From Candidatus Omnitrophota bacterium (GTDB lineage: Bacteria > Omnitrophota > Gorgyraeia > 1-14-0-20-64-10): a stretch of DNA of 64,000 nucleotides. The notes under the pieces were generated by a model, which saw only the letters and a program-made list of their open reading frames with translations, did not search any database and was not told the DNA's origin. The position numbers were made by a program, and so were the translations under genes. Numbering within the stretch: position 1 is the stretch's first letter; the number at the start of each line of letters is the position of its first letter. The stretch spans positions 7,910 through 71,909 of the forward strand of contig JACOVG010000011.1 of NCBI GenBank assembly GCA_016177405.1, read 5' to 3'. Shown here piece by piece: positions 1 through 64,000 of this stretch.

Positions 1-68
1 CAGGTCCAGCGCCGCGGCCAGAAGCATGTCGCCGCTGGCCCCGGAAGCGGCGTCAATAAACAGGACCA

Positions 69-737
69 TCAGGCCAAGGCGACGCGGCCGGCCAGGTACC
101 CTGCCCCGAAGCCGTTGTCGATGTTGACGACACCCACACCGGGCGAACAGCTGTTGAGCATCGTCAGCAAGGGAGCGATCCCCTGGAAGGAGGCGCCATA
201 GCCCACCGAGGTGGGAACCGCCACCACGGGCGAGGCCACCAGACCGCTGACCAGGCTGGCCAAGACGCCGTCCATCCCGGCCACCACCACGATCACCTTG
301 GCCCGGCGCAGGAGAGGCAGGTGTTTCGTCAGGCGCGCCAAGCCGGCCACCCCCACGTCAAAGAGGGATCGCGCCTGGCAGCCCATGATCTTCAAGGCCA
401 GCAACGCCTCCTCGGCCACCGGGATGTCGGCGGTTCCCGCCGTCACCACCCAGACCAACCCCCCGGCGGGTTTCCCCGGAAGCGGCCGGAAATTTCCCAC
501 CGCCATCCGCGGCTTTGGAAAATATTTGAGCCACGGGATCTTCCGCTTCAGGGCAAGCGCCGGCTGGGAAGCCAGCTTGGTGATCACCACCGGCTGGCCG
601 TGACGCTTCAAGGCCTTCGCGATCGAAGCCATCTGGGAGGCCGTCTTCCCCGGAGCGAAGATCACCTCCGGAAAGCCGCGCCGGGCGAGGCGGTTCACGT
701 CGACCTTGGCAAAATGAAGCTCTTTAAAGGAAGGCAA
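69..737 (-). CDS. larB: LarB-like / PurE-family (AIR-carboxylase-related) nucleotide carboxylase
   Basis: 222-aa ORF with PurE-fold motifs (VVVAGMDGVLASLVSGLV, PVVAVPTSVGYGASFQGIAPLLTMLNSC, VGVVNIDNGFGAGYLA) typical of the LarB branch. Family-level call from motifs only. Confidence 0.55.
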   Translation of the reverse strand: MPSFKELHFAKVDVNRLARRGFPEVIFAPGKTASQMASIAKALKRHGQPVVITKLASQPALALKRKIPWLKYFPKPRMAVGNFRPLPGKPAGGLVWVVTAGTADIPVAEEALLALKIMGCQARSLFDVGVAGLARLTKHLPLLRRAKVIVVVAGMDGVLASLVSGLVASPVVAVPTSVGYGASFQGIAPLLTMLNSCSPGVGVVNIDNGFGAGYLAGRVALA

Positions 738-745
738 AAGACCCC

Positions 746-1090
746 TTAGGAGAAGGCGAGAATGACGGCCAGCAGGATCAAAACGGCGACAACGGCAATC
801 AGATAAAAATCGTTGAAGTAAAAGAATTCCACCCAGCGTCCGGCCCGGGAGGGTGATCCCGACGGCCGGGGCTCGGCCAAGGGGGTCCGCTGGCCCGCCG
901 CCTTCTCCAGGTCACTGGCCCGGACGCGCAGAAGGGTCCCTCCCAAACGGAAGGCGGTCAGCTTCCCGGAACGGATCATGGCCTCCACGTCGTCGGCGGG
1001 AACCCCCAGCCGGCGCGCCGCCTCCTCCAGCGTCAGGAGCTTTTCTGGCTGGCCACCCACTCGTCTATCTGGCTCTTGTCGAACCGCCAT
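746..1090 (-). CDS. excisionase/MerR-type HTH DNA-binding protein with C-terminal transmembrane anchor
   Basis: HTH segment LLTLEEAARRLGVPADDVEAMIRSGKLTAFRLGGTLLRVRASDL followed by a hydrophobic tail FYLIAVVAVLILLAVILAFS. Start uncertain; the ORF overlaps the upstream gene by about 58 nt. Confidence 0.4.
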   Translation of the reverse strand: MAVRQEPDRRVGGQPEKLLTLEEAARRLGVPADDVEAMIRSGKLTAFRLGGTLLRVRASDLEKAAGQRTPLAEPRPSGSPSRAGRWVEFFYFNDFYLIAVVAVLILLAVILAFS

Positions 1091-1554
1091 TCGTCCCCCT
1101 GTTTCGTTGCCGGAATCTTACCGTCCCTGACCCAGTTGGAAAGAACCCCCTGCTCCACCTCCAGGTACTCCGCCACTTCCCCGAGGGTCATCCGGTCGGC
1201 CTCGGAGGACATCCGGATCGTTCCCTCGATCCGGGCTCCCTCCTCCACCACCAAGCGGGGTGTCGTGATCTCTCCGCGGATCATGGCCGGGGCCGCGACC
1301 CGAAGGCTCTTCTTGGCGGCAATCTTCCCGGTGACCCGGCCGGCGATGGTGATGGATTCCCCGGTGATGTCGGCCTCCACTTGGGCCTTCTCCCCGACGG
1401 TGAGGTCCCCCCGCGTCTCAAGCGTCCCCTTGAAAGGACCACTGATTCTCAAGGAGACCGGCTCCTTGAACACAAGGGTTCCCTGCATGCTGGCGGTCAC
1501 GTCCAGCACATCCTGGCCCTGCCGTGAAGATCTCCTTCGATTCATCCCCAGCAT
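1033..1554 (-). CDS. bactofilin-domain protein with fused C-terminal excisionase-type HTH
   Basis: Bactofilin-like beta-helical repeat pattern (DLTVGEKAQVEADITGESITIAGRVTGKIAAKKSLRVAAPAMIRGEITTPRLVVEEGARIEGTIRMS). C-terminal HTH (MTLGEVAEYLEVEQGVLSNWVRDGKIPATKQGDEWRFDKSQIDEW). Start taken as the ATG at 1554 (MLGMNRRR); the ORF-track start at 1665 is probably a false extension. Confidence 0.55.
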   Translation of the reverse strand: MLGMNRRRSSRQGQDVLDVTASMQGTLVFKEPVSLRISGPFKGTLETRGDLTVGEKAQVEADITGESITIAGRVTGKIAAKKSLRVAAPAMIRGEITTPRLVVEEGARIEGTIRMSSEADRMTLGEVAEYLEVEQGVLSNWVRDGKIPATKQGDEWRFDKSQIDEWVASQKSS

Positions 1555-1564
1555 GGCAATCCCC

Positions 1565-2011
1565 CTACACCGGCGGACGCTTGGAGCCCACCACGCGCCG
1601 CTCCACGCGGGAGAGCAAAAACAAAACCGACAGCACGATGAAGGTGGTGACGACGGCCCCCACATAAAAACCGGAGCCGACCGCCAGGCCGATGCCGGCC
1701 GCCGCCCAAAGGCTGGCCGCGGTGGTGAGGCCCTTCACCGAATCCCGGAATTGGATGATCGTTCCCGCCCCCAGGAAGCCGATTCCGCTCACCACCTGGG
1801 CGGCGATCCGGCCGGGGTCGATCTCGACGACGCCCCGGTAGAGCGCGAAGAGGTGCAGGCCGGTCAACATGATCAGGGTGGAGCCGGTGCACACCAGGAT
1901 GTGGGTCCGAAGCCCGGCCGCCCGGCCCTGAACCTCCCGCTCCAAACCCACCAACCCGCTGAAAAGCACCGACAGCAAAAGCCGCAGGATCACCTCGTTG
2001 TCTGAAATCAT
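1565..2011 (-). CDS. mgtC: MgtC/SapB family membrane protein
   Basis: 148 aa. N-terminal MgtC transmembrane domain pattern (LLLSVLFSGLVGLEREVQGRAAGLRTHILVCTGSTLIM...GIGFLGAGTI). Confidence 0.7.
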   Translation of the reverse strand: MISDNEVILRLLLSVLFSGLVGLEREVQGRAAGLRTHILVCTGSTLIMLTGLHLFALYRGVVEIDPGRIAAQVVSGIGFLGAGTIIQFRDSVKGLTTAASLWAAAGIGLAVGSGFYVGAVVTTFIVLSVLFLLSRVERRVVGSKRPPV

Positions 2012-3019
2012 TTAGTTCATCTCCACGGAAAGATCCGGAACCACCGTAAGCCGCGAAAGAGGCTGCCCCTTCAGATGAGCGCCCAGCCCCGCCACCATGA
2101 CCCCGTTGTCCGTCGACCAGGCCACCTCCGGCAAGGCGAGGTCGATCCCAAAATCCCCCGCCACCTCGGCCAAGCGCCCGCGCAGCCTGCCGTTGGCGAT
2201 CACCCCGCCGCCCACCACCAATCTCGGGACCCGGTGCTCCCGGCAGGCCCCAACCGCCTTCATCACCACCTCCTCCACCACGGAGGATTGAAAGCTGGCG
2301 GCCAGATCCGCGACAAAACCGGCGGAAAGAGAGCCCTCTTTCTGGATTTTGTGCAGAACCGCCGTCTTGATGCCGCTGAAAGAAAAATCGTACGGCGAGC
2401 CGCCCCGGATCTTCGGGACGGTGAACCGGAAGGCCCGGGGATCGCCCCGGAGGGCCGCCCGCTCAATCTCCGGGCCCCCGGGAAATCCCAGCGACATCAG
2501 CTTGGCCGTCTTGTCAAAGGCCTCGCCCACCGCGTCGTCGCGGGTCTGACCCAGAGCACGGCAGCGCTTCGTCCCCTCCATCAGGATCAGGGCCGTGTGC
2601 CCCCCCGAGATCACCAAGCCGATCGCCGGCTCCGTGAGGGCCATGGGATCGCGGCCCAGGAGGGCGGCATACAGGTGGGCTTGCAAATGGTTGACCCCAA
2701 TCACCGGTTTTCCCCACGCCAGGCCCAGCGCCTTGGCGGCCGCCACGCCGACGGCCAGCGAACCGGACAGGCCCGGCCCGTAGGTCACCGCGATTTGGTC
2801 AACCGCCGAAGGGCCGATCTTCGCCTGGGCCAGAAGATTCTCCAATTCCCGGGTGATGAGCTCCACATGAAAGCGGCTGACGATCTCCGGCACCACCCCG
2901 CCATAAGGGCGCAGGCGCTGAAGGCTTGACGCGGTGCAGGCCGCCAGGATCCGGCGGCCGTCTTCCACCAGCCCCAGGGCCGTCTCATCGCAAGAGGTTT
3001 CTATCCCCAGCACGATCAC
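2012..3019 (-). CDS. tsaD: tRNA N6-adenosine threonylcarbamoyltransferase TsaD (Kae1/Gcp family)
   Basis: MIVLGIETSCDETALGLV N-terminus, GVNHLQAH metal-binding motif, and conservation along the full 335 aa. Confidence 0.9.
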   Translation of the reverse strand: MIVLGIETSCDETALGLVEDGRRILAACTASSLQRLRPYGGVVPEIVSRFHVELITRELENLLAQAKIGPSAVDQIAVTYGPGLSGSLAVGVAAAKALGLAWGKPVIGVNHLQAHLYAALLGRDPMALTEPAIGLVISGGHTALILMEGTKRCRALGQTRDDAVGEAFDKTAKLMSLGFPGGPEIERAALRGDPRAFRFTVPKIRGGSPYDFSFSGIKTAVLHKIQKEGSLSAGFVADLAASFQSSVVEEVVMKAVGACREHRVPRLVVGGGVIANGRLRGRLAEVAGDFGIDLALPEVAWSTDNGVMVAGLGAHLKGQPLSRLTVVPDLSVEMN

Positions 3020-3031
3020 CCCGCCAGAATA

Positions 3032-3871
3032 TCACCGGCGCGGCGTCTCGGCAAGATCGGAGGCGTGAACCAAACGGTATCCGGCCCGACGGAGAGCCGG
3101 GCAGGCGGCCTCCAGAACCTTCAGGGTCGAGGGCCGGTCGTGGCCGATCCCGATGGCCTGCCCTTCCCGGGCGGCGATCTCGGCCAGGCGGGAGAGGCTC
3201 TTCAGGATCTCCGAGGCGGCCGGGTCGTTGTCCAGGAAGACCGATCGCCTGGCGAATCTCACCCGCGCCTCGCGGGCCGCTTCGGCGCAGACCGATTGGT
3301 CCGTCACAAAGGAATCCAGAAAGAAGAGGCCCCGGCGCTTGATCTCTTTCAAGAGCGCGGTCATCAACCGCGAGTCGGCGGTCGCCTTGGACCCCTGGTG
3401 GTTGTTCACCCCCCGGGCGAAGGGAACGCTCGCGAGGGACTTCTCAAGGAAATCAACCGCCTCCTCGTCTGTCATTCCGGTCAAAAGGGTGGCCGCCTCC
3501 CGGGGCTCGGCGGAACCCAGGGGCTCCATCGGCAAATGAAGGATCACCGCGTGGCCATTGGCGTGGGCCTCCTTGGCCGCGGCGGCGGAATAGGGGAGGT
3601 TGGGCAGAACCGCCACGGTCAGAGGCGTCCTGATCTTTCTTAAATAGGGCAGCTGCCCCGCACCATAACCCCAATCGTCCAGGACAATGGCGATCCTTCC
3701 CTTCCCTCGGGCGAAGGCGGGGCCGGCCGCTTCCTCGACCCGGGCGGGGGGAGTTTCCCGGGGGACGGGAGTCTGCTTCGCGGGCCGGATGGGGCCAAAG
3801 GCATACCAGAAAATCCACAAAAGCCCGGCCAGCGCGAAGAGCCCGGCCGCCCACCAGCGGGCCTTGTTCAC
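3032..3871 (-). CDS. divergent polysaccharide deacetylase (YibQ-like) with N-terminal signal/TM
   Basis: Signal/TM segment MNKARWWAAGLFALAGLLWIFWY. IAIVLDDWGY and NHQGS motifs of the YibQ/DUF610 deacetylase-like family. Confidence 0.65.
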   Translation of the reverse strand: MNKARWWAAGLFALAGLLWIFWYAFGPIRPAKQTPVPRETPPARVEEAAGPAFARGKGRIAIVLDDWGYGAGQLPYLRKIRTPLTVAVLPNLPYSAAAAKEAHANGHAVILHLPMEPLGSAEPREAATLLTGMTDEEAVDFLEKSLASVPFARGVNNHQGSKATADSRLMTALLKEIKRRGLFFLDSFVTDQSVCAEAAREARVRFARRSVFLDNDPAASEILKSLSRLAEIAAREGQAIGIGHDRPSTLKVLEAACPALRRAGYRLVHASDLAETPRR

Positions 3872-3875
3872 CGGC

Positions 3876-5180
3876 TTACGATTTTCCCTTGAGGACCTTG
3901 AGCCCCTTCAAAAGATCCACCGCCCTCAAAACGAGGGAGTCCTCTTCGGGTTTCGCGCCGGAGCGGCTCTCCGGAGGGGCCTTCTCCTCCACCACCACAT
4001 CCGGCTCCAGGCCCTTGCCGTGGATGATGACGCCCGAGGGGGTGTAATACTTGGCGGTGGTCAGCCGGATCGCCGAGCCGTCCTTCAGGGGAATCACCGT
4101 CTGCACCGAGCCCTTGCCAAAGGTCCGGGTCCCCATCAGGATCGCCCGATGGTGATCCTTCAGGGCGCCGGCCACAATCTCCGAGGCGGAGGCGGAGCCG
4201 CCGTTGACCAGGATCACCATGGGAAAGGCGATGAGCGGGCTCTCGGAGCGGGAGATGAACTCCAGGTTCTGGCCCTTCACGCGCCCCTTGGTGGAGACGA
4301 TCGGCTTGCCCTTCTCCAGGAAGAGCTCGGCCACCTCCACCGCCACGTCCAGAAGCCCCCCGGGGTTGTTGCGCAGATCCAGAATCAACCCCTCGAATCC
4401 GCTCACGCGCAGCTCCTGCAGGGCCCTGCGCAGATCGGCCGGCGTGTTGTCCTGAAACTCGGTGATCCGGACGTAGGCGATCCCCGGCGCGGCCCAGCGG
4501 GCCTGGCGGACCGAGTGGATCTGAATGATCGAGCGGGTCAGGGTGACGTCGAAGAGGCGGTTCTCCGATTCCCGGAGGATCGTGAGGGTGACCCGGGTTC
4601 CGGGCCGGCCCCGGAGGCGCTTCACCGCCTCGTGCAGAGAGACATCCCGGATCGCCTGGCCCTCGATCTTGGTGACCTTGTCGTTGGGCTTCAGGCCCGC
4701 CTTGGCGGCGGGCGTGTCGTCGATGGGGGCGACCACCGTCAGGTTGCCGTCCTTGGAAACCGAGATCTCCAGGCCCACCCCGCCGAACTCCCCCTTGGTA
4801 TCCACCTGCATCTCGGTGAAGGCGTCGGGATCCAAAAACTGGCTGTGGGGATCGAGCGAGCCCACCAGCCCCCGCAGGGCGCCGTAGATCAACTCCTTGG
4901 GGGCCACCGGGTCCACGTATTCGTTCTGGATGATGGTGATCGCCTCGGCCAGGATCTCCACCTGGTCGTAGATCGCCTCCTGCGCGGCCTTGAGGGCCTG
5001 CGAGGCCCGGGGAGCAAAGAGGAAGGAAGACAAAAACAGAAGGAAGAGGGGGACGCTCCAAAAAGGGACACTCTTATTCGCACGTGCAGCCCTCAGGAAC
5101 GCTCCTGTACGAAGGTGTGTCCCAAAATGGAGCGTCCCCTTTTCCTTTCCGCGCGGACCACGCGAGCGAAGCAATCTCAT
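3876..5180 (-). CDS. ctpA: carboxyl-terminal processing protease (S41 family)
   Basis: PDZ domain followed by S41 catalytic region (GLILDLRNNPGG, GSASASEIVAGAL, FGKGSVQ). ATGA overlap with the gatB stop. Long basic N-region before the hydrophobic segment leaves the start slightly uncertain. Confidence 0.85.
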   Translation of the reverse strand: MRLLRSRGPRGKEKGTLHFGTHLRTGAFLRAARANKSVPFWSVPLFLLFLSSFLFAPRASQALKAAQEAIYDQVEILAEAITIIQNEYVDPVAPKELIYGALRGLVGSLDPHSQFLDPDAFTEMQVDTKGEFGGVGLEISVSKDGNLTVVAPIDDTPAAKAGLKPNDKVTKIEGQAIRDVSLHEAVKRLRGRPGTRVTLTILRESENRLFDVTLTRSIIQIHSVRQARWAAPGIAYVRITEFQDNTPADLRRALQELRVSGFEGLILDLRNNPGGLLDVAVEVAELFLEKGKPIVSTKGRVKGQNLEFISRSESPLIAFPMVILVNGGSASASEIVAGALKDHHRAILMGTRTFGKGSVQTVIPLKDGSAIRLTTAKYYTPSGVIIHGKGLEPDVVVEEKAPPESRSGAKPEEDSLVLRAVDLLKGLKVLKGKS

Positions 5181-6631
5181 CTCTTATTCTCCTTTAAGAG
5201 TTCCCGAAGGGTCTCCTGGGCCAGCGCCGGGGAGGCGCTTCCCTGGGTCCTTCGCATCAACTGACCCACCAAGAACATCAGGGCCCGCGGTTTGCCCTTC
5301 TTGAAGTCCTCCACGGCCCCCGGATTCTCCTGAATCACGGCCTGGGCGCTCTCTCGAATCCGCCCAGCGTCCGTCACCTGGGCGAGGTTCCTCGCCTGGA
5401 CGTGCCGGGCGGGAGACTCTCCGCTTTTCACGACCTCGGCAAAAACCTCCTTGGCCATCTTGTGGCTGATCTTGCCCGAATCCACCAATTGGACCAGCTC
5501 GAGCAAGTGGCCGGGCGAAAACTGAAGCGCCGTGATCTCCTCGAGATTCCTCTCGTTCATGACCCTGGCGATCTCCCCCAGAATCCAGTTGGCGATCGCC
5601 TTGAAGGTGCCTGGCTCCGGCCGAAGGCCGGCGCCTGCCACCGCCTTCACGCACGCCTCAAAGTAGTCGGCCGCCGCCCTGGAGGCGGTGACCCCCCGCG
5701 CGTCCGCGGGAGTCAGGCCGAAGCTCGCCGCAAATCGCTTGGCCTTGGCCGCCGGAAGCTCGGGCAGCTCCTCGCGGATCACCTCAATCTCCTTTTCCGT
5801 CAGCGAGAAAGGAACCAAGTCCGGCTCGGGGAAATAGCGGTAATCGTGGGCGTACTCCTTGCTGCGCATCCCCAGGGTGATCCCCCGCGCGTCGTCGAAG
5901 AGGCGCGTCTCCTGCGCGACCTTTTCCCCCGCCTCCAAGAGCTTCCCCTGGCGCTCGATCTCGTGGGTCAAGGCCCGCCCCACCGACTTGAAGGAGTTCA
6001 GGTTCTTGACCTCCACCTTGGTGCCCAATTCCTCTGACGGCCTTCTCAACGACACATTCGTGTCGCAGCGAAGCGAGCCCTTCTCCATATCGCAGTCCGA
6101 CACTTCCAGATACTGGAGGATCGCCTTCAGGGTTTTCAGGTACGCCTGGGCCTCCTCGGGCGAGGCCAGATCCGGCTCGGAGACGATCTCCAGCAGGGGC
6201 ATCCCGGAGCGGTTAAAATCCACCAGGGAGGCATCCTCCCCCTCCTTGTGGATCAGCTTGCCCGCGTCCTCCTCCAGGTGAACCCGGTGGACCCGGATTC
6301 TCCGCTCACCCACCTCCACCGATCCCGAGCGCCCCAGCGGCAGATCGTACTGGGAGATCTGAAAGTCCTTCGGCAGATCCGGATAAAAGTAATTCTTCCG
6401 GTGAAAGACGATCGTGGGCTCAATCCGGCAGCCCAGGGCCAAGGCGGTTCGGATCCCAAGCGCGAGGACCTTCCGGTTCAAGACCGGCAAGACCCCCGGA
6501 AACCCCAAGCAGACCGGGCAGACCTGGCTGTTGGCGGCGGCCCCGAAGGTCGTGGCACAGCCGCAGAAGATCTTGGAGCGGGTCGCGAGCTGAAGGTGGA
6601 CCTCCAGCCCGATCACCGGGACGTATGTCAT
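5177..6631 (-). CDS. gatB: Asp-tRNA(Asn)/Glu-tRNA(Gln) amidotransferase subunit B
   Basis: MTYVPVIGLEVHLQLATRSKIFCGC N-terminus and GatB/YqeY C-terminal tail. ATGA overlap with the gatA stop at 6628-6631. The ORF-track start at 6766 is a 5' over-extension. Confidence 0.9.
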   Translation of the reverse strand: MTYVPVIGLEVHLQLATRSKIFCGCATTFGAAANSQVCPVCLGFPGVLPVLNRKVLALGIRTALALGCRIEPTIVFHRKNYFYPDLPKDFQISQYDLPLGRSGSVEVGERRIRVHRVHLEEDAGKLIHKEGEDASLVDFNRSGMPLLEIVSEPDLASPEEAQAYLKTLKAILQYLEVSDCDMEKGSLRCDTNVSLRRPSEELGTKVEVKNLNSFKSVGRALTHEIERQGKLLEAGEKVAQETRLFDDARGITLGMRSKEYAHDYRYFPEPDLVPFSLTEKEIEVIREELPELPAAKAKRFAASFGLTPADARGVTASRAAADYFEACVKAVAGAGLRPEPGTFKAIANWILGEIARVMNERNLEEITALQFSPGHLLELVQLVDSGKISHKMAKEVFAEVVKSGESPARHVQARNLAQVTDAGRIRESAQAVIQENPGAVEDFKKGKPRALMFLVGQLMRRTQGSASPALAQETLRELLKENKR

Positions 6632-8067
6632 CGGATTTTCGGCTCCCGCTTGTGCCAGCCGGACGCCTGCTCGTACGCGTGAGCCGCCTGAAAGAGCTCG
6701 GCCTCCGCGAAGGGCTTGGCGATGAGCTGCATCCCGATGGGAAGCCCCGCGGGGGTGAACCCGCACGGCAGCGACAGGGCCGGCACGCCGGCCAAGTTCA
6801 CCGAGATCGTGTAAATATCGGAAAGGTACATGGTGAGGGGGTCCGAGAGCTTCTCCCCCAGCCGGAAGGCAGGCGTGGGGGAGGTGGGGGTCATCAGAAG
6901 ATCCACCGCCTCGAAGGCCTTGTCAAAATCCCGCCGGATCAAGGTCCTCACCTTCAGGGCGTGAGCGTAATAGGCCTCGTAGTAGCCGGAGGAGAGGACA
7001 AAGGTTCCCAGGATGATCCGCCGCTTCGCCTCCGGGCCAAAACCCTGCCCACGCGTCTTGCCGTACATCGCGAGCAAGGAATCCCCTTCCCCGGACCGGT
7101 AGCCGTACTGCACCCCGTCGAAGCGGGCGAGGTTGGAGCTCGCCTCGGCCGTGGCCACAATGTAGTAAGTCGGGATGGCGTACTCGGTGTGAGGAAGCGA
7201 TACCTCTTGGATCTTGAGCCCCAGCTTCCTGAATTGCTCAAGGGCCGCCTCCAAGGCTTTTTTCACTTCCGGGTCCAGGCCGTCAATCAGATATTCCTTC
7301 GGAACCCCAACCCGAAGCCCCTTAACCGGCTTCTTAAGCTCCTCCAGGCAGTTGGGAACCTTCGCCTCCACCGAGGTGGAATCACGCTGGTCAAAGCCGG
7401 CGATGCCGGAAAACAAAAGGGCGCAGTCCTCCACCGTCTTGGCGATCGGCCCGATCTGATCCAGTGACGAGGCGAAGGCGATCAGCCCATACCGGGAGAC
7501 CCGGCCGTACGTCGGCTTTAAGCCCACCACCCCGCAGAAGGAGGCCGGCTGGCGGATCGATCCGCCGGTGTCCGAGCCCAAGGCAAGCGGCGTCATGCCG
7601 GCGGCCACCGCCGCGGCCGAGCCGCCGCTGGAGCCGCCAGGGACCCTGGCGGTATCCCAGGGGTTCAGGGTGGGTCCGTACGAGGAGTATTCGCAGGAAG
7701 AGCCGAAGGCAAACTCGTCCATGTTGGCCATCCCCAGAAGGATGGCGCCGGCCGCCTTAAGCCTTTCAATCACGGTGGCGTTGTAGGGCGGCCTGAACCT
7801 CGCCAGGATCTTGGAGGCGCAGGTGGTGGGCACCCCTTCGACACAAAGGTTGTCCTTGACCAGGACCGGGACCCCCCAGAGCGGGCCCTTGGACTTTCCG
7901 TCCGCCGTGAGCGCCCCGGCCTGCTTCCGGACAAACTCCGGGTCAAACCAGACCAGCGCCTTGAGCTTGGGCTGGAGCTCCTCGATCTTTTTGATAAAGG
8001 TCTCGGCAATCTCCGGGGGAGCGGCCTTGCCTGTTTGGTAGATAGCTTGAATTTCGCGGGCTGTCAT
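6628..8067 (-). CDS. gatA: Glu-tRNA(Gln) amidotransferase subunit A (amidase signature)
   Basis: Amidase signature GGSSGGSAAAVAAG and GSDTGGSIRQPASFCG. Start placed at MTAREIQAIY (8067). Confidence 0.9.
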   Translation of the reverse strand: MTAREIQAIYQTGKAAPPEIAETFIKKIEELQPKLKALVWFDPEFVRKQAGALTADGKSKGPLWGVPVLVKDNLCVEGVPTTCASKILARFRPPYNATVIERLKAAGAILLGMANMDEFAFGSSCEYSSYGPTLNPWDTARVPGGSSGGSAAAVAAGMTPLALGSDTGGSIRQPASFCGVVGLKPTYGRVSRYGLIAFASSLDQIGPIAKTVEDCALLFSGIAGFDQRDSTSVEAKVPNCLEELKKPVKGLRVGVPKEYLIDGLDPEVKKALEAALEQFRKLGLKIQEVSLPHTEYAIPTYYIVATAEASSNLARFDGVQYGYRSGEGDSLLAMYGKTRGQGFGPEAKRRIILGTFVLSSGYYEAYYAHALKVRTLIRRDFDKAFEAVDLLMTPTSPTPAFRLGEKLSDPLTMYLSDIYTISVNLAGVPALSLPCGFTPAGLPIGMQLIAKPFAEAELFQAAHAYEQASGWHKREPKIR

Positions 8068-8101
8068 TGGCAGGAGTAAAAACTCTCGGCCGTCATTGCG
8101 A

Positions 8102-8123
8102 CCCGCCAACGTTCTTTGGCGGG
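8102..8123. repeat. palindromic element CCGCCAA-N6-TTGGCGG (copy 1), gatA-gatC intergenic
   Basis: cccgccaa cgttct ttggcggg: perfect 8-bp inverted repeat. A second near-identical copy lies at 8499-8522. Confidence 0.5.
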
Positions 8124-8144
8124 GAAGCAATCCCGTTCTTCAGA

Positions 8145-8438
8145 TTAACTCGCCTCAATGATCTTCGGCACCTTGAAGAAGTTCCCCTCTCGGGAAGGCG
8201 CGTTGGCCAGGGCCTGCTCGGGCTTTAACGAGGGCTGAACCTCATCCTCCCGGAAGACGTTGGCCAGGGCCTCGACGTGACTGGTGGGGGGAACCCCTTG
8301 GGTCTTGGCTTCTTTCAGCTTCTCGACATAGGCCAGGATCTCGTCGAGCTCCCGGGTGAACTTCTTCAGCTCCTCGGGGGTGAGCTCGATCCTCGCCAGG
8401 AGGGCCAGATACTCAACGTCCTTAACGGTGATCGCCAT
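8145..8438 (-). CDS. gatC: Glu-tRNA(Gln) amidotransferase subunit C
   Basis: 97 aa. MAITVKDVEYLALLARIELTPEE motif typical of GatC. Operon position upstream of gatA. Confidence 0.85.
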   Translation of the reverse strand: MAITVKDVEYLALLARIELTPEELKKFTRELDEILAYVEKLKEAKTQGVPPTSHVEALANVFREDEVQPSLKPEQALANAPSREGNFFKVPKIIEAS

Positions 8439-8444
8439 GGGGCC

Positions 8445-8473
8445 ATCTTAGCAGGCCCAAATCGCCAAATCAA
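8445..8473 (-). promoter_or_regulatory. putative sigma70-type promoter for gatC (TTGATT-N17-TAAGAT), possibly leaderless
   Basis: On the minus strand the -35 TTGATT lies at 8473-8468 and the -10 TAAGAT at 8450-8445, with a 17-nt spacer. The gatC ATG begins 7 nt after the -10 and no Shine-Dalgarno sequence is visible. Sequence-only prediction. Confidence 0.3.
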
Positions 8474-8498
8474 CGTGCGGAAACCACCGTCATCTCGA

Positions 8499-8522
8499 GT
8501 CCGCCAACAATCTTTGGCGGAC
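8499..8522. repeat. palindromic element CCGCCAA-N6-TTGGCGG (copy 2), upstream of gatC promoter
   Basis: gtccgccaa caatct ttggcggac: 9-bp inverted repeat sharing the same core as the element at 8102-8123. Confidence 0.5.
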
Positions 8523-8574
8523 GAGAGATCTCGCTTGGGATGGTTCTGTGGAAGGAATTACGCTTGGGTGGTGA

Positions 8575-8599
8575 GGGTGCCAGGCTTTAGACTGGCACC
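8575..8599 (-). other. stem-loop GGTGCCAG-N8-CTGGCACC about 7 nt after the giant-gene stop
   Basis: 8-bp GC-rich inverted repeat. No U-tract follows it on the minus strand, so it is not a canonical intrinsic terminator. The stem sequence recurs at 37950-37976. Confidence 0.4.
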
Positions 8600-8606
8600 G
8601 TCTGAA

Positions 8607-11600
8607 TTAGGCGAAGCGAGCTCTGAGGATCTCCCAGGCGATCTCTTCGGTGATGAAGCGCATCTCGGTGAAGTAATCGGTCACATCAAGCAGGATGTGT
8701 TTTCCGGAAGAGACCGACCGATTGCTCTCTCTCCAAACCGCAAGAACTTGGGTAGCAAGGAGAGGCAACAACTTGAAGGGGATCGGGCTATCGACACGAT
8801 CCTCCGGTCGCACCGCGTAAACGGTGTCTGAATCCGCAGGCTCCGAAGCTGCGGGTGGCCCCGCCATCAACTTAACAATCCGATAGTCGGATTCTCTGTA
8901 ATGGCTTTCCTGATCGTCTGAAAGCAGATCGACCGCCACCACGGGAAACTTCCCAAGCCCAGTAAGGTTCTGGCCAATCGATTTGAGATGCTCGCCGAGA
9001 TGGGTAATCCCGCTTTTCATCAAAGAGGAATCAACGAGAAGGGCGATTCGGGTTCTATCTTTTGTAATCTCCTCTACCGAGTTACCTGCTCGATCCACCA
9101 CGGCCTTTGCTGCGTTACGCTCCTGCCCTGTCAGCACCTCCTCATAATAGCCCCCTAACAATCCCCCTTCTATGATGGGCGGCTCCTCCTTCCCCTCCTC
9201 CAGCCCGCCAGCGGGGCCCTCCGCCGCAACAGCGGCCTCCTCTGGCAGAAGCAGGAATCCACCCACCAGATCCTCGCGGCTGTATTGCTTCTCGAACGCG
9301 CCATCCGCCGGGGTGATCTGCTCTGCGAACTTCAAAAAGGCACTGCCATTGTCTCCCAGCGCGGCCACTTGAAAATGCTGCCCGGTTTCTCGGCCAATCA
9401 GAACGTCCCCCACCTGAAGGGCGGTAGCGGCATCAATGAACCGCGCCCCTTCCGGGGCGCTCACCGCCTTCCCCTCCTCCAGCCCAGCGAAGGAGTCTTC
9501 GCCCCCAATATGATCCCCGGGTCCAAAGCTTTCCTCCGAAACCACCTCTTCTTCATCGCCCCCAGCAGGCCCCGCGTGAACTGGAATGGATTGTTCGGCA
9601 GAGAGCTTCCGTGTTCTGTGAGGGCGGCTAAGCCTCTGGATTAAGTCCGTTGTTTCGTCCCATTTTTCCCACGCGGCATCTCCCAGTGGATTAAACCAAT
9701 CAAGCCGCCCGGGACGAGGGGGCAATTTAAACATTCCTAGGGTGGCTTCAGCGTCCCGGAGAAAACCGGAACGAGCTTGGAATTGGGCGATCTCGCAGTA
9801 AGCCCTGACTTTTCCACCGTCAGTTGCTTCGCTTCCGTTCACAATTCCCCTTGCCTTTTCGAACGTCTGCTCGGCCAATGTTTTCTTTTTTAACCCAGCA
9901 GAAGCAAACCCCCCGCCGACTTCCCCAAGTATCTGCGCGACACAGAAAACGGTATCATCGGTAAGGCGATCCATGTCCCAAGGCAGCGTGTATCCCTTCC
10001 GGAGGAAACCCACTTTCTTTAATTCTCCAATCAAGAGCTCAAGGAACGATCTGTCATTGATAGGGTATTGGTAGTTGCGCCCCAGCTTGCCAAGCGCTTG
10101 ACCAAAGGTACCGATGGCTTCTGCCTCCAAACCCCTCTCTGCCTGCCTTCCAGCCACATAGGCCATGGCTTCAATTTTATCGCCAACGGCGTCCCGCCCG
10201 ATGAAACCTTCAGCTTCTCGAAGGGCGTCATTGAACCTTCCTTTGTCCGCGTACTTTATGACGTCAGCCATTCGAAGCTTATTCGCCTCACGCTGCTTTT
10301 CCACTATCCCCCAGTCCTCCTCCAGGCCGGAGTACCGCCTAAAAGCTTGCGCTCCGTCGTGCCACTCACGAACCGCATCTTCAGCCCGTGCGGCGTCCCA
10401 ACCTCTTTCAAGCATGAGATCACGTACTCGGGACGAAAGTCCCGCTTGGGTTGCGGGGTCGAGGCCAACGTAGGCTGCAATCCCAGTCCTGTCATCGTTG
10501 GAGCGAACTCGCCTTTCGGACTCCGTTTGATGAGGCCCGCTTTCTTCGAGAAGCTCTCTCTTCCGCGCCTGCTCTTCTTCCCTCATCGCTTCGCGAACAC
10601 GGTTCGCAAAAGTGGGAGCTTTTTCTGTCCCCTCGGGCGACTTGGATAATTTAAGCTGGCTGGCGGTGGCGAGCAAAACGGAACCTGTATCTTCTACCGA
10701 GACGCTCTCTTTTAAGCCAAGGGGCTTGAGGTTGACAAACCAACGATCGTTCGTGCCAAGAAAGAAATCGCCCGTCTCTTTCTCCCAGCCCTCAAAGGTT
10801 CCTATGACGACCCGGCCCTCTTGAATCGCCAGAATGAGGTCACCTTGCGCAAGTTCCTCCGTGTCAAGACTAGAAACATACACGGCACCAAGCCTTCCTA
10901 AAACATACCGGATAAAGTCTTGTTCAAGCTCCCCGACACCCAAGATTCTCCGGGCCCCGGCTTGATCGCCAATGGCCACCGTCTTCTTAAGGTCAGCAAG
11001 GACCTGGGCCGGAAGCTTCGGCTGCCTCTCCTCCAGCCCGGCGGCGGGGGGGAAAAATTGGGCGCCATTCAAGGATGATCTCTCAATGGGGTGCTCCTGG
11101 CCTTCTCGATCTACGAGCACAACGGGCTGAGCTAAGCGTCCAGTCAGCCCAAGATGGTGAGTGAGCTTAACCCGAAAGCTCCCCTTGAGAGCAGGTGTTG
11201 GATCAACGATAACGGTGTCTGCATACAGAATGGTATTAGACCTGACCCGCTGCTGCCCCTCCTCCTGGAGCGAACCGGAAGATTGGGGCTGAAGGGCATA
11301 GGCATCGCCAGGGAGAAGGACCAACTCTGGAATTGCGCCGGCCGGGAAGAACTGGCTCCAGATGTACAAACCCTTCTCCGAAGCCACAGGAAGATGCTGT
11401 TTAAGAAATGGGGCCAGCGGGCTGCCTATCTGTCCTTCCCCCAAGGGAAGCGCCCTGCCCTCTACCCAAACCTCCAGGCGATAGTCTTGATCGTGCTTGA
11501 CCTTCATCTTCTCCAGTGCCGAGATGGCGCCATAACTGGTTGGAATGATCCCGCGCCGGCGAAGAGCCAGAGAGAGCGCGGCCATGTACTGGTTGTACTG

Positions 11601-14600
11601 CTGCGCGGTAAGATGACCCTCGTCGCGCAAACGAACCAGGTCGTGATGCCATCGTTCCGATTGATCTGGAAGAAGCAGCCCCCGGGCGAGGAGTGTCCTG
11701 GCCTCTACCGACTCTAGGAAACCTGGAAAGCGGGCCTGAATTTTTTCTTTCGGTGGAACGCGTATCTTTCCCAAATAGCCGGCGATGGCGGCAAGGGCTT
11801 TGTATTTGTTGACAACTCCAAGGACGGAGCGGGCAGCGGCAAGGGCTTCGGTGAAGGTGGGCCCTGGATCCAAGCCGGCCGATGCCTGGTGTTCAGCGAT
11901 GGCGACAAGGGCTTTGTATCTGTCGGAAGCTCCATTGATAGAGCGGGCAACAACAAGGGCTTCAGTGAATTGGCCAACCGATGCCTGGTGTTCAGCGATG
12001 GCGACAAGGGCTTCGTAATCGAAGGTACGACTACTAATGGAGCGGGCACCGTCAAGGGCTTCGATGAAGGTGGGCCCTGAATCTAGGCCGGCCGATGCCA
12101 GGTGTTTGGCGATGGCGGCAAGGGCTCTGGATTTGTCAGGTTTGCCATAGTCGGAGTAGCTGGAGACGATGGAGCGGGCGGTGGCAAGGGCTTCGGTGAA
12201 TTGGCCGGCCGATGCCTGGTGTTCAGCGATGGCGGCAAGAGCACTGGATCTGTCAGACTTGCTATAGGCGTCGCTGGGGGCGATGGAGCGGGCGGTAGCA
12301 AGAGCTTTTGTGAATTGGCCGGCCAATGCCTGGTGTTCAGCGATGGCGGCAAGGGCTTTGTGTTTGTCGTTATCTCCACGGATGGAGCGGGTAGCGGCAA
12401 GGGCTTCGGCGAAGGTGGGCCCTGGATCTAGGCCGGCCGATGCCTGGTGTTCGGCGATGACGGCAAGAGCTTCGTATTCGTTAAACTCTCTATTGACAGA
12501 GTAGCTGGGGTTGGTGGAGCGAATGGTGGCAAGGGCTTCAATGAATTGGCCGGCCGATGCCTGGTGTTTGGCGATGGCGGCAAGGGCTTTGGATCTGTCC
12601 CAATTGCCGATGGAGCGGGCAGTGGCAAGGGCTTCGGTGAATTGGCCGACCGATGCCTGGTGTTCAGCGATGGCGGCAAGGGCTTCGGATTTGATGGCAT
12701 CTTCATCTTCTTCAGTGATGGAGCGAGCGACGGCAAGGGCTTCGGTGAAGGTAGGCCCTGGATCTAGGCCGGCCGATGCCTGGTGTTCGGCGATGACGGC
12801 AAGGGCTCTGGATCTGCCAGACTTGCTATAGGCAGAATCGGTGTTGTAGATGGGATCGATGAAGCGGGCAGCGTCAAGGGCTTCGATGAAGGTGGGCCCT
12901 GGATCTAGGCCGGCCGATGCCTGGTGTTCGGCGATGACGGCAAGGGCTCTGGGTCTGTCGGCAGTTTCAGGGATGGAGCGGGCGGTGGCAAGGGCTTCGG
13001 TGAATTGGCCGGCCGATGCCTGGTGTTCGGCGATGGCGGCAAGGGCTTCGTATTCGTCGCCAACTTCACTGATGGAGCGGGCAACGGCAAGAGCTTCGGT
13101 GAAGGTGGGCCCTGGATCCAAGCCAGCCGATGCCTGGTGTTTGGCGATGGTGGCAAGGGTTTCGTATTCGCCAGACTCGCCAGAGGCAAGGTAGTTGGGC
13201 CTGATGGAACGGGCGGTGGCAAGGATTATTGTCCAACGCATATGTGTTATTAATTCCACCTCCTCCAGCCCGGCGGCAGGGCCCTCCGCCGCAACAGCGG
13301 CCTCCCTTGACAGAAGCAGGAATCCACCCACCAGCTCCTCGCGGCTGTACCGCTTCTCGAACGCGCTATCCTCCGGGGTGATCTGCTCTGCGAACTTCAA
13401 AAAGGCACTGCCGTTGTCTCCGAGCGCAATCACTTGAAAATACTGCCGGGTTTCTTGGCCAATCAGAATGTCCCCCACCTGAAGGTCGGTATGGGCATCC
13501 ATGAACCGCGCCCTCTCCGGGGCGCTCACCGCCTTCCCCTCCTCCAGCCCGGCGGCTGGTTTAATAAGGGTAGAAATGTTGTATTTGAAATTTTCTTCAC
13601 CCTCCCCCCTCCAGTCGAGAATAAACTCAACCTGTTCAATCTTAGTTAGTGATTGGAGGGCTGGCGGAATTGTGCGATCCTGCCACGAGCCAGGTCCCCC
13701 AGGGGTAGACTCGGGGTGCTCAAGCAAGGCATGAAAGACACCGATTCGTGCTTTCGGCGCTTCCTTCGCCATCTTTAGAATCCAATTGACAATAGGGCGA
13801 TTCGGACCATCAGCATTAGCATACACAAGAACCTCATTGGCTTTCCCAGACTTCAACAATCTCTCTGCAACATCCCATTCGGCCCGAACTGGAATGAGAC
13901 TTTGCTCCCTGTTGCCAGATTCCTTAACCCATTGCTCATGTGATTTCCAAGCCCATTGGGTGTCTCCCACTAACAGGATAATCCGCGCCTCCTCCAGCCC
14001 GGCGGCCGGGCCTTTGGGCTTGGATTTGGAAAGAGCCCTCCTCAAATCGCCTCCAACCTTCCTCCGCTGTTTCAGCGGCTGTAATCCAAGAAGCCGAACC
14101 ATCCCCTTCCCTAGACTGGCCATCCCTCCACCTAGGCTGGCTGCTCCTTTTAGAGTGGCACGTGCGGGGGAAGTTGTGATCTTTGCCGGCAGTTTAGCAG
14201 CGTGTCGGTCCTTCTCTTCCTCCAGCCCGGTGGTGGGGCGAGCGTTCTCCACGTCAGTCTTATCAAGGACAGCATAACCTTTCTCGAGCACCCCATCCGC
14301 CGTCGCATCTTCCATCGTCATGACCAAGAAGGTAAGGATCCTGTCCCCCGAGAAGCCTGATGGCCAGACAACGATCTTTTCCAACTTAAGAAGAAAGCCA
14401 GGTGATTCCCATTTCCCTTGAGTCTTTTTCTTTTGAAGAATCGCCATGATCCGCGGAAGATTTTGTAGGACATAAGTCAAATCTGAAGAATCCTCCCCGG
14501 CCTGTCTAATGACGGAGCTCCGAACAGCAACGAAAGTTTCCTTGGAAGCGCTACCCCTGTTCAATTTCGGATCCCACCCCAAGAATTCTCTAAGATTCTT

Positions 14601-15536
14601 GGGAACAGTTAGATTCAAAGTAAGTTGGGCCGTCCCAAGCTGCCCTTTCCCTGGCATTTTGGGAGTGGGCTCTACACCTCTTTTACGCAAGGTAGGCTGA
14701 AATCCAGCTGGCCCTATGAAGACCAAATCCACCTCAGCATCTGGTGAGCCAGCCGGCTTCTGAACCGCCTCACCCGACTCGATCGAAATCAGGTTTCCTA
14801 TGAGGGAGGCGACCTCTCCCTCAGAAATCTGCCCCTCCTCCAGCCCGGTGGCGGGGCGGGCTTCAGCAAGGGCGTTAAGACGGGCGCCAAGTCCCTCTAG
14901 GGAAGTCGAATAATCCAACAGCCGGTCCTGACGTCGCAAAAAACCTAACTCGCCAATTAGATCAGCCCTATCATCTGGAAACGCGATGATGGGCGGCAAT
15001 CGCTTTAGATCTTTATCCTCAAGTAAAGTTTTGAGAAACTGCATGGCGCGGCCGTTCATGCTGCCTGGAAACAGGATCACCCCGCCAAAAGAGGTTCCTT
15101 TAAACGCTTCAAGCGGATCCCCTTTGGGCGTCCGCAAAACAACCCCACGCCTGCCGACCAGCCGGTGACCTCCACCAACCAACCATATGTCAACGGCGTC
15201 CTTGAAGCTTACAACGTCAAACTTCTCCGGTTCATCCACCACCACCAGCCATTTCAGACCCTCCTCCAGCCCGGCGGCGAGGTCTTCGAGAGGTTCAGGG
15301 CGGGCGGGAGTTACCGTGGACGCGGTTTGGGGTTGAGCAGGAACAACGAGTTGAGCCAGGCGGCGGATGGCTTGGCCGGGACTCTGGAAGACTTCGTTGA
15401 GCTCTTCGAGGCCCGTGGCCTCGGCGGCTGCCTCCTGGCGGAAGGCCAACGCGGGGCTGGGCGCGGCGAGGGTAAGCGCCAAAAGAAGGGCTGTGAAACG
15501 GCTTGCGGCCTTTATCGGGGAGTTGCGCATTCTCAT
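8607..15536 (-). CDS. giant secreted modular protein (about 2,309 aa) of unknown function, punctuated by (P/A)(A/T)(A/T)GLEE motifs, with tandem helical repeats and an internally duplicated module
   Basis: Uninterrupted 6.9-kb ORF, consistent with the codon usage of neighbouring genes (by eye). Sec-type signal peptide MRMRNSPIKAASRFTALLLALTLAAPSPALA from the ATG at 15536; the ORF track starts at a TTG at 15548. Eleven GLEE motifs at aa 46, 93, 235, 441, 517, 667, 760, 1504, 1741, 2022 and 2115, using ORF-track numbering. No catalytic motif recognised by eye. Confidence 0.7.
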   Translation of the reverse strand: MRMRNSPIKAASRFTALLLALTLAAPSPALAFRQEAAAEATGLEELNEVFQSPGQAIRRLAQLVVPAQPQTASTVTPARPEPLEDLAAGLEEGLKWLVVVDEPEKFDVVSFKDAVDIWLVGGGHRLVGRRGVVLRTPKGDPLEAFKGTSFGGVILFPGSMNGRAMQFLKTLLEDKDLKRLPPIIAFPDDRADLIGELGFLRRQDRLLDYSTSLEGLGARLNALAEARPATGLEEGQISEGEVASLIGNLISIESGEAVQKPAGSPDAEVDLVFIGPAGFQPTLRKRGVEPTPKMPGKGQLGTAQLTLNLTVPKNLREFLGWDPKLNRGSASKETFVAVRSSVIRQAGEDSSDLTYVLQNLPRIMAILQKKKTQGKWESPGFLLKLEKIVVWPSGFSGDRILTFLVMTMEDATADGVLEKGYAVLDKTDVENARPTTGLEEEKDRHAAKLPAKITTSPARATLKGAASLGGGMASLGKGMVRLLGLQPLKQRRKVGGDLRRALSKSKPKGPAAGLEEARIILLVGDTQWAWKSHEQWVKESGNREQSLIPVRAEWDVAERLLKSGKANEVLVYANADGPNRPIVNWILKMAKEAPKARIGVFHALLEHPESTPGGPGSWQDRTIPPALQSLTKIEQVEFILDWRGEGEENFKYNISTLIKPAAGLEEGKAVSAPERARFMDAHTDLQVGDILIGQETRQYFQVIALGDNGSAFLKFAEQITPEDSAFEKRYSREELVGGFLLLSREAAVAAEGPAAGLEEVELITHMRWTIILATARSIRPNYLASGESGEYETLATIAKHQASAGLDPGPTFTEALAVARSISEVGDEYEALAAIAEHQASAGQFTEALATARSIPETADRPRALAVIAEHQASAGLDPGPTFIEALDAARFIDPIYNTDSAYSKSGRSRALAVIAEHQASAGLDPGPTFTEALAVARSITEEDEDAIKSEALAAIAEHQASVGQFTEALATARSIGNWDRSKALAAIAKHQASAGQFIEALATIRSTNPSYSVNREFNEYEALAVIAEHQASAGLDPGPTFAEALAATRSIRGDNDKHKALAAIAEHQALAGQFTKALATARSIAPSDAYSKSDRSSALAAIAEHQASAGQFTEALATARSIVSSYSDYGKPDKSRALAAIAKHLASAGLDSGPTFIEALDGARSISSRTFDYEALVAIAEHQASVGQFTEALVVARSINGASDRYKALVAIAEHQASAGLDPGPTFTEALAAARSVLGVVNKYKALAAIAGYLGKIRVPPKEKIQARFPGFLESVEARTLLARGLLLPDQSERWHHDLVRLRDEGHLTAQQYNQYMAALSLALRRRGIIPTSYGAISALEKMKVKHDQDYRLEVWVEGRALPLGEGQIGSPLAPFLKQHLPVASEKGLYIWSQFFPAGAIPELVLLPGDAYALQPQSSGSLQEEGQQRVRSNTILYADTVIVDPTPALKGSFRVKLTHHLGLTGRLAQPVVLVDREGQEHPIERSSLNGAQFFPPAAGLEERQPKLPAQVLADLKKTVAIGDQAGARRILGVGELEQDFIRYVLGRLGAVYVSSLDTEELAQGDLILAIQEGRVVIGTFEGWEKETGDFFLGTNDRWFVNLKPLGLKESVSVEDTGSVLLATASQLKLSKSPEGTEKAPTFANRVREAMREEEQARKRELLEESGPHQTESERRVRSNDDRTGIAAYVGLDPATQAGLSSRVRDLMLERGWDAARAEDAVREWHDGAQAFRRYSGLEEDWGIVEKQREANKLRMADVIKYADKGRFNDALREAEGFIGRDAVGDKIEAMAYVAGRQAERGLEAEAIGTFGQALGKLGRNYQYPINDRSFLELLIGELKKVGFLRKGYTLPWDMDRLTDDTVFCVAQILGEVGGGFASAGLKKKTLAEQTFEKARGIVNGSEATDGGKVRAYCEIAQFQARSGFLRDAEATLGMFKLPPRPGRLDWFNPLGDAAWEKWDETTDLIQRLSRPHRTRKLSAEQSIPVHAGPAGGDEEEVVSEESFGPGDHIGGEDSFAGLEEGKAVSAPEGARFIDAATALQVGDVLIGRETGQHFQVAALGDNGSAFLKFAEQITPADGAFEKQYSREDLVGGFLLLPEEAAVAAEGPAGGLEEGKEEPPIIEGGLLGGYYEEVLTGQERNAAKAVVDRAGNSVEEITKDRTRIALLVDSSLMKSGITHLGEHLKSIGQNLTGLGKFPVVAVDLLSDDQESHYRESDYRIVKLMAGPPAASEPADSDTVYAVRPEDRVDSPIPFKLLPLLATQVLAVWRESNRSVSSGKHILLDVTDYFTEMRFITEEIAWEILRARFA
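9195..9485 (-). repeat. direct repeat copy B (encodes module D copy 2, aa 2022-2118 of the giant protein)
   Basis: About 290 nt, roughly 90% identical at the DNA level to 13260-13550. Protein GKAVSAPEGARFIDAATALQVGDVLIGRETGQHFQVAALGDNGSAFLKFAEQITPADGAFEKQYSREDLVGGFLLLPEEAAVAAEGPAGGLEE. The out-of-frame ORFs 9172-9372(+) and 13195-13437(+) mirror each other and confirm the duplication. Confidence 0.8.
11760..13170 (-). repeat. tandem array of about 12-13 helical repeats (32-47 aa units; consensus ALAAIAEHQASAG[LDPGPT]FTEALATARSI...) within the giant gene
   Basis: Repeated peptide units read directly in the translation. The array corresponds to the cluster of mirror-image out-of-frame ORFs on both strands between 11714 and 13253. 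Two alternating unit types, with or without the LDPGPT insert. Confidence 0.8.
13260..13550 (-). repeat. direct repeat copy A (encodes module D copy 1, aa 667-763 of the giant protein)
   Basis: GKAVSAPERARFMDAHTDLQVGDILIGQETRQYFQVIALGDNGSAFLKFAEQITPEDSAFEKRYSREELVGGFLLLSREAAVAAEGPAAGLEE. Partner of 9195-9485, about 3.8 kb away in the same gene. Confidence 0.8.
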
Positions 15537-15553
15537 TGGGCTATACAAGAGGA

Positions 15554-15582
15554 AGTATGGCCTGCCCTTTTTGAAAAGTCAA
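15554..15582 (-). promoter_or_regulatory. putative sigma70-type promoter for the giant gene (TTGACT-N17-CATACT)
   Basis: On the minus strand the -35 TTGACT lies at 15582-15577 and the -10 CATACT at 15559-15554, with a 17-nt spacer. The predicted +1 is about 11 nt upstream of the ATG at 15536 and no SD is visible. Low-confidence sequence-only call. Confidence 0.25.
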
Positions 15583-15624
15583 GGCTGGAACGAAATTTCT
15601 TCTAAGCTAACTTTTTATTAACAC

Positions 15625-16494
15625 CTAACCCCGCAAGACCCTCTGGAGACGCCCCATCTCCGCCAGGTCGAAGGTTTCGGGGCGGCGGACCGGGTCTATG
15701 CCGGCGGCCCGGAGGCGATCGGCCAGCTCCTGCTTGCCGATGAGATTTCTCGCCCTCGCGGGCTCGAAATGACCGAAAGCCAGAGCATTCAGGAGGGTCT
15801 TGCGGCGGTGGGTGAAGATGAGGCGCACCAGTTTCAGGACGGCCTCCTCTTCCTCGGTCGGAACAACCGGCTTCTCCAGCGGATCAAGCTGGAGGACCGC
15901 CGAGGTCACCTTCGGCTGGGGATAGAAGCAGTTGGGCGGGATCAAGAAGGCGATGGAGGGCTGGAAGGCCACGCCAACCAGCAGGGTGAGGCTGGAATAT
16001 TCCTTGGTGCTTGGCTTGGCCACGATCCGCTGGGCCACCTCTTTCTGGATGGTGAGAACCGCCCGCTTCACCCAGCGCCTCTCCTTCAGCAGATACTCCA
16101 GGATGGGGCTCGTCATCGAGAAGGGGATGTTGCCCACGACCAGCAGCGACTTCTCGATACCGGCGGCGTACGATTCCAGGCCCAGATCAAGGATGTCGGA
16201 CTGGACGATTTTCTTAAGATTCGGACTCTCCTTGAACCGGTCGGTCAGCACCTGAACAAACTTGGCATCCCGTTCGACGGCAAAGAGCTCCGCGCCGGTG
16301 GCCAGCAAGGCCTCGGTGAGCGCCCCCAGCCCCGCTCCGATCTCCAGAATCTTATCCCCGGCGCCAGCCCCGATCGCCAGCGCGATCCGCGCGAGGATCC
16401 TCGGGTCCACCAGGAAGTTCTGCCCCATCCGCCGGGGCGAGATCGCCAGGTGGTACTGCCGGCACAGCTCCTTGATCGCCCTCGAGTTCAACAT
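15625..16494 (-). CDS. rsmA: 16S rRNA (adenine1518/1519-N6)-dimethyltransferase
   Basis: MGQNFLVDPRI, EIGAGLGALT and VGNIPF motifs of KsgA/RsmA. Confidence 0.9.
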   Translation of the reverse strand: MLNSRAIKELCRQYHLAISPRRMGQNFLVDPRILARIALAIGAGAGDKILEIGAGLGALTEALLATGAELFAVERDAKFVQVLTDRFKESPNLKKIVQSDILDLGLESYAAGIEKSLLVVGNIPFSMTSPILEYLLKERRWVKRAVLTIQKEVAQRIVAKPSTKEYSSLTLLVGVAFQPSIAFLIPPNCFYPQPKVTSAVLQLDPLEKPVVPTEEEEAVLKLVRLIFTHRRKTLLNALAFGHFEPARARNLIGKQELADRLRAAGIDPVRRPETFDLAEMGRLQRVLRG

Positions 16495-17486
16495 CAGAGA
16501 ATGAGAGAATGGGTCATCTTCTCATTCTCTTTTCGCCTCAAAGTCAGTCGCTGGGCGAGGCGGAGGGCGGCAAACATGGAGGCGGGGTCGGCCCTGCCCT
16601 TGCCGGCAAGGTCAAAGGCGGTGCCGTGAACCGGCGAGGTGCGGACGAAGGGAAGCCCCAGCGTCACGTTGACCGCCTGCCCCCAGCCCAGGAGCTTCAC
16701 CGGAATCAGGGCCTGGTCGTGGTAGAGGGCCACCACCGCGTCGTAAGCGCCCCGGGCGGCGGCCTGCAGGAGAGAGTCAACCGGAAGAGGGCCTTCCACG
16801 TGAAACCGGCGGGCGGCCGGAAGGAGAATCCTTTTTTCTTCATCGCCGAACAGCCCCCCTTCCCCGGCGTGGGGGTTGAGGGCGGCCAAACCGATCCGGG
16901 GCCGAACGACGCCAAAATCCCTGGTCAGGGCCTCCCGGGTCAAGCGGATGGTTTGGGCAACCTTCTCCCGGGTCAATTGGGAAGGAAGTTCTTTAAGACT
17001 GACGTGGGTCGTCACCAGGCTCACCCGGAAAGAGCCGGTCACAAACATCATCACCACCGGCCGGCGGAAGGCCTTCGCCAGAAACTCGGTGTGGCCCACC
17101 CAGGGAATCCCGGCCTTGACGATCGCCTCCTTGCAAACCGGCGCCGTCACGAGGCCCTCCGCCTGGCCGGCCTTAAGAAGCCGCGCCCCTTCCTCTATAT
17201 AGGCGTGGGCGGCCCGGCCTGCCGCCGGCTGAACCCGGCCCGGCTTCAGGCCCGGCGGGACATTGGGAAGGTCGAGCCACCGGGATTGGCCCCAGGGGAC
17301 AGAGATCTTGAGCTTGCGGCTTAAGTGCTTCAGCCAGCCGAGGTCGCCGATGATGGTAAGGCGAGATTGCTTCGCCCCCCTGCGGGGGGCTCGCAATGAC
17401 GAAAGGGACTTAAGCAGAACCTCCGGGCCGACCCCGGCAGGGTCCCCCATGGTGAGGAGGAGGTTATTTAATGGTGATGTAGGCAA
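16494..17486 (-). CDS. pdxA: 4-hydroxythreonine-4-phosphate dehydrogenase
   Basis: GDPAGVGPEV, VTTHVSLKE and ALNPHAGEGG motifs. Canonical surA-pdxA-ksgA arrangement. Confidence 0.9.
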   Translation of the reverse strand: MPTSPLNNLLLTMGDPAGVGPEVLLKSLSSLRAPRRGAKQSRLTIIGDLGWLKHLSRKLKISVPWGQSRWLDLPNVPPGLKPGRVQPAAGRAAHAYIEEGARLLKAGQAEGLVTAPVCKEAIVKAGIPWVGHTEFLAKAFRRPVVMMFVTGSFRVSLVTTHVSLKELPSQLTREKVAQTIRLTREALTRDFGVVRPRIGLAALNPHAGEGGLFGDEEKRILLPAARRFHVEGPLPVDSLLQAAARGAYDAVVALYHDQALIPVKLLGWGQAVNVTLGLPFVRTSPVHGTAFDLAGKGRADPASMFAALRLAQRLTLRRKENEKMTHSLIL

Positions 17487-18477
17487 CGGCCTTCAGCTTC
17501 TCGATCCATTCCTTGTAGCGGGCCGCTGCCTTTTGCGAGACGATGCGCGTTCGGATGTTGGCCTGGGCCTCTTCCAGGGAGGCCCGGCGGGAGGGGCGAA
17601 CGGCCTCCGCCCGGAAGAGATGAAACCCGGCCTTGGTTTTGACCACGGGGGAGATCTCGCCGGCCTTCAGCGTGAATAAGACCGAGTCGATCTCCTTCAG
17701 GCTCTTTCCCTTCTCCAGAAAGCCGATCCTTCCTCCCATTTGGGCGTTGGGGCCATCCGAATAGCGGCGGGCCAAATCATAGAAATCTTCGCCGGCCAGG
17801 GCCCTGCGCCTGATCTCCTCGGCCTGCTGGGAGGCCCGCGGGGCATCCAGGGGGTCCTTCGGCCTGATCATGATCGTCGCCGCCGAAACAGCCGCCGGAA
17901 GGTCGAACTCCTCCGGGTGGGCGTCGTAGTAGGCGGTGACCTCCGAGGGAGAGACCGCCACCTTCGAGCGGACCTCGCGCCACACCAGCTTCTCGATCGT
18001 GATCTGGTCCCGGTAGCGCGAACGCAGATCCTCCAGGGTGATCCCCTGGGCTTCCAGGGCGGCTTCAAACTCCCCTTCATCGTCAAACTTGGCGATGGCG
18101 TCGTTGACCATCTCATCGATCTCGATCTCGGTGACCGTGATGGGGGGGAGGGTGCCTATCTTTCCCTTGGAAACCTCGACGGGCCGGGGGTTCCTCGCCT
18201 CCTGCAGCATGAGCCTTTCTTCGATGAGCTGGCCGAGGATCCCGGAGCGGATCTTTTCCATCTCCCGGGCCACCTCCTCGGGCCGCCGGCTGGCGGCCAG
18301 CTGAAGGTAAATCGGAGCCAAGGCCTTCTCGAGCTCCGCCTGGGTGACCACCTCGTCGTTGACCACCGCCACAATGCCAAGCTCCTCGGGAAGGACGGCG
18401 GTAAGAAAAACGGCTGTAAGCTGTAAGCAGTAAGCAGTAAGGAAGAAAAGGAGAAGAGATAGAAACTTACGAATCAC
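17464..18477 (-). CDS. surA: periplasmic chaperone / parvulin-type peptidyl-prolyl isomerase (SurA-like)
   Basis: Signal peptide. SurA N-terminal chaperone region followed by a parvulin PPIase domain (GGRIGFLEKGKSLKEIDSVLFTLKAGEISPVVKTKAGFHLF). Lies immediately upstream of pdxA. Confidence 0.8.
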   Translation of the reverse strand: MIRKFLSLLLFFLTAYCLQLTAVFLTAVLPEELGIVAVVNDEVVTQAELEKALAPIYLQLAASRRPEEVAREMEKIRSGILGQLIEERLMLQEARNPRPVEVSKGKIGTLPPITVTEIEIDEMVNDAIAKFDDEGEFEAALEAQGITLEDLRSRYRDQITIEKLVWREVRSKVAVSPSEVTAYYDAHPEEFDLPAAVSAATIMIRPKDPLDAPRASQQAEEIRRRALAGEDFYDLARRYSDGPNAQMGGRIGFLEKGKSLKEIDSVLFTLKAGEISPVVKTKAGFHLFRAEAVRPSRRASLEEAQANIRTRIVSQKAAARYKEWIEKLKAVAYITIK

Positions 18478-19334
18478 GAACCGGAGGCGGCGTTGGCGGG
18501 CTGTGCCTGGTCGGGCGCCGGGGGCGCGAAAAGGCCCTTGTTTTGAACCTGGGCCTTCTCCTTCAGCTCTTGAACAAAGCCTTGAAGCTTGCGCTGTTTG
18601 AGATCGGAGGACAACTTCCTTCGGATTTGCTCCTTCACCTCTTCCAGGGGCCGAGTCCGGGCGGCGCGCCGGTCGGTGAGGAGGATGACGTGGAAACCAA
18701 GCGCGCTCTTCACCACGCCGCTCAATTGGCCGGTCTCCAGCTTCATGCAGGCGGCCTCAAATTCCGGGATCAGCTGGCCCTTGGAAAAAAAGCCGATGTC
18801 TCCCCCCCTGGTCTTGGTCGGGTCGGTGGAGAGCTCCGAGGCCACCTTGGCGAAGGGCTCCCCCTTCTTGAGGCGGTCCAGGGCCTCTCTCGCCTTCTCC
18901 TCGGTTTCCGTGAGGATGTGGCTGGCCCGCAGCGATTCGGGCTCCTTCATCGCCTCGGGATTGGAGGCATAGACGCGCTGGATCTCCTCGTCGCTCACCG
19001 CCTGGGCTTGGGGCTCTCCCGCCGTCTCCAGAAGCCGTCCCAGAAGGATTTGCCTCACCGCCTCCTTTGTGAGCCGGCGGACTTCCGGGTCACGCTCCAA
19101 TCCGCGCCTCCGGGCCTCCTGGGTCAGGATCGTCTCGGTGATCATCTCCTCCAAAAGGCGCCCCTTGTCGTTTCCGAAAGCGGCCCGGGCCGCCGGATTC
19201 AAGCGGCTCATCCGCTCCTCCACCTGGGAAACGGTGATGGTCTGGCCGTTGACCACGGCGGCGATCCGGCTTCCCTGGCCGCAGCCGGTCAGCGCGAGTC
19301 CCCACCCCAGCGCGGCCACCCAGATTTTCCTCAT
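18474..19334 (-). CDS. lipoprotein parvulin-type peptidyl-prolyl isomerase (SurA/PrsA/PpiD-like)
   Basis: Lipobox LALTGCG. Parvulin domain (GGDIGFFSKGQLIPEFEAACMKLETGQLSGVVKSALGFHVILL). Start placed at the ATG at 19334 (MRKIWVAALG); the ORF-track N-terminus is a false extension. Confidence 0.8.
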   Translation of the reverse strand: MRKIWVAALGWGLALTGCGQGSRIAAVVNGQTITVSQVEERMSRLNPAARAAFGNDKGRLLEEMITETILTQEARRRGLERDPEVRRLTKEAVRQILLGRLLETAGEPQAQAVSDEEIQRVYASNPEAMKEPESLRASHILTETEEKAREALDRLKKGEPFAKVASELSTDPTKTRGGDIGFFSKGQLIPEFEAACMKLETGQLSGVVKSALGFHVILLTDRRAARTRPLEEVKEQIRRKLSSDLKQRKLQGFVQELKEKAQVQNKGLFAPPAPDQAQPANAASGS

Positions 19335-21268
19335 GGCGTTGAGTGTATCACACCGGCCTTCAAGGTTTCCACCTCGGCCTTCAGCAGGCGGCAGTAGAGG
19401 TCGAAGCCGACCGCCACGATGTGGCCGTGCTGCTCCACCCCCAGGAGGTTGCCCGCCCCGCGGATCTGGAGGTCCCGCAGCGCGATCTTGAAGCCGGCCC
19501 CCAGGCTGGAGAACTCCTGGACCGCGCTCAAGCGCTTTTGGGCGTCGGCGGAAAGCGGCATCCCGCGAGGCTTCAAGAAGTAGGCGGTGGCCTGGCGGGT
19601 GAAGCGCCCCACCCGGCCCCGAAGCTGATAGAGATCGGCCAGCCCGAAGGATTCCGCCCGGAAGACGACAATCGTGTTGGCGTTGGGGATGTCGATCCCG
19701 GACTCCACGATGGAGGTGGAAACCAGAATGTCCACCTCCCGGCGCATGAAGGAGAGCATGGTCTTCTCCAGCGACCGGGAGGGCATCTGGCCATGGGCCA
19801 CGGCCACCCGGGCCTGGGGCGCGAGCCTCTTCACCCTGGCGCAAACTGCCGCGATCCCCTCGACCCAGGGATAGATCACAAAGGCCTGGCCCCCGCGGCC
19901 AAGCTCTCTGGCCAACGCCTGGCGGATCACCGCGTCATTCTCGTCGGTCACAACCGTCTTGACCGGCAGGCGCTGGTAAGGCGGGGTGTCGATCACCGAC
20001 ATGGCCCTGGCCCCCATCAGGGCCAGGTACAGTGTTCTGGGAATCGGGGTGGCGGTCAGGGTGAGCACATCCACCCCCTCCGTCAGCCGCTTGAGCTTTT
20101 CCTTGTGGCGCACGCCGAAACGCTGTTCCTCATCAACCACGACCAGCCCCAAATCCTTGAACCGGACGTCCCCGGAGAAAAGCCGGTGGGTTCCGATCAC
20201 AACGTCCACCGTCCCTTGCCTCAAGCCCTTCAGGGTTTCGGTTTGGGCCGCCGGGCTTTGGAATCTGGAGAGCATGGCGACCTCCACCGGAAAATCCTTC
20301 ATCCGCCGCTTGAAGGTGTCGTGGTGCTGTTCGGCCAGAATCGTGGTGGGGCAGAGCAAGGCCGCCTGCTTGCCGTCCAGGCAGGCCTTGAAGGCGGCCC
20401 GAAGGGCCACCTCGGTTTTTCCGTAACCGACATCGCCGCACAGGAGACGGTCCATCGCGCGGGAAGACTCCATGTCTTCCTTGGTCTCGTGAACCGCCCG
20501 GCTCTGCGCCGGCGTCTCCCGGTAGGGAAAGGCCTTCTCGAGCGCCTTTTGCCAGTCGGTGTCGGGCCCAAAGGCGTGGCCCCCCGAAGAGAGCCGGCGG
20601 GCCTCGGCCGCCAGCAGTTCAAAGGCCACCGAGTGGGCGCCCTGGCGGGCGATCTCCTTGGTCCTGGCCCAGTAGCGGGTCCCCAGGCGCGACAGTTTCG
20701 GGGGCCGCCCCTCAAAGCCCGCGTATTTCTGGACGAGATGGATTTCCGAAAGGGGCACGTAGAGCCGGGCGTTGTCGGCATACTCCAGGACGATGTGCTC
20801 CACCACCTGGCTCTTCACCCCAACCTTCTTCAAGCCCAGATACCTGCCGATCCCGTGGGTCACGTGGACCACCCCATCGCCCGCCTGGATGTCCACGAAG
20901 GGATCGATGGGATCCTCCTCCCCCGCGCCGGCGGCCCGATACCAGGCCGGGCGTTTCAGGGTATGCCGTTTCAGGGGGGCCGTCGGAAGGACGATCACCA
21001 TCTCATGCTTATCGAAGGGGGCGCCGGTCTCGGGGTGGATGCTCCGGATGGAGGCAACCGTTTCGTGGTCGAACTCCAGGCGCACCGGCGCCTCAAAACC
21101 TTCCGGGAAGATGTCCAGGATGCCGCCCCGCAAGGCGCAGTCGCCGGGGTCATTGACCTTCGGGAACCTTCGGTAGCCGTTGGCCAGAAGAAAGGCCAGC
21201 GCTTGCGAGGGGGCCAGCCGCTGGCCGCGGCAGACTTCTAAGGCAGGAAAGGAGCCCGGGCGGATCAC
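19331..21268 (-). CDS. mfd: short Mfd-like transcription-repair coupling factor (645 aa; D2 fragment + RNAP-interaction domain + translocase; lacks D1a, D1b/D3 and D7)
   Basis: Motifs: RGGILDIFP (D2); VVHVTHGIGRYLGL...LYVPLSEIHLVQKYAG (RNAP-interaction domain); helicase motifs GDVGYGKTEVALRAA, DEEQRFGV, TATPIPRT; TRG region QLRGRVGR. GTG start overlaps the argS stop (GTGA). Confidence 0.8.
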   Translation of the reverse strand: MIRPGSFPALEVCRGQRLAPSQALAFLLANGYRRFPKVNDPGDCALRGGILDIFPEGFEAPVRLEFDHETVASIRSIHPETGAPFDKHEMVIVLPTAPLKRHTLKRPAWYRAAGAGEEDPIDPFVDIQAGDGVVHVTHGIGRYLGLKKVGVKSQVVEHIVLEYADNARLYVPLSEIHLVQKYAGFEGRPPKLSRLGTRYWARTKEIARQGAHSVAFELLAAEARRLSSGGHAFGPDTDWQKALEKAFPYRETPAQSRAVHETKEDMESSRAMDRLLCGDVGYGKTEVALRAAFKACLDGKQAALLCPTTILAEQHHDTFKRRMKDFPVEVAMLSRFQSPAAQTETLKGLRQGTVDVVIGTHRLFSGDVRFKDLGLVVVDEEQRFGVRHKEKLKRLTEGVDVLTLTATPIPRTLYLALMGARAMSVIDTPPYQRLPVKTVVTDENDAVIRQALARELGRGGQAFVIYPWVEGIAAVCARVKRLAPQARVAVAHGQMPSRSLEKTMLSFMRREVDILVSTSIVESGIDIPNANTIVVFRAESFGLADLYQLRGRVGRFTRQATAYFLKPRGMPLSADAQKRLSAVQEFSSLGAGFKIALRDLQIRGAGNLLGVEQHGHIVAVGFDLYCRLLKAEVETLKAGVIHSTP

Positions 21269-22950
21269 ATCTTTTCGGGGGCGGAGACTCCCAGCAGATT
21301 CAACCCCGCGCGCAGGACCACCTGAACGGCCTCGATCAGCTTCAAGCGGGCCGCGGTCAGCTCCGGGTCGTCGCTCACCACCCGGTGCCGGTCATAGAAG
21401 CGGTGGAACCCCTCCGCGAGGGCCTGCAGGTAAACGGTGATCCCAAAGGGCTCCAGGGCGCGCGCGCAGGCCGCCGCCGTCTGCGGGAATTCCCTCAAGC
21501 GCCGCGCCAGGTCAAGCTCCTCGGGGGCGGCGAGCCGCTCGTAATTCACCCGGCCCCCGGCGGCCTTTGCCGCCTGTTTCCTCTGGTATTCCAGGACGCT
21601 GGTGATCCGGGCATGGGCGTATTGAATGTAGTAAACCGGGTTTTCCAGCGACTGCTGCTTGGCCAGCTGAAGGTCAAACTCCAGGTGGGCGTCCGACTTG
21701 CGCAGGAGGAAGAAGAAGCGCGCGGCGTCCCGGCCCACCTCCTCCATCACCTGGGTCAGCGTGATGAAGACCCCCTCCCGGGTGGACATGGGGATCGTCT
21801 CGGCGCCCCGCTTCAGGGTGCAAAGCTGAATGATCCTGATCTGCAGGGCGTCGGAGGCGTGCCCCAGGGCCGAGACGGATGCCTTGAGCCTGGGGATGTA
21901 ACCGTGGTGGTCCGGCCCCCAGAGATTCACCAGGAGGTCGAACCCCCGCTTGAACTTCCGCCGGTGGTAGGCGATGTCGGCGGCGATGTAGGTGAGCCGG
22001 CCGTCCGACCGGATCACCACCCGGTCCTTGTCGTCGCCGAAGGCGGTGGACTTGAGCCACCAGGCCCCCTCGGAAAGGTACAGGTAGCCGCGGCGCTTCA
22101 GGAGATTCAAGGTGCGGTTCAAAAAGCCCCAGCGCGAAAGGGAGCTCTGGGCGAACCAGCGGTCGAAACGGACCCCGAAGGCATCCAGCTCTTTGCGGAT
22201 CACGCCGGTCAGCACCCGGACCCCGAAGGCCCGGGCGGCGTCCTGGGCCTTGGGGCCGCCCTGGCGGACCAAGGCAGGCCTCTCCTTCGCGAATTGCCGG
22301 CCGCTTTCCGTGATGTAATCCCCCTTGTAGCCTTTCTCCGGAAACTCGGCCGCCAGCCCCAAGGCCTCGCGCGCGCGGACCAGGATCGACTCCCCCAGAA
22401 GGTTGATCTGGGTTCCCTCATCGTTCAGGTAATACTCGCGCCAAACCTGGTAGCCGCTCATCGCCAAGAGGTTGGCCAGGGCATCCCCCACCGCCGCCTG
22501 CCGCCCGTGGGCCACCGAGAGGGGGCCGGTGGGGTTGGCGGAAACAAATTCCACCAGGGCCTTGCGCCCCGCCCCCAGGCGGTTCGCCCCATAGCCGGGG
22601 CCTTCCCTTAAGACCGTCTTGACGACCTCCTGAAGGAAGGCGGTGGTCAGAAAGAAGTTGACGAAGCCCGGCGGCTTGGCCTCCACGCGCTCTATGGCGC
22701 CGGCGAGAATGGAGCCCTTCAGGTTTTCGGTGATCTTTGAAGCCAAGGCCTGGGCGGTCTCCCAGGGGGGGCGGTGGGCGGCGGAAGCGATCTGAAGGGG
22801 CAGCGCGGTCGCCAGATCGCCGTGCTGGCGGCCTCGGGGCATCTCCAAGGCGGGAGTGAGCTTGCTTAAATCAGGAAAGCCTTCAAGCCGGCGGACGGCC
22901 TCGCCCATCAAGGCCGTCAGATGCGATTCCAGATCCTGGGGGGAAATCAT
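21265..22950 (-). CDS. argS: arginine--tRNA ligase
   Basis: HIGH-class motif SANPTGPLSVAHGR, KMSK-like MSTREG, and DALR anticodon-binding C-terminus. Start placed at MISPQDLESH (22950). Confidence 0.9.
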   Translation of the reverse strand: MISPQDLESHLTALMGEAVRRLEGFPDLSKLTPALEMPRGRQHGDLATALPLQIASAAHRPPWETAQALASKITENLKGSILAGAIERVEAKPPGFVNFFLTTAFLQEVVKTVLREGPGYGANRLGAGRKALVEFVSANPTGPLSVAHGRQAAVGDALANLLAMSGYQVWREYYLNDEGTQINLLGESILVRAREALGLAAEFPEKGYKGDYITESGRQFAKERPALVRQGGPKAQDAARAFGVRVLTGVIRKELDAFGVRFDRWFAQSSLSRWGFLNRTLNLLKRRGYLYLSEGAWWLKSTAFGDDKDRVVIRSDGRLTYIAADIAYHRRKFKRGFDLLVNLWGPDHHGYIPRLKASVSALGHASDALQIRIIQLCTLKRGAETIPMSTREGVFITLTQVMEEVGRDAARFFFLLRKSDAHLEFDLQLAKQQSLENPVYYIQYAHARITSVLEYQRKQAAKAAGGRVNYERLAAPEELDLARRLREFPQTAAACARALEPFGITVYLQALAEGFHRFYDRHRVVSDDPELTAARLKLIEAVQVVLRAGLNLLGVSAPEKM

Positions 22951-23303
22951 CCTGATTTCGTCTTGGGGATACGCACACGGGGGGCATCGGCCCACAGCCG
23001 GTCCAAACCGTAGAAGAGACGCTGTTCCGGCAGGAAGAGGTGCCCTACGACCGAACCGTAATCCAACAACACCCACCCCCCCTCCGGGACCCCCTCCCCA
23101 TGGTGAGGCTCCCTGCCCCGAAGGGACAGCCGTTCCCGGATGCGGTCGGCCATGGAGCGAATCTGGGTGGTGGACGAGCCGTTTGAAAGGACAAAGAAGT
23201 CGAAGCTGAAGGAAAGCTTCCTTAAATCCAGAATCGCCAACCCCTCGGCCTTCACCTCAACGGCGGCTTGGGCCATGGCGATGGCGATTTGGCGGGAGGT
23301 CAC
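22947..23303 (-). CDS. rsfS: ribosomal silencing factor RsfS (Iojap)
   Basis: 118 aa. LDLRKLSFSFDFFVLSNGSSTTQIRSMADRI and GWVLLDYGSVVGHLF motifs. Confidence 0.85.
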   Translation of the reverse strand: MTSRQIAIAMAQAAVEVKAEGLAILDLRKLSFSFDFFVLSNGSSTTQIRSMADRIRERLSLRGREPHHGEGVPEGGWVLLDYGSVVGHLFLPEQRLFYGLDRLWADAPRVRIPKTKSG

Positions 23304-23337
23304 CCCCCCGCCCCTGCTGGGGTGCGGACGCCCAAGA

Positions 23338-23520
23338 CTACTTGGGCTTGAGGATGCGGTAGAGGCCGGTCCCGCAATCCGGGCACTTGCCCTTCATGGC
23401 CGGGCGACCATTCTTCATGGTCACCTCCTGCGCCTCCTTCATCTCTTTCGAGGCCTTACATTTCACGCAATAAGCTTCCATGAGTTCTTTTCCTCCTGTT
23501 TTCCGCTTGGAATTTATCAC
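23338..23520 (-). CDS. small zinc-ribbon protein (CxxC...CxxC), function unknown
   Basis: 60 aa with CVKCK...CPDCG. Compact lysine-rich peptide; hypothetical. Confidence 0.45.
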   Translation of the reverse strand: MINSKRKTGGKELMEAYCVKCKASKEMKEAQEVTMKNGRPAMKGKCPDCGTGLYRILKPK

Positions 23521-23535
23521 GCCGCTCGCGCGGTG

Positions 23536-24525
23536 TCAACCCCGCCCCTCGTGGATCTCCCCGACGATTTCCTCCACCAGGTCCTCCAGCGTCACCAGCC
23601 CCAGCGCCTTGCCGCCGGCGTCCACCACGATGGCGATCTGGAGCTTGCGCTTCTGGAAGGTGAGCAGCAGGTCGGTCACCCGCAGGGTCGGGGGCACCTC
23701 CAGGGGCGGATGGATCAGATCCTGCAGGACGATGAGCCACCCTTCCCTCCAGATGTGCACCAGCTCCTGGGCGTAGATCACCCCGACGATCCTGTCCGGC
23801 GTCTGGCGGTAAACCGGGATCCGGGAATGCCCCTCCTCCGTCAGGACGGTCAGCACCTCGTCGTGGCTGGCCGTCTCCGGAACCACCACCACCCGCGCGA
23901 GGGGAACCATGACGTCGCCCACCTTCAGGTCCCCGAACTCAAAGATCCGGTGGAGCATCATCCGCTCGTGCTCGCCCAAGACCCCCTCCTCCTTGCCCAT
24001 TTCAATCATGAGCTTGATCTCCTCCTCGGTGATGAGGGGCGAGCGGGGCGAGATCGGAACCCCGATCCGCTTCAGGACCGCGTAGGTCATCCGGGTGACC
24101 GAGCCGGCCACCGGCCGGAAGACCGACACCAACAGCGACATGACCGGCGCCACCTGCAGGGAAACGCGATCGGCGTGCCGGGAGGCGTAGACCTTGGGGA
24201 AGACGTCGGTCAGGATCAGGATGATGCTGCCGGCAATGAGGGAAGCCGCCGCCACCCCGGCACTGCCCCCCAGCCAGGCCACGCAGGCCGCCGTCACGAT
24301 GGAGGTGAGCGCGGCGTTCACGAAGTTGCTTCCCACCAGGATCGTCGTGATCACCTGATCGATCTGGGCGACCAGCTTCTCCACCATCCTGGCCCGCTTG
24401 ACCTTGCGATCCACCAGGTGCCGCAGGCGCAGCTTCGAGATCCCCACCAGGGCGATCTCCGATAAAGAGAGGAAGGCCGAAACCGCCACCAGCACCCCCG
24501 CCACGATCAGCTCCGAAATCGTCAT
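23536..24525 (-). CDS. CNNM/DUF21 transmembrane domain + tandem CBS protein (HlyC/CorC family, lacks CorC_HlyC C-terminal domain)
   Basis: Start at MTISELIVAGVLVAVSAFLS (24525), abutting the nadD stop. The ORF-track N-terminal 93 aa is an over-extension. Confidence 0.8.
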   Translation of the reverse strand: MTISELIVAGVLVAVSAFLSLSEIALVGISKLRLRHLVDRKVKRARMVEKLVAQIDQVITTILVGSNFVNAALTSIVTAACVAWLGGSAGVAAASLIAGSIILILTDVFPKVYASRHADRVSLQVAPVMSLLVSVFRPVAGSVTRMTYAVLKRIGVPISPRSPLITEEEIKLMIEMGKEEGVLGEHERMMLHRIFEFGDLKVGDVMVPLARVVVVPETASHDEVLTVLTEEGHSRIPVYRQTPDRIVGVIYAQELVHIWREGWLIVLQDLIHPPLEVPPTLRVTDLLLTFQKRKLQIAIVVDAGGKALGLVTLEDLVEEIVGEIHEGRG

Positions 24526-25106
24526 CCCGCCACCTCCCGGTAGAGGCCGCGGGCTGCGATGTAGCGGGCGACCGCCTCCGGAACGAGCTCCTCGATCGGA
24601 AGGCCTTCGCGAACCCTTTGGCGGATCTGGGAAGAGGAGATGGGCAGCGTGGTCACCGCGATCGTCCGGACCCCGGCGGGGGCCTGGGCGCCGGGAAGGT
24701 CCGGCCGCGGGATCACCACGATTTGAACCATGGCCTTGAGGCTCTCGAACGATTTCCAGGTGGGAAGCTCGCCGGCGCTGTCGGAGCCGACCAGAAGGAA
24801 CCATTCGGCCGCCCGCCCGGGAGGCCCGGCCTGAAGCCGGCGCACCGTGTCGATCGTATAGGAAGGGCCGGGCTGGTCCATCTCGATCCGGGAGGGCTCA
24901 AAGCGCGCCTGCCCGGCAACGGCCAGCCGGACCATTTCATAGCGATGCTCCGGCGCGATCAGGGGATCCGGCACCTTGTGGGGAGGGATGCCGCTGACCA
25001 CCCACAGAAGCCGGTCCAGGCCCAGCGCCCGCTGGGCCCCTTCGGCCAGGAGCAGATGCCCCCGGTGAACCGGGTTGAAGGTTCCGCCGAAAAGACCGAT
25101 CTTCAC
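24522..25106 (-). CDS. nadD: nicotinate-nucleotide adenylyltransferase
   Basis: GLFGGTFNPVHRGHL (HxGH motif) and SSSQIR. Confidence 0.9.
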   Translation of the reverse strand: MKIGLFGGTFNPVHRGHLLLAEGAQRALGLDRLLWVVSGIPPHKVPDPLIAPEHRYEMVRLAVAGQARFEPSRIEMDQPGPSYTIDTVRRLQAGPPGRAAEWFLLVGSDSAGELPTWKSFESLKAMVQIVVIPRPDLPGAQAPAGVRTIAVTTLPISSSQIRQRVREGLPIEELVPEAVARYIAARGLYREVAG

Positions 25107-26374
25107 TCCCGAACCTGTCCGCGGCCCTGAACAATGTATTTGTAGCTGGTCAGCTCTTCCAACCCCATGGGGCCGCGGGCATGGATCTTATCGGTGGAGA
25201 CACCGATCTCCGAGCCCAGCCCGAATTGGCCCCCATCGGTGAACCGGGTGGAGGCGTTCACGTAAACGCAGGCCGAGTCCACCTCGCGCGTGAAACGGCC
25301 AGCACGCGCCTTGGAGCGGGTGACAATGGCGTCGGAGTGGCCGGAGCCGAAGCGCCGGATGTGCCGGATCGCCTCCTCCACCGAGTCCACCACCTTAATG
25401 GAGAGGATCAAGGCAAGATATTCCGTGGCCCAGTCCTTCTCGGAGGCCGCCGCCACCGGCAGTCCCCTCAAGATCCGGCGGGTCGCGGCGTCGCCCCGAA
25501 GCTCCACCCCGGCCCTCAAGTATTCCTCGGCCATCGCCGGCAGAAACCGGGGGGCTGCCTTCCGGTGGACAAGGAGCGTTTCCATGGCGTTGCACACGCC
25601 CGGGCGCTGGACCTTGGCGTTGTAGCTGATCCGGCGCGCCATGGAAAGGTCACAGCCCTCATCCACGAAGGTGTGGCAGATCCCCTGGTACTGCTTGATC
25701 ACCGGCACCCGGGCCTTGGCCGTCACCTGGCGGATCAGCCCCTGGCCGCCCCGGGGGATGACCAGATCCACCCGCCCCACCGCCGAAAGAAGCAGGTCCA
25801 CCGCCTGGCGATCGGTGCTCCAGATCAGGTTCACCGAGCCCGCGGGCAGGCCGCCGGCCCGGACCCCCTTCTGAAGTCTTAGGAAGATCGCCCGGCTGGA
25901 AAGGATCGCCTCGGAGCCTCCCCTCAAGACGCAGGCGTTTCCGGACTTGAGGCACAGCCCCGCGCAGTCGGCGGTCACGTTGGGACGGGCCTCGTAGACA
26001 ATTCCAATGACGCCGATGGGCACCCGCACCTTGGAGATCCGAAGGCCGTTGGGACGCCTCCACCGGGCCAAGACCTTTCCCACCGGATCGGCCAGCGCCG
26101 CCACCTCCCGAAGGCCCTGGGCCATCTCCCGGATCCGCTTGGGATTAAGCTCGAGCCGGTCCAAGAGAGCCTGGCCCGTCCCCCTCCGGGAGGCGGCCTC
26201 AAGATCCCTGGCGTTGGCCTTCAGGATCTCCGGCGCGCCGGCGGTCAAGCTTTCCGCCATCGCCAGAAGGGCCCGGTTCTTGCGCCGGGTCGGCGCCCGG
26301 CTCAACTCGGCCGCCGCCTGCTTGGCCCCTTGGAGCAGGGCCTCCACCTGCCGCCGAAGCGATGGCCCGCTCAT
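25103..26374 (-). CDS. proA: gamma-glutamyl phosphate reductase
   Basis: Full-length aldehyde dehydrogenase-like ProA. NACNAMETLLVH with catalytic Cys. Confidence 0.9.
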   Translation of the reverse strand: MSGPSLRRQVEALLQGAKQAAAELSRAPTRRKNRALLAMAESLTAGAPEILKANARDLEAASRRGTGQALLDRLELNPKRIREMAQGLREVAALADPVGKVLARWRRPNGLRISKVRVPIGVIGIVYEARPNVTADCAGLCLKSGNACVLRGGSEAILSSRAIFLRLQKGVRAGGLPAGSVNLIWSTDRQAVDLLLSAVGRVDLVIPRGGQGLIRQVTAKARVPVIKQYQGICHTFVDEGCDLSMARRISYNAKVQRPGVCNAMETLLVHRKAAPRFLPAMAEEYLRAGVELRGDAATRRILRGLPVAAASEKDWATEYLALILSIKVVDSVEEAIRHIRRFGSGHSDAIVTRSKARAGRFTREVDSACVYVNASTRFTDGGQFGLGSEIGVSTDKIHARGPMGLEELTSYKYIVQGRGQVRE

Positions 26375-27504
26375 GGGGTGTGGACCAGGATCACCATCTG
26401 ATCCCGATGGATCACTTCCCTGGCCTTTCGCTTCAAGATCTCGCCGATTTGAGAAGAATTCATCCCGGCGATCCTGTTTAGCTCGTCGGAGGAATAGGCC
26501 ACCCTGCCCCGGGCGAATTCACCCCCCGCGTCGTCCACCACGGAAACCAGGTCTCCGCCGGCAAACGCCCCGTGCACCCGCCGGACCCCGGAGGCCAGCA
26601 GGGAACGGCCGCTCTTCGTCAGGGCTTCCCGGGCTCCCGCGTCCACCTGAAGCCTGCCCTTGGGGCGAGCGGTGAAAACCAGCCACCGCTTGCGGGCTTG
26701 AATCTTCTTCCCGCTTTTTGGAACAAAGAGGGTCCCGGAGAGCTTGCCTGCCAGAACCAGCTGGCTCAAGACCTGGGGCTTCGTGCCGTTTGCGAGCACC
26801 ATGGGAATTCCATTGGCCGTCACCAGGCGGGCGGCCCTGATTTTGCTGGCCATGCCGCCGGAGGAAGTGTCCTTGGAGGTCCCGTGGGCCAGGCGCTCCA
26901 GCTCCGGGGTGATTTCGCTCACCACCGGAATCACCCGCGCCCCCTCGTGGGAGGCGCCTCCGGACCTCTCTTCAAAGCCGTCCACGTCGGTCAAGAGGAC
27001 CAGCAGGTGGGCGTCCATGAGGTGGGCCAGCAAGGCGGAAAGCTCGTCGTTGTCGCCGAAGCGGATTTCCTCTGTGGAGACGGTGTCGTTCTCATTGATC
27101 ACCGGCACGACCCCTTCCTTCAACAGCGCGCGCATCGTCTGCCGGGCGTTCAGGTAGCGCTTCCGGTGGGTCAGATCCTCCCGGGTCAAAAGGATCTGGG
27201 CCGCCTTGATCCCCCATCCCCTCAACTTTTCGGCGTAGGAACCCATCAGCTGACCCTGGCCCACCGCGGCGGCCGCCTGAAGAAGGTGGATCTCCTGGGG
27301 CCGTTTCTCCCAGCCCAAGACCCCCATCCCCGCGCCGATGGCGCCGGAGGTGACCAAGAGCACCTCCTTCCCGGCCGAAACCAGCCGGGCCACATCCCGG
27401 GTGAGCTCCGCCACGCGGGACTCGTCCAGGGCATGGCAGTCCGTGGTGAGAACCGAGGTTCCCACCTTGACGACTATTCTCTTGGCGTCCTTAATCCATT
27501 CCAT
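26371..27504 (-). CDS. proB: glutamate 5-kinase (with PUA domain)
   Basis: Amino-acid kinase fold (IVVKVGTS, VINENDTVSTEEIRFGDND). C-terminal PUA domain. Confidence 0.9.
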   Translation of the reverse strand: MEWIKDAKRIVVKVGTSVLTTDCHALDESRVAELTRDVARLVSAGKEVLLVTSGAIGAGMGVLGWEKRPQEIHLLQAAAAVGQGQLMGSYAEKLRGWGIKAAQILLTREDLTHRKRYLNARQTMRALLKEGVVPVINENDTVSTEEIRFGDNDELSALLAHLMDAHLLVLLTDVDGFEERSGGASHEGARVIPVVSEITPELERLAHGTSKDTSSGGMASKIRAARLVTANGIPMVLANGTKPQVLSQLVLAGKLSGTLFVPKSGKKIQARKRWLVFTARPKGRLQVDAGAREALTKSGRSLLASGVRRVHGAFAGGDLVSVVDDAGGEFARGRVAYSSDELNRIAGMNSSQIGEILKRKAREVIHRDQMVILVHTP

Positions 27505-28513
27505 GTTGTTCGAGCGAAGCCGCCAGGGCCGCGAGCAGCTCCTTCAGCCCCTCGCCGGTCTCGGCGGAGATCGGAAGAATCTTCCGCCGGATCTGCCGGC
27601 GGAAGCGTTTGAGATTCTCCTGGGCCCGCGGGAGATCCATCTTGTTGGCCGCCAGGACCTGCGGCTTGGCCGCCACCCGCGGGTCGTAGGCCTTCAGCTC
27701 CGAAAGGAGCGTCCGGTAATCGGCCGCCGGGTCCCTGCCGTCAACGGCGGCCATATCAATCAGGTGGACCAAGACCCGGGTCCTCTCGATGTGCCGCAGG
27801 AAGGCGAGGCCCAGCCCCCGGCCCCGGTGGGCCCCCTCGATCAACCCCGGCACATCCACCGCCACGACGCGGCGCTCCCCGCCAAGAACCACCACCCCCA
27901 GCACCGGGCTTTTGGTGGTGAAGGGGAAGGCCGCCACCTGGGGGCGGGCCGCGGAGACCCGGGAGATGAGGGTGGATTTTCCGGCATTCGGCAGCCCGAC
28001 AATTCCCACGTCGGCCAGCACCTTCAGGGTGAGGGTCAGACGCCTGCGCTGGCCTTCCTCGCCTTCGATGGGGGCCGGCGTTTTGTCTTTGAACTTTTTC
28101 CAGCGCTGGGGAGAAATCCTGGAGACGGCGTTGCCGATCCCGCCGGCTCCGCCCGCGGCCACCACCACCTCCGCCTCCGGGGTCAGGAGCTCCCGGATCA
28201 GATCGTCGGTGTCGGCATCGCGCACCAGGGTGCCCGGAGGCACCTGGACGAGGCAGGGCTTGCCGTTGGCGCCGTGCTTCTTCTTGGAGGAACCGTTGCC
28301 GCCCGCGGCGGCGCGGAAATGACGCTGGGCGAGAAGATCGTGCAGGGTTGTCAGCTGGACGTTCGCGCGGATGAGGACGTCTCCTCCCCGCCCCCCGTTT
28401 CCCCCGTCAGGGATCGGGTGACGGGACCAAAGATCTGCGTAGAAAGAGCGGCATCCGTTACCGCCCCGGCCCGCCTCGACCCGGATCTCCGCCTGGTCGG
28501 CGAAACCCTTCAA
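27491..28513 (-). CDS. obg: GTPase Obg/CgtA
   Basis: Obg-fold Gly-rich N-terminus ([19 protein letters not shown]). G1 GLPNAGKST; G4 NKMD. Confidence 0.9.
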
Positions 28514-28752
28514 CTGGCGCGAATGGCCACGACACCCGGCTTCGGGAAAACCACAATCCCGTCGCGAAGGGCAAAGAGGGTATCGTCCCCTCCCCGGCCC
28601 ACATTGAGGCCCGGCTTGACACGGGTCCCCCGCTGGCGGATCAGGATGGAGCCGGCGGTGACCAGCTGCCCGCCGTACGCCTTGACCCCCAGACGCTTGG
28701 AGTTGGAGTCGCGTCCGTTTCGAGAAGATCCTTGTGCTTTAGTGTGCGCCAT
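28510..28752 (-). CDS. rpmA: 50S ribosomal protein L27
   Basis: [25 protein letters not shown]-terminus. Confidence 0.9.
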
Positions 28753-29065
28753 TTTCTAAAATCTCCACCACCATGAGCCGGGTCAAGGGTTGGCGGTGAC
28801 CCACCTTCCGGTGGTAACCCTTGCGCCTCTTGTACTTGAAGTTGATCACCTTGGGCCCCTTGACCTGCCCCACGATCTTGGCCTTGACCAGAGCCCCCTT
28901 CACCAGGGGCTGGCCCGCCTCGAAGCGTTCCTCCTTGCGGATCGCCAGAACCTCGGCCAGGCGGACCTCGGTCCCTTCGGCCCCTTCGAGCTTCTCCACA
29001 TCCAGGAGAGTGCCCGGGCTCACCTTATACTGTTTGCCCCCGGTGGCTAAGATGGCATAGGTCAT
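28739..29065 (-). CDS. rplU: 50S ribosomal protein L21
   Basis: [16 protein letters not shown]-terminus. rplU-rpmA-obg order. Confidence 0.9.
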
Positions 29066-29084
29066 CGCGAGGCCTTGCATTGTA

Positions 29085-30095
29085 TCACAAGCGCTTCACC
29101 CAGGCGAGCCATTCCTTTTCGAGGGCGGCGGGGTCCACGTGGTACTCGGCCTTCAGGGCATCGGAGATGGGGATGCCCCAGCTCAAGCGCGTGAGGAGCG
29201 AGACCAGCCCGGTCACCCCCGCCTTCTTCACCAGGAATTGAACGATGAGGTACCCCTGGCCGTAAAGGGCCTGAAGGGCGGCCGTGGAACCGGTGTACTG
29301 CTCCCGCCAGAGCGCCTCCCAGCCCGGGAGGGCTCCCTTTCGCAGCGCCAAGCGGGTTTGCGAAAGGTCGGGCGGCCGGACCCTCGCCTCCTGGTAGGTG
29401 GCGATCCCCTCGTTCAGCCACGTGGGGCACTTCCCCTTGGCGAGGTCGTGGACCAGCACGTGGGTGTACTCGTGCCAGAGAACCGCCTTCAAGACGCCGG
29501 TCGCCTGGAGATTCCGGGTCAGCGGCAGGCGGATCTTCCCATCGTAAAGCCCGGCGACCTGGTGGCCGACCCCCTTGACCTTCTCGAAGTCCTCCTCCGG
29601 ATAAAGGATCACCGTGATGGCGTAGGCCGGAAAATACTGGAACGACTGCCCCACCAGCCGGTGGGTGTCCCTCAAGAGCTGTTTCAGCTCTCCCAGATCC
29701 ACCGGGGTTTGCCCCTCGGCGAAGCGGACCACAAAGGGGTGGGTGTCGGAGCGGGCGAGGTCCTTCTCCACCTTGAGCTCTTTCCTCACCTTCGCCAGCG
29801 ACTCCTGAATGTCCGTCCGGGAGGGGGCGAGCTTGGCGGCCTGCTCCAGCTCCGCCAGCGCCTTCAGAAGCTCCTGGCGAAGGTAATAAAGCTCCCCCAA
29901 GAGAAGGTGGGCGTCCACGTGCCGGGGCTCTTCCGCGACCGCCTCCGCGGCATACCGGTAGGCCTCCTCCAGCTTCCGGTCCTGGTAGGCCGCCAGGGCC
30001 CTGGAGAAAGCGGAGGTCTCCTCCGAGGAGAGAGCGGCAAACGGCAGACCGCAAGCGGTCAGCAAAAGCGCAACGGCAGCCCAAAAACGCTTCAT
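29085..30095 (-). CDS. TPR-repeat lipoprotein with putative HExxH zinc-metallopeptidase (Peptidase_MA-like) domain
   Basis: Lipobox LLTACG at the start MKRFWAAVALLLTAC (30095). TPR-like N-terminus. WHEYTHVLVHD followed by WLNEGIATY. Confidence 0.6.
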   Translation of the reverse strand: MKRFWAAVALLLTACGLPFAALSSEETSAFSRALAAYQDRKLEEAYRYAAEAVAEEPRHVDAHLLLGELYYLRQELLKALAELEQAAKLAPSRTDIQESLAKVRKELKVEKDLARSDTHPFVVRFAEGQTPVDLGELKQLLRDTHRLVGQSFQYFPAYAITVILYPEEDFEKVKGVGHQVAGLYDGKIRLPLTRNLQATGVLKAVLWHEYTHVLVHDLAKGKCPTWLNEGIATYQEARVRPPDLSQTRLALRKGALPGWEALWREQYTGSTAALQALYGQGYLIVQFLVKKAGVTGLVSLLTRLSWGIPISDALKAEYHVDPAALEKEWLAWVKRL

Positions 30096-31594
30096 ACCGG
30101 CTGGATCTTGACGGTCTCCAGGTGGAGCGTGGGATCGGCCTTCACCACCACGCGGCCGTGGTACTCCTTCTCGATCTGGGCGATCGAGTTGCGGTCCTCG
30201 TTGAAGAGGCGGCCGGCCAGATCCGGATGGACCGTCACCTCGACCGTCGGCTTCTTGGAGGTCAGGAAGGTCTTCTTGATCTGGCGCAGGGCCGAGATCG
30301 AAACGGTCAAGGCCGAGCGGATGGAGCCTCGCCCCTGGCAATAGGGGCACTCCTGGAAATTGACCGACGCGAGCGACCGGCGGACCCTCTGCCGGGTCAT
30401 CTCCACCAGGCCAAACTCCGACAGGAAGATGAGGTTGGTCTTGGCCCGGTCTTTGCGCATGGCGTTCTGCAGGGTGTTGAAGATCTTCTGGCGGTGGGAC
30501 TGGGCGTTCATGTCGATGAAGTCGATGATCAGGATCCCGCCCAGATCGCGCAGGCGGATCTGGCGGGGAATCTCCTTGGCCGCCTCCATGTTGGTCACGA
30601 AGGCGGTCTCCTCCAGGTTCTTCCTTCCGGTGAATTTCCCGGAGTTCACGTCAATGGCCACCAGGCTCTCCGTCTGCTCAAAGATCACGTGGCCGCCGCT
30701 GGGGAGCTCCACCTTGCGGTTGTAGAACCGCTCGATCTCCCGCTCGAGGCCCCGCTTCTCAAACAGGGGCACGGCCTCGTGGTAATATTCCACCCGCGAG
30801 CGCAGGTGAGGCTCGGTCTGCGCCAGAAACCGCTGGATCTGCTGGAACTCCGGCTTGGAGTCCACCAGCATCTTGGTGACCTCCTCGGTCAGGTGGTCCC
30901 GGACGATCCGAAGGGTCAGGTTGTACTCCTCATGGATCAAGGCCGGGGAAACCGAACGGACCGAGCGGACCTTGACCCGCTTCCACAGGGAAAGCAGGAA
31001 CCTCAAGTCCCCGGCCAGCTGCTTGCGCTGGGCCCCCAGGGCGGCGGTGCGCACGATGAGCCCCATGTCGGTGGGGGCGCGAAGCTCCCTCAAGAGCGCC
31101 CTCAACCGGTCCCGCTCCTTGTGGTCATCCACCCTCCGGGAGATGCCGAAGGAGCCGTCCATCGGCATCAGGACCAGGAACCGCCCGGGCAGCGTCAGGT
31201 GGGTGGTGAGGCGCGGCCCCTTCGTGCCGAGGGGCTCCTTGATCACCTGGACCAGGATCTCCTGCCCCACCCGCACCAGATCCTGAATCCTGGGCTGGAC
31301 ATGCCCGGCCAGCGGGGCGGCCGCCGGTTTTCCCGACTCCATCTGGACCGCCTCCACGACCTCCGGAGAGGGCCCGACGATGTCGGTCAAATACAGAAAG
31401 CCGTTCTTCCCGATTCCCAAATCCACAAAGCAGGCCCGGATCCCCGGCACGATGGAGGTCACCTTGCCTTTGTAGATGTTGCCCAGAAGGGGCGCCGGGG
31501 TGGAGCGCTCCACGTAAAACTCGTCGAAGGCCCCCTCCTGCACCACCGCCACCCGGGTTTCCATCGGTTCCACATTGATCAAAAGTTCCTTCAT
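30092..31594 (-). CDS. rng: ribonuclease E/G family (RNase G-like, 500 aa)
   Basis: S1 domain (GNIYKGKVTSIVPGIRACFVDLG). DNase-I-like catalytic core. Zn-link CPYCQGRG. Confidence 0.85.
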   Translation of the reverse strand: MKELLINVEPMETRVAVVQEGAFDEFYVERSTPAPLLGNIYKGKVTSIVPGIRACFVDLGIGKNGFLYLTDIVGPSPEVVEAVQMESGKPAAAPLAGHVQPRIQDLVRVGQEILVQVIKEPLGTKGPRLTTHLTLPGRFLVLMPMDGSFGISRRVDDHKERDRLRALLRELRAPTDMGLIVRTAALGAQRKQLAGDLRFLLSLWKRVKVRSVRSVSPALIHEEYNLTLRIVRDHLTEEVTKMLVDSKPEFQQIQRFLAQTEPHLRSRVEYYHEAVPLFEKRGLEREIERFYNRKVELPSGGHVIFEQTESLVAIDVNSGKFTGRKNLEETAFVTNMEAAKEIPRQIRLRDLGGILIIDFIDMNAQSHRQKIFNTLQNAMRKDRAKTNLIFLSEFGLVEMTRQRVRRSLASVNFQECPYCQGRGSIRSALTVSISALRQIKKTFLTSKKPTVEVTVHPDLAGRLFNEDRNSIAQIEKEYHGRVVVKADPTLHLETVKIQPV

Positions 31595-31914
31595 TCCTTC
31601 TCCTTAACAATAGCCTTAAGCTCGGAAAGCTCTTTCTTCAGCGCTTCCTGCTCTCGGCGCAGATGCTGTAACTCCTCTAAGATCTTCTCGTGTTCCCCAT
31701 GCAAGGCGGTGAACCCGCTGGCGACAAGCTGCTGCGTGTCCCAGTCGATTCGGCCCTTTCGGAACCGCTTCAGATCCACCGCGTCCTCAAAGGTCTCTTC
31801 CTCCTTCACCTCCTCCTTGGGGGCCGGAGGCGGCCGGTACTGGGCTTCCACCGGCGCGGCCGCCAGCCCAAGTCCCGCCGCGGCCAAAAGAGCCGTCCAA
31901 AAGCTTAGCTTCAT
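31591..31914 (-). CDS. small secreted coiled-coil protein (hypothetical)
   Basis: Start MKLSFWTALLAAAGLGLAAAPVEA (signal peptide). Charged helical C-terminus. Confidence 0.45.
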   Translation of the reverse strand: MKLSFWTALLAAAGLGLAAAPVEAQYRPPPAPKEEVKEEETFEDAVDLKRFRKGRIDWDTQQLVASGFTALHGEHEKILEELQHLRREQEALKKELSELKAIVKEKE

Positions 31915-33293
31915 AAGAGAATCGAGGTGGCCAGCGCCAAGTAAGTCGCGGTGGCAATCAGGTCGGTGATCGTGGTGATGAGCGGCCCGGTCGCCGTGGC
32001 CGGGTCGATCCCCAGCCGCTTGAAGAAAAAGGGCTCCACCGCGCCGATCGTCGCGGCCACCACCATGGAGGTCAGCATCCCCAGGCAAACCACCAAAGCA
32101 AAATAGGCGCCATACCTCCGGCCATAGAGCCCGAAAGCGAAGAGCCCCACCAAAAGACCGTACGACAATCCCAGGATGAGCCCCACCGCCAGCTCCCTGA
32201 CCATGATCTTTGTCCACTCGCCGGCTTGAATCTGTCCGGTGGCCAAACCCCGGACCACGATGGTGGCCGACTGGGACCCCACGTTGCCGCCCATCGCCGC
32301 GATGAGCGGCATGAAGGAGGCCAGCGCGACGACCGCCAGCAGTGTTCCTTCAAAGTGCTTGATCACGAACGACACCAAGACTCCGCCCGCGATGGAGGCC
32401 ACCAGCCACGGCAGCCGCAATCTCACGATCCTCAAGATGTTGGCCGCCTTGAACTCCTCGGGGCGGGTTCCGGCCATCTTGGCGATGTCCTCGCTCGCCT
32501 CCTGGTGGATGATGTCCAGCACGTCGTCCACAAGCAGCACCCCCGCCAAACGGCCGGTTTCATCCACCACGGGCGCCGAGAGGAGATTGTACTTGGCGAC
32601 CAGCCGGGCCGCCTCCTCCTGGTCGGCGCCGGCCTGAATCCGGATCGCGGAGGCGGAGGAGAGAAGCTCCTTCACCAGGCTGTCGTGGGGCGCCGACACC
32701 AGCGTCTGCAGCGACACGAAGCCGATCAGGGAGCCGCCGCCGTTGACCACATAGAGGTTGGCCAACAGCCCCTCCTCGTGGACATGGGTGCGGGTCAAGG
32801 CGCGAACCAGCTCCAGGGCCTGCGAGGCGGTCATCGACTCCTTGAGCCGCACCACACCGGTGTGCATGAGGGCCCCGGCGGTCCCGCGCGGATAAGCCAG
32901 GGACTGCTCGAGCTTCTCGGCCGCCTCCTCCTTCTTGACGAGGTTGGTCAATTTCCGGACCACCCTTCGGGGAAGCTTCCGGAAGAGGTGGGCCGCTTCG
33001 CCCGGCGGGAGATCCTCCACCATCTGCCCGGTTCCCTGATCCCCCAGGGCCGTCAGGAGAAAGCCCTGGTCCTTCACATCCAGCTCCTCGAAAACGACCA
33101 CCGCGCGCCGGGTCGCCAGGATCTGAAAGAGGGTCAGCTGCTCTTCCCGGGTGAACTCGGACCACCCCTCGGCCAGATCCACGGGATTGATCTCCCTCAA
33201 GGCGCTCTTGAGCGTGGCGAGGTCCCGGAGCGCCAGGAGCTGCTTCAGCTCCGGAAGGAAAAGGGCGTAGGCCTTAACGGTCTTGGTCAACAA
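31911..33293 (-). CDS. mgtE: magnesium transporter MgtE
   Basis: N domain + tandem CBS + MgtE transmembrane domain (PLIAAMGGNVGSQSATIVVRGLATGQI). Confidence 0.9.
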   Translation of the reverse strand: MLTKTVKAYALFLPELKQLLALRDLATLKSALREINPVDLAEGWSEFTREEQLTLFQILATRRAVVVFEELDVKDQGFLLTALGDQGTGQMVEDLPPGEAAHLFRKLPRRVVRKLTNLVKKEEAAEKLEQSLAYPRGTAGALMHTGVVRLKESMTASQALELVRALTRTHVHEEGLLANLYVVNGGGSLIGFVSLQTLVSAPHDSLVKELLSSASAIRIQAGADQEEAARLVAKYNLLSAPVVDETGRLAGVLLVDDVLDIIHQEASEDIAKMAGTRPEEFKAANILRIVRLRLPWLVASIAGGVLVSFVIKHFEGTLLAVVALASFMPLIAAMGGNVGSQSATIVVRGLATGQIQAGEWTKIMVRELAVGLILGLSYGLLVGLFAFGLYGRRYGAYFALVVCLGMLTSMVVAATIGAVEPFFFKRLGIDPATATGPLITTITDLIATATYLALATSILL

Positions 33294-33305
33294 GCAGCCT
33301 GGGTT

Positions 33306-34925
33306 TTAATGGGGCTTCGGAGAAGAGCCCTTTCGGACGGACATCTTATTTCGCAGAAACTCCTCGTACCGGCGCTGGAGGCGCTCGGTCTCCTCCGGGG
33401 AAAGGCTTCCCGGCTCAACAATCTTGGCCGTGATGAAGATCAGGAGGTCAATCTTCTCCGTGTCCACCGTCTCCCGCGAGAAGAGAAATCCGATCAGGGG
33501 GAGTTTGCCCAGAAAGGGAAGGCCGATCCTCGATTTGGATTTGATGTCTTTCAAAAGACCCCCGATGACGATCGTCTCTCCATGTTCCATCACCACCTGG
33601 GTCTCGGCCTCCCGGATGTTGATGATGGGATAGGCGTTGGTGCCGATCGTTGAGCCGCGGGTGGAGATGATGGGGTGGACGATCAGGTCGATGTGCTCGT
33701 CGCCCCCCACCGAGGGAACCACGAAGAGCTCAATCCCGATGTCCTGGTAGTAGGAGAGGGACTCCGTGGTCTGGGGCGAGTCGCCCCCTGAAACCGTCCG
33801 CTCGATGATCGGGTATTTCTCACCGATCAGGATCCTGGCCTCCTGGCCCGACAGGGTCAGGACGTGCGGGGCCGAGAGGGTGTTGGTCCGCAGGTCCTCC
33901 TCCAGGGCCCGCACAATAACCTCAAACTGCGGCTCATTGAGCTTCCGAAAGAGAAACTCCAACCCCGCGTTGATACCGGTTCCCGCCCCGCCGATCGAGG
34001 CCTTGGGGCCGAAGTTGGAAGGGGTGACCGCCGTCGCCAAAACCTGGGCTCCTGTTTCCGCGATGGAGATCGGAGCGGCCGATTCGGAATTCTGCTTGGC
34101 CGCCGAGAACACCGTGGGCAGCGCCGTGGCGCTTTCCACACCGGTCGTGCCGGTTCCGATGTCCAGCCCGAAATCGCGCAGCAGGTCTCTGCTGACCTCC
34201 ATGACGCGGGTTTCTATCAGGATCTGCTGGGGCAGGGTGTCGATCTTGGTCAGGATCTTCTCCAGACGGTCGATCGTGGTGGGGGTATCGGTGATCACAA
34301 TCGCCTTGGAGCGGGCCGCCTCCCGCTCCCGGCGTTCCCGGGTTTCCGAACCGCTCGTGGAGCTGCCGGCCTCGGCGCCGCCGAATTCCCAACCTTTTTG
34401 TCCTGTGATCTCCAGCACCGAGATCTTGCCCTGGGCGGTCAACTGCGGCTCGAGAAAGTTCTTCACATCGGCGGCGTCCAGGTAGCGAAGCTGAATCACC
34501 TTCGTGGTCACCGGCTCAATCTCCACCAGCTCCTTCACCGCCTCCCGGCGGGTCTTCAGCTCCTCCAGGGTGGTCACCACTATGACGTTGTCTTCCTTCT
34601 CGTAGGCCAGCCCGTAGGTGCGCACAATGGTGTCCAGCGCCTGCTCCCAGCTGACGCCCTCCAGATGAATCGAAACGATGCCCTGGATGTCGGCGGCGGT
34701 GACGATGTTGATTTTTCCCTTCCGGGCCAGGGCCTGGAGAACCGTCTGGATCTCCGCCTCCTTGAAATCCAAAGACAGGCTCCCCGGCTCGGCCGCGATC
34801 GGGGGCGGCTCCACCGAGATCGCCTGAACCACCTGCAGGGCCTCTTCCCCCTGGGTGGTGAGCGGACCTGCGGAAAAAAGGAGAACGGATAAAACAAGTA
34901 AAAGAAGGAGCGGGGTCGGCTTCAT
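33306..34925 (-). CDS. pilQ: type IV pilus / T2SS secretin (PilQ/GspD family)
   Basis: Signal peptide, N0/N1 domains, and secretin C-domain (VVMEHGETIVIGGLLKDIKSKSRIGLPFLGKLPLIGFLF...IFITAKIV). Confidence 0.85.
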   Translation of the reverse strand: MKPTPLLLLLVLSVLLFSAGPLTTQGEEALQVVQAISVEPPPIAAEPGSLSLDFKEAEIQTVLQALARKGKINIVTAADIQGIVSIHLEGVSWEQALDTIVRTYGLAYEKEDNVIVVTTLEELKTRREAVKELVEIEPVTTKVIQLRYLDAADVKNFLEPQLTAQGKISVLEITGQKGWEFGGAEAGSSTSGSETRERREREAARSKAIVITDTPTTIDRLEKILTKIDTLPQQILIETRVMEVSRDLLRDFGLDIGTGTTGVESATALPTVFSAAKQNSESAAPISIAETGAQVLATAVTPSNFGPKASIGGAGTGINAGLEFLFRKLNEPQFEVIVRALEEDLRTNTLSAPHVLTLSGQEARILIGEKYPIIERTVSGGDSPQTTESLSYYQDIGIELFVVPSVGGDEHIDLIVHPIISTRGSTIGTNAYPIINIREAETQVVMEHGETIVIGGLLKDIKSKSRIGLPFLGKLPLIGFLFSRETVDTEKIDLLIFITAKIVEPGSLSPEETERLQRRYEEFLRNKMSVRKGSSPKPH

Positions 34926-35367
34926 GGCGTCTCTTCTCCCTGTGTGGGGCTTTCGGTTATCCCTTCCTCGCGGGTGCGGCTCAACGTGAGGCGGTGCGGC
35001 TGGCCCTCCACCAGCACCGTCACCGCCGTGGGCGTAATGGCCAGGATCTTGGCTCCGTTGATGTCGTCGTTCACCCGGACAATCTTCCCATTGATCAGAG
35101 CGTATGAATCGTCCGCCGGATCAAACACCACCCCCTGGAGCACCAGGGACTCTATCCCGGTCTCCTCCCCCTCGTCCAAACCGGGCGGGACGACCCGGAC
35201 CCCCTCCTCGGTCAAAAGCGCGATGAACGGGTCTCTCTTTCCCCTGGACTGGTATTCCCCCGCCGCCCCGGCCGCGAATCCGAGCGTCAACAGGAGCCCC
35301 GCCGCCAGCCCCGCGAATTTTTTAGAACCGGTTGCATAAATCCGCGTGAGCCGCGTTGCGAGCGCCA
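34922..35367 (-). CDS. pilP: PilP-like pilot/alignment lipoprotein
   Basis: Hydrophobic leader, an RDPF motif, and a C-terminal beta-domain (LVLQGVVFDPADDSYALINGKIVRVNDDINGAKILAITPTAVTVLVEGQPHRLTL). Start uncertain; a TTG near 35367 is proposed and the ORF track extends to 35608. Confidence 0.55.
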
Positions 35368-35600
35368 AGGGGGCAGATCCGAGGAACGACGACGATGGCG
35401 TACTCCCTGGAGTACGTCGAGGAGGAGTGACGAAGGAGATGCCCCCCTGCCGCCGCAACCCGAAGGGCTGGGCGGACTTGCTTCGCCGGGCGGCGTTGCT
35501 CGTCGTCGGCGCAGCGCTCCTCCGGCTGCGCCGTCCTCCTCGCGCCTTGCCCGGCTCGCAATTGCGCCCAGCGCGGCCACGGGGATTTATGCAACCGGTT

Positions 35601-36188
35601 CTAGCCATCGGAATCCTTCCTGACGGGCCCGGGCATCAGATACGACTGAAACAGGAAGACCCCCCGGTGGCGCATCGGGTTGTCGGGGTGGGGGCTAAGA
35701 ATCACTTCCCGCGCCCGGATCAGAAGGTCCGAAGACTCCACGGCGTCCAAGAAGCCGCCCATGGCGTGGTAGCCCCCCTCCACCGCCACCAGGATGTAGA
35801 GCTCCAGATACCCGCTGACGCCGGGTTCCAGCTTGTTGACGTCCGACGTGGGCTTGGAGGTGAACAGGTTCACCTGGGACCGGCGGGCGTAGTCGGTGAT
35901 TGTCTTCAAAAGCTGGGGAAGCTGCTCCTCGGGCGGCAGGGGCGAGCTCGGATCCGGAAATTCGCCGGAAAGCCGCTGGATTTCCGATTCCATGGCCGGA
36001 AGGCGGGAAAGCTCCCCTTGGAGCTGGGTGAGCTGCTGCCGCTGGGCCTCCACCAGGGGCCGTACCTCGGCCAGGGCCCTGGTCTGCGGCAGCAGGAAGA
36101 AGTTGACCCAGAGGATCAAGCCCACCACCGACCCGATCGCGAGGAGGATCTGCTTCTCTTGGGCCGGCGTCAGCTTCAAGTCCGCCAC
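35601..36188 (-). CDS. pilO: type IV pilus assembly protein PilO
   Basis: N-terminal TM, coiled-coil region, ferredoxin-like C-terminal domain. Position between pilN and pilP. Confidence 0.75.
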   Translation of the reverse strand: MADLKLTPAQEKQILLAIGSVVGLILWVNFFLLPQTRALAEVRPLVEAQRQQLTQLQGELSRLPAMESEIQRLSGEFPDPSSPLPPEEQLPQLLKTITDYARRSQVNLFTSKPTSDVNKLEPGVSGYLELYILVAVEGGYHAMGGFLDAVESSDLLIRAREVILSPHPDNPMRHRGVFLFQSYLMPGPVRKDSDG

Positions 36189-36191
36189 CGG

Positions 36192-36917
36192 CTAGTTTCC
36201 AGTCGGATAAAGCAGGATGACGAAGGCACTCGTCTCTTCCTTTCCCACCTGCTGGTGAAAGACATCCTTCAGCTCCACCCCGGTGAACCACTTGGAAAAA
36301 TCGGGATGCTCCTTGAGCCTCTGCAGAAAGCGGGTCACCGGGGCGGCCGATTCCTTTCCCTCCACCAGGGCGACGCCGGCCAGAACAACGAGAAACTTCT
36401 CCTCCGCGGCGGGCTGGGCCGCCCCGCCGCCGGCCTCGGGGGTGTTGGGCGAAAGGCCCAGCAGCTCCCCCTGCTCGGAGAAACCGGGGATCTGGCCCGG
36501 GACAAAATCCTTCAGCTCCGACTGAAGGAAACCCATCGTTTCGCTCTTGGGCGTCTTCACGCCGACCAGGGCGGTAAACCACAGGTTCCTCACCAGGGCG
36601 TCGGAAAGAAGGTTCAGCCGCGGAGCCCACTTGGCGTCCGGCGACTTCATGGACGTGACGGCCGAGGCCCGGTTCTTAAGGTTCAGCAGGGCCTGTTTCC
36701 TCTGCTCAAGCCGCGCGCGCTCGGGCTCCAGGCCTTGCCACTCGCTGGTCAGCCGGGACAGCGTCCTGTTCTGCGCCTGATTGAAGAAGAAGAGGGCCCC
36801 GGAGTAGACGAGCAGGCACACCCCCGCCCCGATCCCAACGGCCTTCCAGGGAACCTTGACCCCTGGCCCTCTTCTTGTCCGCCGGACATCGGGCGGCAGG
36901 AGGTTGATCTTGATCAC
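36192..36917 (-). CDS. pilN: type IV pilus assembly protein PilN
   Basis: VIKINLLPPDVRR motif (probable GTG start near 36917), single TM, periplasmic domain. Confidence 0.75.
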   Translation of the reverse strand: MIKINLLPPDVRRTRRGPGVKVPWKAVGIGAGVCLLVYSGALFFFNQAQNRTLSRLTSEWQGLEPERARLEQRKQALLNLKNRASAVTSMKSPDAKWAPRLNLLSDALVRNLWFTALVGVKTPKSETMGFLQSELKDFVPGQIPGFSEQGELLGLSPNTPEAGGGAAQPAAEEKFLVVLAGVALVEGKESAAPVTRFLQRLKEHPDFSKWFTGVELKDVFHQQVGKEETSAFVILLYPTGN

Positions 36918-36928
36918 CCCGCCACCTC

Positions 36929-37936
36929 CTAAGCCCCCGCGAAACCCCGAATGGCCAATCCGATGGCGACCCCCAGACCACTGCCCCATTCCTCCAGCTT
37001 CTTCGCCTCCAGAGCGCAGGTCAGCCCCGAGGCAGGGTTCCAAGGCTCGACCGGCAACCCCGAGGCCTCCGGAAGCCACTTGAGGAAACCGGCGCTCCGG
37101 CTGGCGCCTCCGGAGAGCACCAGCCGCTTGACCCCCTGACCGAACTGGTTCTCATAAAAGTCAAAGGAGGTCCTGCACTGGGCGAGCCACTCCTCCCATT
37201 TGGTCTGAAGGGCTTCGGCGGGAGCCTCGGAAAAAAAGTTTGTCCCAAAGGGAATCTCCCGGCTGAACTGAAGCCGCTTGCCCAAGAAGAAGTTGACGAG
37301 GGTTCCCCGGGCGCCCAGGTGAACCAATCCCGCGACCTCCTGGTCCTGCCCCGCGGGGCTCACCTCCCAGGCGTTGGCCAAGGCGGAGGCCTCCAAATCC
37401 ACCACATCCGGAATCAGGTCCGCCCCCTGAAGAACCGCGAGGTGCGAGTCGACCAGATCCCTCCGGGCCGCGGCCAGGAGGACCTCCATCCGGTTGCCCG
37501 GCTTCTCTTCCAGGATCTGGAAATCGAAGAAAACCTCTTCCAGCTTAAAGGGGATGTGCTTCTCCGCCTCAAAGGCCAGGGCCGCCCCGAGCTCTTCCTT
37601 GGTCATTTTCGGAAACGTCGCGGTGCGCAGAACCGACTGGGCCCCGGAAACCGCGGTGGACAATTTCGCCCCCTGCAGTTTCAGCTCCGCGGCGAGCTCC
37701 TGAAGAGCCTGCGTCTTTCCATCTCCCTTGGGCCCCACCGGCAGGCAGACGGCCTCCTCCAGCTTAAAGCCTTTCGGCTCTTTGCTTAAGCGCACCCCCT
37801 TGAGGAAACTGGAGCCCAGATCGAGGCCGATGGAAGCGGAGGATGATTTGAAAAGCTTTTCCGCGAGGGTGAAGCGGGCCGTGAGACCCTGGAGCTGTTC
37901 CAAAAAGCGGTTTGACACCTTGGGTGATTCTACCAC
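36929..37936 (-). CDS. pilM: type IV pilus assembly protein PilM (actin-like ATPase fold)
   Basis: SIGLDLGSSFLKGVRL (actin-fold phosphate-1-like) and downstream actin-like motifs. GTG start at 37936. Confidence 0.85.
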   Translation of the reverse strand: MVESPKVSNRFLEQLQGLTARFTLAEKLFKSSSASIGLDLGSSFLKGVRLSKEPKGFKLEEAVCLPVGPKGDGKTQALQELAAELKLQGAKLSTAVSGAQSVLRTATFPKMTKEELGAALAFEAEKHIPFKLEEVFFDFQILEEKPGNRMEVLLAAARRDLVDSHLAVLQGADLIPDVVDLEASALANAWEVSPAGQDQEVAGLVHLGARGTLVNFFLGKRLQFSREIPFGTNFFSEAPAEALQTKWEEWLAQCRTSFDFYENQFGQGVKRLVLSGGASRSAGFLKWLPEASGLPVEPWNPASGLTCALEAKKLEEWGSGLGVAIGLAIRGFAGA

Positions 37937-37976
37937 AACAACAAAAAAAGGGTGCCAGGTTTTAAACCTGGCACCC
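37937..37976 (-). terminator. intrinsic-terminator-like hairpin + U-tract (possible attenuator) between minor-pilin block and pilM
   Basis: Stem GGGTGCCAGG / CCTGGCACCC with loop UUUUAAA (37950-37976). On the minus strand it is followed by UUUUUUUGUUGUUG (37949-37937), directly abutting the pilM GTG. Confidence 0.55.
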
Positions 37977-38000
37977 TGGGAAAAGGCGCTCTAAAGCGTC

Positions 38001-39812
38001 CTAAAAATCCAGTCCCTTCTCGCGGGGGGCGGACTTGCCCCGAACACCTCCCCGGCCGATGGAGCGGGCCGGCGGTTGGCTGCCCGCGGGCTGACGGGCC
38101 GGCGGCGGCTGCAGCACCGGTTTCTCGGGCAGCTCCTTCTTTAGGGGCACGATCACAATCGAATCGGTGCCCAGGAAAGGCTTGCCCTGCAGGGTCTTCC
38201 CTTTCAGGATCCCCTGGGTGTCGCCCGCCTGAAAGCCGGTCTTCTCGGTGTCGAAATGGGCCACGAGATCCAACAACCCGTCACCGTTGACATCCTCCGG
38301 CTTGACCTTGCCCTCCAACAGGCACTTCTCATCGCCCGTCCGCCCGAAGGTGAGCGATTTCCTGTCCACCAAAGCCGTGACATCGAAGCCCGGAAGCGAG
38401 AGGATCGCCACCGGGATATTCCCCTTGGAACCCAGGTTGACCGGGTTGGGGAAAGAGCCGGGCCTGATGTCGATGGGCAGCGTCAAGATCGGAGGCGGCA
38501 GCTCCAAATCGTATCGAGCCAGCATCAAGTCCGATTGGCCGGCCAGATTGCCCGCTTGCGCCATGGACTTCGATTGACCCGCCACGTAGAGCCGGCGATC
38601 GGCCACCCGCACATCCATGAACAGGTCGTCCGCCGCGCCTCCGTGGTAGTTGACCGACAAAACATCTCCGTTGCCGCAGTCCATCTCCAGCAGGAAAGCA
38701 TCCAGAGCGCCGCCCACCCATCCGGTCGTCTGGCCCACCGCGAAGAGGCGCTGGCCCAGGACAGCGATCCCAAAGGCCGCCTCATCCCCGGAGCCTCCCC
38801 ATGGCTTGCTCCAGATCAGATTCCCGGATTCGTCGTACTTCAAAACCAGGGCGTCGAACCCGCCGTTGGGACCCTTCTCCATGGTGCTGGTCAAATACAG
38901 CGCGTCCCCGGAGACGGCCAGCCCCACCGTGAAACGGGCATCCTGCCGGATCGGCTGCGGAGACTCCCGGTACCAGAGGACGTTGCCGGCAGGATCCACC
39001 TTCCAGAGCCCCACATGGGGCCGGATCGTCGAGCTGGTGCCGTGATAATGGGTGTAGCCGGTCACATAGAGGTGGCCGTTTAAAACCGCCACGGCATCCC
39101 CCTGGCTCCACATGGAATAGTCGCTCCTGCCTAAAACCTTCGTCCACAGGATCCTGCCCTGGGTGTCCAGCTTGGCCAGGACGGCGATGTTGTTGCTGCC
39201 GTTCGATTGGGCGTACCCCGCCGCGTAGAGAAAGGTCGAGCCGCCCTCTTCGGCCTTCGCCAGCGAGAGGAGCGATTCGTTCCCTTGGTAGGGGAAGAAA
39301 TTCGGGCTGGTCACCCAGGCCGCTCCCCCCAGCGCCGAGCCGGTCGGACCGGTTTTCGGAAAAGCGGCCAGCACCCCCTTGTGCTCCTTGTCTCCCATCT
39401 TGTCCACGGCCGCCGCCCAGCTGCGGCCCGCCGCGTAAACGCTCTCTCGGGTCGCCACGACGTCGCAAAAGACCTCGGAATTGAAGTGGCCCGAGGCGTA
39501 CCGGTTGGGCCAGCGCAGCGCCCACACGGGGGACGAGGTGTCGGACGCGTTGAATTTGGCGAGAAGGGCCTGCCCCCCATAGAGATTCATGTCCAGACCG
39601 CACAGGTAAATCTCCTGGTCCTGGAGAGCCAAACCCATCCCTCCCTGCCAGCCCATCTCCTGATTCCCGATTCCACCGAAATAGCTCACGTCCTTGAGCA
39701 CGGGACTTTTCGCCTCTTCGGCGTAAACGGTCAGGCCAAACAGAAGCCCGATCGCAAGGCCCACCGCTGTCGCGACGAAGAATCCTTTTAGGTTTTTCAT
39801 CATGGCCTCCAT
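38001..39812 (-). CDS. secreted SBBP-repeat beta-propeller protein (candidate PilY1-like pilus-associated protein)
   Basis: Signal peptide. Multiple SBBP-type blades (NIAVLAKLDTQGRILWTKVLG, DALVLKYDESGNLIWSKPWGG, DAFLLEMDCGNGDVLSV, LYVTGYT / LYVAGQS). C-terminal DVNGDGLLD Ca-binding-like loop. Located where pilY1 normally sits. Confidence 0.55.
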   Translation of the reverse strand: MEAMMKNLKGFFVATAVGLAIGLLFGLTVYAEEAKSPVLKDVSYFGGIGNQEMGWQGGMGLALQDQEIYLCGLDMNLYGGQALLAKFNASDTSSPVWALRWPNRYASGHFNSEVFCDVVATRESVYAAGRSWAAAVDKMGDKEHKGVLAAFPKTGPTGSALGGAAWVTSPNFFPYQGNESLLSLAKAEEGGSTFLYAAGYAQSNGSNNIAVLAKLDTQGRILWTKVLGRSDYSMWSQGDAVAVLNGHLYVTGYTHYHGTSSTIRPHVGLWKVDPAGNVLWYRESPQPIRQDARFTVGLAVSGDALYLTSTMEKGPNGGFDALVLKYDESGNLIWSKPWGGSGDEAAFGIAVLGQRLFAVGQTTGWVGGALDAFLLEMDCGNGDVLSVNYHGGAADDLFMDVRVADRRLYVAGQSKSMAQAGNLAGQSDLMLARYDLELPPPILTLPIDIRPGSFPNPVNLGSKGNIPVAILSLPGFDVTALVDRKSLTFGRTGDEKCLLEGKVKPEDVNGDGLLDLVAHFDTEKTGFQAGDTQGILKGKTLQGKPFLGTDSIVIVPLKKELPEKPVLQPPPARQPAGSQPPARSIGRGGVRGKSAPREKGLDF

Positions 39813-39819
39813 TTCAATT

Positions 39820-40164
39820 TCAATAGGTCACCGCTCCCTCTTTCTTGAGGCGCCTGGCCTCCTCCGGAGGGAGCTTGAAGGGCGCGGGATCTTGAGCGGC
39901 CCAGCCAGGTACTTCGTTTTTCTTCTCATCGGAAGCTGTTGTCTTGGCGGGCTGAACCTTGCCGCCCTCGGGCGCGAGCACCCGTCCAAGCTCCTCCGGC
40001 TCCGGTAAAGGCAGGAGGGTTTCTTCGCCCTTGAGCGAAAACCCGGAAGGGGGCTGACTCGGGTTGTGCCTCGGCGAAGCCCCCCCGAGGCCCCAGCGGA
40101 TCATGAAAAATAAGACGAGAACGCCCAGGATCAGACCCACCTGCCACTTGAACCGTCCGCTCAT
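39820..40164 (-). CDS. small membrane-anchored Pro/Glu-rich protein (hypothetical)
   Basis: Single N-terminal TM (WQVGLILGVLVLFFMI). Confidence 0.35.
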   Translation of the reverse strand: MSGRFKWQVGLILGVLVLFFMIRWGLGGASPRHNPSQPPSGFSLKGEETLLPLPEPEELGRVLAPEGGKVQPAKTTASDEKKNEVPGWAAQDPAPFKLPPEEARRLKKEGAVTY

Positions 40165-40179
40165 GATTCCTCCCGCTGA

Positions 40180-41469
40180 TTAATCCTTCTTTTCCTGCCA
40201 GACCAGCGACTTGTAATCTCCCGTGGTGGGGAAAAACGGCGGCGCCATCCGCCCGAAGCGGGGATCGTACTGGTAATCCTTCGTGTAACCGGACATCTTC
40301 TGCCCCGTCACCGGGTTAAAGGTCCCCACCGGTCCGCGATTGGCCTGGATCAAACCGCCGTAAACCGTGAGCTTGCCCTTGGGGGGTCTTTCCCAATAGT
40401 TCTCCACCCCGAACGACTTGTCGATCGCCATGATGGTGCCGTGGATCTCCAGGTCGGCAGGGGCCTCCTGGGGAACCACCACGTTCTTGCCGGCGACGAT
40501 CCCCAGGATGTCCTTGGAGTCGGGGTTCAGCCTCGGGTCGTCCGCGTAGCGGACCGAGTCCACCACCCGGATGTCGCCGCTGGCTCCCGCGGTCAGCTGG
40601 CCCTTCAGGGTGCCCTTGAGGTTCAAGGTTCCGCCGTCCACATACAAAACCCCGTTGGCCGGCAGTGCGACCACGCTGTTGTTGAGCTTCGCACTGGAGT
40701 TGGTCACCTGCATCGTTCCGTCCGAAAGCAGGGTCACGGCGGTGTCTCCCTTCAAGACCAGGCCTCCGTTTTGGGCGGCCTGCTTGGTCTGCTCCGGGAA
40801 CACCTTGGGATACTCCTTGGGCGCCACCCCCAGCTTGGGGGGCTCCTTGAAGACCGGCTGGCTCTTGGGGTTGTTGTCCCAGAAGCGGATGGTCGGAGCG
40901 ACCGAGCTGACCGAACCCTCGAACACCGGGCTTCCGTACATGGCCAGCTGGCCGTTGGTGTGGACCGGCCCGTTGATCCGGTCGCCGGTCACAAACCAGA
41001 CCTGCATCCCGGCAGGCGTCTTCTCGCTGTTCGTGAAGTAGGCGTACTGGGCGAAGCTTTCGGTCTGCACCGTGAGCCGGGTCCGCCGGACCGCCAGGGG
41101 GGTCGCCCGGGGGCCAGCCACGCCCCAGCCCTCAATGGTGTAGCGTTTCACCTGGGTGTTGGGATTGTTGTCGTCCGGATCGATCGTCACAAGGTACGAC
41201 CCGCCGTAGGAGCCCCGGCTCCCGAGGTCCTGCCAGCGGAAGGGCACCACCGGCTGCGTCCCCTGGGGAGGAACCAGTTGGGATTTCAGCCAGCTCAAGC
41301 CGTCGTCGATGGCCGACTCCGAAAAATAGAAGGCCTGCGTTCCGGCTTGGGACCGGCCGGCGAAGCGCTGCTCGTGGAATCCCAGGTTCACGAAAGCCCC
41401 GCCCAGGATGGTGACGACGGCCAGCGCCAAAAGAACCAGAATCAGAATGGCGCCTCTTTGGTTTCTCAT
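40180..41469 (-). CDS. PilX-N-domain minor pilin-like protein (429 aa)
   Basis: N-terminus MRNQRGAILILVLLALAVVTILGGAF is typical of the PilX_N family. Large variable C-terminal region. Confidence 0.6.
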   Translation of the reverse strand: MRNQRGAILILVLLALAVVTILGGAFVNLGFHEQRFAGRSQAGTQAFYFSESAIDDGLSWLKSQLVPPQGTQPVVPFRWQDLGSRGSYGGSYLVTIDPDDNNPNTQVKRYTIEGWGVAGPRATPLAVRRTRLTVQTESFAQYAYFTNSEKTPAGMQVWFVTGDRINGPVHTNGQLAMYGSPVFEGSVSSVAPTIRFWDNNPKSQPVFKEPPKLGVAPKEYPKVFPEQTKQAAQNGGLVLKGDTAVTLLSDGTMQVTNSSAKLNNSVVALPANGVLYVDGGTLNLKGTLKGQLTAGASGDIRVVDSVRYADDPRLNPDSKDILGIVAGKNVVVPQEAPADLEIHGTIMAIDKSFGVENYWERPPKGKLTVYGGLIQANRGPVGTFNPVTGQKMSGYTKDYQYDPRFGRMAPPFFPTTGDYKSLVWQEKKD

Positions 41470-41481
41470 TCGACACCTCCC

Positions 41482-41775
41482 TTAAGGATTGGGGTTAAGC
41501 TCATAGCGTTGGTCAAAGTTCGGGACCGTGATGAACTCGCTCAACTGCGCGTAGCTGGCCGGAAACCGCCCGTACACCAGCCGGTAGGCCTGCACCGCCT
41601 GATAGATCGAGCCAAGCTCCTTCTCCATCCGGGCATCCTCGGCGTTGTTCCGGTACCGGGCGACGCCGAAGACCGCCGCGGCTGCCACAAGGCTCACGAT
41701 GCCGCCGGTGATCGCCAGCTCGACCAGCGTGTACCCGCGCTTATTTTTTCGACTCTTGGACCACCACATCGCCAT
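41482..41775 (-). CDS. small pilin-like protein (prepilin-type N-terminus)
   Basis: KRGYTLVELAITGGIVSLVAAAAVFGV class III signal-peptide-like N-terminus. 97 aa. The 5' end overlaps the S8 gene by about 35 nt, so the start is uncertain. Confidence 0.5.
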   Translation of the reverse strand: MAMWWSKSRKNKRGYTLVELAITGGIVSLVAAAAVFGVARYRNNAEDARMEKELGSIYQAVQAYRLVYGRFPASYAQLSEFITVPNFDQRYELNPNP

Positions 41776-43075
41776 GGGGGCTCAACACATAAGTCCCCTT
41801 GTGCCCCTTTCCCCGGGCAAGCCACGGGGTCTGGGGAATCGGTTGAGGCGGCGCCACGACCGGCGGAGCCGGTCTGGGCGGCGCGGCCTGCCACGGGAAC
41901 CGGAAGGTCCCGTCGCGGATCTCCCGCATCCACCGCCCGACGTCCAGGGCGTTCAGGAATCCGGCCCCCAGTTTGCCGTTGTACTTGGAATTGTTCTTTC
42001 CCTCCAGGCTCTTGGCTTGGGTCTTGAGGACCGTCTCCACTTGAGAGCCCGTGAGAAACGGAAAGGCCGACTTGAGCATCGCCACCATCCCGGTGATGAA
42101 GGGAGACGAGAAGGAAGTTCCCGCCGCCATCCGGGTTCCGCCCCCGTGGGTCAACAGCTTCTGGGTTTGTCCCGGCGCGGAGATGTCAACGGTGCTGTTG
42201 TAGGTGGAGAAGCTGGCCTTTTGGCCGCTCTCGTTGGTGGCCGCCACCGAGATGACCCCCCGGTAGGCCGCCGGATAAAATTGCTGATCCGCGCCCGTGT
42301 TGCCGGCCGCCGCCACCACGATCACCCCTTTCTCGTTGGCCCGGTCGATGGAGCGCTGGAGCGCCTCGGAGTAGCCGCTGCCGCCCAGGCTCAAGTTGAT
42401 GACCGTGGCGCCGTTGTCGGTGGCGTAGTTGACCGCGTTGATCACGTTGGCCCAGCTCCCCGACCCGCCGGCCGAGAGGGCCGTCACCGGCATGATCTGG
42501 ACATTGGCATCCCCCGCCCCGTCCAGAACCCGCCCCGAGACGGCGGTCCCGTGCCAGTCCACGCCCGAGCCGGTGCTCTGGGTGTTGGTGGAGTTGCTGG
42601 TGAAGTTGTAGCCCGGAACGATCTTCCCGGACAGGGCCGGGTGGCTGGCGTCGATGGCCGTGTCAATCACCGCCACCTTGACCGGCGCCCCCGCTCCCAG
42701 CGTGGATTTCGCCGGTTCGGCGTAAGCCTCCGCCGGAAAGACCCAGTCCAGGAAGAGACCCTGGACGATCCCGTTGGGCTCGGCAAAGTCAACCTCGGGG
42801 AGCTTCTTAAACCGGGCCAGCATCCTTTCCACCGGGGTCTTCTCCGGAAAGCTCACGAGGTAGAGCGCCTCCGGTCCGATCCTCTGCTTCAGAGAAGCGC
42901 CGGCCTCCTGGATCAGCCGCTTGGCCGTGGGCTCTGTAACATCCGCCTTGAACTGAACGAGGAGCTCGCCCGGCACAAAAGCCGCCGTTTCCTTCTTTTC
43001 CCGGATGGCGTTAAACCCCAGAGCCATCCCTGTTCCCAGCAAGAGCAAGATTGCCAACAGCCACAGCTTGTTCAT
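41741..43075 (-). CDS. secreted subtilisin-like serine peptidase (S8) with N-terminal I9-like propeptide
   Basis: Signal peptide. Catalytic triad contexts VAVIDTAID (Asp), HGTAVSG (His), GTSFSSPFITG (Ser). Embedded between minor-pilin genes. Confidence 0.8.
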   Translation of the reverse strand: MNKLWLLAILLLLGTGMALGFNAIREKKETAAFVPGELLVQFKADVTEPTAKRLIQEAGASLKQRIGPEALYLVSFPEKTPVERMLARFKKLPEVDFAEPNGIVQGLFLDWVFPAEAYAEPAKSTLGAGAPVKVAVIDTAIDASHPALSGKIVPGYNFTSNSTNTQSTGSGVDWHGTAVSGRVLDGAGDANVQIMPVTALSAGGSGSWANVINAVNYATDNGATVINLSLGGSGYSEALQRSIDRANEKGVIVVAAAGNTGADQQFYPAAYRGVISVAATNESGQKASFSTYNSTVDISAPGQTQKLLTHGGGTRMAAGTSFSSPFITGMVAMLKSAFPFLTGSQVETVLKTQAKSLEGKNNSKYNGKLGAGFLNALDVGRWMREIRDGTFRFPWQAAPPRPAPPVVAPPQPIPQTPWLARGKGHKGTYVLSPHGDVVVQESKK

Positions 43076-43091
43076 CGAAGACCTCCTTGTT

Positions 43092-43646
43092 TCAGTTCCT
43101 TAGTTTGACCCGGGTAGCCAAGGTCCGGGTCTGAAGCTGGCCGGTTTCGGTCAGGGTGGAGGCGGTCAAAGAGATCTCCACCACGTCCGGCAGACGCCGG
43201 CGAAACGACAAAGCGGTGATGTGATTGCCCAGGATCTCCGGCGGATTGGCCGGCCCCGGCCCCCGGGGCGCCACCAGGCGCTGACAGCTGTTCCTGGATC
43301 CGGCCTGATAGGTGATCGGCATGGACCATTCCGCGATGCTGCCGTTGGCGTCGATCACGGCGCCGTCGCCGTTTAAGTCCTCCGGAACCTGAAAAGAGAC
43401 CGTGGGGTAGCTTCGGCCGTCCACCGGGACCGACTGGATCCGGCCGGAGGCGCTTTCGGTCATCTCCCGCGCCATCCGGTCCAGGGCCCGCCGCAGCTCG
43501 GCGGTCAAGACGGCCTGGTTGGAGCCGCCCGAGAAGGTTCTCTCGGCCGACAAGAGGGCCGTCACAATGGCCGCGGCCACAACGCTGAAGACCGCCACCG
43601 CCACCAGCACCTCTGTCAGGGTCATGCCGCTTTTGTCCATGGTCAT
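43092..43646 (-). CDS. minor pilin / pseudopilin (PilW/GspJ-like)
   Basis: Prepilin N-terminus SGMTLTEVLVAVAVFSVVAAAIV. Confidence 0.6.
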   Translation of the reverse strand: MTMDKSGMTLTEVLVAVAVFSVVAAAIVTALLSAERTFSGGSNQAVLTAELRRALDRMAREMTESASGRIQSVPVDGRSYPTVSFQVPEDLNGDGAVIDANGSIAEWSMPITYQAGSRNSCQRLVAPRGPGPANPPEILGNHITALSFRRRLPDVVEISLTASTLTETGQLQTRTLATRVKLRN

Positions 43647-43649
43647 CGG

Positions 43650-44114
43650 TCACCTTTTGGTGATCAAGTTTGTGAATTGGGCCGAACGATTCCGGCCCTT
43701 CTCGGACCAAGAGACGGTCAGGCTCGCCTCCACCAGGTTCGGCGGATTGGTCCGATTGATCCGGGACCCCTGGTTGGTCTTGGCCACCCAGAATTCTTCG
43801 GTGATGGTCTCGTTGGAGAGGGTCGTCAACCCCTGCTGTCTGGCCCAGGTGCCCCATGGGGTGGCCGGGTTGGTCACCTGAAGCAGGTTGGTGGAAGACA
43901 GCCGCCGCATCTCCTCGAAAACGGTCCTGGCGTCGGAGGAAGCCACCGCCATGTTCCGGCTGGACTCCACCAGCACCAGCCCCGCCAGAAAGGCGCTCAA
44001 GAGGCCCACCAGCGCCACCGCCACAATGAGGGTGCTGACCACCACCTCCGATAAGGTGAAGCCTAAAATAGATGAACGGGCAGCAGCCCCTTTCACGGAC
44101 CACTGCCCGCTCAT
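43650..44114 (-). CDS. minor pilin / pseudopilin (PilV/GspI-like)
   Basis: Prepilin N-terminus LGFTLSEVVVSTLIVAVALVGLL. Confidence 0.6.
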   Translation of the reverse strand: MSGQWSVKGAAARSSILGFTLSEVVVSTLIVAVALVGLLSAFLAGLVLVESSRNMAVASSDARTVFEEMRRLSSTNLLQVTNPATPWGTWARQQGLTTLSNETITEEFWVAKTNQGSRINRTNPPNLVEASLTVSWSEKGRNRSAQFTNLITKR

Positions 44115-44147
44115 CGGTTTCCGGCCTCCCTTAAGATTCCCTTGGCC

Positions 44148-44603
44148 TTATTCCAAAGGCGTGCTCCCAGGACCCGCGGGACCCACGGGATTGACCCGGA
44201 TCACACCGGTCTGATCCACATAGAAGCCCCGTGTCCCTGTCGTCCTGAAGGCTGTCGGAACGGAACTCAAGGTAAACAAATCGTTGCTGACCCTAAAATA
44301 CGTGAACCGATATCCCTGCTTCAAGCCGCTGGCCAGCACCGGATCAATGTAAGGCGGGTTGGAACCCGCGGGCCCCAGCGTCAACAGCGCGACCGGATAG
44401 GCCGTGGGGGTCTGATTGGCCCGGAAGCTTTCCAGCGCCGTCGAGATGGTCCGCATGGCCGCGATGGCCGCGGTCTCGTTGGCGTTGTGGCGAGCCCGAA
44501 GCATGTTGGGGATCGCGATCGCCGCCAGAAGCGCGATGATCGCCACCACGATCATGATTTCTACGAGCGTGAAACCGCGATTGGAACGTCGAAAGTAACC
44601 CAT
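44148..44603 (-). CDS. type IV pilin / GspG-like major pseudopilin (paralog 3)
   Basis: RGFTLVEIMIVVAIIALLAAIAIPNMLRARHNANE is a GspG-type N-terminus. Strong SD sequence (AGGAGGT) precedes the ATG. Confidence 0.8.
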   Translation of the reverse strand: MGYFRRSNRGFTLVEIMIVVAIIALLAAIAIPNMLRARHNANETAAIAAMRTISTALESFRANQTPTAYPVALLTLGPAGSNPPYIDPVLASGLKQGYRFTYFRVSNDLFTLSSVPTAFRTTGTRGFYVDQTGVIRVNPVGPAGPGSTPLE

Positions 44604-44743
44604 CTTGCCACCTCCTGTTATAAAGTATCAAATTATCTTTTACACAAAATACACAACCCATTTATTTATAATGCCTTACAACGTCTCTAAAACTAAGTTT
44701 ATACATAAAGTGTTAAGAAAACAAGGGGCCAAAGAATTAATTC
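44604..44743 (-). promoter_or_regulatory. AT-rich (about 30% GC) intergenic island: probable promoter/5' UTR region of pilin paralog 3
   Basis: A 140-nt stretch, sharply AT-rich in a genome of about 65% GC. It contains the RBS AGGAGG. A weak sigma54-like -24/-12 candidate (TGGCCCCTTGTTTTC) is not convincing. Confidence 0.45.
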
Positions 44744-45283
44744 TCACCGCTCTTCTCCGACGGGGGTATCCCCCGCCCCGGCGGGCCCCTGGGTGTTGAA
44801 CCGCACCACCCCGGTCTGGTCCACAAAGAAACTGCTCTGTCCGGTGACTCCCCGCCGGATGGGCTCGGCCGTAAGGAAATAGCCGGTGCCCACGGTGTAG
44901 GTGATGTTCCCCACCGTCTGGCTTTGCGAAGAGGCGCGGTAGTTGAACCGGTATCCCTTCCATTCGCCGAAGGGACGGGCCACCCCTCTGAACCGGCTGT
45001 CCAGATAGGCCGGCACCCCCCGGCGGACGACCGTCAGCTCCGTCAGCAAGGCCGGATAAACTCCCTTCAGGTTCCCCCGGGATTCCCGAACCCGGTAGCT
45101 CTCCAGGGCCTGGACAACCGACCGGACCGCTTGAACGACCGCCGCTTCGTTGCCCACCATGTACATCTTCAGCAGGTGGGGCATGGCCATCGCCATCACC
45201 ACCAGGATTACGCCAATGGACACCGCGATCTCCACCAGCGTGAAGCCCTTCCGGTTTCTCCCGAATTTCCTTTTAGTCCACAT
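44744..45283 (-). CDS. type IV pilin-like protein (paralog 2, divergent)
   Basis: KGFTLVEIAVSIGVILVVMAMAMPHL prepilin N-terminus. 179 aa. Confidence 0.7.
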   Translation of the reverse strand: MWTKRKFGRNRKGFTLVEIAVSIGVILVVMAMAMPHLLKMYMVGNEAAVVQAVRSVVQALESYRVRESRGNLKGVYPALLTELTVVRRGVPAYLDSRFRGVARPFGEWKGYRFNYRASSQSQTVGNITYTVGTGYFLTAEPIRRGVTGQSSFFVDQTGVVRFNTQGPAGAGDTPVGEER

Positions 45284-45300
45284 GGGCGCTCACCTTCCTT

Positions 45301-45759
45301 TCACTCCAGGGCCGGAGAAGAGGCGTCGGCCCGGGCCCGGGTGGTGCTGACCCGAATGACGCCGGTCTCATCCACAAAGAAACTGCGCGATCCGGTCACC
45401 CCAAAAGCCGTCGGCTGAACAAAGAGGAAGAACCGGTCCCTGGAAACCACGTTGTACTGGAACCGGTATCCCTGCTTCACCCCTCCGGCCAGGACCGGAT
45501 CGATGTAGGGCGGATCGGAAAGGGCCGGGCCCAGTTGCGCCAGCCCGCGGGGAAAACCCGGAGGGGTCTGGTTGGTCCGGTAAGCCTCCAGGGCCGTCGA
45601 GAGGGTCCGAAGGGACTGGAGGGCGGCCGACTCGTTGGCGTTGTGCCGGGAGCGAAGGATGTTGGGGATCGCGATGGCCGACAGCAGGGCGATGATGGTC
45701 ACCACGATCATCACTTCCACCAGCGTGAAGCCCCTTGTCCTCATGGCGCGCCTCCTCAT
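45301..45759 (-). CDS. type IV pilin / GspG-like major pseudopilin (paralog 1)
   Basis: RGFTLVEVMIVVTIIALLSAIAIPNILRSRHNANE. About 70% identical to paralog 3 along its length. Confidence 0.8.
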   Translation of the reverse strand: MRRRAMRTRGFTLVEVMIVVTIIALLSAIAIPNILRSRHNANESAALQSLRTLSTALEAYRTNQTPPGFPRGLAQLGPALSDPPYIDPVLAGGVKQGYRFQYNVVSRDRFFLFVQPTAFGVTGSRSFFVDETGVIRVSTTRARADASSPALE

Positions 45760-45784
45760 CAGGAAGTCTACCTGACGCGGCGCC

Positions 45785-46981
45785 TCATCGGGCCAGCGTC
45801 TGCGTTAACTTGAAGATGGGCAGGAAGATCGAGAGAACGATCGAGCCCACCACGACCCCCAGGACCGCGATGATGATCGGCTCCAGGGCGCTCGTTAAAC
45901 CGCTCACCGCGGCGTCGACCTGATCGTCATAGAAATCGGCCACCTTGACCAGCATCTCATCCAGCCTCCCGGTCTGCTCCCCCACGCCGATCATCCGGAC
46001 CACCATGGGAGGGAAGACGCCCGAGGCCGCCAGGGGGCCGGCGATGTTCTCCCCTTCCCGGATCGAGTTCCGGACCTCCAGGATCGCCTTGGCGACGACG
46101 CTGTTGCCGGCGGACTCCGCCACAATGTCCAGGGCCCCGAGGATCTGGACGCCGGATTTCACGAGGGTCGCCAGGGTCCTGGCGAATTTGGCAATCGCCA
46201 CCTTCCGGACAATGTTGCCAACAATCATCAGCTTGAGCATCGTCCCGTCGAACCAGAGCCTGCCGCGGGGGGTCTCCAGGGCGCGCCGGGCCCAGAAGAA
46301 GGCCCCCGTGCCAAAGACCAGGCCCGGAAAGAATCCCTTTTGGGCGAAGCCGCTGACCGCGATCAGGATCTTGGTGGGCAGGGGAAGGTCGGCCCCCAGC
46401 TGAACAAAGATCTCCTTGAAGGCCGGGATCACCTTGAGGATCAAGACCGCCGTGATGATCATCGCCATGCTGATGACGATGGCCGGATACACGCAGGCCG
46501 ATTTGACCTTGCGCTGCAGGGCGGCGCTCTTTTCCAGGTACGTGGCCAAGCGGTCCAAGACCTCCGCCAGGTGGCCGCTCGCCTCGCCGGCCTTGACCAT
46601 GCTGACAAACAGGGGCGAGAAGATGGTCTTCTGCTTGGCGATGGCCGCCGTGAAGTTGGTTCCCCCCTCGACCGCCTCCTTGACCCTCGCCACCACCTCG
46701 CGAAGCCTTTTGTTCTCCAGCTGATCGGCCACCGCCTCCAGGCCCCCCACCAGCGGGATCCCCGCGTCCACCAGGGTCGCCATCTGGCGGGAGAAGATCG
46801 CCAGGTCTTCCATCCCCACCCTTCCACCCTTGGCCCCGCTCCCCCTCTGGGATTTCACCGAGATGACGATCAGCCCCTTGCGGTGGAGGGCCTCCAGCAC
46901 CACCTGCTGGGTGGCCACCTCCAGGGTGCCGGTCACGGTCCTTCCATCCTGCATCTTGGCCACATAAGAGAAGCTCGGCAT
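45785..46981 (-). CDS. pilC: type IV pilus / T2SS inner-membrane platform protein (PilC/GspF)
   Basis: Two GspF repeats, each with a cytoplasmic domain followed by TM helices. Confidence 0.85.
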   Translation of the reverse strand: MPSFSYVAKMQDGRTVTGTLEVATQQVVLEALHRKGLIVISVKSQRGSGAKGGRVGMEDLAIFSRQMATLVDAGIPLVGGLEAVADQLENKRLREVVARVKEAVEGGTNFTAAIAKQKTIFSPLFVSMVKAGEASGHLAEVLDRLATYLEKSAALQRKVKSACVYPAIVISMAMIITAVLILKVIPAFKEIFVQLGADLPLPTKILIAVSGFAQKGFFPGLVFGTGAFFWARRALETPRGRLWFDGTMLKLMIVGNIVRKVAIAKFARTLATLVKSGVQILGALDIVAESAGNSVVAKAILEVRNSIREGENIAGPLAASGVFPPMVVRMIGVGEQTGRLDEMLVKVADFYDDQVDAAVSGLTSALEPIIIAVLGVVVGSIVLSIFLPIFKLTQTLAR

Positions 46982-46983
46982 GG

Positions 46984-48687
46984 CTATTCCTCGCTGGTCA
47001 CCCGGACGATCTCGTCCAAAGAGGTGCGGCCGGCCAAAAGGTGCTCTATCCCCTCCTGCCGCAGACTCTTCATGCCGTGGCCGGCGGCATAGGTTCTGAT
47101 CTCATCCGGCGGCCTCTTGGCGATGATCATCTCGCGGATCTTGTCCTCCACCAGCATCGCCTCCAGGATCGCGAAGCGGCCCCGATAGCCGGTCTTCCGG
47201 CAGTAGGGACAGCCCTTCCCGGTGAAGATCTGCGCCCCCTTGGGAAGGATGAGCCCCCATTCTTTCAAGCGCGCGGGGTCCGGAGTCTCCGGGACCTTGC
47301 AGCGGGGGCAAAGCTGCCGGCAGAGGCGCTGGGCCGCCACAAAGATGAGGCTCGAGGCCAGCAGGAAGGGGTCCACCCCCATGTCCACCAGCCGCGTGAT
47401 GGAGCTGGGGGCGTCGTTGGTGTGCAGGGTGGACAGAACGATCTGCCCGGTGAGCGACGCCTTGATCGCGATGTCGGCCGTTTCCCCGTCGCGGATCTCC
47501 CCCACCAGCACCACATCGGGCGCCTGGCGCAGGAAGGCCCTCAAGGCCGAGGCGAAGGTGAGCTGGATCTCCGGATTCACCTGAACCTGGGTGATCCCCT
47601 CCACCTGATACTCCACGGGGTCTTCCACCGTCAGGATGTTCCGGCCGGGGTCGTTGAGCTGATTGAGGACCGAATAGAGGGTGGTGGACTTGCCGCTTCC
47701 GGTGGGCCCGGTCACAAGGATCAATCCGTAGGGCCTGCCGGTGGCCTTCTTGAAGGCCGCCAGCGAGCTGGGCAGGAAGCCCAGCTGATCCAGACTCACC
47801 GAAAGGTTGCTCTTATCCAGCGCCCGCATCACCATCTTGTTGCCGAAGGAGATCGGCAGGGCCGACACGCGGAAATCGACCTCCTTGCCCTCCATCCGAA
47901 CCTTGAAGCGGCCGTCCTGGGGAAGGCGGTTCTCGGTGATGTCCAGCCCCGACATGATCTTGAGCCTCGTGACAAAGGCATTCTGATGCCGCTTGGCCAG
48001 CTGAAAGGCTTCCACCAAGGCTCCGTCGATCCGATAGCGAACCCGGACGGCATCCTCGTAAGGCTCGACATGGATGTCGCTGGCGCGCCCCTTCAAGGCA
48101 TCCGAGATCATCAGGTCCACCACCTTGACGATGGACGTCCTTTTAAGCGACATCCCGAAGGCGGTCAGGTCCACCACCTCCTCTTCCTTGGAGGCCTGCT
48201 CGGCGGCCGCTTCGGGAACGGACTCCAGAAAGGCCTCGATCTGCTCCACCGGACGCTGGTAGAGGCGGACGATCGCCTGGTCGATGTCGGCGCCGGAGGC
48301 GATCACCGGAGAAATCTCGTAGGCCGTCAGCATGGTCAGGTCGTCCAGGGCCAGAACATTCAGGGGATCCTCCATCGCCACCGACAGGCGCTTGCCGAGC
48401 CGGGAAACCGGGACCAGCCGGTATTGCCGGGCGATCCGTTCGGGAACCACCTCGGCCAAACCGGCGTCGATCGTGTAGCGGGAAAGATTGATCGGGGGCA
48501 GCCCCAGCCCCCGGGAAAGGGTGGCCAGCAGCTCCTGCTGGGTGACCACCTTCTCCTCCACCAGGACGGCGCCGAAGCTCTTGCCCCGGCTCCTGGCCAG
48601 CTCCAGCAGGCCGGCGATCTTGGAGCGGTCGATTCCCTTCTCCGCCGCCAGCAGGTCCACCACCTTTTGTCTCAACGATTCGGCCAT
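46984..48687 (-). CDS. pilB: PilB/GspE-family secretion ATPase (paralog 1)
   Basis: GspE N1 domain, Walker A GPTGSGKST, Asp/His boxes, tetracysteine CRQLCPRC...CPYC. ATG at 48687; the ORF-track N-terminus is an over-extension. Confidence 0.85.
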   Translation of the reverse strand: MAESLRQKVVDLLAAEKGIDRSKIAGLLELARSRGKSFGAVLVEEKVVTQQELLATLSRGLGLPPINLSRYTIDAGLAEVVPERIARQYRLVPVSRLGKRLSVAMEDPLNVLALDDLTMLTAYEISPVIASGADIDQAIVRLYQRPVEQIEAFLESVPEAAAEQASKEEEVVDLTAFGMSLKRTSIVKVVDLMISDALKGRASDIHVEPYEDAVRVRYRIDGALVEAFQLAKRHQNAFVTRLKIMSGLDITENRLPQDGRFKVRMEGKEVDFRVSALPISFGNKMVMRALDKSNLSVSLDQLGFLPSSLAAFKKATGRPYGLILVTGPTGSGKSTTLYSVLNQLNDPGRNILTVEDPVEYQVEGITQVQVNPEIQLTFASALRAFLRQAPDVVLVGEIRDGETADIAIKASLTGQIVLSTLHTNDAPSSITRLVDMGVDPFLLASSLIFVAAQRLCRQLCPRCKVPETPDPARLKEWGLILPKGAQIFTGKGCPYCRKTGYRGRFAILEAMLVEDKIREMIIAKRPPDEIRTYAAGHGMKSLRQEGIEHLLAGRTSLDEIVRVTSEE

Positions 48688-48692
48688 CGATC

Positions 48693-50456
48693 TTACTCCT
48701 GATAGCCCACCGTGGTTCTCGCCACCTCTTCGAGCGGAATGAGCCCCAGGGCCGCCTTGGCGACGGCGTGGTCCCTCAAGGATGGAAAGCCGGCCGCCCG
48801 GGCCATCTCCCGAAGCTCCATGGAGGAGGCCCCCGCCGCCACCTTCCGCCTCAACTCCGCGGTCAGAGGAACCGCTTCCAGGAGTCCTACCCGGCCCGCC
48901 AGGCCGGTCCCCCGGCAATCGTTGCAGCCCTTGCCGCTCGCGTAACGGCCCTCCGGCGGCAAACCATAGAGCTCGATCAACTCCTTGGGGGGCTGGTAGG
49001 GTTTCTTGCAGCGCGGGCAGATCCGCCGGGGGAGCCGCTGGGCCCCGACCAGCAGGACGCAGGAAGCGATGAGGTACGGCTCGATCCCCATGTTCACGAG
49101 CCGCGCCACCGCCCCGATGGCGTCGTTGGTGTGCAGGGTGGACAAGACGAGGTGTCCGGTCAAGGCGGCCTTGACGGCGATGTCGGCCGTCTCCCCGTCG
49201 CGGATCTCCCCCACCATGATGACGTTGGGATCCTGCCTCAAGATGGAACGCAAGGCCGCCGCGAAGGTGAGGCCGATGTCGGGTCGGATGGCGACCTGGT
49301 TGACGCCGGCCAAATCGAACTCCACCGGATCCTCCACGGTCACGAGGTTTCTCTCTGGGCGGTCCACCACCTTGAGCAGGGAGTACATGGTGGTGGTCTT
49401 GCCCGAGCCCGTGGGCCCCGTGATGAGCACCATCCCGTGGGGGTGAGCCACCGCCTTCTTCAAACCCGAGAGGGGCTCCGGCTCGAAGCCCAGGCGGTCG
49501 ATCTCCAGCACCACCTGGCTCTTGTCCAGGATTCTCATGCAGGCCTTCTCCCCGTAATAGGAAGGGATCACCGACACGCGGAAATCCACCTCATGGCCGG
49601 CCGCCGAAAATTTGATCCGGCCGTCCTGGGGCAGCCGGTGCTCGGCGATGTTGAGGTTGGACATGACCTTGATCCTGGAGACGATCCCGGTGTGCATGGC
49701 CGCCGGCAAGGGCTCTCCCTCTCGGAAGACCCCGTCCACGCGGAACCGGACCCGAAGCTTTTTCTCAAAGGGCTCCACCAGGATGTCGCTCGCCTTGAGG
49801 TTCACCCCCTGGGTCAGGATGGCGTTGGTCACCTTCACCACCGGGACCTCCTCGGTCAGCCGGACCAGATCCTCCACCTTCTGCTGGATCTGGCCGCGCC
49901 CTTCCGACAAGATTTCGATCCGGGCCCCGCCCTGCGCTTGGCCCCTCAATTCCTCCAGGGTGTCGGTGATCGCCCCGCCATAGAGGCGCCGCAGGGCCTC
50001 CTGAATCTCCTCCGCCGTGGTGATGAAGGGGCTTAAGGTGAGGCCCGTGGTCTGGGAAAGATGATCCAGCGCCAAAACATTCAAGGGATCGGCCATCGCC
50101 ACGGTGAGCTGGTTGGCCAGCCGGGAGACCGGAACGATCTGATAATGAAAGGCGAGCTTGCGGGAAATCAGCTTGGCCATCTGCGGATCCAGCTCCATCT
50201 TGGAAAGGCTGATGGAGGGAATGGAGAGGACTTGGCTCAAGGCGGAGGCCAGGGCCCGGGATTCGACCAGCCCCAAACGGGAGAGGACCTGCCCCAGCGA
50301 CCCGCCCTCCTTCTGCTGGATCTCCAGGGCCTTGTCCAGATCTTCCCGCTTCATGAGCTTCTGGGCGATGAGGGCCTCGATGACCCTGTCCTTCACTCCC
50401 TTGGGCTTGTTGGCCGCGGTCCTGTCGGGACTCTTATCCGCCATCGGACGCTCCAT
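48693..50456 (-). CDS. PilB/GspE-family secretion ATPase (paralog 2)
   Basis: GspE N1 domain, Walker A GPTGSGKTT, tetracysteine CPRCKK...CNDCRGTG. Start ATG at 50456 or 50445. Confidence 0.85.
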   Translation of the reverse strand: MERPMADKSPDRTAANKPKGVKDRVIEALIAQKLMKREDLDKALEIQQKEGGSLGQVLSRLGLVESRALASALSQVLSIPSISLSKMELDPQMAKLISRKLAFHYQIVPVSRLANQLTVAMADPLNVLALDHLSQTTGLTLSPFITTAEEIQEALRRLYGGAITDTLEELRGQAQGGARIEILSEGRGQIQQKVEDLVRLTEEVPVVKVTNAILTQGVNLKASDILVEPFEKKLRVRFRVDGVFREGEPLPAAMHTGIVSRIKVMSNLNIAEHRLPQDGRIKFSAAGHEVDFRVSVIPSYYGEKACMRILDKSQVVLEIDRLGFEPEPLSGLKKAVAHPHGMVLITGPTGSGKTTTMYSLLKVVDRPERNLVTVEDPVEFDLAGVNQVAIRPDIGLTFAAALRSILRQDPNVIMVGEIRDGETADIAVKAALTGHLVLSTLHTNDAIGAVARLVNMGIEPYLIASCVLLVGAQRLPRRICPRCKKPYQPPKELIELYGLPPEGRYASGKGCNDCRGTGLAGRVGLLEAVPLTAELRRKVAAGASSMELREMARAAGFPSLRDHAVAKAALGLIPLEEVARTTVGYQE

Positions 50457-50892
50457 AGTGGCGCTGGATGGCCTCGGCCACATCGCTTAGGGTGGAAACA
50501 AAGACCTGCACCGAGCAGCGGCTCAACATCTCGATGTCCTCCACCGCGTGGGAGTTCAAGGGGTCGGCCATGGCCACCGTCAAGGTGTCGCCGATCCGGT
50601 CCACCGGCACCAGGCAGTACTGGCGGGCCACGTTCTCGGGGATCAGGCGCACCAGCTCCGTCTCAATCGAGTAGTGCTTCAGGGGAAGAAACGGAAAGCC
50701 GTACTGGCTGGTCAGGGCCTGGGCCACCGCCTCCTCCGAGGCGAAGCCCAGCGTCACCAGGATCTGGCCCAGCAGCCCTCCCTTGTCCTGCTGGACCTGG
50801 AGCGCCTGGGTGAGCTGTTCGGGCGTGATCACCTTGCGCTCCACCAGGAGCTCTCCCAGCTGCTTGGCAATCACCCGGCGTGGCGGCGTCAT
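50434..50892 (-). CDS. standalone GspE-N-terminal (MshEN-like) domain protein
   Basis: 152 aa, with no ATPase domain. Two MshEN-type repeats (QLGELLVERKVITPEQLTQALQVQQ and LLGQILVTLGFASEEAVAQALTSQ) plus a T2SSE_N core (ARQYCLVPVDRIGDTLTVAMADPLN). Confidence 0.7.
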   Translation of the reverse strand: MTPPRRVIAKQLGELLVERKVITPEQLTQALQVQQDKGGLLGQILVTLGFASEEAVAQALTSQYGFPFLPLKHYSIETELVRLIPENVARQYCLVPVDRIGDTLTVAMADPLNSHAVEDIEMLSRCSVQVFVSTLSDVAEAIQRHYGASDGG

Positions 50893-50910
50893 CTAAAGCT
50901 CCCTGAACCC

Positions 50911-51987
50911 CTAGCGTTGAATCAACCGAAGAAGCTCTTCCGTATCCGTGGTTCTGGCCAGAGCCTCCTCATAGGCGATCTGTTTGTTCAGATACAGCTC
51001 CGCCAGCGACTGGTTCATGGTCCGCATCCCATCCCGCTGGCTCGTCTGAATCACCGAGTAAAGCTGATGCCCCTTCCCCTCCCGGACCAAGGCCCGGACG
51101 GCCGGCGTGGCCACGAGAAGCTCCAGGGCCAGGATCCGCCCCGTATTGGCGGCCTTGGGAATCAGCTGCTGTGAGAGGACCGCCAGCAGGACGAAGGAAA
51201 GCTGAATCCTCACCTGCTGCTGCTGGTGAGAGGGAAAGACGTCCACCACCCGGTTCACCGTCTGGACGGCGTCGGAGGTGTGCAGGGTGGCCAGCACCAG
51301 GTGGCCCGTCTCCGCGATGTTGAGGGCCGCTTCGATCGTCTCCAGGTCCCGCATCTCCCCGATCAGGATCACGTTCGGATCCTGCCGGAGGATGTGCTTC
51401 AGCGCCGCCTTGAAGGTGAGGGAATCGGCCCCAATCTCCCGCTGATCCACGATGGCCTGCTGGTTCTGGTAGACGTACTCGATGGGGTCCTCGATCGTCA
51501 CCACGTGGCACTTGCGATTCAGATTGATCCACTGCACCATGGAGGCCAGGGTAGTGGACTTGCCGCTTCCGGTGGCCCCGGTGATCAGGATCAAACCCTT
51601 CTGTTTCCGGCAGAGCTCTTCCATGAGCTTGACCGGCAGCCCGCAGTCCTCGAAGGTCCGCAGCTCGAAAGGCAGCGCCCGGATCGCCGCTCCGATGGAT
51701 CCCCTCTGAAGAAAGACGTTCACCCTGAACCGGGCCACCCCCTCGACCCCGAACGACATGTCCAGCTCCTTCTCCTTCTCGAAGGCCGCTATCTGCTCCG
51801 GATTGAGCAGGCTGTAGATCAGCTCCCGGGCCGCCTCGGCCCTCAAGGGGGGCTGTTCGGTGGGAAGGAGATCCTCATCGATCCGCAGCACGGGCGGGGA
51901 GCCCACCGTCAGGTGCAGGTCGGAAGCCCGCTTGGCCACCATCAACTTCAAGAGATCCTGAATCAAGCCGTTGTCTTTGTTGGACAT
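50911..51987 (-). CDS. pilT: twitching-motility retraction ATPase PilT
   Basis: Walker A GATGSGKST. PilT-specific AIRNLIRE-like region. 358 aa. Confidence 0.9.
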   Translation of the reverse strand: MSNKDNGLIQDLLKLMVAKRASDLHLTVGSPPVLRIDEDLLPTEQPPLRAEAARELIYSLLNPEQIAAFEKEKELDMSFGVEGVARFRVNVFLQRGSIGAAIRALPFELRTFEDCGLPVKLMEELCRKQKGLILITGATGSGKSTTLASMVQWINLNRKCHVVTIEDPIEYVYQNQQAIVDQREIGADSLTFKAALKHILRQDPNVILIGEMRDLETIEAALNIAETGHLVLATLHTSDAVQTVNRVVDVFPSHQQQQVRIQLSFVLLAVLSQQLIPKAANTGRILALELLVATPAVRALVREGKGHQLYSVIQTSQRDGMRTMNQSLAELYLNKQIAYEEALARTTDTEELLRLIQR

Positions 51988-51997
51988 GGCATCCTCC

Positions 51998-53380
51998 CTA
52001 AGCCACCACCCGGTTCTTGCCCTGCAGCTTCGCCGCCTTCATAGAGGAAAGGGCCTTGGCGAAAAGCTCCTCGCCGGTGGCCCCATCGATGGGGTTTTCG
52101 CTCACTCCCCCCGAGACCGTGATGGAACAGGGCAAGGGCTTCGGGCCGTTCTTGAAGGCGGTCTCGCCGATCTGGCGGCGGATCGCCTCGGCCAGCTCAA
52201 TCGCCTCCCGCTTGTTCCGCTCGGGCAGCACCAGGGCGAACTCATCCGCCGAGGTCCTGCCGATCCGGTCCACCTCGCTCGCCTTCGCCTTCAGGATCTC
52301 CGAAACCTGACGCAGCGTCCCCTCGGCCGCCAATCCCCCGTAGAGATCGGTGAACTGCCGGAAATTGTCCAGGTTGATCACCACCAGCGAGCAGGGCCGG
52401 TGGTAGCGGATCGCCCGGCGGACCTCCTCATCCAGGCGGCTACTCATGTACGAGGCGTTGTACAAACCGGTCAGCTCGTCGATCACCTTCAGCTCCTCGG
52501 CCCGCTTGGCCAGCAGATCGTTCTCGATGGCGATCGCCATCTGCTTGGCGAAGACCTTGTAGAGATCGATCGCGTCCTCGGTGTAGGTGAAGTCGGGTTT
52601 CCGGTTGGCGCAGATCAGGATCCCTATCCCCTGCCCGATCGACACGAGCGGCTGGCAAACGGCGTTCGACATCCCAAAAAGCTCCTGAAGGAGCTCCCCG
52701 GAATGGCCCTTCGCCGCCTCGCCGTCTATGACGAGAACCTGGTTCTCTTTTAACATCTTGGCCAGCCACGGAGCCGTGAGCCTCGTCTTCAGAAGGGTCT
52801 GGACCTGTTCGGGATAAACCCCCATCGCCGAACGGATCACGAAGGTGTTGGCCTCCGGGGCGGGCTCGAGCAGGCAGTTGAGCTCCGCCTCCTCCAGCTG
52901 GGAGAGCTTCTCCAGGATGAAGCGGATCACCTCCTCCACCTTGGCCGACTGGGTGATGAGATTGCTCACCTGAAGCAGGTGAGAGAAGGTCAGGATTCTC
53001 CGGTTGATCTCGAGGTTAAGGTGTTTGGTCTGCTCCCCGTAGACCCTCAATTGGGACATGTTCTCCCGGACCTTGGAGGTGATCTGGTTGAGCGCCAGGC
53101 CCAGGGTGCCTATCTCGTCCGGAGCCCTCACCTCCACCTGCCGCTCCAAGTGCCCCTCGGCGATCGCCTGGGCCTCGGAGGCCAGCTTCACCACGGGCAA
53201 AACCAGATTCCGGGCCACGAGGAATCCCAAGAAGGCGATCGTGATGGCCAGAACCACGATGATCGACAGGTCCCACACCGATTCGAGGTTAGGAAAGACA
53301 TAGTTCGTCAAGATGTATCCCAAGACCAGCAGGGGCACGACGGACATCAGGGAAAAGGCCACAATCAGCTTCTCCCGCAT
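51998..53380 (-). CDS. membrane HAMP-(GAF-like)-GGDEF-domain protein with degenerate active-site motif (SADEF)
   Basis: Two TM helices, a HAMP-like segment, and a C-terminal GGDEF fold (DELTGLYN...INLDNFRQFTDLYG). The signature reads RIGRTSADEF rather than RxGG(D/E)EF. Start placed at MREKLIVAFSLMS. Confidence 0.7.
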   Translation of the reverse strand: MREKLIVAFSLMSVVPLLVLGYILTNYVFPNLESVWDLSIIVVLAITIAFLGFLVARNLVLPVVKLASEAQAIAEGHLERQVEVRAPDEIGTLGLALNQITSKVRENMSQLRVYGEQTKHLNLEINRRILTFSHLLQVSNLITQSAKVEEVIRFILEKLSQLEEAELNCLLEPAPEANTFVIRSAMGVYPEQVQTLLKTRLTAPWLAKMLKENQVLVIDGEAAKGHSGELLQELFGMSNAVCQPLVSIGQGIGILICANRKPDFTYTEDAIDLYKVFAKQMAIAIENDLLAKRAEELKVIDELTGLYNASYMSSRLDEEVRRAIRYHRPCSLVVINLDNFRQFTDLYGGLAAEGTLRQVSEILKAKASEVDRIGRTSADEFALVLPERNKREAIELAEAIRRQIGETAFKNGPKPLPCSITVSGGVSENPIDGATGEELFAKALSSMKAAKLQGKNRVVA

Positions 53381-53436
53381 CCCCTTGGGCAGCAACGACC
53401 GCGGGGAGGCGGAAGCGATGGGCGCCAAACGGCTGG

Positions 53437-53643
53437 TCAGCTCCGCCTTTGGTACTGTTCTCTCATCCATCGGTCTATCTCCTCTTTTTGGAATCTCCAC
53501 TGCCGGCCGATCCGGGTCGCGGGCATGGAGCGCTCCTTGGCCAGGCGGTAAACGGTGAAGCGGCTCACCTGCATGTAGGCCGCCACCTCCTCAATCGTCA
53601 TCAACCGATTCATCTCGTTCATCATTTGTCCCACCACTGCCAA
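53437..53643 (-). CDS. excisionase/MerR-type HTH DNA-binding protein
   Basis: MTIEEVAAYMQVSRFTVYRLAKERSMPATRIGRQWRFQKEEIDRWM. 68 aa or shorter depending on the start. Confidence 0.6.
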   Translation of the reverse strand: MAVVGQMMNEMNRLMTIEEVAAYMQVSRFTVYRLAKERSMPATRIGRQWRFQKEEIDRWMREQYQRRS

Positions 53644-53760
53644 GTATGGCTAACTCCTGCTCATTAAATCAATAGCTTGGCGAATTCTGCTCATTGTGCC
53701 TTTGCACAAATTACCCCCGCCCCGCCCCCCCTCCCCCGGTGGGTGGCCACGCGTCGCTGG

Positions 53761-54153
53761 GCTGCCCAGGACTCCCGGAACCCCCGTTCGGGGTGTCCCT
53801 GCGCGCATCGCTCGAGCGCCCCAGCGTGGCGCTCTCACTCTACCCTCGGCTGCCCTCTCCCAGGAGGGTAGCTCGCTGGGAACCATGCCCGGGCAGCCTC
53901 GGGAGGTGCGCTTCGGGACATCCCCTCGCGTGGGTTCCTCTCTCACCGGCCCTCCCGTTGGCATCTTACGAGGAGACGGATCGGAGTGCGGGGTGAGACT
54001 GCGGCCACGGGTGACGCCGGAGGGAGGACCCGCCGCCGCGCCCGCAGGCCGAAGGCCGCGGACGGACGGCGGGAGTACCCGCAGGCGGCAGGACCCGTGG
54101 CCGCTTGAGACGCAGGGACACCCCGAACGGGGGTTCCGATACTCCAGGGCAGC
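53761..54153. repeat. noncoding element of about 390 bp bounded by 43-nt imperfect terminal inverted repeats (MITE-like or large structured RNA)
   Basis: Left repeat gctgcccaggactcccggaacccccgttcggggtgtccctgcg (53761-53803). Right repeat cgcagggacaccccgaacgggggttccgatactccagggcagc (54111-54153). The two share a 28-nt perfect core. Internal hairpins such as ctaccctc...gagggtag. No credible ORF. Confidence 0.55.
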
Positions 54154-54202
54154 CCGACCGTGGACGGAGGAGGAGGGGTGGGCGTCTGATGCCGGGGCGG
54201 GG

Positions 54203-54916
54203 TCATCGGGGATTGCGGAGGCGGCGGGTCCAGTCGTAAAAGCCGCTCAACCGCAGATGGAACCCCAGGCGGGAGCGTTCCCAGGAGTGGGCTGTGATCC
54301 TGCGCAGGGCGAAGAGGTCCACGGGCCGGCGCCGGTAACCCCGGTTGGTGGTGCAGGCGGCCCGGTAACCCGCCTCTCGGGCCAGCTGGGCGATTCTAAG
54401 GCAATACCCCCCGCCGGGATAGCTCAAGAATTCAACCGGCTTGCCCAGAAGGGATTCCAGCTTGGCCTTGGACACCGTCAGCTCCTGCTGGACAGACTCA
54501 AGCGTTTTCTCAGGCAGGTAGGCGTGTCCGCTGGTATGGCTCCCGAAGGAGATTCCTCCGCGCTCCATCTCCAGGATTTGATCGGCGTTAAGAAACCCGG
54601 GTTTTCCGATGTTGTCCGTGATCACAAAGATGAGGGCCGGCAATCCCAAGCGTTTCAAGACCGGGAAGGCGTACCGGTGGTTGTCCTCGGTGCCGTCGTC
54701 AAAGGTGATCACCACCGACCGCCCGGACAGGCGCCTCTTTCCCTCCAGCCCGGAAGCCAGATCGGCCATGGAGATCACCTTCCATCCCTTGGCCAGCCAT
54801 TCCATCTGACGCTCGAAGGCCTGGGGGGTGAGGGTGGGCGTGTCGGTTCTCCTGACCGGATCCAGGCGGTGATAGGTGAGGATGGGCGGATACCGATAAG
54901 GCAGTGTCCAGGTCAT
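54203..54916 (-). CDS. polysaccharide deacetylase (NodB/CE4 family)
   Basis: TFDDG motif (VVITFDDGTEDN) and His-containing motifs (SHTSGH). Confidence 0.8.
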   Translation of the reverse strand: MTWTLPYRYPPILTYHRLDPVRRTDTPTLTPQAFERQMEWLAKGWKVISMADLASGLEGKRRLSGRSVVITFDDGTEDNHRYAFPVLKRLGLPALIFVITDNIGKPGFLNADQILEMERGGISFGSHTSGHAYLPEKTLESVQQELTVSKAKLESLLGKPVEFLSYPGGGYCLRIAQLAREAGYRAACTTNRGYRRRPVDLFALRRITAHSWERSRLGFHLRLSGFYDWTRRLRNPR

Positions 54917-55726
54917 CTAGGCTCCTCCGCGGGGAGGCCTCCGGAATGAAACCAGCAGATACCGGCCGGAATCTTGGATCTTGGGGCTGACATCGCGCTC
55001 GGCCCGAAAAAGGAGATCTTGCTGGCTTTCGTTGAGGTCATCTGGGTTGACCGCGAGCCACGAAAGAACCCCCATGGGAACAATGGAGAGAATCTCCATC
55101 TGGGCGTTCCGGTAAATCTCCTCCAGCTCCTGGCGGGTTTGCCAGTTGTAGTAAGAGCCCCAGAGCTTCCCTTCCCTCAAGGAGAGGACGGTCTGGGCCG
55201 CCTGGGTGTCCTTTCGGCCCAGGGCCTCGGCCACGTAATAGGCCCGGGGCCGGTGGGAGATGAAGCCCAGGCCGCCGGGCTTCAAGAGCCGGATCAGTCC
55301 GGCCAAAAGCTCCCTCCAATTCTCGCGCAGGTACAGCACCTCGGTGCAGAGCACGGCGTCGTAGGAGGAGGACGCCTGCTTGGGAAGCCAGCGGGCGAGG
55401 TTGGCCCGCACGGTCTTCACCGTTGCCGCTTCCCGTGCGGCGTGAAGTCTTAAGCGCCTTAAGGCGAGGTCCGAGGTGTCCACCCCGGTGACCTTGAATC
55501 CCCATTGGCTTAGGGGGATGGCCAGGCGTCCGGTCTGACAGCCGGCGTCTAGCAATTTCTTGGGGGGCTGCCAGCCCTGGTCCCTTAAGGTTTGCCTGAT
55601 CTGGTGAAGGTAAAGCCGGGCGAAGAACCGCTCCCCCTTGCTTTGAAACATGTCGTAGTAGGTCGGCTCATCGCGCAGGAGGGCCCTTTTCAATTTGCGC
55701 GCCGCTTTCTTCAGGGCTCTAATCAT
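54917..55726 (-). CDS. class I SAM-dependent methyltransferase
   Basis: Motif I LLDAGCQTGRLAIPL. Post-I acidic residue VTGVDTS. Confidence 0.75.
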   Translation of the reverse strand: MIRALKKAARKLKRALLRDEPTYYDMFQSKGERFFARLYLHQIRQTLRDQGWQPPKKLLDAGCQTGRLAIPLSQWGFKVTGVDTSDLALRRLRLHAAREAATVKTVRANLARWLPKQASSSYDAVLCTEVLYLRENWRELLAGLIRLLKPGGLGFISHRPRAYYVAEALGRKDTQAAQTVLSLREGKLWGSYYNWQTRQELEEIYRNAQMEILSIVPMGVLSWLAVNPDDLNESQQDLLFRAERDVSPKIQDSGRYLLVSFRRPPRGGA

Positions 55727-56507
55727 GGAGCTTGCGAAGCCCTTCGCTTAGGAGGTTGCAGCCTAAAACCAGGCCAAAGATGGCCAGGCCCGGAAAGAGG
55801 GAGAGCCACCAGCCCACCCCCAGCGTGGCCCTTCCCTCCGCCAGGATGTTTCCCCAGCTCGGCGTGGGGGGCTGTATCCCGATCCCCAGGAAACTCAAGC
55901 CCGATTCGATGAAGACGGCGCTGCCCAATCCCAGCGTCGCGCTCACCCCCACCGGGGCCAGGGCGTTGGGAAGGAGGTGGCGCCCAACGATCCGGGCCCC
56001 GGAGGCCCCGAATCCCCGGGCGGCCAGGATGAACTCCCGTTCCTTGAGGCTCAAGATTTCAGCCCTGACCAGCCGGGCGACCTCCATCCAGCTGGTCGCT
56101 CCGATGATGGCCACGAGGTTGAAGAGACTCGGCTCCAGAAAGGCCACGCTGGCCAGGATCAGGAAGAGGGTGGGAAAACAGAGCATGATGTCGGTGAAGC
56201 GCATCACCAGAAGGTCCACCCATCCCCCCGCGTAGCCGGCCACCGATCCGAGCGCGACCCCGAGGGTGACCGCCAGAAGCACGGCGACGCTCGCGACGGT
56301 CAAGGAGACGCGGCCGCCAAAGAGCATCCGCGCCCACAGGTCCCGGCCCAGCTGGTCGGTTCCCAGGGGGTGGCCGCCGCCGGGCGGCGCAAGGGCCTCT
56401 TCCAGGTGGATTTCGCCCGGGTCGGCGGGGGCAAGCCAGGGGGCCGCCAGGGCCGCCAGCGCGAAGCCGGCCAGGAGGATCCACCCCGCCGCGAGGGTTT
56501 TGTTCAC
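55719..56507 (-). CDS. ABC transporter permease (DppC/OppC-like)
   Basis: Six TM helices and a BPD_transp_1 EAA-like loop. Confidence 0.8.
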   Translation of the reverse strand: MNKTLAAGWILLAGFALAALAAPWLAPADPGEIHLEEALAPPGGGHPLGTDQLGRDLWARMLFGGRVSLTVASVAVLLAVTLGVALGSVAGYAGGWVDLLVMRFTDIMLCFPTLFLILASVAFLEPSLFNLVAIIGATSWMEVARLVRAEILSLKEREFILAARGFGASGARIVGRHLLPNALAPVGVSATLGLGSAVFIESGLSFLGIGIQPPTPSWGNILAEGRATLGVGWWLSLFPGLAIFGLVLGCNLLSEGLRKLHD

Positions 56508-57487
56508 CCGGCTTCCTCTTCATACCGGATCCGGGGATCGGCCAGGGCATAGGCCAAATCGGCCAAGAGATTTCCTATCAGGGTCAGGACGGCCCCCAGA
56601 ACGAGCAGGCCCATGATGACCGGGTAATCCCGGCTCATCACCGAGTCAAAAAAGAGGCGCCCCATCCCGGGAATGGCGAAAATGGATTCCAGGATGACCG
56701 AGCCGCCCAGGAGTCCCGGCACCGACAGCCCCAACAGGGTGATGAAGGGCAGAAGGGCGTTGCGCAGGGCGTGGCGGTAGAGAACCGCTTTCTCCGAGAG
56801 CCCCTTGGCGACAGCGGTTCGGATGTAATCCTGTTTTAGAACGTTCAAAACCGAGGAGCGCAGATAGCGGGCGTAGCCGGTCAGTCCGCCTAAAACCATG
56901 ACCCCCACCGGCAGGATGAGGTGGCGCGCCCCGTCGGCCAGCCGTTCCATCATGGAAAGAGGCTGTATCCCCAGGGAGCTTAAGCCGGAGACCGGCAGCC
57001 AAGCCAATCTTACCCCGAAGAGATCCAGGCCCAGGATGGCCACCCAGAAGGAAGGCAGAGCGAAGAGTATAAAGAGGAAGAGACCTGTCCCGTGGTCCCA
57101 CAGGGAGCCTTCCGCGGCCGCGCTGGAAACCCCCAGGGGGATGGCTGCCAGGAGAATGAGAAACAGCGCCGCCAGGTTGATGGTGAGGGTCACCGGGATC
57201 CGCTCGGCGATCTTGGTTGAAACTGTCCGTCCGTCCTTGAAGGAGCGCCCGAAATCCCCTCGAAGGCACCGGGCGAGCCACGCGAGATACTGCTGGGGCA
57301 AAGGCCGGTCCAGGCCGTAAAGCTTGACGAGCTCGGCCTTGGCCTGAAGGGAGATCTTGATGTTGAGGTCCGTGATGACGTCGGTGGGCCCGCCAGGCGC
57401 CAGGTGCATGGTGAAGAAGCTCACCACCGTGATCCCCAGAAGAACCGGAAGGGTCCAGGCCAGGCGGCGGGCGAGGAGGCCTATCAA
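56504..57487 (-). CDS. ABC transporter permease (DppB/OppB-like)
   Basis: MIGLLARRLAWTLPVLLGITVVSFF N-terminus typical of DppB. EAA loop. Confidence 0.8.
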   Translation of the reverse strand: MIGLLARRLAWTLPVLLGITVVSFFTMHLAPGGPTDVITDLNIKISLQAKAELVKLYGLDRPLPQQYLAWLARCLRGDFGRSFKDGRTVSTKIAERIPVTLTINLAALFLILLAAIPLGVSSAAAEGSLWDHGTGLFLFILFALPSFWVAILGLDLFGVRLAWLPVSGLSSLGIQPLSMMERLADGARHLILPVGVMVLGGLTGYARYLRSSVLNVLKQDYIRTAVAKGLSEKAVLYRHALRNALLPFITLLGLSVPGLLGGSVILESIFAIPGMGRLFFDSVMSRDYPVIMGLLVLGAVLTLIGNLLADLAYALADPRIRYEEEAG

Positions 57488-59119
57488 CTAAGGCTCCAGC
57501 CGGAAGCGTTGGCGGGCGCGGGGGGCGTACCAGTGGATCAGGTTGTGCCCCACCCCGAGGGGGCTCACCTCAACGCCCTCGAAGCGGCGGTGGACCGCCG
57601 GCAGGGCGTCCGGCACAAAGAGAAAACAGACCGGCTGATCCTCGTACAGAATCCGGTGCAGCTCGTGGTAGGCCTTGCGCCGGCTCGCTTCATCGTAGGT
57701 GGTCCGGCCCTTGATCAGAAGCTCGTCCACCCGGGGGTCGCGGTAGCCGATGAAGTTGAACTCGCCCGGCTTCGTTTTGGAAGAGTGCCAGATGTCGAAG
57801 GGGTCCGGTTCCCGCGAGAGGGCCCAGCCCAGCAGGATCGCCTCAAAGCGCCGCTTGTCGATGAACTCCTTAAGCAAAGACGACCACTCCAGGATCCGGA
57901 TCTTGACCCTGACCCCGATCTCCTTGAGCCGGCGTTGAATGATCTGGGCGGTCAGCTCCCGGGTCAGGTTGCCCTGGTTGGTCAGGAGGGTGAACTCAAA
58001 GGGTTGCCCCGCCCGGTCCAGAACGCCGTCGCCGTCCTTATCGCTCCAGCCGGCTTCAGCCAGAAGGGCGCGGGCGTAAGAGGGGTCAAAGGGAGCGGGC
58101 TGAACCTCGGGGTTGCAGGCCCACGATTCCGGCGGGAACGGACCCGTCGCTTCCCGCCCCAGCCCCAGCAGGACTCCCTGGATGATCTCGGATTTGTCGA
58201 TGGCCAGATTGATCGCCTGACGAACCCGCCGGTCCTGGAATTTCGGATCCTGGAGGTTGTAGCCCAGGTACGTGTAGCCGAAGCTCGGAAAACGGAACTT
58301 CCGGAAGGAGCGCTCAAAGGCCGGGGCCTGGGACATGCGGGCGAATTGAAGCGGCGTCAGGGACGCCCAATCCACCCCCTGGGCCTGCAGCTCAAGGAAG
58401 ATCGTGGAGGCGTCGGGGATCACCCGGAAGAAGCAATGGTCCAGGTAGGGCCTGCCCTCGAAGTAATCGTCGTTGGCGGAAAGCTCGACCCGGTCGCCCC
58501 GGATCCAGCGGCGGAACTTGAACGGTCCTGTGCCCACGGGATTTTCCTTGAAGGCCGTTGTCAGGAGGTCCTGCCCCTTCAAGAGGTGCTCCGGAAGGAT
58601 GGACATTCCCCAGGAGGACAAGGCGGGCGCGAAGGGTTCTTTGTACCGGACGCGGATCGTCCGGTCATCGATGACGGTCAACCCCGCGATTCGCTCGAAG
58701 TCCCCCCGGTAGGGGGTGGGCACCGCCGGGTCCATCAATTTTTCGTAGGTGAAGGCGACGTCCCGCGTGGTCAAGGGGTGTCCGTCGTGCCAGCGGATCC
58801 CCTTCTTGAGGGTGAACTCGATCGTTAATCCTCCGTCCAGGATCTCCCAGCGCTCGGCCAGGTCGCCGGTCACGCGCAGGTCCACGTCGTATTTGACCAG
58901 GCCGTTAAAAAGGAGAGAGCAGACCTCGGCCGAGGCGCTGTCCGAAGCGAGGATGGGCACCAGGGTCGAGGGCTCTCCCAGGGAGGCCGAGATCAGGGCA
59001 TCGCCATAGGAGGGGGCCGGTTCCTGCGAAGGGGGGAGAAGGCTCGCGAGAGAGGGAGAAAGCCCGGCCAGAAGAAAAGCCGTCAGACCAAAGGCGAGAC
59101 TACTCCTTCTCCTGGCCAC
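57488..59119 (-). CDS. ABC transporter substrate-binding protein, family 5 (peptide/nickel type)
   Basis: Signal peptide. SBP_bac_5 architecture. 543 aa. Confidence 0.8.
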   Translation of the reverse strand: MARRRSSLAFGLTAFLLAGLSPSLASLLPPSQEPAPSYGDALISASLGEPSTLVPILASDSASAEVCSLLFNGLVKYDVDLRVTGDLAERWEILDGGLTIEFTLKKGIRWHDGHPLTTRDVAFTYEKLMDPAVPTPYRGDFERIAGLTVIDDRTIRVRYKEPFAPALSSWGMSILPEHLLKGQDLLTTAFKENPVGTGPFKFRRWIRGDRVELSANDDYFEGRPYLDHCFFRVIPDASTIFLELQAQGVDWASLTPLQFARMSQAPAFERSFRKFRFPSFGYTYLGYNLQDPKFQDRRVRQAINLAIDKSEIIQGVLLGLGREATGPFPPESWACNPEVQPAPFDPSYARALLAEAGWSDKDGDGVLDRAGQPFEFTLLTNQGNLTRELTAQIIQRRLKEIGVRVKIRILEWSSLLKEFIDKRRFEAILLGWALSREPDPFDIWHSSKTKPGEFNFIGYRDPRVDELLIKGRTTYDEASRRKAYHELHRILYEDQPVCFLFVPDALPAVHRRFEGVEVSPLGVGHNLIHWYAPRARQRFRLEP

Positions 59120-59411
59120 TGGTATCGGGCCCGGGTTCGACTCTTTCCACCTTGATCCGCTCCATGAGGGAGCGGCCGCGGCGGACCGACAGAAAGGCCA
59201 GAGTCAGAGAGGTCAGCATGAAGACCGTGGCGCTCACGGCGGTCGCCCGGACAAGGTAGACAGCCCCGCGGGTTCCAAAGAAGGAGCTGCTGGACCCGCC
59301 GAAGCTGTCGGACAGGCCTCCGCCCCTTCCGGCCTGCAGGAGGATCACCGCGATGAGGACAAAGCAGACGATCAGATGGAGCGTCAGGACGGTTCCGTAG
59401 AGCATGCGCAC
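59100..59411 (-). CDS. secG: preprotein translocase subunit SecG
   Basis: LLQAGRGGGLSDSFGGSSS motif. Two TM helices. gap-pgk-tpiA-secG order. Confidence 0.8.
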   Translation of the reverse strand: MRMLYGTVLTLHLIVCFVLIAVILLQAGRGGGLSDSFGGSSSSFFGTRGAVYLVRATAVSATVFMLTSLTLAFLSVRRGRSLMERIKVERVEPGPDTSGQEKE

Positions 59412-60180
59412 CCCCCCTTAGCCTTTACGGCCGATTGAAGCATCGATAAGAAGCTTTCCGCCTGCAGGCTCGCTCCGCCCACCAGCAGGCCGTCCACATC
59501 GGGCAGGCGAAGGAGCTCTTCGGCATTGTCCGGCTTGGCCGAGCCGCCATATTGGAGGCGCAAGGCGGTGGCGCAGGAAGGGCTGAACCGCTTCGAGAGC
59601 CACTGCCGGATTTGCGCGTGCACCTCTTGGGCCTGGGCCGGCGTGGCGTTCTGCCCCGTGCCGATGGCCCAGACCGGCTCATAAGCCACCACCTGCTTGG
59701 CCGCTGCGAGAGGCTCAACCCCCTCGAAAGCCGTCGCGAGCTGCCGCTCGATCACCTGCCAGGTTTGGGCCCTCTTTCTCTCCTCCAGGGTTTCCCCGAC
59801 ACAGAGAATGGCTCTCAAGCCGCCCTGAAGAACTCCCATGAGCTTCTGATGGATCATGGCCTCCGATTCCCCCAACCCCCGGCGCCTCTCGGAGTGCCCC
59901 ACGATGACCCAGCTCACCCCGATCTCCTTGAGCATGGGAACCGAAACCTCCCCGGTGCAGGCCCCCTCGGCTTTCCAGTGGCTGTCCTGAGCTCCCAGAA
60001 GAACTTGGCTTCCCTTGAGGCTCTCTGAAACGCTGTCCAGCCCGGTGAAGGGCGGACAGAGGACCACCTCCACTTGGGAGGTGATTTCGCGGGCTTCCCG
60101 GGCCACCGCCAGGGCCAAACGGGAGGCCTCGGGCCGGAGGGTGTTCATTTTCCAGTTGCCTGCGATGATGGGCAAGCGCT

Positions 60181-60184
<4 letters not shown>
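59384..60184 (-). CDS. tpiA: triosephosphate isomerase
   Basis: [15 protein letters not shown] and [11 protein letters not shown] motifs. Confidence 0.9.
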
Positions 60185-63376
<3,192 letters not shown>

Positions 63377-63384
<8 letters not shown>

Positions 63385-64000
63385 CGGGGGACTCCTTCAA
63401 AAAGCGGGCCGCCTCTTCGGGAGGGGTCGGGTTGATGTAGAAACCGGTGCCCCATTCGAAACCGGCCACGCGGGTGAGCCGGGGCACGATCTCCAGGTGC
63501 CAGTGAAAATCCTGGTCAATCGTCTTCCAGTAGCCCAGCCGGGGGCGCCGGAAGGGAGCGGTGTGAAGGATCATGTTGTAGGGAGGGTTCTTCAGAACCC
63601 TGCGCAGGCCCCCCAGGGTCTCCCGCAGGAGGCCGGCCAGATCCAGCCTTTCCGCCGGATTCATGAGGCTGACGTCGGCGCTGTGCCGCTTGGGCAGGAT
63701 CCAAAGCTCAAAGGGGAAACGGGAGGCGAAGGGGGCCAGGGCCACAAAATGCGAGCTTTCCTTGGCCAGGCGTTCCTGACCCAGGAGCTCCTGCCGGATC
63801 AGATCGCAGAAGATACAGCGCTCCTTGGCCTCGAAGTAGCGCAGGCAGCCGTCCAGCTCGTCCTTGATCCGGCTGGGGTTGACCGGCAGCGCGATCAATT
63901 GCGACCGGCTGTGGCGGTGCTTGCCTTCCCCGGCGGCGGTGCCGGAATTCTTGAAAAAGAGGACATACCGGAAGCGGGGGTCCCGCTCCAGGTCGATCAA
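63377..64000 (-). CDS. second GalT-like paralog (partial; continues beyond window edge)
   Basis: The C-terminal half aligns with the upstream GalT (DPRFRYVLFFKN...SQLIALPVNP...KERCIFCDL). Truncated at 64000. Confidence 0.6.

Follow-up and report, generated by a model that had tools for sequence, protein, structure and literature searches.

We propose that a 6.9 kb gene lying between ksgA and gatC in an Omnitrophota genome is a mosaic of interchangeable modules that are unrelated to one another and that a single conserved junction of ~20 nt connects in frame, a reading that we hold to be rather probable. Within the clade, the identity of the junctions as DNA far exceeds what their amino acids require. 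Among relatives, the modules occur in differing order and number, their divergence is discordant with that of the flanking genes, and homology starts and stops exactly at the junctions, as aligned at the DNA level for M5 and at the protein level only for M3 and M4. In this model, recombination from one junction to another would keep the reading frame because the junctions are nearly identical and lie in the same frame. Such recombination, whether within the gene or between alleles or paralogs, would swap, duplicate or delete a whole module, and the M6/M10 pair would stem from one such duplication. The signal peptide and a GLEEL leader at the N-terminus, together with a terminal alpha/beta domain that is weakly conserved across the family, would form a framework around a middle that would be a variable cassette array. 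Overall, the family looks like a new bacterial way of shuffling, and perhaps of later separating, protein parts.

The giant gene, its modules and its family

The window is the whole stretch of DNA analysed here, 64,000 nt in length. The ORF of about 2,309 aa that a preliminary description had read from it is real and lies on the minus strand (Table 1); its start is the ATG at 15536, and the NCBI model is HYS41_02595 (2,307 aa, Candidatus Omnitrophica MAG). Its GC content is 0.57 vs 0.63-0.67 for the flanks. The order of the surrounding genes, all of them on the minus strand, is mfd-surA-surA-pdxA-ksgA-[ORF]-gatC-gatA-gatB-ctpA. Synteny bears out the proposal that the gene is an insertion: in two outgroups (L005 and L006, KsgA identity 59-60%) the interval is empty and ksgA directly adjoins gatC; it is occupied in the window, L001, L199 and L007, and in L184 and L003 only the gatC side or a toxin-antitoxin side of the locus is visible. 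We infer that the ksgA-gatC interval is an insertion hotspot for this gene in its Omnitrophota sub-clade. The protease gene ctpA (S41; 3876-5180) is present also where the giant gene is absent, and the window further contains a Peptidase_MA_2 gene at 29085-30350.

Table 1. Features of the giant ORF and its flanks in window coordinates; for motifs, the residue column gives the position of GLEE and the remarks give the codons.
Feature	Residues (aa)	Coordinates	Strand	Remarks
ksgA (RrnaAD)		15625..16494	-	flank upstream of insertion
Promoter-like TTGACT-18 nt-ATACTT		15553..15582	-	putative, from sequence reading; ATG 16 nt downstream
Giant ORF	1-2309	8607..15536	-	2,309 aa + stop; GLEE-punctuated, putative mosaic family member
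Sec-type signal peptide	1-31	15444..15536	-	MRMRNSPIKAASRFTALLLALTLAAPSPALA/FR; by eye
Leader-type motif ATGLEEL	42	15402..15419	-	GGC CTC GAA GAG
Junction 1	89	15261..15278	-	GCC GCC GGG CTG GAG GAG
Module M2	93-230	14847..15260	-	receiver/flavodoxin-like, fold predicted from sequence pattern
Junction 2	231	14835..14852	-	GCC ACC GGG CTG GAG GAG
Module M3	235-436	14229..14834	-	
Junction 3	437	14217..14234	-	ACC ACC GGG CTG GAG GAA
Module M4	441-512	14001..14216	-	basic, Gly-rich; homolog in P0004/L003
Junction 4	513	13989..14006	-	GCC GCC GGG CTG GAG GAG; upstream breakpoint of M5 block common to L001
Module M5	517-662	13551..13988	-	beta/alpha
Junction 5	663	13539..13556	-	GCC GCC GGG CTG GAG GAG; downstream breakpoint of M5 block
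Module M6	667-755	13272..13538	-	duplicated module, copy 1
Junction 6	756	13260..13277	-	GCC GCC GGG CTG GAG GAG
Module M7	760-1499	11040..13259	-	helical repeats at about 11757-13169, then C-terminal part
Junction 7	1500	11028..11045	-	GCC GCC GGG CTG GAG GAG
Module M8	1504-1736	10329..11027	-	
Junction 8	1737	10317..10334	-	TAC TCC GGC CTG GAG GAG; atypical RRYS context
Module M9	1741-2017	9486..10316	-	weak helical-repeat similarity to M7
Junction 9	2018	9474..9491	-	TTC GCT GGG CTG GAG GAG
Module M10	2022-2110	9207..9473	-	copy 2 of M6
Junction 10	2111	9195..9212	-	GCT GGC GGG CTG GAG GAG
Module M11	2115-2309	8610..9194	-	C-terminal alpha/beta/alpha domain
Stem-loop GGTGCCAG-N8-CTGGCACC		8576..8599	-	just 3' of the stop; sequence reading
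gatC		8145..8438	-	flank downstream of insertion

The AT-rich stretch aaaagttagcttag upstream of the gene is found again in L199, and no Shine-Dalgarno sequence could be read before the ATG. The stem-loop behind the stop, which has no T-run, is a possible terminator. The clear Sec signal peptide noticed earlier has, by eye, the expected n/h/c layout ending in ALA/FR, and the same layout recurs in P0002, P0005, L106, L168, L199 and L007.

The protein is ordered SP-M1-M2-M3-M4-M5-M6-M7-M8-M9-M10-M11. Its modules measure 47-744 aa between motifs, as described before, and are mutually unrelated apart from the one duplicated pair, M6 and M10, with 84% identity. The helical array, first counted as 12 units, lies in M7 and comprises 12-13 units of 32-47 aa. 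As for modules of Rossmann type, the claim is supported in part: M11 is a three-layer alpha/beta/alpha domain in the AF2 model (pLDDT 83.6) with generic alpha/beta/alpha fold matches and no protease among them; for M5 the beta-alpha-beta-alpha-beta pattern appears only in a low-confidence model of aa 85-760 that was made without an alignment and is unusable (pLDDT 35). M2 has a homolog in P0003 (aa 338-499, 46% identity), and the direct homologs of M11 are the C-termini of P0002 and P0004; other members end in a comparable, weakly similar domain.

The family has at least 11 members, of which the attributable ones are Omnitrophota MAGs: an exhaustive HMMER search yielded P0002-P0005, and L106, L168, L180, L184, L196, L199 and L007 are further members. 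Every member found carries the punctuation [S/P][P/S]AAGLE[E/G/A]. The leader is present in all seven members whose N-terminus can be seen, as well as in the partial L196, and a terminal alpha/beta domain forms the other constant end. As expected for a protein placed outside described families, the giant gives nothing above noise in Pfam-A and nothing in NCBIfam; P0002-P0005, L196 and L106 have no match, and matches to family models are confined to individual modules of L184 (HTH_17, PTS-HPr and methyltransferase) and L168 (TPR). Judged by sequence, the family is undescribed, new and fast-evolving, with predicted signal peptides in most members, and we found no mention of the GLEE junction motif in the literature. 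In metagenomes, an exact 19-mer gave mostly chance single matches, and a filter for several motifs per strand left 7 family loci; the scan with an alignment of the C-terminal domain gave no confirmed locus. In viral contigs, the junction 18-mer gave no more than single chance matches. A phage or plasmid origin was rejected: there were no phage matches, and plasmid matches were confined to the M7 repeats.

It is highly improbable that the architecture is an assembly chimera in which a short repeat joined unrelated pieces in a short-read MAG. A repeat of 18-22 nt can break assemblies, and the exact giant protein is known from one assembly only. However, modern assemblers use k-mers much longer than 22 nt, all 2,309 codons are open with every junction in frame, and independent assemblies from other samples have the same architecture in intact ORFs of 794, 1,468, 1,673 and 1,933 aa. 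In addition, dN/dS values of 0.24-0.62 for M3, M4 and M11 point to purifying selection, and the ORF is thus a real coding sequence. Because the junction repeat breaks short-read assemblies, as in contig L007, which ends exactly within the motif, genes of this family are probably under-counted.

Junctions as DNA and module exchange

The preliminary description had counted eleven GLEE motifs and called the punctuation regular and sequence-defined. The count is correct, and with 11 motifs vs 0.16 predicted from composition the punctuation is non-random; the residue numbers given for the motifs were all four too high, as they ran from a TTG at 15548 instead of the ATG. Only 2 more GLEE occur in the six frames of the 64-kb window, and there are no copies of the junction in it outside the giant ORF. 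The junction consensus of ~20 nt, CCN GCC GCC GGG CTG GAG GAG G, encodes (P)AAGLEE. The 12-mer GGGCTGGAGGAG is identical at 8 of the 11 GLEE sites; under the codon usage of the giant gene itself its probability per site is 0.011 (binomial p = 4e-14), and with the codon usage of the flanking genes p is still 4e-7. The same 12-mer stands at boundary motifs of L001 (3 sites) and L003 (3 sites), and L184 and L199 have the core GGG CTG GAG in common with a variable fourth codon. GLEE motifs inside modules use codons other than those of the junctions, and the same holds for the leader motif ATGLEEL, which has the same peptide and the same codons in L001.

The breakpoints were followed most closely in the comparison with L001. 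M5 is 88.5% identical to its L001 counterpart in nucleotides exactly between two junctions, and the flanks on its two sides are 38% and 27% identical. Between the window and L001, dS is 0.35-0.43 in the flanking genes vs 0.09 in M5, 0.73 in M3, 1.13 in SP-M1 and 3.05 in M11. The order in P0002 is SP-M1-M5-X-M3-M11, and the M3 homolog in L001 is placed after the M5 homolog, which inverts their order. Of the three earlier suggestions, an interdomain linker made uniform through gene conversion agrees best with these data, in that the junctions are conserved at the nucleotide level and the breakpoints coincide with them. M5 has a dN/dS of 1.66 in the same comparison, and Omnitrophota are thought to be tiny epibionts or predators; the family members are candidates for host interaction.

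We found no recombinase adjoining the giant gene. The 12-22 nt of identity are short for RecA-dependent exchange, which speaks against a cassette junction. A Chi-like hotspot, GCTGGAGG, was considered and is not supported, as its strand skew of 20 to 2 can be explained by L-E codons on the coding strand.

The junction as a translated element

The peptide is conserved beyond the reach of the DNA identity. The motif is kept in all relatives found, so that the preliminary reading is not refuted by its own criterion of absence from orthologs, and the distant member L002 retains GLEE or GMEE at 10 sites with codons at its 8 GLEE sites that vary (GGT/GGC/GGG, TTG/CTG, GAG/GAA). Because GLEE is kept there through synonymous codons, the motif appears to be under selection as a peptide too. 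For the same reason we suggest, tentatively, that the junction peptide is functional. It would most likely mark separation of the modules, by a dedicated protease or co-translationally, so that the product would be a polyprotein. The reading as a separation signal builds on two relatives. In L199, a Pfam TAT_signal (24.2 bits, gathering threshold 22.7) lies 11 aa after KSAAGLEE, in a protein whose N-terminus already has a Sec/lipoprotein-type signal peptide. In L184, HTH_17, PTS-HPr (above its gathering threshold) and SAM-methyltransferase modules each start within ~10 residues of a junction. Units of these three kinds ordinarily exist as separate proteins in the cytoplasm. Because of this internal Tat signal and these autonomous units, the protease site of a secreted polyprotein, as considered in the preliminary description, is plausible. 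The Tat signal of L199 could itself be a relic of recent gene capture, which would speak against separation.

Alternatively, the product would be an uncut multidomain secreted protein in which PAAGLEE is an inherited linker or helix cap and the DNA identity, without a function of its own, was left behind by repeated recombination or gene conversion. We regard a passive linker of this kind as unlikely, although several findings fit it. GLEE-like motifs also lie within the folded C-terminal alpha/beta domain, after beta-strands and at helix starts, and the peptide can thus be an ordinary structural element. Moreover, searches for a protease domain detected none in the family members, the fold matches of M11 include none, and an internal targeting signal occurs a single time, in L199, in the whole family. 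By contrast, a passive linker gives no reason to keep eight residues where the modules are saturated, as in M11, or to retain GLEE through synonymous codons in L002. In an alignment of 54 family junctions the information is limited to positions -4 to +4, and the residues outside them do not have a linker-like composition. Finally, an uncut chain does not readily explain why an intact Tat signal should lie in the middle of a protein that opens with a Sec-type N-terminus.

A signal in the mRNA would account for conservation as DNA in another way. Within the core CUGGAGGAGG lies a strong Shine-Dalgarno-like GGAGG, which might pause ribosomes between modules for domain-wise folding, or might serve internal initiation or recoding to make separate modules. 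The Leu codon is YTG in 24 of 26 motifs, so that GGAGG stays intact, and the fourth codon varies in meaning (E, G, A, R) while staying purine-rich (GAG, GGG, GGA, GCA, AGG) and, with one exception, G-initial. Yet no consistent start codon follows the junctions by 4-14 nt in the window or in L199, on which ground internal initiation was rejected, and the proximity of +1-frame stops in the window (p = 0.004) is absent from L001 and L003, so that frameshifting followed by termination was rejected as well. GGAGG is ordinary in coding sequence of the window (294 copies on its minus strand, of which 41 fall in the giant ORF), Rfam has no match in the window, no RNA structure is conserved, and the stability at junctions is as GC content predicts. 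Conservation extends to the reading frame and to the AA/P residues upstream, neither of which would be required by a signal in RNA. We therefore consider an mRNA signal improbable.

The least probable of the readings is a sortase-like attachment or cross-linking signal that would link the modules with one another or with the envelope. Two copies, RPATG (aa 231) and RPTTG (aa 437), resemble PxTG in sequence only; PAAG is the most frequent form, and the motif is also present in L184, whose modules are of cytoplasmic type and for which no signal peptide was detected, its true N-terminus being uncertain. An LPXTG-type motif with hydrophobic segment and basic tail, as in sortase substrates, was found in no member: neither a hydrophobic segment nor a charged tail stands behind any motif, and no member has a hydrophobic 19-mer beyond its N-terminal signal peptide. 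With no hydrophobic anchor after any motif, the attachment signal mentioned in the preliminary description is likewise unsupported.

The mosaic reading and the separation reading can be combined in a bolder one, to which we give a low probability. As a "protein integron", the ~20-nt element would be both a recombination joint for capture, reordering and loss of genes and a translated separation signal; each module would use its own targeting (Sec, Tat or none), and separation would occur by some protease or at the ribosome. If true, these proteins would be the first polyproteins of bacterial chromosomes to share a universal boundary code, and the code would supply the missing cleavage-point information for giant Omnitrophota proteins. 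Authors working on giant Omnitrophota genes state that cleavage of the products is undetermined and that, for want of known cleavage points, analysis is blocked (bioRxiv 10.1101/2023.11.21.568195). The candidate boundary motif makes this question testable by proteomics.

Comparison with known systems

The MARTX proteins of Vibrio and relatives are very large exported proteins with arrays of unrelated functional modules, the repertoire of which varies among close relatives by recombination and which are released at short inter-module linkers. The giant family likewise reshuffles its module repertoire between relatives. However, the giant protein has a Sec signal peptide and not a type I secretion signal, and Pfam finds in it neither RTX/glycine-rich repeats nor the cysteine protease domain Peptidase_C80 (there are 2 Cys in 2,309 aa). 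Its junction is a defined element of 8 residues and ~20 nt, in contrast to the loose Leu-containing linker of MARTX. Module release, a feature of MARTX, would be a possibility in the giant.

In cyanobactin precursors of the PatE type, short recognition sequences flank hypervariable cassettes. The N-terminal one is the motif GLEAS, behind which the precursor is cut by the subtilisin-like PatA (PMC4282754). Some junctions of the giant family read AAGLEA or AGLEA, a resemblance to GLEAS that may be coincidental. The flanks in PatE are nearly invariant as DNA, and the cassettes of the giant are also flanked by conserved, DNA-invariant sequences. They are, however, modules of 47-744 aa, several of them domain-like, as opposed to PatE cores of 6-8 residues, and genes for PatA, PatG or a heterocyclase are lacking around the giant gene. 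The only S8 subtilase in the window, at 41741-43075, was rejected as a PatA-like partner; it is of a generic thermitase/subtilisin type and lies 26 kb away.

Viral polyproteins with 3C-like, Glu/Gln-specific processing encode unrelated proteins in a single ORF, where each boundary carries a short conserved motif, and LEE/G would suit a Glu-specific site. A boundary motif at each joint between unrelated parts of one ORF is common to both systems. Candidate autonomous units are seen in the relatives (HTH_17, HPr and methyltransferase in L184, the Tat module in L199), and the giant's own modules are orphans. By contrast, the giant gene is part of a bacterial chromosome and has no relatives in phages or plasmids, no protease in cis was detected, and its neighbours are housekeeping genes. 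For M7 only, a further likeness is to the repeat arms of NB-ARC/STAND proteins: its repeats are 31-32% identical to the repeat regions of NB-ARC-annotated cyanobacterial plasmid proteins and of a Herpetosiphon hypothetical protein. The giant has no NTPase domain, however, and the M7 array is one cassette of eleven.

Short conserved recombination joints around variable segments are found in mosaic phage adhesins such as T-even gp38 (glycine-rich motifs) and in antigenic-variation cassettes such as Borrelia vlsE (17-bp direct repeats), and the giant family has the same constant ends, variable middle and short junction repeats. The segments exchanged in gp38 and vlsE are homologous variants, whereas those of the giant are unrelated domains, and, unlike vlsE, the giant has no silent cassette array within the 64-kb window. 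In moving, duplicating and reordering whole domains with the same phase at each joint, the family resembles exon shuffling in animal extracellular proteins, with the difference that introns are absent and that the 20-nt joint is itself translated. The design would thus be a sequence-defined bacterial counterpart of exon shuffling, in which domains could be moved, duplicated or dropped without damage to the frame and in which the joint is visible by eye.

The GLEE-punctuated ORF and its family

The GLEE punctuation of the giant ORF is real, statistically strong and conserved. The ORF, which NCBI annotates as a hypothetical protein in a MAG of Candidatus Omnitrophica, encodes 11 GLEE motifs versus the 0.16 expected from its composition, and a six-frame scan of the 64-kb window returns just two others. 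The motifs delimit modules M1-M11, with inter-motif pieces of 47-744 aa. The preliminary description had the right sites but placed each of them 4 residues too high, since its numbering began at a TTG further upstream; the ORF itself, its duplicated module and its 12-unit repeat array all stand. By BLASTP among the modules, M6 and M10 are 84% identical, M7 and M9 share weak repeat similarity and no other relatedness is detected, while the array comprises 12-13 units. The GC content is 0.57 versus 0.63-0.67 in the surroundings, and the ORF is preceded by its own promoter-like TTGACT-18-ATACTT and, as read from the sequence, by no Shine-Dalgarno sequence.

GLEE-punctuated proteins are an undescribed family, in line with the preliminary description, which recognised no described one: Pfam and NCBIfam have no model covering any member as a whole, and the motif is not mentioned in the literature searched. 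When aa 1-760 of the giant were searched exhaustively against 1.84 billion representatives by HMMER, four real relatives (P0002-P0005) emerged, every one with several motif copies. Scanning DNA for the junction 19-mer gave mainly noise; when several motifs were required on the same strand, loci L106, L168, L180, L184, L196 and L199 remained, and locus L007 is an additional member. In every member, G[LM]E is 4 to 20 times more frequent than composition predicts, and over 54 junctions the information is confined to positions -4 to +4, [S/P][P/S]-A-A-G-L-E-E-[G/A]. In the seven members with a visible N-terminus (the giant, P0002, P0005, L106, L168, L199 and L007), a signal peptide comes first and a leader motif of the 'GLEEL' type lies 10-40 residues beyond it; L196, which is partial, has the leader motif only. 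Most members end in an alpha/beta domain, the non-M11 versions of which are just 15-18% similar to M11. P0005 (207 aa, without a Pfam match) ends abruptly in ...AAVLFITPDGRFVLQRRDDGRRDLSAGGHV, which resembles the beginning of a Nudix hydrolase domain severed by a stop or frameshift.

The modules of the giant are orphans. Receiver/flavodoxin-like patterns are seen in the sequences of M2 and M5, and the repeats of M7 are similar to the repeat arms found in NB-ARC/STAND proteins. The Rossmann-like alpha/beta modules of the preliminary description are borne out for M11, which is predicted to be a three-layer alpha/beta/alpha domain (AF2 with a 3-sequence alignment; pLDDT 83.6, pTM 0.81); the other four models are much poorer, and the beta-alpha alternation of M5 appears only in a low-confidence model. 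In L184, three units each start within ~10 residues of a junction: an HTH of the excisionase type, an HPr domain that passes Pfam's threshold and a SAM-methyltransferase core. The L184 protein opens with the HTH, although its true N-terminus is uncertain, and it may have a link to a mobile element. It is preceded by an ORF of 384 aa that has no Pfam matches and, by eye, seems to hold further HTH-like stretches.

Module exchange at conserved junctions

The junction, an in-frame element encoding PAAGLEE, is unusual and is conserved at two levels, as DNA and as peptide. An identical 12-mer, GGGCTGGAGGAG, is present at 8 of the 11 sites in the giant, usually with GCC GCC in front of it. In the rest of the giant, CTG accounts for only 15% of Leu and GAG for 49% of Glu codons. 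From the giant's own codon usage, the 12-mer has a per-site chance of P = 0.011, which makes its repetition improbable at a binomial p = 4e-14; with codon frequencies taken from the flanking housekeeping genes, p = 4e-7. DNA conservation is limited to ~20 nt per junction, the adjoining sequence being unrelated on both sides. GGG CTG GAG occurs at boundary motifs in the window and in the relatives with DNA compared (L001, L003, L184 and L199; KsgA of L199 is 67% identical and KsgA was not recovered for L003 and L184), and the module-internal motifs (the post-signal-peptide leader and SASGLEE inside M11) have other codons. In L184 and L199, the fourth motif residue is E, G, A or R with a codon that is still purine-rich, which points to nucleotide-level constraint or homogenisation. 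The more distant L002 has 8 GLEE and two GMEE sites with mixed GLEE codons (GGT, GGC or GGG; TTG or CTG; GAG or GAA), and there the peptide is what is conserved. A Shine-Dalgarno-like translational signal at the junctions is very unlikely, because start codons are not found there, a frameshift signature was not replicated and GGAGG is common all over the window. The junction core octamer GCTGGAGG, identical to a Chi variant reported for Haemophilus influenzae, has 20 copies on the minus strand of the window and 2 on the plus strand (11 and 2 outside the giant ORF); CTG-GAG codons on the coding strand can account for this skew, which does not support a Chi-like hotspot.

P0002, from the same ksgA-gatC interval in a relative with KsgA 86% identical (L001), has the order SP-M1-M5-X-M3-M11 (SP, signal peptide) versus SP-M1-M2-M3-M4-M5-M6-M7-M8-M9-M10-M11 in the giant, and P0004 (L003) consists of M4, a novel module and M11. 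Between the window and L001 (Nei-Gojobori), ksgA, gatC and gatA have dS of 0.35-0.43 and dN/dS of 0.14-0.19. For M5, dS is 0.09 and dN/dS 1.66 (141 codons; a point estimate), which would indicate recent between-lineage transfer together with diversifying or relaxed selection. For M3, SP-M1 and M11, dS is 0.73, 1.13 and 3.05, respectively. Because dS is discordant among them, the parts of the giant have different histories; moreover, M3, M4 and M11 are real coding sequence under selection because their dN/dS is 0.24-0.62. The M5 regions are 88.5% (401/453) identical in DNA from the upstream to the downstream junction, and directly beyond the two junctions identity is 38% and 27%. M3 and M4 have the same junction-bounded homology at the protein level, with neighbours that differ by genome.

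These comparisons show the junction to be the unit boundary of recombinational exchange, and we consider the cassette-junction reading by itself probable. All junctions share phase and sequence; therefore, any junction-by-junction event would be an in-frame swap, duplication or deletion, and M6/M10 would be a duplication of this kind. For exchange by RecA, the tract of identity at the junctions is short.

The ksgA-gatC interval and other window features

The giant lies between mfd-surA-surA-pdxA-ksgA and gatC-gatA-gatB-ctpA, with every gene of the series on the same strand. The ksgA-gatC interval is filled in the window, L001 and L199, and ksgA directly adjoins gatC in the outgroups L005 and L006 (KsgA 59-60% identical). 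Because the interval is empty in outgroups and filled in relatives, the GLEE gene has inserted into a housekeeping operon within a single sub-clade, in agreement with the earlier reading of the neighbourhood. In L007, ksgA is followed by a signal-peptide ORF and the contig ends within the motif (...ACG GCC GGG CT, TAGL). The interval is apparently occupied there too, and short-read assemblies seem to break at the junction repeat, in which case MAGs may hold too few of these genes or truncated versions of them. That the giant is itself an assembly chimera is highly improbable. P0003 is at another locus; in L184 the GLEE gene is upstream of toxin-antitoxin pairs and gatC, and in L003 upstream of HicAB. 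The interval is probably a general insertion hotspot.

Toxin-antitoxin-type small genes lie beside the GLEE gene within the ksgA-gatC interval in three relatives. HicA/HicB, nucleotidyltransferase/HEPN and a Phd/RelE-like pair are found between the GLEE gene and gatC, and L001 has a CopG-like gene on the upstream side; none of these is present in the window. Elsewhere in the window, four long ORFs have no Pfam match at E <= 1e-5, and two of them are within or beside the type IV pilus cluster. The listed Peptidase_MA_2 and RNase E/G ORFs overlap by ~260 nt, and one start codon is probably wrong.

Coordinates of features in the window and in loci of relatives
Feature	Position	Strand	Remark
Giant ORF	8607-15536	minus	ATG at 15536; 2,309 aa
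M5	13551-13988		
M5 in L001	L001:4404-4829		
Long ORFs (343-603 aa)	23140-24465	plus	
	38001-39812	minus	
	43072-44103	minus	
	53696-54949	plus	
Peptidase_MA_2 protein	29085-30350	minus	
RNase E/G	30092-31594	minus	
Secretin	33306-34925		type IV pilus cluster
PilM	36929-37936		type IV pilus cluster
S8 subtilase	41741-43075	minus	enclosed by type IV pilus cluster
PilC-like	45785-46981		type IV pilus cluster
Three T2SSE ATPases	46984-51987		type IV pilus cluster
Toxin-antitoxin-type genes	L001:2855-3363, 6786-7129; L003:1978-3122; L184:5951-7490		
Signal-peptide ORF, L007	9490-9697		Omnitrophota MAG JACPXU010000118.1
P0005	L004:29-652		
384-aa ORF and excisionase-type HTH of the GLEE protein	L184:38-1192, 1451-1580		
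Internal Tat signal	L199:5797-5890		

Possible separation of modules and known systems

L199 (OBEQ011121045.1) has a Sec/lipoprotein-type signal peptide at its N-terminus, and its third module begins with a complete twin-arginine (Tat) signal, SRRDFFKIGGATAAGSVMMP, 11 residues past KSAAGLEE (Pfam TAT_signal, 24.2 bits versus a gathering threshold of 22.7, E = 3e-5). Because a Tat signal is useful only at a free N-terminus, this single case is the main reason to consider that the modules are separated; a scan of the family turned up no further internal signal or hydrophobic stretch. We tentatively regard the junction peptide as a possible separation or processing signal. That it is a passive linker is unlikely, and that it is a sortase-like attachment signal is highly improbable. 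Overall, we lean slightly towards a combined explanation, in which the element is a cassette junction and possibly also a separation signal. The only S8 subtilase in the window is generic and 26 kb from the giant; it is a possible but unsupported candidate for a processing protease. It has a fervidolysin-type prodomain and is related most closely, among PDB entries, to thermitase and subtilisin.

By analogy, the functionally closest known system would be the MARTX toxins, in which shuffled effector arrays are released at linkers; the giant is likewise a shuffled modular array, but it lacks both of their defining features, the RTX repeats and the cysteine protease domain (Pfam). In cyanobactin precursors, as in the GLEE family, invariant recognition sequences flank variable cassettes. 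The cyanobactin protease PatA cuts after GLEAS (PMC4282754), which resembles the GLEE and GLEA junctions of the family; however, cassette size and gene neighbourhood are entirely unlike those of the giant. Phage adhesins and vlsE-type loci also have short conserved joints, but homologous variants are exchanged there, whereas the GLEE family exchanges unrelated domains. Thus, the GLEE family belongs among recombination-shuffled modular proteins, with a polyprotein as the more novel possibility.

Follow-up and report, generated by a model that had tools for sequence, protein, structure and literature searches.

A repeated coding sequence at module junctions of a predicted exported mosaic protein in Candidatus Omnitrophota

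Results

The mosaic gene and its leader

The window analyzed here is a 64,000-nucleotide stretch of DNA from a Candidatus Omnitrophota genome, and it carries a very long mosaic gene between ksgA and gatC. The neighbors are housekeeping genes, with gatC, gatA and gatB lying downstream. A version of the open reading frame (ORF) that starts at a TTG extends to position 15548, and the 2,309-aa version is 100% identical to the NCBI protein HYS41_02595 from a metagenome-assembled genome (MAG) of Candidatus Omnitrophica.

8607..15536, minus strand: mosaic multi-module ORF, about 2,309 aa when the first ATG is taken as the start
15444..15536, minus strand: Sec-type leader, MRMRNSPIKAASRFTALLLALTLAAPSPALA followed by FR, read from the sequence and from an alignment of 11 family leaders

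Searches of Pfam, NCBIfam, PDB, PADLOC and PHROG with the mosaic protein gave no match (for domains, nothing at E <= 1 except noise), and homology searches with the whole protein or its C-terminal half returned only the protein itself or nothing. An Rfam search of the window also gave no match. By inspection, the leader shows a basic n-region (MRMRNSPIKAASR), a hydrophobic h-region (FTALLLALTLAA) of about 12 residues and PSPALA ahead of FR, and with an A-x-A before the predicted cleavage site it would fit the SPase I pattern. The family-wide leader pattern, R..A.FLAL.L.LP.PALALR, is kept in the 11 aligned leaders, and a profile of these matched just four short fragments.

A short DNA repeat encodes the GLEE sites

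The tetrapeptide GLEE occurs 11 times in the mosaic ORF, where 0.16 occurrences are expected from composition; the eleven sites and their coordinates are as listed in an initial annotation of this DNA. That annotation took nine of them to share one exact coding sequence. We found the 12-mer GGGCTGGAGGAG at eight (plus strand CTCCTCCAGCCC, ending at 9206, 9485, 11039, 13271, 13550, 14000, 14846 and 15272), while the ninth, at 14217-14228, reads GGG CTG GAG GAA, and 11 nt are common to all nine. The eight copies share one strand and are the only ones in the 64 kb, where 0.04 are expected. Longer matches were also repeated, with six copies of the 17-mer CTCCTCCAGCCCGGYGG (0.00 expected) and five of the 18-mer GCCGCCGGGCTGGAGGAG. 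The codon preceding Gly, thought to be always GCC or ACC, is one of these at seven of the nine sites and GCT or GGC at the remaining two. The two sites correctly set apart as differing in their codons are GGC CTC GAA GAG (15402-15413) and GGC CTG GAG GAG (10317-10328). Chance is excluded as the source of the GLEE repeat. The junction sites and the modules discussed below are as follows.

15402..15422, minus strand: leader-proximal junction EATGLEE, GGC CTC GAA GAG; peptide kept, codons unlike those of internal junctions
15261..15281, minus strand: internal junction LAAGLEE, exact 18-mer GCCGCCGGGCTGGAGGAG
14835..14855, minus strand: internal junction PATGLEE, CCC GCC ACC GGG CTG GAG GAG; start of module M3
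14217..14237, minus strand: internal junction PTTGLEE, CCC ACC ACC GGG CTG GAG GAA; the ninth site, differing from the 12-mer by a single synonymous change; start of M4
13989..14009, minus strand: internal junction PAAGLEE, CCG plus the 18-mer; start of M5 and of the block 87% identical to locus L077
13539..13559, minus strand: internal junction PAAGLEE, CCA plus the 18-mer; end of M5 and of the L077 block, start of the 93-aa M6
13260..13280, minus strand: internal junction PAAGLEE, CCT plus the 18-mer; end of M6, start of M7
11028..11048, minus strand: internal junction PAAGLEE, CCC plus the 18-mer; equal to the 21-nt master sequence of the family
10317..10337, minus strand: site RYSGLEE, GGC CTG GAG GAG; a divergent copy or a coincidental GLEE
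9474..9494, minus strand: internal junction SFAGLEE, TCC TTC GCT plus the 12-mer; start of the duplicate module M10
9195..9215, minus strand: internal junction PAGGLEE, CCC GCT GGC plus the 12-mer; end of M10, start of the C-terminal module
13551..14000, minus strand: module M5, aa 517-666, flavodoxin/CheY-like beta-alpha pattern
13272..13550, minus strand: module M6, aa 667-759, one copy of the in-gene 93-aa duplicate
11874..13224, minus strand: tandem repeats of about 33-38 aa within module M7, HEAT/TPR-like
9207..9485, minus strand: module M10, aa 2022-2114, the other copy of the 93-aa duplicate
8610..9206, minus strand: C-terminal module, aa 2115-2313, sharing homology with the final module of family proteins P0003 and P0005

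Since a protein motif might be encoded identically simply by preferred codons, codon usage was examined in several ways. GGG, GCC and GAG are indeed common codons in this genome, and GGG, which the initial annotation had called rarer, is the commonest Gly codon (34.5% in the gene and 35% in the flanks). CTG, by contrast, had been put down to codon bias and is the unexpected codon, making up only 18% of the gene's Leu codons, of which CTT accounts for 38%. When the codons of the gene were shuffled synonymously 20,000 times, no shuffle put the same 12-mer at more than five of the sites, and one or two was usual, so that none reached the eight observed. Four sites belong to one duplicated 93-aa module, leaving about nine independent sites, on which the excess remains strong, the binomial p value being 3e-9 with the gene's own codon usage and 3e-5 with that of the flanking genes. 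Among the matches listed in a codon-degenerate PAAGLEE scan of metagenomes, the exact 12-mer was found at 4 of 112 chance PAAGLEE sites. Codon bias fails to account for the junction DNA identity; as an explanation, codon bias or chance is extremely improbable, and we rejected it on the CTG usage, the shuffles, the metagenome control and the family sites not selected on DNA that are described below.

The in-gene 93-aa duplicate is bounded by the motif at both ends. M6 and M10 share 91% nucleotide identity, and their homology starts 4 nt ahead of one motif and stops 5-6 nt past the following one. An AF2 model of the C-terminal module gave an alpha/beta fold with pLDDT 77, in which the first 25 residues, including GLEE, were below 50. 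Foldseek comparison of this model with the PDB returned only generic alpha/beta folds (E >= 0.01). A model made without alignment for aa 500-780, which span two junctions, was uninformative (pLDDT 42).

A family of GLEE proteins in other genomes

An exact-21-mer scan of 185,579 species genomes yielded 76 loci, about 25 of which are in some 10 MAGs labelled Omnitrophota or Planctomycetia and have long ORFs with 3-8 GLEE each. Members of this family have a Sec-type leader, a first GLEE 10-45 residues later, and then further GLEE junctions separating modules that are mostly unrelated. Whole enzymes make up some of the modules, and in relatives the junctions sit between Pfam domains, for example between GH77 and GT5+GT1, or in the series hydrolase, PP2C, hydrolase. 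The metagenome scan added at least three family loci; the rest of the matches listed were mostly chance single sites. One family sequence, P0006, is on a 785-bp contig with no gene context. A scan of viral contigs gave nine single chance matches and no multi-GLEE ORF. The motif was not mentioned in the literature searched, and searches with the peptide string gave irrelevant matches only.

Junction codons across the family

Internal junctions of the family cluster on a 21-nt master sequence, CCCGCCGCCGGGCTGGAGGAG (CCC GCC GCC GGG CTG GAG GAG), which reaches upstream to CCC GCC GCC, with background codon usage resuming at Pro -4. Part of the family sample was found through the exact DNA motif, and the matched sites were excluded, although neighbors in the same gene may be correlated; of the remaining 108 internal sites, not selected on DNA, 37 carried the exact 12-mer (4.3% expected) and 92 the core TGGAGGA, which is present at 39% of Leu-Glu dipeptides elsewhere in the same ORFs. 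This clustering is far tighter than codon usage permits, and homogenization at DNA level beyond codon bias, as proposed in the initial annotation, is shown both in the gene and in relatives that were not picked by their DNA.

Leader-proximal junctions differ from internal ones in that the GLEE peptide is kept with background codons. The core was found at 3 of 9 of them, compared with 92 of 108 internal sites (Fisher p = 0.001; the sites include paralogous junctions and related genomes, so they are not statistically independent and p values are optimistic). The codons of the leader-proximal junction in the window, GGC CTC GAA GAG, recur at the same position in L077, L037 and L055. In distant members G[LM]EE persists but is encoded otherwise (GGC CTG, GGG TTG, ATG), and some lineages prefer their own variants, namely GGG TTG in L078 and L190 and GGC CTG in L104. 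Varied codons for the same peptide in orthologs had been named in the initial annotation as evidence against its proposal; the outcome is mixed, as close relatives use the same codons and more distant family members use others. Because leader-proximal junctions keep GLEE with background codons and distant members keep G[LM]EE with other codons, the peptide itself would seem to be under selection as protein, and its most likely role would be that of a linker between modules or a processing site. The initial annotation noted neither this selection nor the sharing of the motif across a protein family.

The core TGGAGGA is more strongly conserved than the third position of the Gly codon, and could have a putative additional function at the nucleotide level. 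An alternative reading is translational: GGAGGAG would resemble a Shine-Dalgarno sequence inside the gene, at which ribosomes pause between modules or begin to translate individual ones. The core is the best-conserved part of the repeat, kept in 81% of the sites not selected on DNA and even where Leu is replaced by Met, Val or Ala, as such a signal would lead one to expect. But ATG, GTG or TTG lay 3-9 nt downstream in 3.5-5.7% of cases against 5.5-6.8% in controls, start codons were not enriched at any offset from 0 to 29 nt (141 sites), and off-frame stops were nothing unusual. The other genes of the window show no avoidance of GGAGG (191 occurrences, with 178 +/- 10 expected), CCC GCC GCC is conserved as well although a Shine-Dalgarno-like signal does not need it, the leader-proximal junctions mostly lack the core, and RNA folding around the junctions gave no shared or conserved structure. 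We regard a translational signal as very improbable.

The repeat also resembles Chi sites (GCTGGTGG; in Haemophilus influenzae, G(G/C)TGGAGG) in that the box contains the octamer GCTGGAGG. The likeness to Chi pointed out in the initial annotation is real at the sequence level, since GCTGGAGG, which lies inside the 12-mer GGGCTGGAGGAG, exactly matches a published Chi variant of H. influenzae and is listed as a Chi candidate for some Proteobacteria (PMC8022716). A RecBCD-type enzyme that recognized the octamer might stimulate recombination beside the junctions. Compared with synonymous shuffles of the other genes in the window, GNTGGAGG occurred 38 times against 18.8 +/- 4.0 expected and GCTGGTGG 13 times against 4.4 +/- 1.9, and GCTGGAGG was present 10 times in other coding sequences of the 64-kb window (5.1 +/- 2.0 expected). 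Both GNTGGAGG and GCTGGTGG are strongly strand-skewed, but the skew is confounded with gene orientation in the window, replication and transcription skew are inseparable here, and crude ORF picking mislabels strands in a window of high GC. Unlike Chi, moreover, the conserved tract is 21 nt rather than 8, is in frame and is confined to one gene family; within the 64 kb the 12-mer is restricted to this one gene, and the GGG TTG lineages have GTTGGAGG in place of GCTGGAGG. A Chi-like hotspot is in our view quite unlikely.

A syntenic allele and its breakpoints

The gene order at L077 in a related genome, pdxA-ksgA-[794-aa GLEE protein]-gatC-gatA-gatB-ctpA, places a GLEE protein at the same position as the mosaic gene, and the flanking genes of the two loci are 85-88% identical. 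The L077 protein has the order leader-M5-X-M3-Cterm, and the mosaic protein leader-M1..M11. The initial annotation had suggested looking in related strains for recombinant alleles, and this 794-aa allele is one, in which GLEE sites mark where modules have been lost, gained or re-ordered. Synonymous divergence (dS) between the two was uneven: M5 gave 0.08, M3 0.73, the leader 1.1 and the C-terminal module about 3, compared with 0.38-0.51 for the flanking genes. The exchange of M5 appears to postdate the divergence of the two genomes. The dN/dS for M5 against L077 was 1.9, and the values of 1.9 and 1.2 are signs of diversifying selection.

The M5 block that is 87% identical in L077 spans GGGCTGGAGGA to GCCGCCGGGCTGGAGGAGGG, and outside it similarity is absent. 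All six of the inter-locus blastn high-scoring pairs (HSPs) begin 1-8 nt before a motif. In the BLASTP output, by manual tally, about 33 of 48 internal HSP ends lay no more than 10 aa from a motif, where 8% would be expected. Homology blocks start and stop at junctions in both protein and nucleotide comparisons. Whole modules are the units that have been duplicated, lost, re-ordered or passed between genomes.

Discussion

Probable recombination at the junctions

In our assessment the repeat is fairly likely to be the coding DNA of a junction peptide, P-A-A-G-L-E-E, that separates the modules of hypervariable exported proteins, its identity at DNA level coming from recombination at the junctions. 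Repeated recombination through the junctions, by concerted evolution together with lateral module exchange, would make the internal junctions identical, and the identity over about 21 nt would in turn be the sole shared stretch available for joining unrelated modules in frame. Recombination thus probably yields the identity of the junction DNA, and the identity probably feeds recombination in return. We infer that the box is a substrate of recombination, and more than a mere marker of breakpoints that are tolerated.

The junctions could instead have been copied along with their modules by descent only, with no role in recombination, while selection removes recombinants broken in the middle of a domain. 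The M6/M10 duplicate does bring its junctions along, the variants at the Leu position (ATG, GTG, GCG, ACG, CAG) resemble one- or two-step mutants of a young master, and lineages prefer their own variants. Exchange occurring anywhere, with survival only of recombinants at domain boundaries, would also put the breakpoints at junctions. But at most junctions the flanking modules are related neither to one another nor to the remaining modules, and simple co-duplication therefore fails to explain 18-21 shared nt; the same master sequence is present in genomes of different species, and the junction is the only shared sequence where the observed exchanges could be joined. Descent alone is, to our mind, unlikely.

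It is also conceivable that a dedicated recombinase of shufflon or integron type acts on the box and excises and inserts modules in frame. The sharp-edged tract of constant sequence between unrelated modules, and the presence of the same module in different positions and genes, would be expected of such a cassette system. Unlike a shufflon, however, all repeat copies are direct with none inverted, and there is no Rci-type recombinase among the adjacent genes; a recombinase gene was not found near the window gene, L077, L078 or L079. Unlike an integron array, no integrase is nearby and the junctions have no attC-like hairpins: fold z-scores were like those of in-gene controls, and pairing was inconsistent. 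Multi-GLEE genes were found on none of the viral contigs. A dedicated site-specific system is, on this evidence, highly doubtful.

In related genomes modules have been duplicated, exchanged and put in another order right at these repeats, and this points to a cassette-like build of variable exported proteins that is apparently undescribed.

Comparison with known systems

MARTX toxins are built of modules that are freed by cleavage in short inter-module linkers. The mosaic protein is like them in being one very long exported polypeptide (export being predicted here) with unrelated effector or enzyme modules in a row, and in the exchange of modules between genomes, which in this case is indicated by the syntenic allele, the mosaic dS and the breakpoints at junctions. 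Module content in MARTX, for example RtxA1 of Vibrio vulnificus, is reported to vary between strains via recombination (PMC6315884, PMC5555677). Unlike MARTX, the mosaic protein has no RTX repeats, cysteine protease domain (Peptidase C80) or type-I secretion signal, its leader is of the Sec type, and it has a fixed junction heptapeptide with a fixed 21-nt coding sequence.

In the polymorphic toxins CdiA (VENN) and Rhs (PxxxxDPxGL), a short conserved peptide and conserved DNA mark the recombination point of variable modules, much as is seen at the GLEE junctions. Those proteins have a single junction, after which come a toxin tip and an immunity gene, whereas the present case has as many as 10 junctions in one protein, no FHA, Rhs/YD or VENN domains, and no immunity-like neighbor, the downstream genes being gatC, gatA and gatB. 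In Borrelia vlsE, with its 17-bp repeats, and in Neisseria pilE/pilS, variants of one homologous segment are exchanged from silent copies. In the present case, too, a hypervariable exported protein has exchangeable coding segments bordered by short direct repeats, but the modules strung together are unrelated and no silent cassette array was seen.

Implications for Omnitrophota proteins

Omnitrophota are uncultured, ultra-small bacteria that are thought to be predators or parasites. A noted feature of theirs is very long ORFs with little conservation and no known function (PMC10066038). The fixed junction peptide and its coding sequence provide a simple, searchable rule for splitting such proteins into real units; it is because of the junction-separated modular build that homology searches fail with the whole protein and single modules find relatives. 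Module exchange at about 21 shared nucleotides, also across genomes, would be a concrete route to rapid diversification.

A further proposal, which we put forward as speculative and rather unlikely to hold in full, is that the 21-nt box, with its Chi-like octamer and its PAAGLEE linker coding, is an active recombination signal in some Omnitrophota-type bacteria. Behind a common Sec leader, unrelated enzyme or effector modules would then be moved in frame from gene to gene and from genome to genome, and the products would be exported polyproteins cut between Ala and Gly of each junction. If the junction were also a cleavage site, these would be bacterial polyproteins with mixed enzyme loads, and the annotation of the proteome would change. 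Some indirect hints of such cleavage exist: whole enzymes sit between junctions, the residue preceding Gly is Ala in 70% of junctions, and the C-terminal residue is Ala in 15 of the 24 complete family proteins, against a background of 10%.

The mosaic gene and its junction repeat

The junction repeat lies in a gene whose product is 100% identical to the hypothetical protein HYS41_02595 of a Candidatus Omnitrophica MAG. The gene has ksgA/rsmA on one side and gatC-gatA-gatB-ctpA on the other, and since gatC lies between its end and gatA, the mosaic gene is inserted immediately upstream of the gatCAB operon.

Features of the window
8607-15548, minus strand, ORF of the mosaic gene (first ATG at 15536)
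8148-8438, minus strand, gatC, after the end of the mosaic gene and before gatA
3876-5180, S41 C-terminal processing peptidase gene, four genes downstream (after gatC, gatA and gatB)
11874-13224, minus strand, tandem repeats of ~33-38 aa (ALAAIAEHQASAGQFTEALATARSI..., HEAT/TPR-like) inside module M7
9206, 9485, 11039, 13271, 13550, 14000, 14846 and 15272, plus-strand ends of the exact copies of CTCCTCCAGCCC

The protein begins with a Sec-type leader (read from the sequence as ...FTALLLALTLAAPSPALA|FR) and GLEE tetrapeptides divide it into this leader, about ten modules (47-744 aa) and a C-terminal module. Searches of Pfam, NCBIfam, PDB, PADLOC and PHROG gave no matches to it. Weak similarity links the tandem repeats of M7 to the HEAT-like repeats in P0002, an NB-ARC STAND protein. 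The GC content of the gene is 57% in surroundings of 63-66% (window 8001-16000), and the same trend is seen in the family genes at two loci of other genomes, L077 (53% vs 58%) and L078 (54% vs 56%).

Eleven GLEE tetrapeptides are present in the product, as compared to 0.16 predicted from composition, all of them where the initial annotation had placed them. That annotation counted nine sites encoded by exactly GGG CTG GAG GAG; eight are exact (CTCCTCCAGCCC on the plus strand), while the ninth (14217-14228) ends in GAA. Different codons are used at 15402-15413 and 10317-10328, as had been noted. Only 0.04 copies of CTCCTCCAGCCC would be expected, and all eight are inside the gene, with none in the rest of the 64 kb. 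The 17-nt form of the motif occurs at six sites, and GCCGCCGGGCTGGAGGAG is common to five. At the four PAAGLEE sites the proline codon is CCG, CCA, CCT and CCC, the following 18 nt are invariant and unrelated sequence lies beyond, so that conservation of the repeat has sharp edges. The repeat observation is confirmed with minor corrections. GGG, which had been considered rarer, is the most common glycine codon of the gene (34.5%; 35% in flanking genes), and CTG, which had been attributed to codon bias, is the unexpected codon, with 18% of leucine codons vs 38% for CTT.

Synonymous shuffling of the gene, repeated 20,000 times, gave at most five identical 12-mers at the 11 sites, and usually one or two, vs the eight observed. 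Four of the GLEE sites come from a single 93-aa module present in duplicate (aa 667-759 and 2022-2114, 91% nucleotide identity); with the duplicate allowed for there are ~9 independent sites, and the excess persists (p = 3e-9 to 3e-5). As a control, the 12-mer was found at 4 of 112 chance PAAGLEE sites in unrelated metagenome ORFs, among the matches listed. Codon bias or chance is excluded by the minority status of CTG, the shuffles and this control.

A family of mosaic proteins

Scanning 185,579 genomes, one per species, with CCNGCCGCCGGGCTGGAGGAG produced 76 loci. About 25 of these came from roughly ten MAGs labeled Omnitrophota or Planctomycetia and lay in long ORFs (up to >2,300 aa, often cut by the end of the locus) with 3-8 GLEE each; the others were single chance matches in Streptomyces and other organisms. 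A leader, R..A.FLAL.L.LP.PALALR, is common to the family ORFs, and the first GLEE comes 10-45 residues after it. A logo of 122 junctions has P at -3 (39%), A at -2 (51%) and A at -1 (70%, otherwise S, T, G or V) ahead of G-L-E-E, with no conservation after it. In relatives the junctions fall between recognizable domains.

Domains and junctions in related loci
L035: GH77 4-alpha-glucanotransferase, junction, GT5+GT1 glycogen synthase
L030: alpha/beta hydrolase, junction, PP2C, junction, hydrolase, methyltransferase and others
L021: PrmA-type methyltransferase domain between two junctions; PfkB kinase and a second methyltransferase within a single inter-junction stretch
L065: metallophosphoesterase

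The most fitting description of the repeat is as the junction element of an apparently new family of mosaic, predicted exported proteins; neither the motif nor the architecture was found described in the literature searched, which included the main Omnitrophota giant-gene papers. The domains between junctions at these four loci (MalQ, glycogen synthase, PfkB, SAM methyltransferases, PP2C, metallophosphoesterase) are typical of the cytoplasm, and L030 and L065 also carry a Sec-type leader. Such enzymes would be odd cargo for an exported protein, unless delivered into another cell.

The metagenome contig OBEQ011077771.1 (L104) has two leader-bearing GLEE genes (ORFs of 544 and 1,479 aa) within 14.5 kb. 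Their junction codons, mostly GGC CTG or GGA/GGC TTG rather than GGG CTG, suggest a variant of the box peculiar to this lineage. In L077 (2855-3363, 6786-7129) and L079 (1978-3122) the GLEE gene is flanked by small toxin-antitoxin-like genes (CopG, HicA, UPF0150/HicB-like), which are absent at the window gene.

Module exchange at a syntenic locus

A HMMER search with aa 1-780 of the window protein revealed module-sized relatives within other proteins, and a given module turns up in different places from one protein or genome to the next (e.g., window aa 93-234 resembles aa 348-493 of the related protein P0004). For one relative, P0003 (794 aa), the gene occupies the equivalent chromosomal position of the related genome L077, where the order is pdxA-ksgA-[P0003 gene]-gatC-gatA-gatB-ctpA. 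The flanking genes are 85-88% identical (dS 0.38-0.51, dN/dS ~0.18), and the lengths of the two alleles differ by a factor of three. P0003 consists of the leader, a short segment, M5, a module that the window gene lacks, M3 and the C-terminal module, whereas the window gene has M3 before M5 plus many other modules. The S41 peptidase gene is also present at L077, and in both places is part of a conserved housekeeping cluster. In addition, pdxA and ksgA of L077 are separated by a gene for a 23S rRNA intervening-sequence protein.

Divergence of modules (window vs L077, except the in-gene duplicate)
M5: dS 0.08, dN/dS 1.9
M3: dS 0.73, dN/dS 0.62
Leader: dS 1.1, dN/dS 0.48
C-terminal module: dS ~3 (saturated), dN/dS 0.24
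M6/M10 (in-gene duplicate): dS 0.084, dN/dS 1.2

M5 and M6/M10 show signs of diversifying selection. The M5 nucleotide alignment runs at ~87-90% identity from GGGCTGGAGGA until after GCCGCCGGGCTGGAGGAGGG, with no similarity on either outer side of that block. Between loci, all six blastn HSPs of family genes begin 1-8 nt before a motif, and those covering full modules end 4-6 nt past the next one; in a tally of the BLASTP output, ~33 of the 48 internal HSP ends fall no more than 10 aa from a motif vs 8% expected. The initial annotation had proposed looking for recombinant alleles in related strains, and the L077 allele is one, with another module set and order and breakpoints at the motif. This comparative evidence supports its proposal of homogenized homology boxes for module shuffling.

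Two layers of conservation

Codon statistics for the family were compiled with all sites matched by a DNA search pattern left out. The exact 12-mer was found at 37 of 108 internal junctions, vs 4.3% expected from codon usage in the same ORFs, and 65% (26% expected) were within one substitution of it. The core TGGAGGA was present in 92 of the 108, vs 39% at Leu-Glu dipeptides elsewhere in these ORFs. Upstream, alanine is encoded by GCC in 74-78% (background 42%), threonine by ACC in 82-89% and proline at -3 by CCC in 65% (background 32%). Since the preference reaches -3 and usage at -4 is that of the background, the master sequence is ~21 nt, CCC GCC GCC GGG CTG GAG GAG. Variants at the leucine codon include the non-synonymous ATG, GTG, GCG, ACG and CAG, a cloud one and two steps round the master that is consistent with a young, repeatedly copied sequence.

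The peptide itself appears to be selected. Some distant members encode it with other codons (GGG TTG in L078 and L190, GGC CTG in L104), and some have ATG at the leucine codon, giving GMEE. The leader-proximal junction keeps GLEE with ordinary codons: the core occurs in 3 of 9 (Fisher p = 0.001 vs internal junctions), glycine is GGC in 8 of 9, and GGC CTC GAA GAG is found in the window gene, L077, L037 and L055. This difference from the internal junctions shows two layers. At the protein level [small]-G-L-E-E is probably required at all junctions, and the internal ones alone are alike in their DNA as well. GGAGGAG is very unlikely to have a Shine-Dalgarno-like role, as start codons are not enriched at the required distance after the box, stops in the other frames show nothing unusual, other genes do not avoid GGAGG, conservation extends well past that part and the leader junction lacks the core.

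We favor a linker or processing site as the role of the peptide, because it precedes every module, including the first after the leader, because proline is modestly more frequent just upstream, and because the motif region is of low confidence in the model of the C-terminal module. In this one usable structure model, the 25 residues at the start, motif included, have pLDDT <50 and are followed by a compact alpha/beta domain. A further reason is that 15 of 24 complete family proteins (10% background) end, like the residue before the glycine, in alanine (-FA, -AA, -QA; 8610-8612 in the window gene).

Proposed origin of the junctions

The simplest account fitting all the evidence has four parts. 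The protein appears to need the junction peptide; modules are exchanged as units, as the comparisons above show; exchanges would pass through the junction DNA, the sole sequence common to unrelated modules; and repeated passage would hold internal junctions near one master within a module-exchanging community of genomes, the leader junction, never exchanged, drifting to ordinary codons. A tract of 21 nt comes close to the shortest length commonly given for RecA-dependent exchange. The main alternative, descent with no recombination role for the junction DNA, fits less well because most neighboring modules are unrelated and yet have this junction in common.

The family resembles MARTX toxins, whose effector modules are strung together, exchanged by recombination and cleaved at linkers; CdiA/Rhs toxins, whose swaps occur at a point marked by a conserved peptide and the DNA encoding it; and antigenic-variation cassettes, which are bounded by short direct repeats. 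The window gene lies outside these classes. A search of the protein and its neighbors found none of the domains, repeats, proteases, immunity genes or recombinases that define them. Action of a dedicated recombinase at the box is very improbable, given that there are no inverted copies of it, no recombinase gene near the window or L077 genes and no attC-like structure at the junctions.

That the box acts as a Chi-like hotspot is somewhat less doubtful, though still unlikely. It contains GCTGGAGG, a published Chi variant (PMC8022716), and related octamers are over-represented in the other genes of the window, but the conserved tract is far longer than an octamer. In those other coding sequences GCTGGTGG occurs 13 times vs 4.4 +/- 1.9 by synonymous shuffle (~3-fold) and GNTGGAGG 38 times vs 18.8 +/- 4.0 (~2-fold), an excess that either a Chi-like signal or a codon-pair effect might account for. 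Over the 64 kb outside 8607-15548, the minus strand has 23 copies of GCTGGTGG, the E. coli-type Chi octamer, and the plus strand has one.

Follow-up and report, generated by a model that had tools for sequence, protein, structure and literature searches.

A tandem array in a giant Omnitrophota protein belongs to the TPR/PPR-like superfamily

An internal tandem array in the largest gene of the window (the whole 64,000-nucleotide stretch of Candidatus Omnitrophota DNA analysed here) is a divergent member of the known TPR/PPR-like superfamily and not a new kind of solenoid. The anatomy of the array, its fold class and its family membership are established by the evidence presented below. As a fuller explanation, which also takes in a proposed role as a scaffold and a proposed origin, we consider it probable that the region forms one continuous alpha-alpha superhelix of ~12.5 TPR/PPR-like hairpins.

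Anatomy of the array and its host gene

The array spans positions 11760-13235 (-) and comprises 12 full units of 32-47 aa together with a leading and a trailing half unit (Table 1). The units are visible in the translation of ORF 8607-15548 (-), in frame and, as the preliminary description of this DNA had stated, inside the giant gene; the coordinates, unit count, length range and consensus given there all proved correct. Each unit runs from helix A (ALAAIAEHQASAG) through a loop (Q or LDPGPT) and helix B (FTEALATARSI) to a variable tail of 7-17 aa, such that the unit consensus is ALAAIAEHQASAG(LDPGPT)FTEALATARSI. Long and short forms had been described as alternating. We observed both forms, six units being long (L, with LDPGPT) and six short (S, with Q), but alternation is not strict: along the array they run L S L L S S L S S L S L. 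This order fits a three-unit super-repeat: Tandem Repeats Finder reported periods of 99, 114, 231 and 345 nt over 11874-13224, the 345-nt period having 4.0 copies and a score of 1276, and identity was 0.80 at a lag of three units versus 0.76 at a lag of one. A profile of the unit matched its own protein in 13 stretches, with 710 bits. The leading half unit was helical in the AlphaFold models, and the first ~70 residues from aa 1264 onward formed helices at low confidence in the first AlphaFold model. The stacked alternative-frame ORFs noted earlier on both strands at 11714-13253 are present as described, and are by-products of the repeat.

Table 1. Positions of the host gene, the array and its units, and the neighbouring module features
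Feature	Position	Strand	Residues	Basis
Long ORF, 2313 aa, TTG start	8607..15548	-		ORF list and translation
Predicted Sec-type signal peptide, MRNSPIKAASRFTALLLALTLAAPSPALA	15444..15530	-		Translation, by eye; cleavage before FRQE
98-aa cassette, directly N-terminal of array module	13259..13554	-	666-763	
AGLEE junction (AAGLEE; Pro 757), exact 18-mer GCCGCCGGGCTGGAGGAG	13260..13277	-	758-763	
Leading half unit, helix-B-like WTIILATARSI and 14-aa tail	13161..13235	-	772-796	Translation
Twelve full units	11799..13160	-	797-1250	Tandem Repeats Finder, translation, unit profile, model
Unit u1, L, 38 aa	13047-13160	-		
Unit u2, S, 33 aa	12948-13046	-		
Unit u3, L, 47 aa	12807-12947	-		
Unit u4, L, 41 aa	12684-12806	-		
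Unit u5, S, 32 aa	12588-12683	-		
Unit u6, S, 39 aa	12471-12587	-		
Unit u7, L, 38 aa	12357-12470	-		
Unit u8, S, 38 aa	12243-12356	-		
Unit u9, S, 39 aa	12126-12242	-		
Unit u10, L, 38 aa	12012-12125	-		
Unit u11, S, 33 aa	11913-12011	-		
Unit u12, L, 38 aa	11799-11912	-		
Trailing degenerate half unit ALAAIAGYLGKIR, helix A only, array end	11760..11798	-	1251-1263	
Rest of array module, no recognisable family	11046..11759	-	1264-1501	No Pfam match at E<=0.1
AGLEE junction (AAGLEE), exact copy of the 18-mer, closes array module	11028..11045	-	1502-1507	
Second copy of 98-aa cassette	9194-9489		2021-2118	

The host ORF corresponds to the MAG hypothetical protein HYS41_02595 of Candidatus Omnitrophica bacterium (P0001; 100% identity, 100% coverage), for which the start annotated by NCBI is an ATG at 15530, giving 2307 aa. 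Scans of the whole protein and of its modules one by one against Pfam and NCBIfam found no family for the protein as a whole or for any non-repeat module, leaving the latter as orphans; at E<=1, Pfam listed just two rows for the whole protein, TPR_19 (E 0.52) and Remorin_N (E 0.041), neither of which came near its cut-off. In a word search, the whole protein matched its own entry and, apart from that, a single NB-ARC repeat protein; the C-terminal non-repeat half recovered nothing, its own entry included, and is therefore uninformative as a query. Neither a 27-nt repeat-core pattern nor a protein-guided scan found relatives in JGI metagenomes, an exact look-up gave no encoding contig for P0001, and the collections searched held no ortholog or second assembly of the array locus. 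The giant gene is flanked by housekeeping genes, and no protease gene was identified among its neighbours. Judged by eye, the N-terminus has the features of a Sec-type signal peptide: its n-region is basic, its core is hydrophobic, and A-L-A stands ahead of the predicted cleavage site. Export of the giant protein is plausible from this predicted signal peptide.

Family-level evidence for a TPR-like fold

Searching 1.84 billion representatives with the unit profile, we found 138 clusters at E<=1e-3, many of them with 8-22 matched stretches. Pfam models are passed by many of these relatives: TPR_12 by 31 of 63, TPR_30 by 18/63, TPR_19 by 11/63, TPR_2 by 10/63 and PPR by 4/63; several carry the JGI name 'tetratricopeptide (TPR) repeat protein'. 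The Pfam TPR matches overlap the unit-profile matches with a constant +2 register, which we defined from TPR_1/TPR_2 matches on one relative (P0005) and from hhalign, such that unit position +2 equals TPR position. The canonical TPR, of 34 aa, has the signature W4, L7, G8, Y11, A20, F24, A27, P32. In this register, the array units have L4, I7, A8, G15, F17, A20 and L21, and lack the canonical residue at Y11 (Gln), F24 (Ala), A27 (Ile) and P32. The superfamily is made of tandem helix-turn-helix hairpins of ~34-35 residues; the array fits this pattern with units of 32-47 aa (modes of 33 and 38 aa) and, throughout an AlphaFold2 model, two helices per unit.

We also ran a family profile, built from the window array and 23 relatives, against PDB sequences. 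It matched solved PPR/TPR structures with E values of 6e-31 to 7e-3, among them dPPR10 (6e-31), TON_1535 (2e-20), an engineered TPR protein (3e-15), consensus TPR (2e-10), the TPRs of AfsR and Rap (near 1e-4), and OGT. AlphaFold modelling, which had been suggested as a check, gave stacked helical hairpins matching PPR/TPR superhelices (AlphaFold2, 24-sequence alignment; pLDDT 78, pTM 0.72), with low confidence confined to the long tails. The top PDB matches in Foldseek were designed PPRs (5i9f, E 3e-6; 6een, TM 0.49), APC/C TPR subunits, the OGT TPR, LGN and IFIT, with probability 1.00 and E values of 3e-6 to 1e-4; TM-scores were only 0.25-0.49, and these matches therefore support the fold class and do not establish the exact superhelix geometry. 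In the proposed hairpin, helix A would have ~15-20 residues, (D/N)xxxALAAIAEHQASAG, and helix B 9-12 residues, FTEALATARSI; the intra-unit loop would be short (3 residues) or long (5-6, LDPGPT), and a loop of variable length and sequence would join the next unit.

The window array alone falls below every Pfam TPR cut-off (TPR_19, 23.3 bits versus a cut-off of 25; other TPR models, E>0.1). The preliminary description was thus right that there is no obvious TPR match, and equally that HEAT, PBS-lyase HEAT-like and Sel1 do not match (none at E<=10 for the array or E<=1 for the whole protein). Because the window array alone passes no curated TPR model, its classification rests on transitive, family-level evidence. 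That evidence speaks against the suggestion of an unclassified alpha-solenoid, since relatives pass Pfam TPR models and the family profile matches PPR/TPR structures; the search with a unit profile, proposed together with that suggestion, places the unit in an existing repeat superfamily, the outcome that had been set against it. Membership of Pfam DUF6895 (PF21836) was considered separately. The array scores 26.7 bits summed versus a cut-off of 23.8, but in three partial stretches only, and we rejected this family because the match spans ~42 of 289 model positions (218-259); we treat it as a resemblance between helical hairpins.

On sequence grounds, the array belongs to a recognisable, unnamed TPR-like subfamily, AL..IA.AQA.AG(.D.G.T)F.EAL.TARSI.D...R, and the dimorphism of long and short units is a trait of that family. 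The subfamily consensus, from 286 units in 138 other proteins, is ALaaIAeAQAkAG(qDaGAt)FaEALsTARSIeDaydR. An insert of 5 residues, homologous between units, is present in about half of the 286, and the spacing between units has maxima at 31-33 and 36-40 aa. Partner domains among the relatives include NB-ARC, NACHT, PG_binding_1, TIR, trypsin and caspase.

Origin of the array and its flanking junctions

The units had been called near-identical. This holds for the 24-codon helical core, for which DNA identity between units averaged 88% (range 78-97%) and 80% of codon pairs specified the same residue. By contrast, mean DNA identity was 78% for whole units and only ~50% for the tails after ARSI. 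Where two units have the same residue, 87% of codons were identical versus 33% expected, indicating that the units are identical by descent and that the array was amplified recently or is under homogenisation. Codon choice in the array is GAA:GAG 31:1, with CTT accounting for 25/26 of the three Leu codons counted. Exact inter-unit repeats comprise four of 50-58 bp and six of 30-36 bp, the longest being 58 bp. We suggest that a three-unit block (L-S-x) was amplified, giving rise to the array, and that either divergence was afterwards concentrated in the loops or gene conversion was limited to the helices; both courses would make the array a moderate substrate for RecA-type unequal recombination.

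Descent of shared codons from common units, together with the exact repeats of 50-58 bp, would also be expected of an active contingency locus, at which frequent unequal recombination or slippage alters unit number and hence the length of an exposed solenoid. Such a locus is compatible with the explanation we prefer, and adds to it a claim about rate and purpose. Near-identical alleles with whole-unit indels occur in two related protein clusters: in the first, P0159 and P0162 differ from P0148 and P0161 by an exact 33-aa, one-unit indel and are otherwise ~100% identical; in the second, P0156, P0175 and P0177 are set apart by 32- and 64-aa indels. Repeat number is also polymorphic in internally conserved TPR arrays of fungal NLRs (PMC4986451). 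However, polymorphic relatives have identical adjacent units, whereas those of the window array have 78% DNA identity and unique tails; units of 96-141 nt are beyond the length suited to classical slipped-strand phase variation; and no second copy of the locus is present in any collection searched. We regard an active contingency locus as doubtful.

The array module is bounded by a recurrent motif. The 18-mer GCCGCCGGGCTGGAGGAG, encoding AAGLEE, precedes the first array helix by 9 residues, and an exact copy closes the module. The two copies of the 98-aa cassette have 84% aa identity and 91% DNA identity over 296 nt, with AGLEE at both ends. In all, GLEE occurs eleven times in the giant protein, for the most part as P-[AT]-[AT]-G-L-E-E and at what look like borders between modules, versus ~0.06 expected by chance (our own estimate, from residue frequencies). 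In Omnitrophota and Planctomycetia, P-A-A-G-L-E-E is also found in ORFs encoding several enzymes, where it stands between entire enzyme domains; these outside loci were found via the motif's own DNA, and hence form an ascertained sample. Among the matches listed in a genome-wide scan with the 18-mer (at least 119 loci, none of those listed being from the source genome), most were single chance matches in high-GC genomes. When the giant protein was compared by tblastn with the AGLEE-bearing loci, the motif was the only similarity.

Three other accounts of the motif were considered. GLEE is rejected as a feature of the TPR family: it occurs 4 times in the 120,711 residues of the relatives, which is approximately chance (estimated from residue frequencies). 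GGAGG within the AGLEE codons is rejected as a signal for internal translation starts, there being no start codon at a consistent downstream distance. A function of the motif at the nucleic-acid level, suggested by conservation of its DNA, is weakened because GCC, CTG and GAG are the codons favoured by the flanking housekeeping genes. Moreover, two loci (L075 and L053) keep the motif with different G-L-E-E codons, which points to constraint at the level of the protein.

The number of motifs at apparent borders, the duplicated cassette that terminates exactly on the motif, the division of whole enzyme domains by the motif in Planctomycetia and Omnitrophota ORFs, and its retention with other codons in L075 and L053 are all consistent with a polyprotein, from which cleavage at the flanking AGLEE junctions would release the array as a separate ~740-residue protein. 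Cleavage has already been proposed in the giant-gene literature, which states that the cleavage points are unknown. We nevertheless think such release unlikely: no protease gene was identified nearby, the neighbours being housekeeping genes; a structural linker or a scar of recombination would explain the motif just as well; and the loci outside the window were ascertained by the motif itself. With the same reserve we put forward the broader proposal that the array may be a cassette of a 'beads-on-a-string' polyprotein, with P-A-A-G-L-E-E, often encoded by GCCGCCGGGCTGGAGGAG, as a candidate processing or cassette-exchange site. If this were true, the TPR-like solenoid would be set free, or exchanged between proteins, as a ~740-residue unit of its own, and the giant proteins of these phyla would have their first candidates for cleavage or junction points.

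Remaining alternatives and comparison with known systems

The view that the array represents an alpha-solenoid not classified before, with no relationship to TPR, HEAT or Sel1, is largely refuted and very unlikely to be correct. Besides the lack of a significant Pfam match on the giant protein and the failure of the array alone to reach any TPR cut-off, it could draw on the 12-unit profile, for which no alignment to a consensus TPR was obtained; searches of PDB sequences with this profile and with the array (phmmer) returned nothing meaningful. Even the 286-unit family profile aligned with the same consensus at no better than P=0.005, although in the expected register, which is not a convincing match. 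Against this view, the Pfam TPR models that many relatives pass fall on the same residues, the family profile reaches PPR/TPR proteins down to E 6e-31, the structural matches are PPR/TPR superhelices, and seven key TPR positions (L4, I7, A8, G15, F17, A20 and L21) are kept in register.

It is highly improbable that short-read metagenome assembly created the array or its copy number artificially. The sequence does come from a MAG, collapse and chimeras are classic consequences of tandem repeats, and several relatives from public assemblies have frameshifted arrays; here, however, the frame is intact across all 12.5 units and the 6.9-kb ORF, every unit has a unique tail, and the longest exact inter-unit repeat (58 bp) is shorter than the largest k-mers of common assemblers.

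PPR units have 35 aa and specify bases through the residues at positions 5 and 35, those at position 5 being of the N/T/S type. A PPR-type nucleic-acid-binding domain, recognising ssRNA or ssDNA at one base per unit, can be practically discounted: although the best PDB matches in sequence and structure are designer PPR proteins and 4/63 relatives pass Pfam PPR, any TPR-like profile is drawn to the idealised, Ala/Leu/Glu-rich consensus helices of designed PPRs, Pfam PPR does not match the array at E<=10, its units have 33 or >=38 aa versus 35, the protein has a signal peptide (predicted by eye), and position 5 is Ala in 7, Val in 4 and Thr in 1 of the 12 units, so that a single N/T/S-type residue leaves no position-specific base code.

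Under the TPR-like reading that we favour, the array is likely to be a binding scaffold, in the generic sense of that term, in an exported protein. We propose a rigid scaffold outside the cytoplasm, which would display a near-invariant groove lined by helix A, where every unit contributes E-H-Q, and hypervariable loops along one edge. The array carries no NTPase and forms the N-terminal two thirds of one 740-residue module. Taken alone, the array carries little weight, as one more divergent TPR-like scaffold in a protein that offers no other clue to function. Its interest is that it gives a fixed point for a coherent TPR-like subfamily in which units of 33 aa and of 38-40 aa are mixed, only partly captured by Pfam and widespread in bacterial NLR-like and protease proteins, and that it represents reuse of this subfamily outside the STAND context, in an Omnitrophota protein with a predicted export signal. 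Among its relatives, the gain and loss of whole units can be seen cleanly in nature. The AGLEE motif may be the more interesting lead, with testable module boundaries in large Omnitrophota and Planctomycetia proteins.

Within the phylum, the nearest parallel is with the giant proteins called 'Archaeovorins', which contain TPR domains (bioRxiv 10.1101/2023.11.21.568195); a class of tandem-repeat scaffolds has also been described in Omnitrophota giant proteins (bioRxiv 10.64898/2026.06.07.730766). The window protein is likewise a large multi-module protein with a TPR-type scaffold. However, Archaeovorin-type giants have tens of thousands of residues and many enzyme, transmembrane, peptidase and SecA-like modules, whereas in the 2,313 aa of the window protein no module of the enzyme, transmembrane, peptidase or SecA kind could be recognised.

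Designed and consensus PPR and TPR proteins (dPPR10, 6een; dPPR-U10, 5i9f; CTPR, 8bu0/1na0/2fo7; TON_1535, 3zpj) are the best sequence-profile and structural matches. They share with the array the helix A-turn-helix B register, the conserved turn Gly, and 'EAL' in helix B. Their units have 34 or 35 aa, whereas the window units have 33 or >=38 aa, with helix B shorter by about one turn, variable inter-unit loops, and neither PPR code residues nor Y11, F24, A27 and P32.

The unit consensus itself is shared with the C-terminal TPR arrays of bacterial STAND/NLR-like NTPases and of caspase, trypsin and PG-binding proteins. These resemble the window array in mixing units of ~33 and 38-40 aa, in the homologous insert after the conserved Gly, in their helical hairpins and in running to 8-22 units. 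By contrast, the window array is internal to a protein with a predicted signal peptide, in which Pfam scans, of the whole and of its modules, found none of the NTPase, TIR, caspase, protease and PG-binding domains. Unit position 8 is His in every window unit versus Ala in the subfamily, and the best identity of the window array to any relative is 38%.

The TPR, ANK and WD arrays of fungal NLRs are domains of cytoplasmic receptors, fused to NACHT or NB-ARC, with whole-unit identity of >=85% aa (Dyrka et al. 2014, PMC4986451). In the window array, 80% of core codon pairs specify the same residue, and divergence is far greater in the loops. Nonetheless, the two systems are alike in their high within-gene unit similarity and signs of concerted evolution, and polymorphism in the number of whole units is common to the fungal NLR arrays and the relatives of the window array.

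Repeat units and their affinity to TPR-like superhelices

The tandem array of helical repeats lies within the longest open reading frame (ORF) of the window, which encodes a giant protein. Tandem Repeats Finder reported overlapping arrays with periods of 99, 114, 231 and 345 nt across 11874–13224, the 345-nt period having 4.0 copies and a score of 1276. Parsing of the translation bore out a preliminary description in its repeat coordinates, number of units, range of unit lengths and consensus, and the alternative-frame ORFs noted there on both strands of 11714–13253 were found. Strict alternation of long and short units, also claimed, did not hold: with L for the long form (G-LDPGPT-F) and S for the short form (G-Q-F), six units each, the array reads L S L L S S L S S L S L. 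Such an order fits a three-unit super-repeat, given the 345-nt period and a unit-to-unit identity that is higher at lag 3 than at lag 1 (0.80 vs 0.76). The reported high identity between units applies to the 24-codon helical core (mean DNA identity 88%, range 78–97%) and not to the tails after ARSI, which are ~50% identical and unequal in length; whole units average 78% DNA identity. Helix A is near-invariant, with E-H-Q in 12/12 units, and the inter-unit loops are hypervariable.

Coordinates of the repeat array and other features of the giant gene
Feature	Window position	Strand	Residues (aa)	Basis
Giant ORF, 2313 aa	8607-15548	-		
Leading half unit (helix B + tail)	13161-13235	-		parsed translation
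12 full units, 32-47 aa each	11799-13160	-	797-1250	parsed translation
Trailing half unit	11760-11798	-		parsed translation
98-aa cassette, first copy	13259-13554	-	666-763	
98-aa cassette, second copy	9194-9489	-	2021-2118	
TPR-type-helix lookalike stretch	~9699-10241	-	~1770-1950	
GLEE motif 1	15402-15413	-		translation
GLEE motif 2	15261-15278	-		translation
GLEE motif 3	14835-14852	-		translation
GLEE motif 4	14217-14234	-		translation
GLEE motif 5	13989-14006	-		translation
GLEE motif 6	13539-13556	-		translation
GLEE motif 7	13260-13277	-		translation
GLEE motif 8	11028-11045	-		translation
GLEE motif 9	10317-10328	-		translation
GLEE motif 10	9474-9491	-		translation
GLEE motif 11	9195-9212	-		translation

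We assign the array to the TPR/PPR-like superfamily as a divergent member, within a coherent subfamily that has only partial Pfam coverage. The array alone is borderline against curated models (TPR_19, 23.3 bits against a Pfam cut-off of 25), and it is the relatives that decide the assignment. A profile of the 12 units matched 138 proteins at E<=1e-3 among 1.84 billion representative proteins, many with 8–22 matched stretches, the best matches being NACHT, NB-ARC, TIR-NB-ARC, HerA-like and caspase proteins with long arrays of the same unit. Among 63 scanned relatives, TPR_12 was passed by 31, TPR_30 by 18, TPR_19 by 11 and TPR_2 by 10, and the Pfam TPR and unit-profile matches fell on identical residues in a constant register (+2). 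The array alone, used in a word-based search, returned 23 proteins at E<=1e-5 and identities of <=38%, several of which JGI names "tetratricopeptide (TPR) repeat protein". When a profile of the array and 23 relatives was searched against sequences of solved structures in the PDB, it matched the designer PPR dPPR10 (E 6e-31), TON_1535 (E 2e-20), an engineered TPR protein (E 3e-15), a consensus TPR protein (E 2e-10) and the TPR domains of OGT, AfsR, Rap and LGN (E 1e-5 to 6e-3). AlphaFold2 modelled the array with a pLDDT of 65 from the single sequence and, from a 24-sequence alignment, with a pLDDT of 78 and a pTM of 0.72; the latter model has two helices per unit, with low confidence confined to the long tails. 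Foldseek matched both models to PPR and TPR superhelices (probability 1.0, E down to 3e-6, TM 0.25–0.49). Thus, of the "unclassified alpha-solenoid" proposed earlier, the solenoid stands and "unclassified" does not, since relatives pass Pfam TPR models and the family profile and Foldseek both lead to PPR/TPR.

Two other assignments were rejected. DUF6895 scored 26.7 bits, but this score comes from partial matches covering 42/289 model positions and was therefore not counted as membership. A functional PPR was rejected on unit length, which is not 35 aa, on the residue at PPR position 5 (Ala in 7, Val in 4 and Thr in 1 of 12 units), and on the lack of any Pfam PPR match.

The 286 family units in other proteins have the consensus ALaaIAeAQAkAG(qDaGAt)FaEALsTARSIeDaydR. 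About half of them carry the insert and their spacings peak at 31–33 and 36–40 aa, which makes the long/short dimorphism, including the D-x-G-x-T insert, a family trait, on these sequences not peculiar to the giant gene. Position 8 of the unit, equivalent to TPR position 10 (register +2), normally holds a small packing residue in TPRs; it is Ala in 192/286 family units and His (codon CAC) in 12/12 array units, and His falls outside the four commonest residues there in the family. This periodic His, with Glu and Gln adjacent, may alter superhelix packing or make the array sensitive to pH or metal, or it may be a plain inheritance from a founder unit.

The giant gene and a recurrent junction motif

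The giant ORF is 100% identical to the NCBI entry [quoted passage not shown] and lies between rsmA and gatC, with surA(-like)-pdxA-rsmA on one side and gatCAB on the other, all on the minus strand. Its GC content is 56–58% vs 63–67% in the flanks, and its GC3 is 0.59–0.62 vs 0.82 in housekeeping neighbours (gatCAB, rsmA, pdxA, surA-like, argS; 5177–8438 and 15625–23076), whose GC content is ~64%. This atypical composition suggests horizontal acquisition, fast evolution or a very different selective regime. By eye, we judged the N-terminus, MRNSPIKAASRFTALLLALTLAAPSPALA|FRQE, to be a putative Sec signal peptide. No Pfam or NCBIfam family was found in the whole giant protein or in its ten non-repeat modules. 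A second stretch (KYADKGRFNDALREAEGF..., AMAYVAGRQAERGLEAEAIGTFGQALGKL...) resembles degenerate TPR-type helices and escaped Pfam detection.

The giant protein contains 11 in-frame GLEE motifs at apparent module borders, mostly of the form P-[AT]-[AT]-G-L-E-E (AGLEE). The 18-mer GCCGCCGGGCTGGAGGAG encodes 5 of the 11 exactly and 4 more as a near copy, against a mean of 0.46 matches in shuffled sequence. Of these motifs, one precedes the array by 9 residues and the following one ends the array's 740-residue module. The two copies of a 98-aa cassette (AGLEEGKAVSAPE...LKFAEQITP...AAEGPAxGLEE) share 84% amino acid and 91% DNA identity, and their similarity begins and ends exactly on AGLEE; no family match was found for the cassette.

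Scanning representative genomes for the 18-mer gave mostly single chance matches among the matches listed, which also included five in-frame AGLEE loci (L050, L051, L053, L066 and L075), one from Planctomycetia and four from Omnitrophota. Since the motif's own DNA served as the query, these loci are an ascertained sample. Each reading frame has 1–6 motifs, with >=2 in 4/5 loci. GNAT, ThiF-like, alpha/beta-hydrolase and formyltransferase domains of the Planctomycetia ORF each fall within one inter-motif interval, and a PfkB kinase and a receiver domain in the Omnitrophota loci are likewise bounded by motifs; apart from the motif, these ORFs showed no similarity to the giant protein. Two of the loci (L053 and L075) encode the retained motif by other codons, pointing to protein-level constraint. 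The TPR relatives of the array show no enrichment of AGLEE. As a separate observation, an uncultured Actinomycetes locus (L030, CAWFHL010000002.1, frame +0, aa 1104 and 1528) has two short ORFs ending ...AAGLEE-stop, followed by AMS(Q/E)E; these look like a small repeated gene family, probably a coincidence unrelated to the PVC motif. Neither of two papers on Omnitrophota giant proteins mentions AGLEE, and one of the two states that cleavage points are unknown (bioRxiv 10.1101/2023.11.21.568195; bioRxiv 10.64898/2026.06.07.730766). Possible roles of the motif are those of a processing site, linker or cassette junction, and we regard it as a lead, not a result.

Role, descent and size variation of the array

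TPR-like superhelices are binding scaffolds. The near-invariant helix A, the hypervariable loops and the putative signal peptide make a rigid scaffold in the periplasm or on the surface, serving a partner protein or a periodic ligand, the most likely role of the array; none of the evidence found indicated a ligand.

Where units share a residue in the core, the codon is identical in 87% of pairs vs 33% expected from codon usage in the rest of the gene. The array's GAA:GAG ratio is 31:1, and CTT accounts for 25/26 of the Leu CTT/CTG/CTC codons counted; GAG and CTG are preferred in the remainder of the giant gene and in its neighbours. Codon sharing and this bias argue that the units are alike by descent, not solely through protein-level selection. 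Divergence in the loops far exceeds that at synonymous sites in the helices, a pattern that could have arisen by an old duplication with gene conversion restricted to the helical core, or by recent amplification with loops that changed fast and acquired indels.

No second copy of the array locus was found by protein word search or by pattern and protein-guided scans of JGI metagenomes. Relatives do vary in length. One 90%-identity cluster holds proteins of 512/511 and 479/478 aa that are otherwise ~100% identical and differ by exactly one 33-aa unit, and another holds proteins of 660, 596 and 564 aa with both termini in common, the differences of 64 and 32 aa falling within the array. Fungal NLR TPR arrays of high internal conservation likewise vary in unit number (PMC4986451). 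Four members of the P0156 cluster (90% identity; P0181, P0182, P0183 and P0184) have frame shifts within the repeat array (e.g. ...ECWQHWRSAWKGCSRRQC...), either assembly or sequencing errors in repeats or real frameshift variants.

By analogy with the length-variable relatives, expansion and contraction of the giant-gene array is plausible. Its longest exact inter-unit repeats (50–58 bp in four pairs, 30–36 bp in six) would be enough for RecA-type unequal exchange. The array is far from classical slippage loci, with their perfect short repeats.
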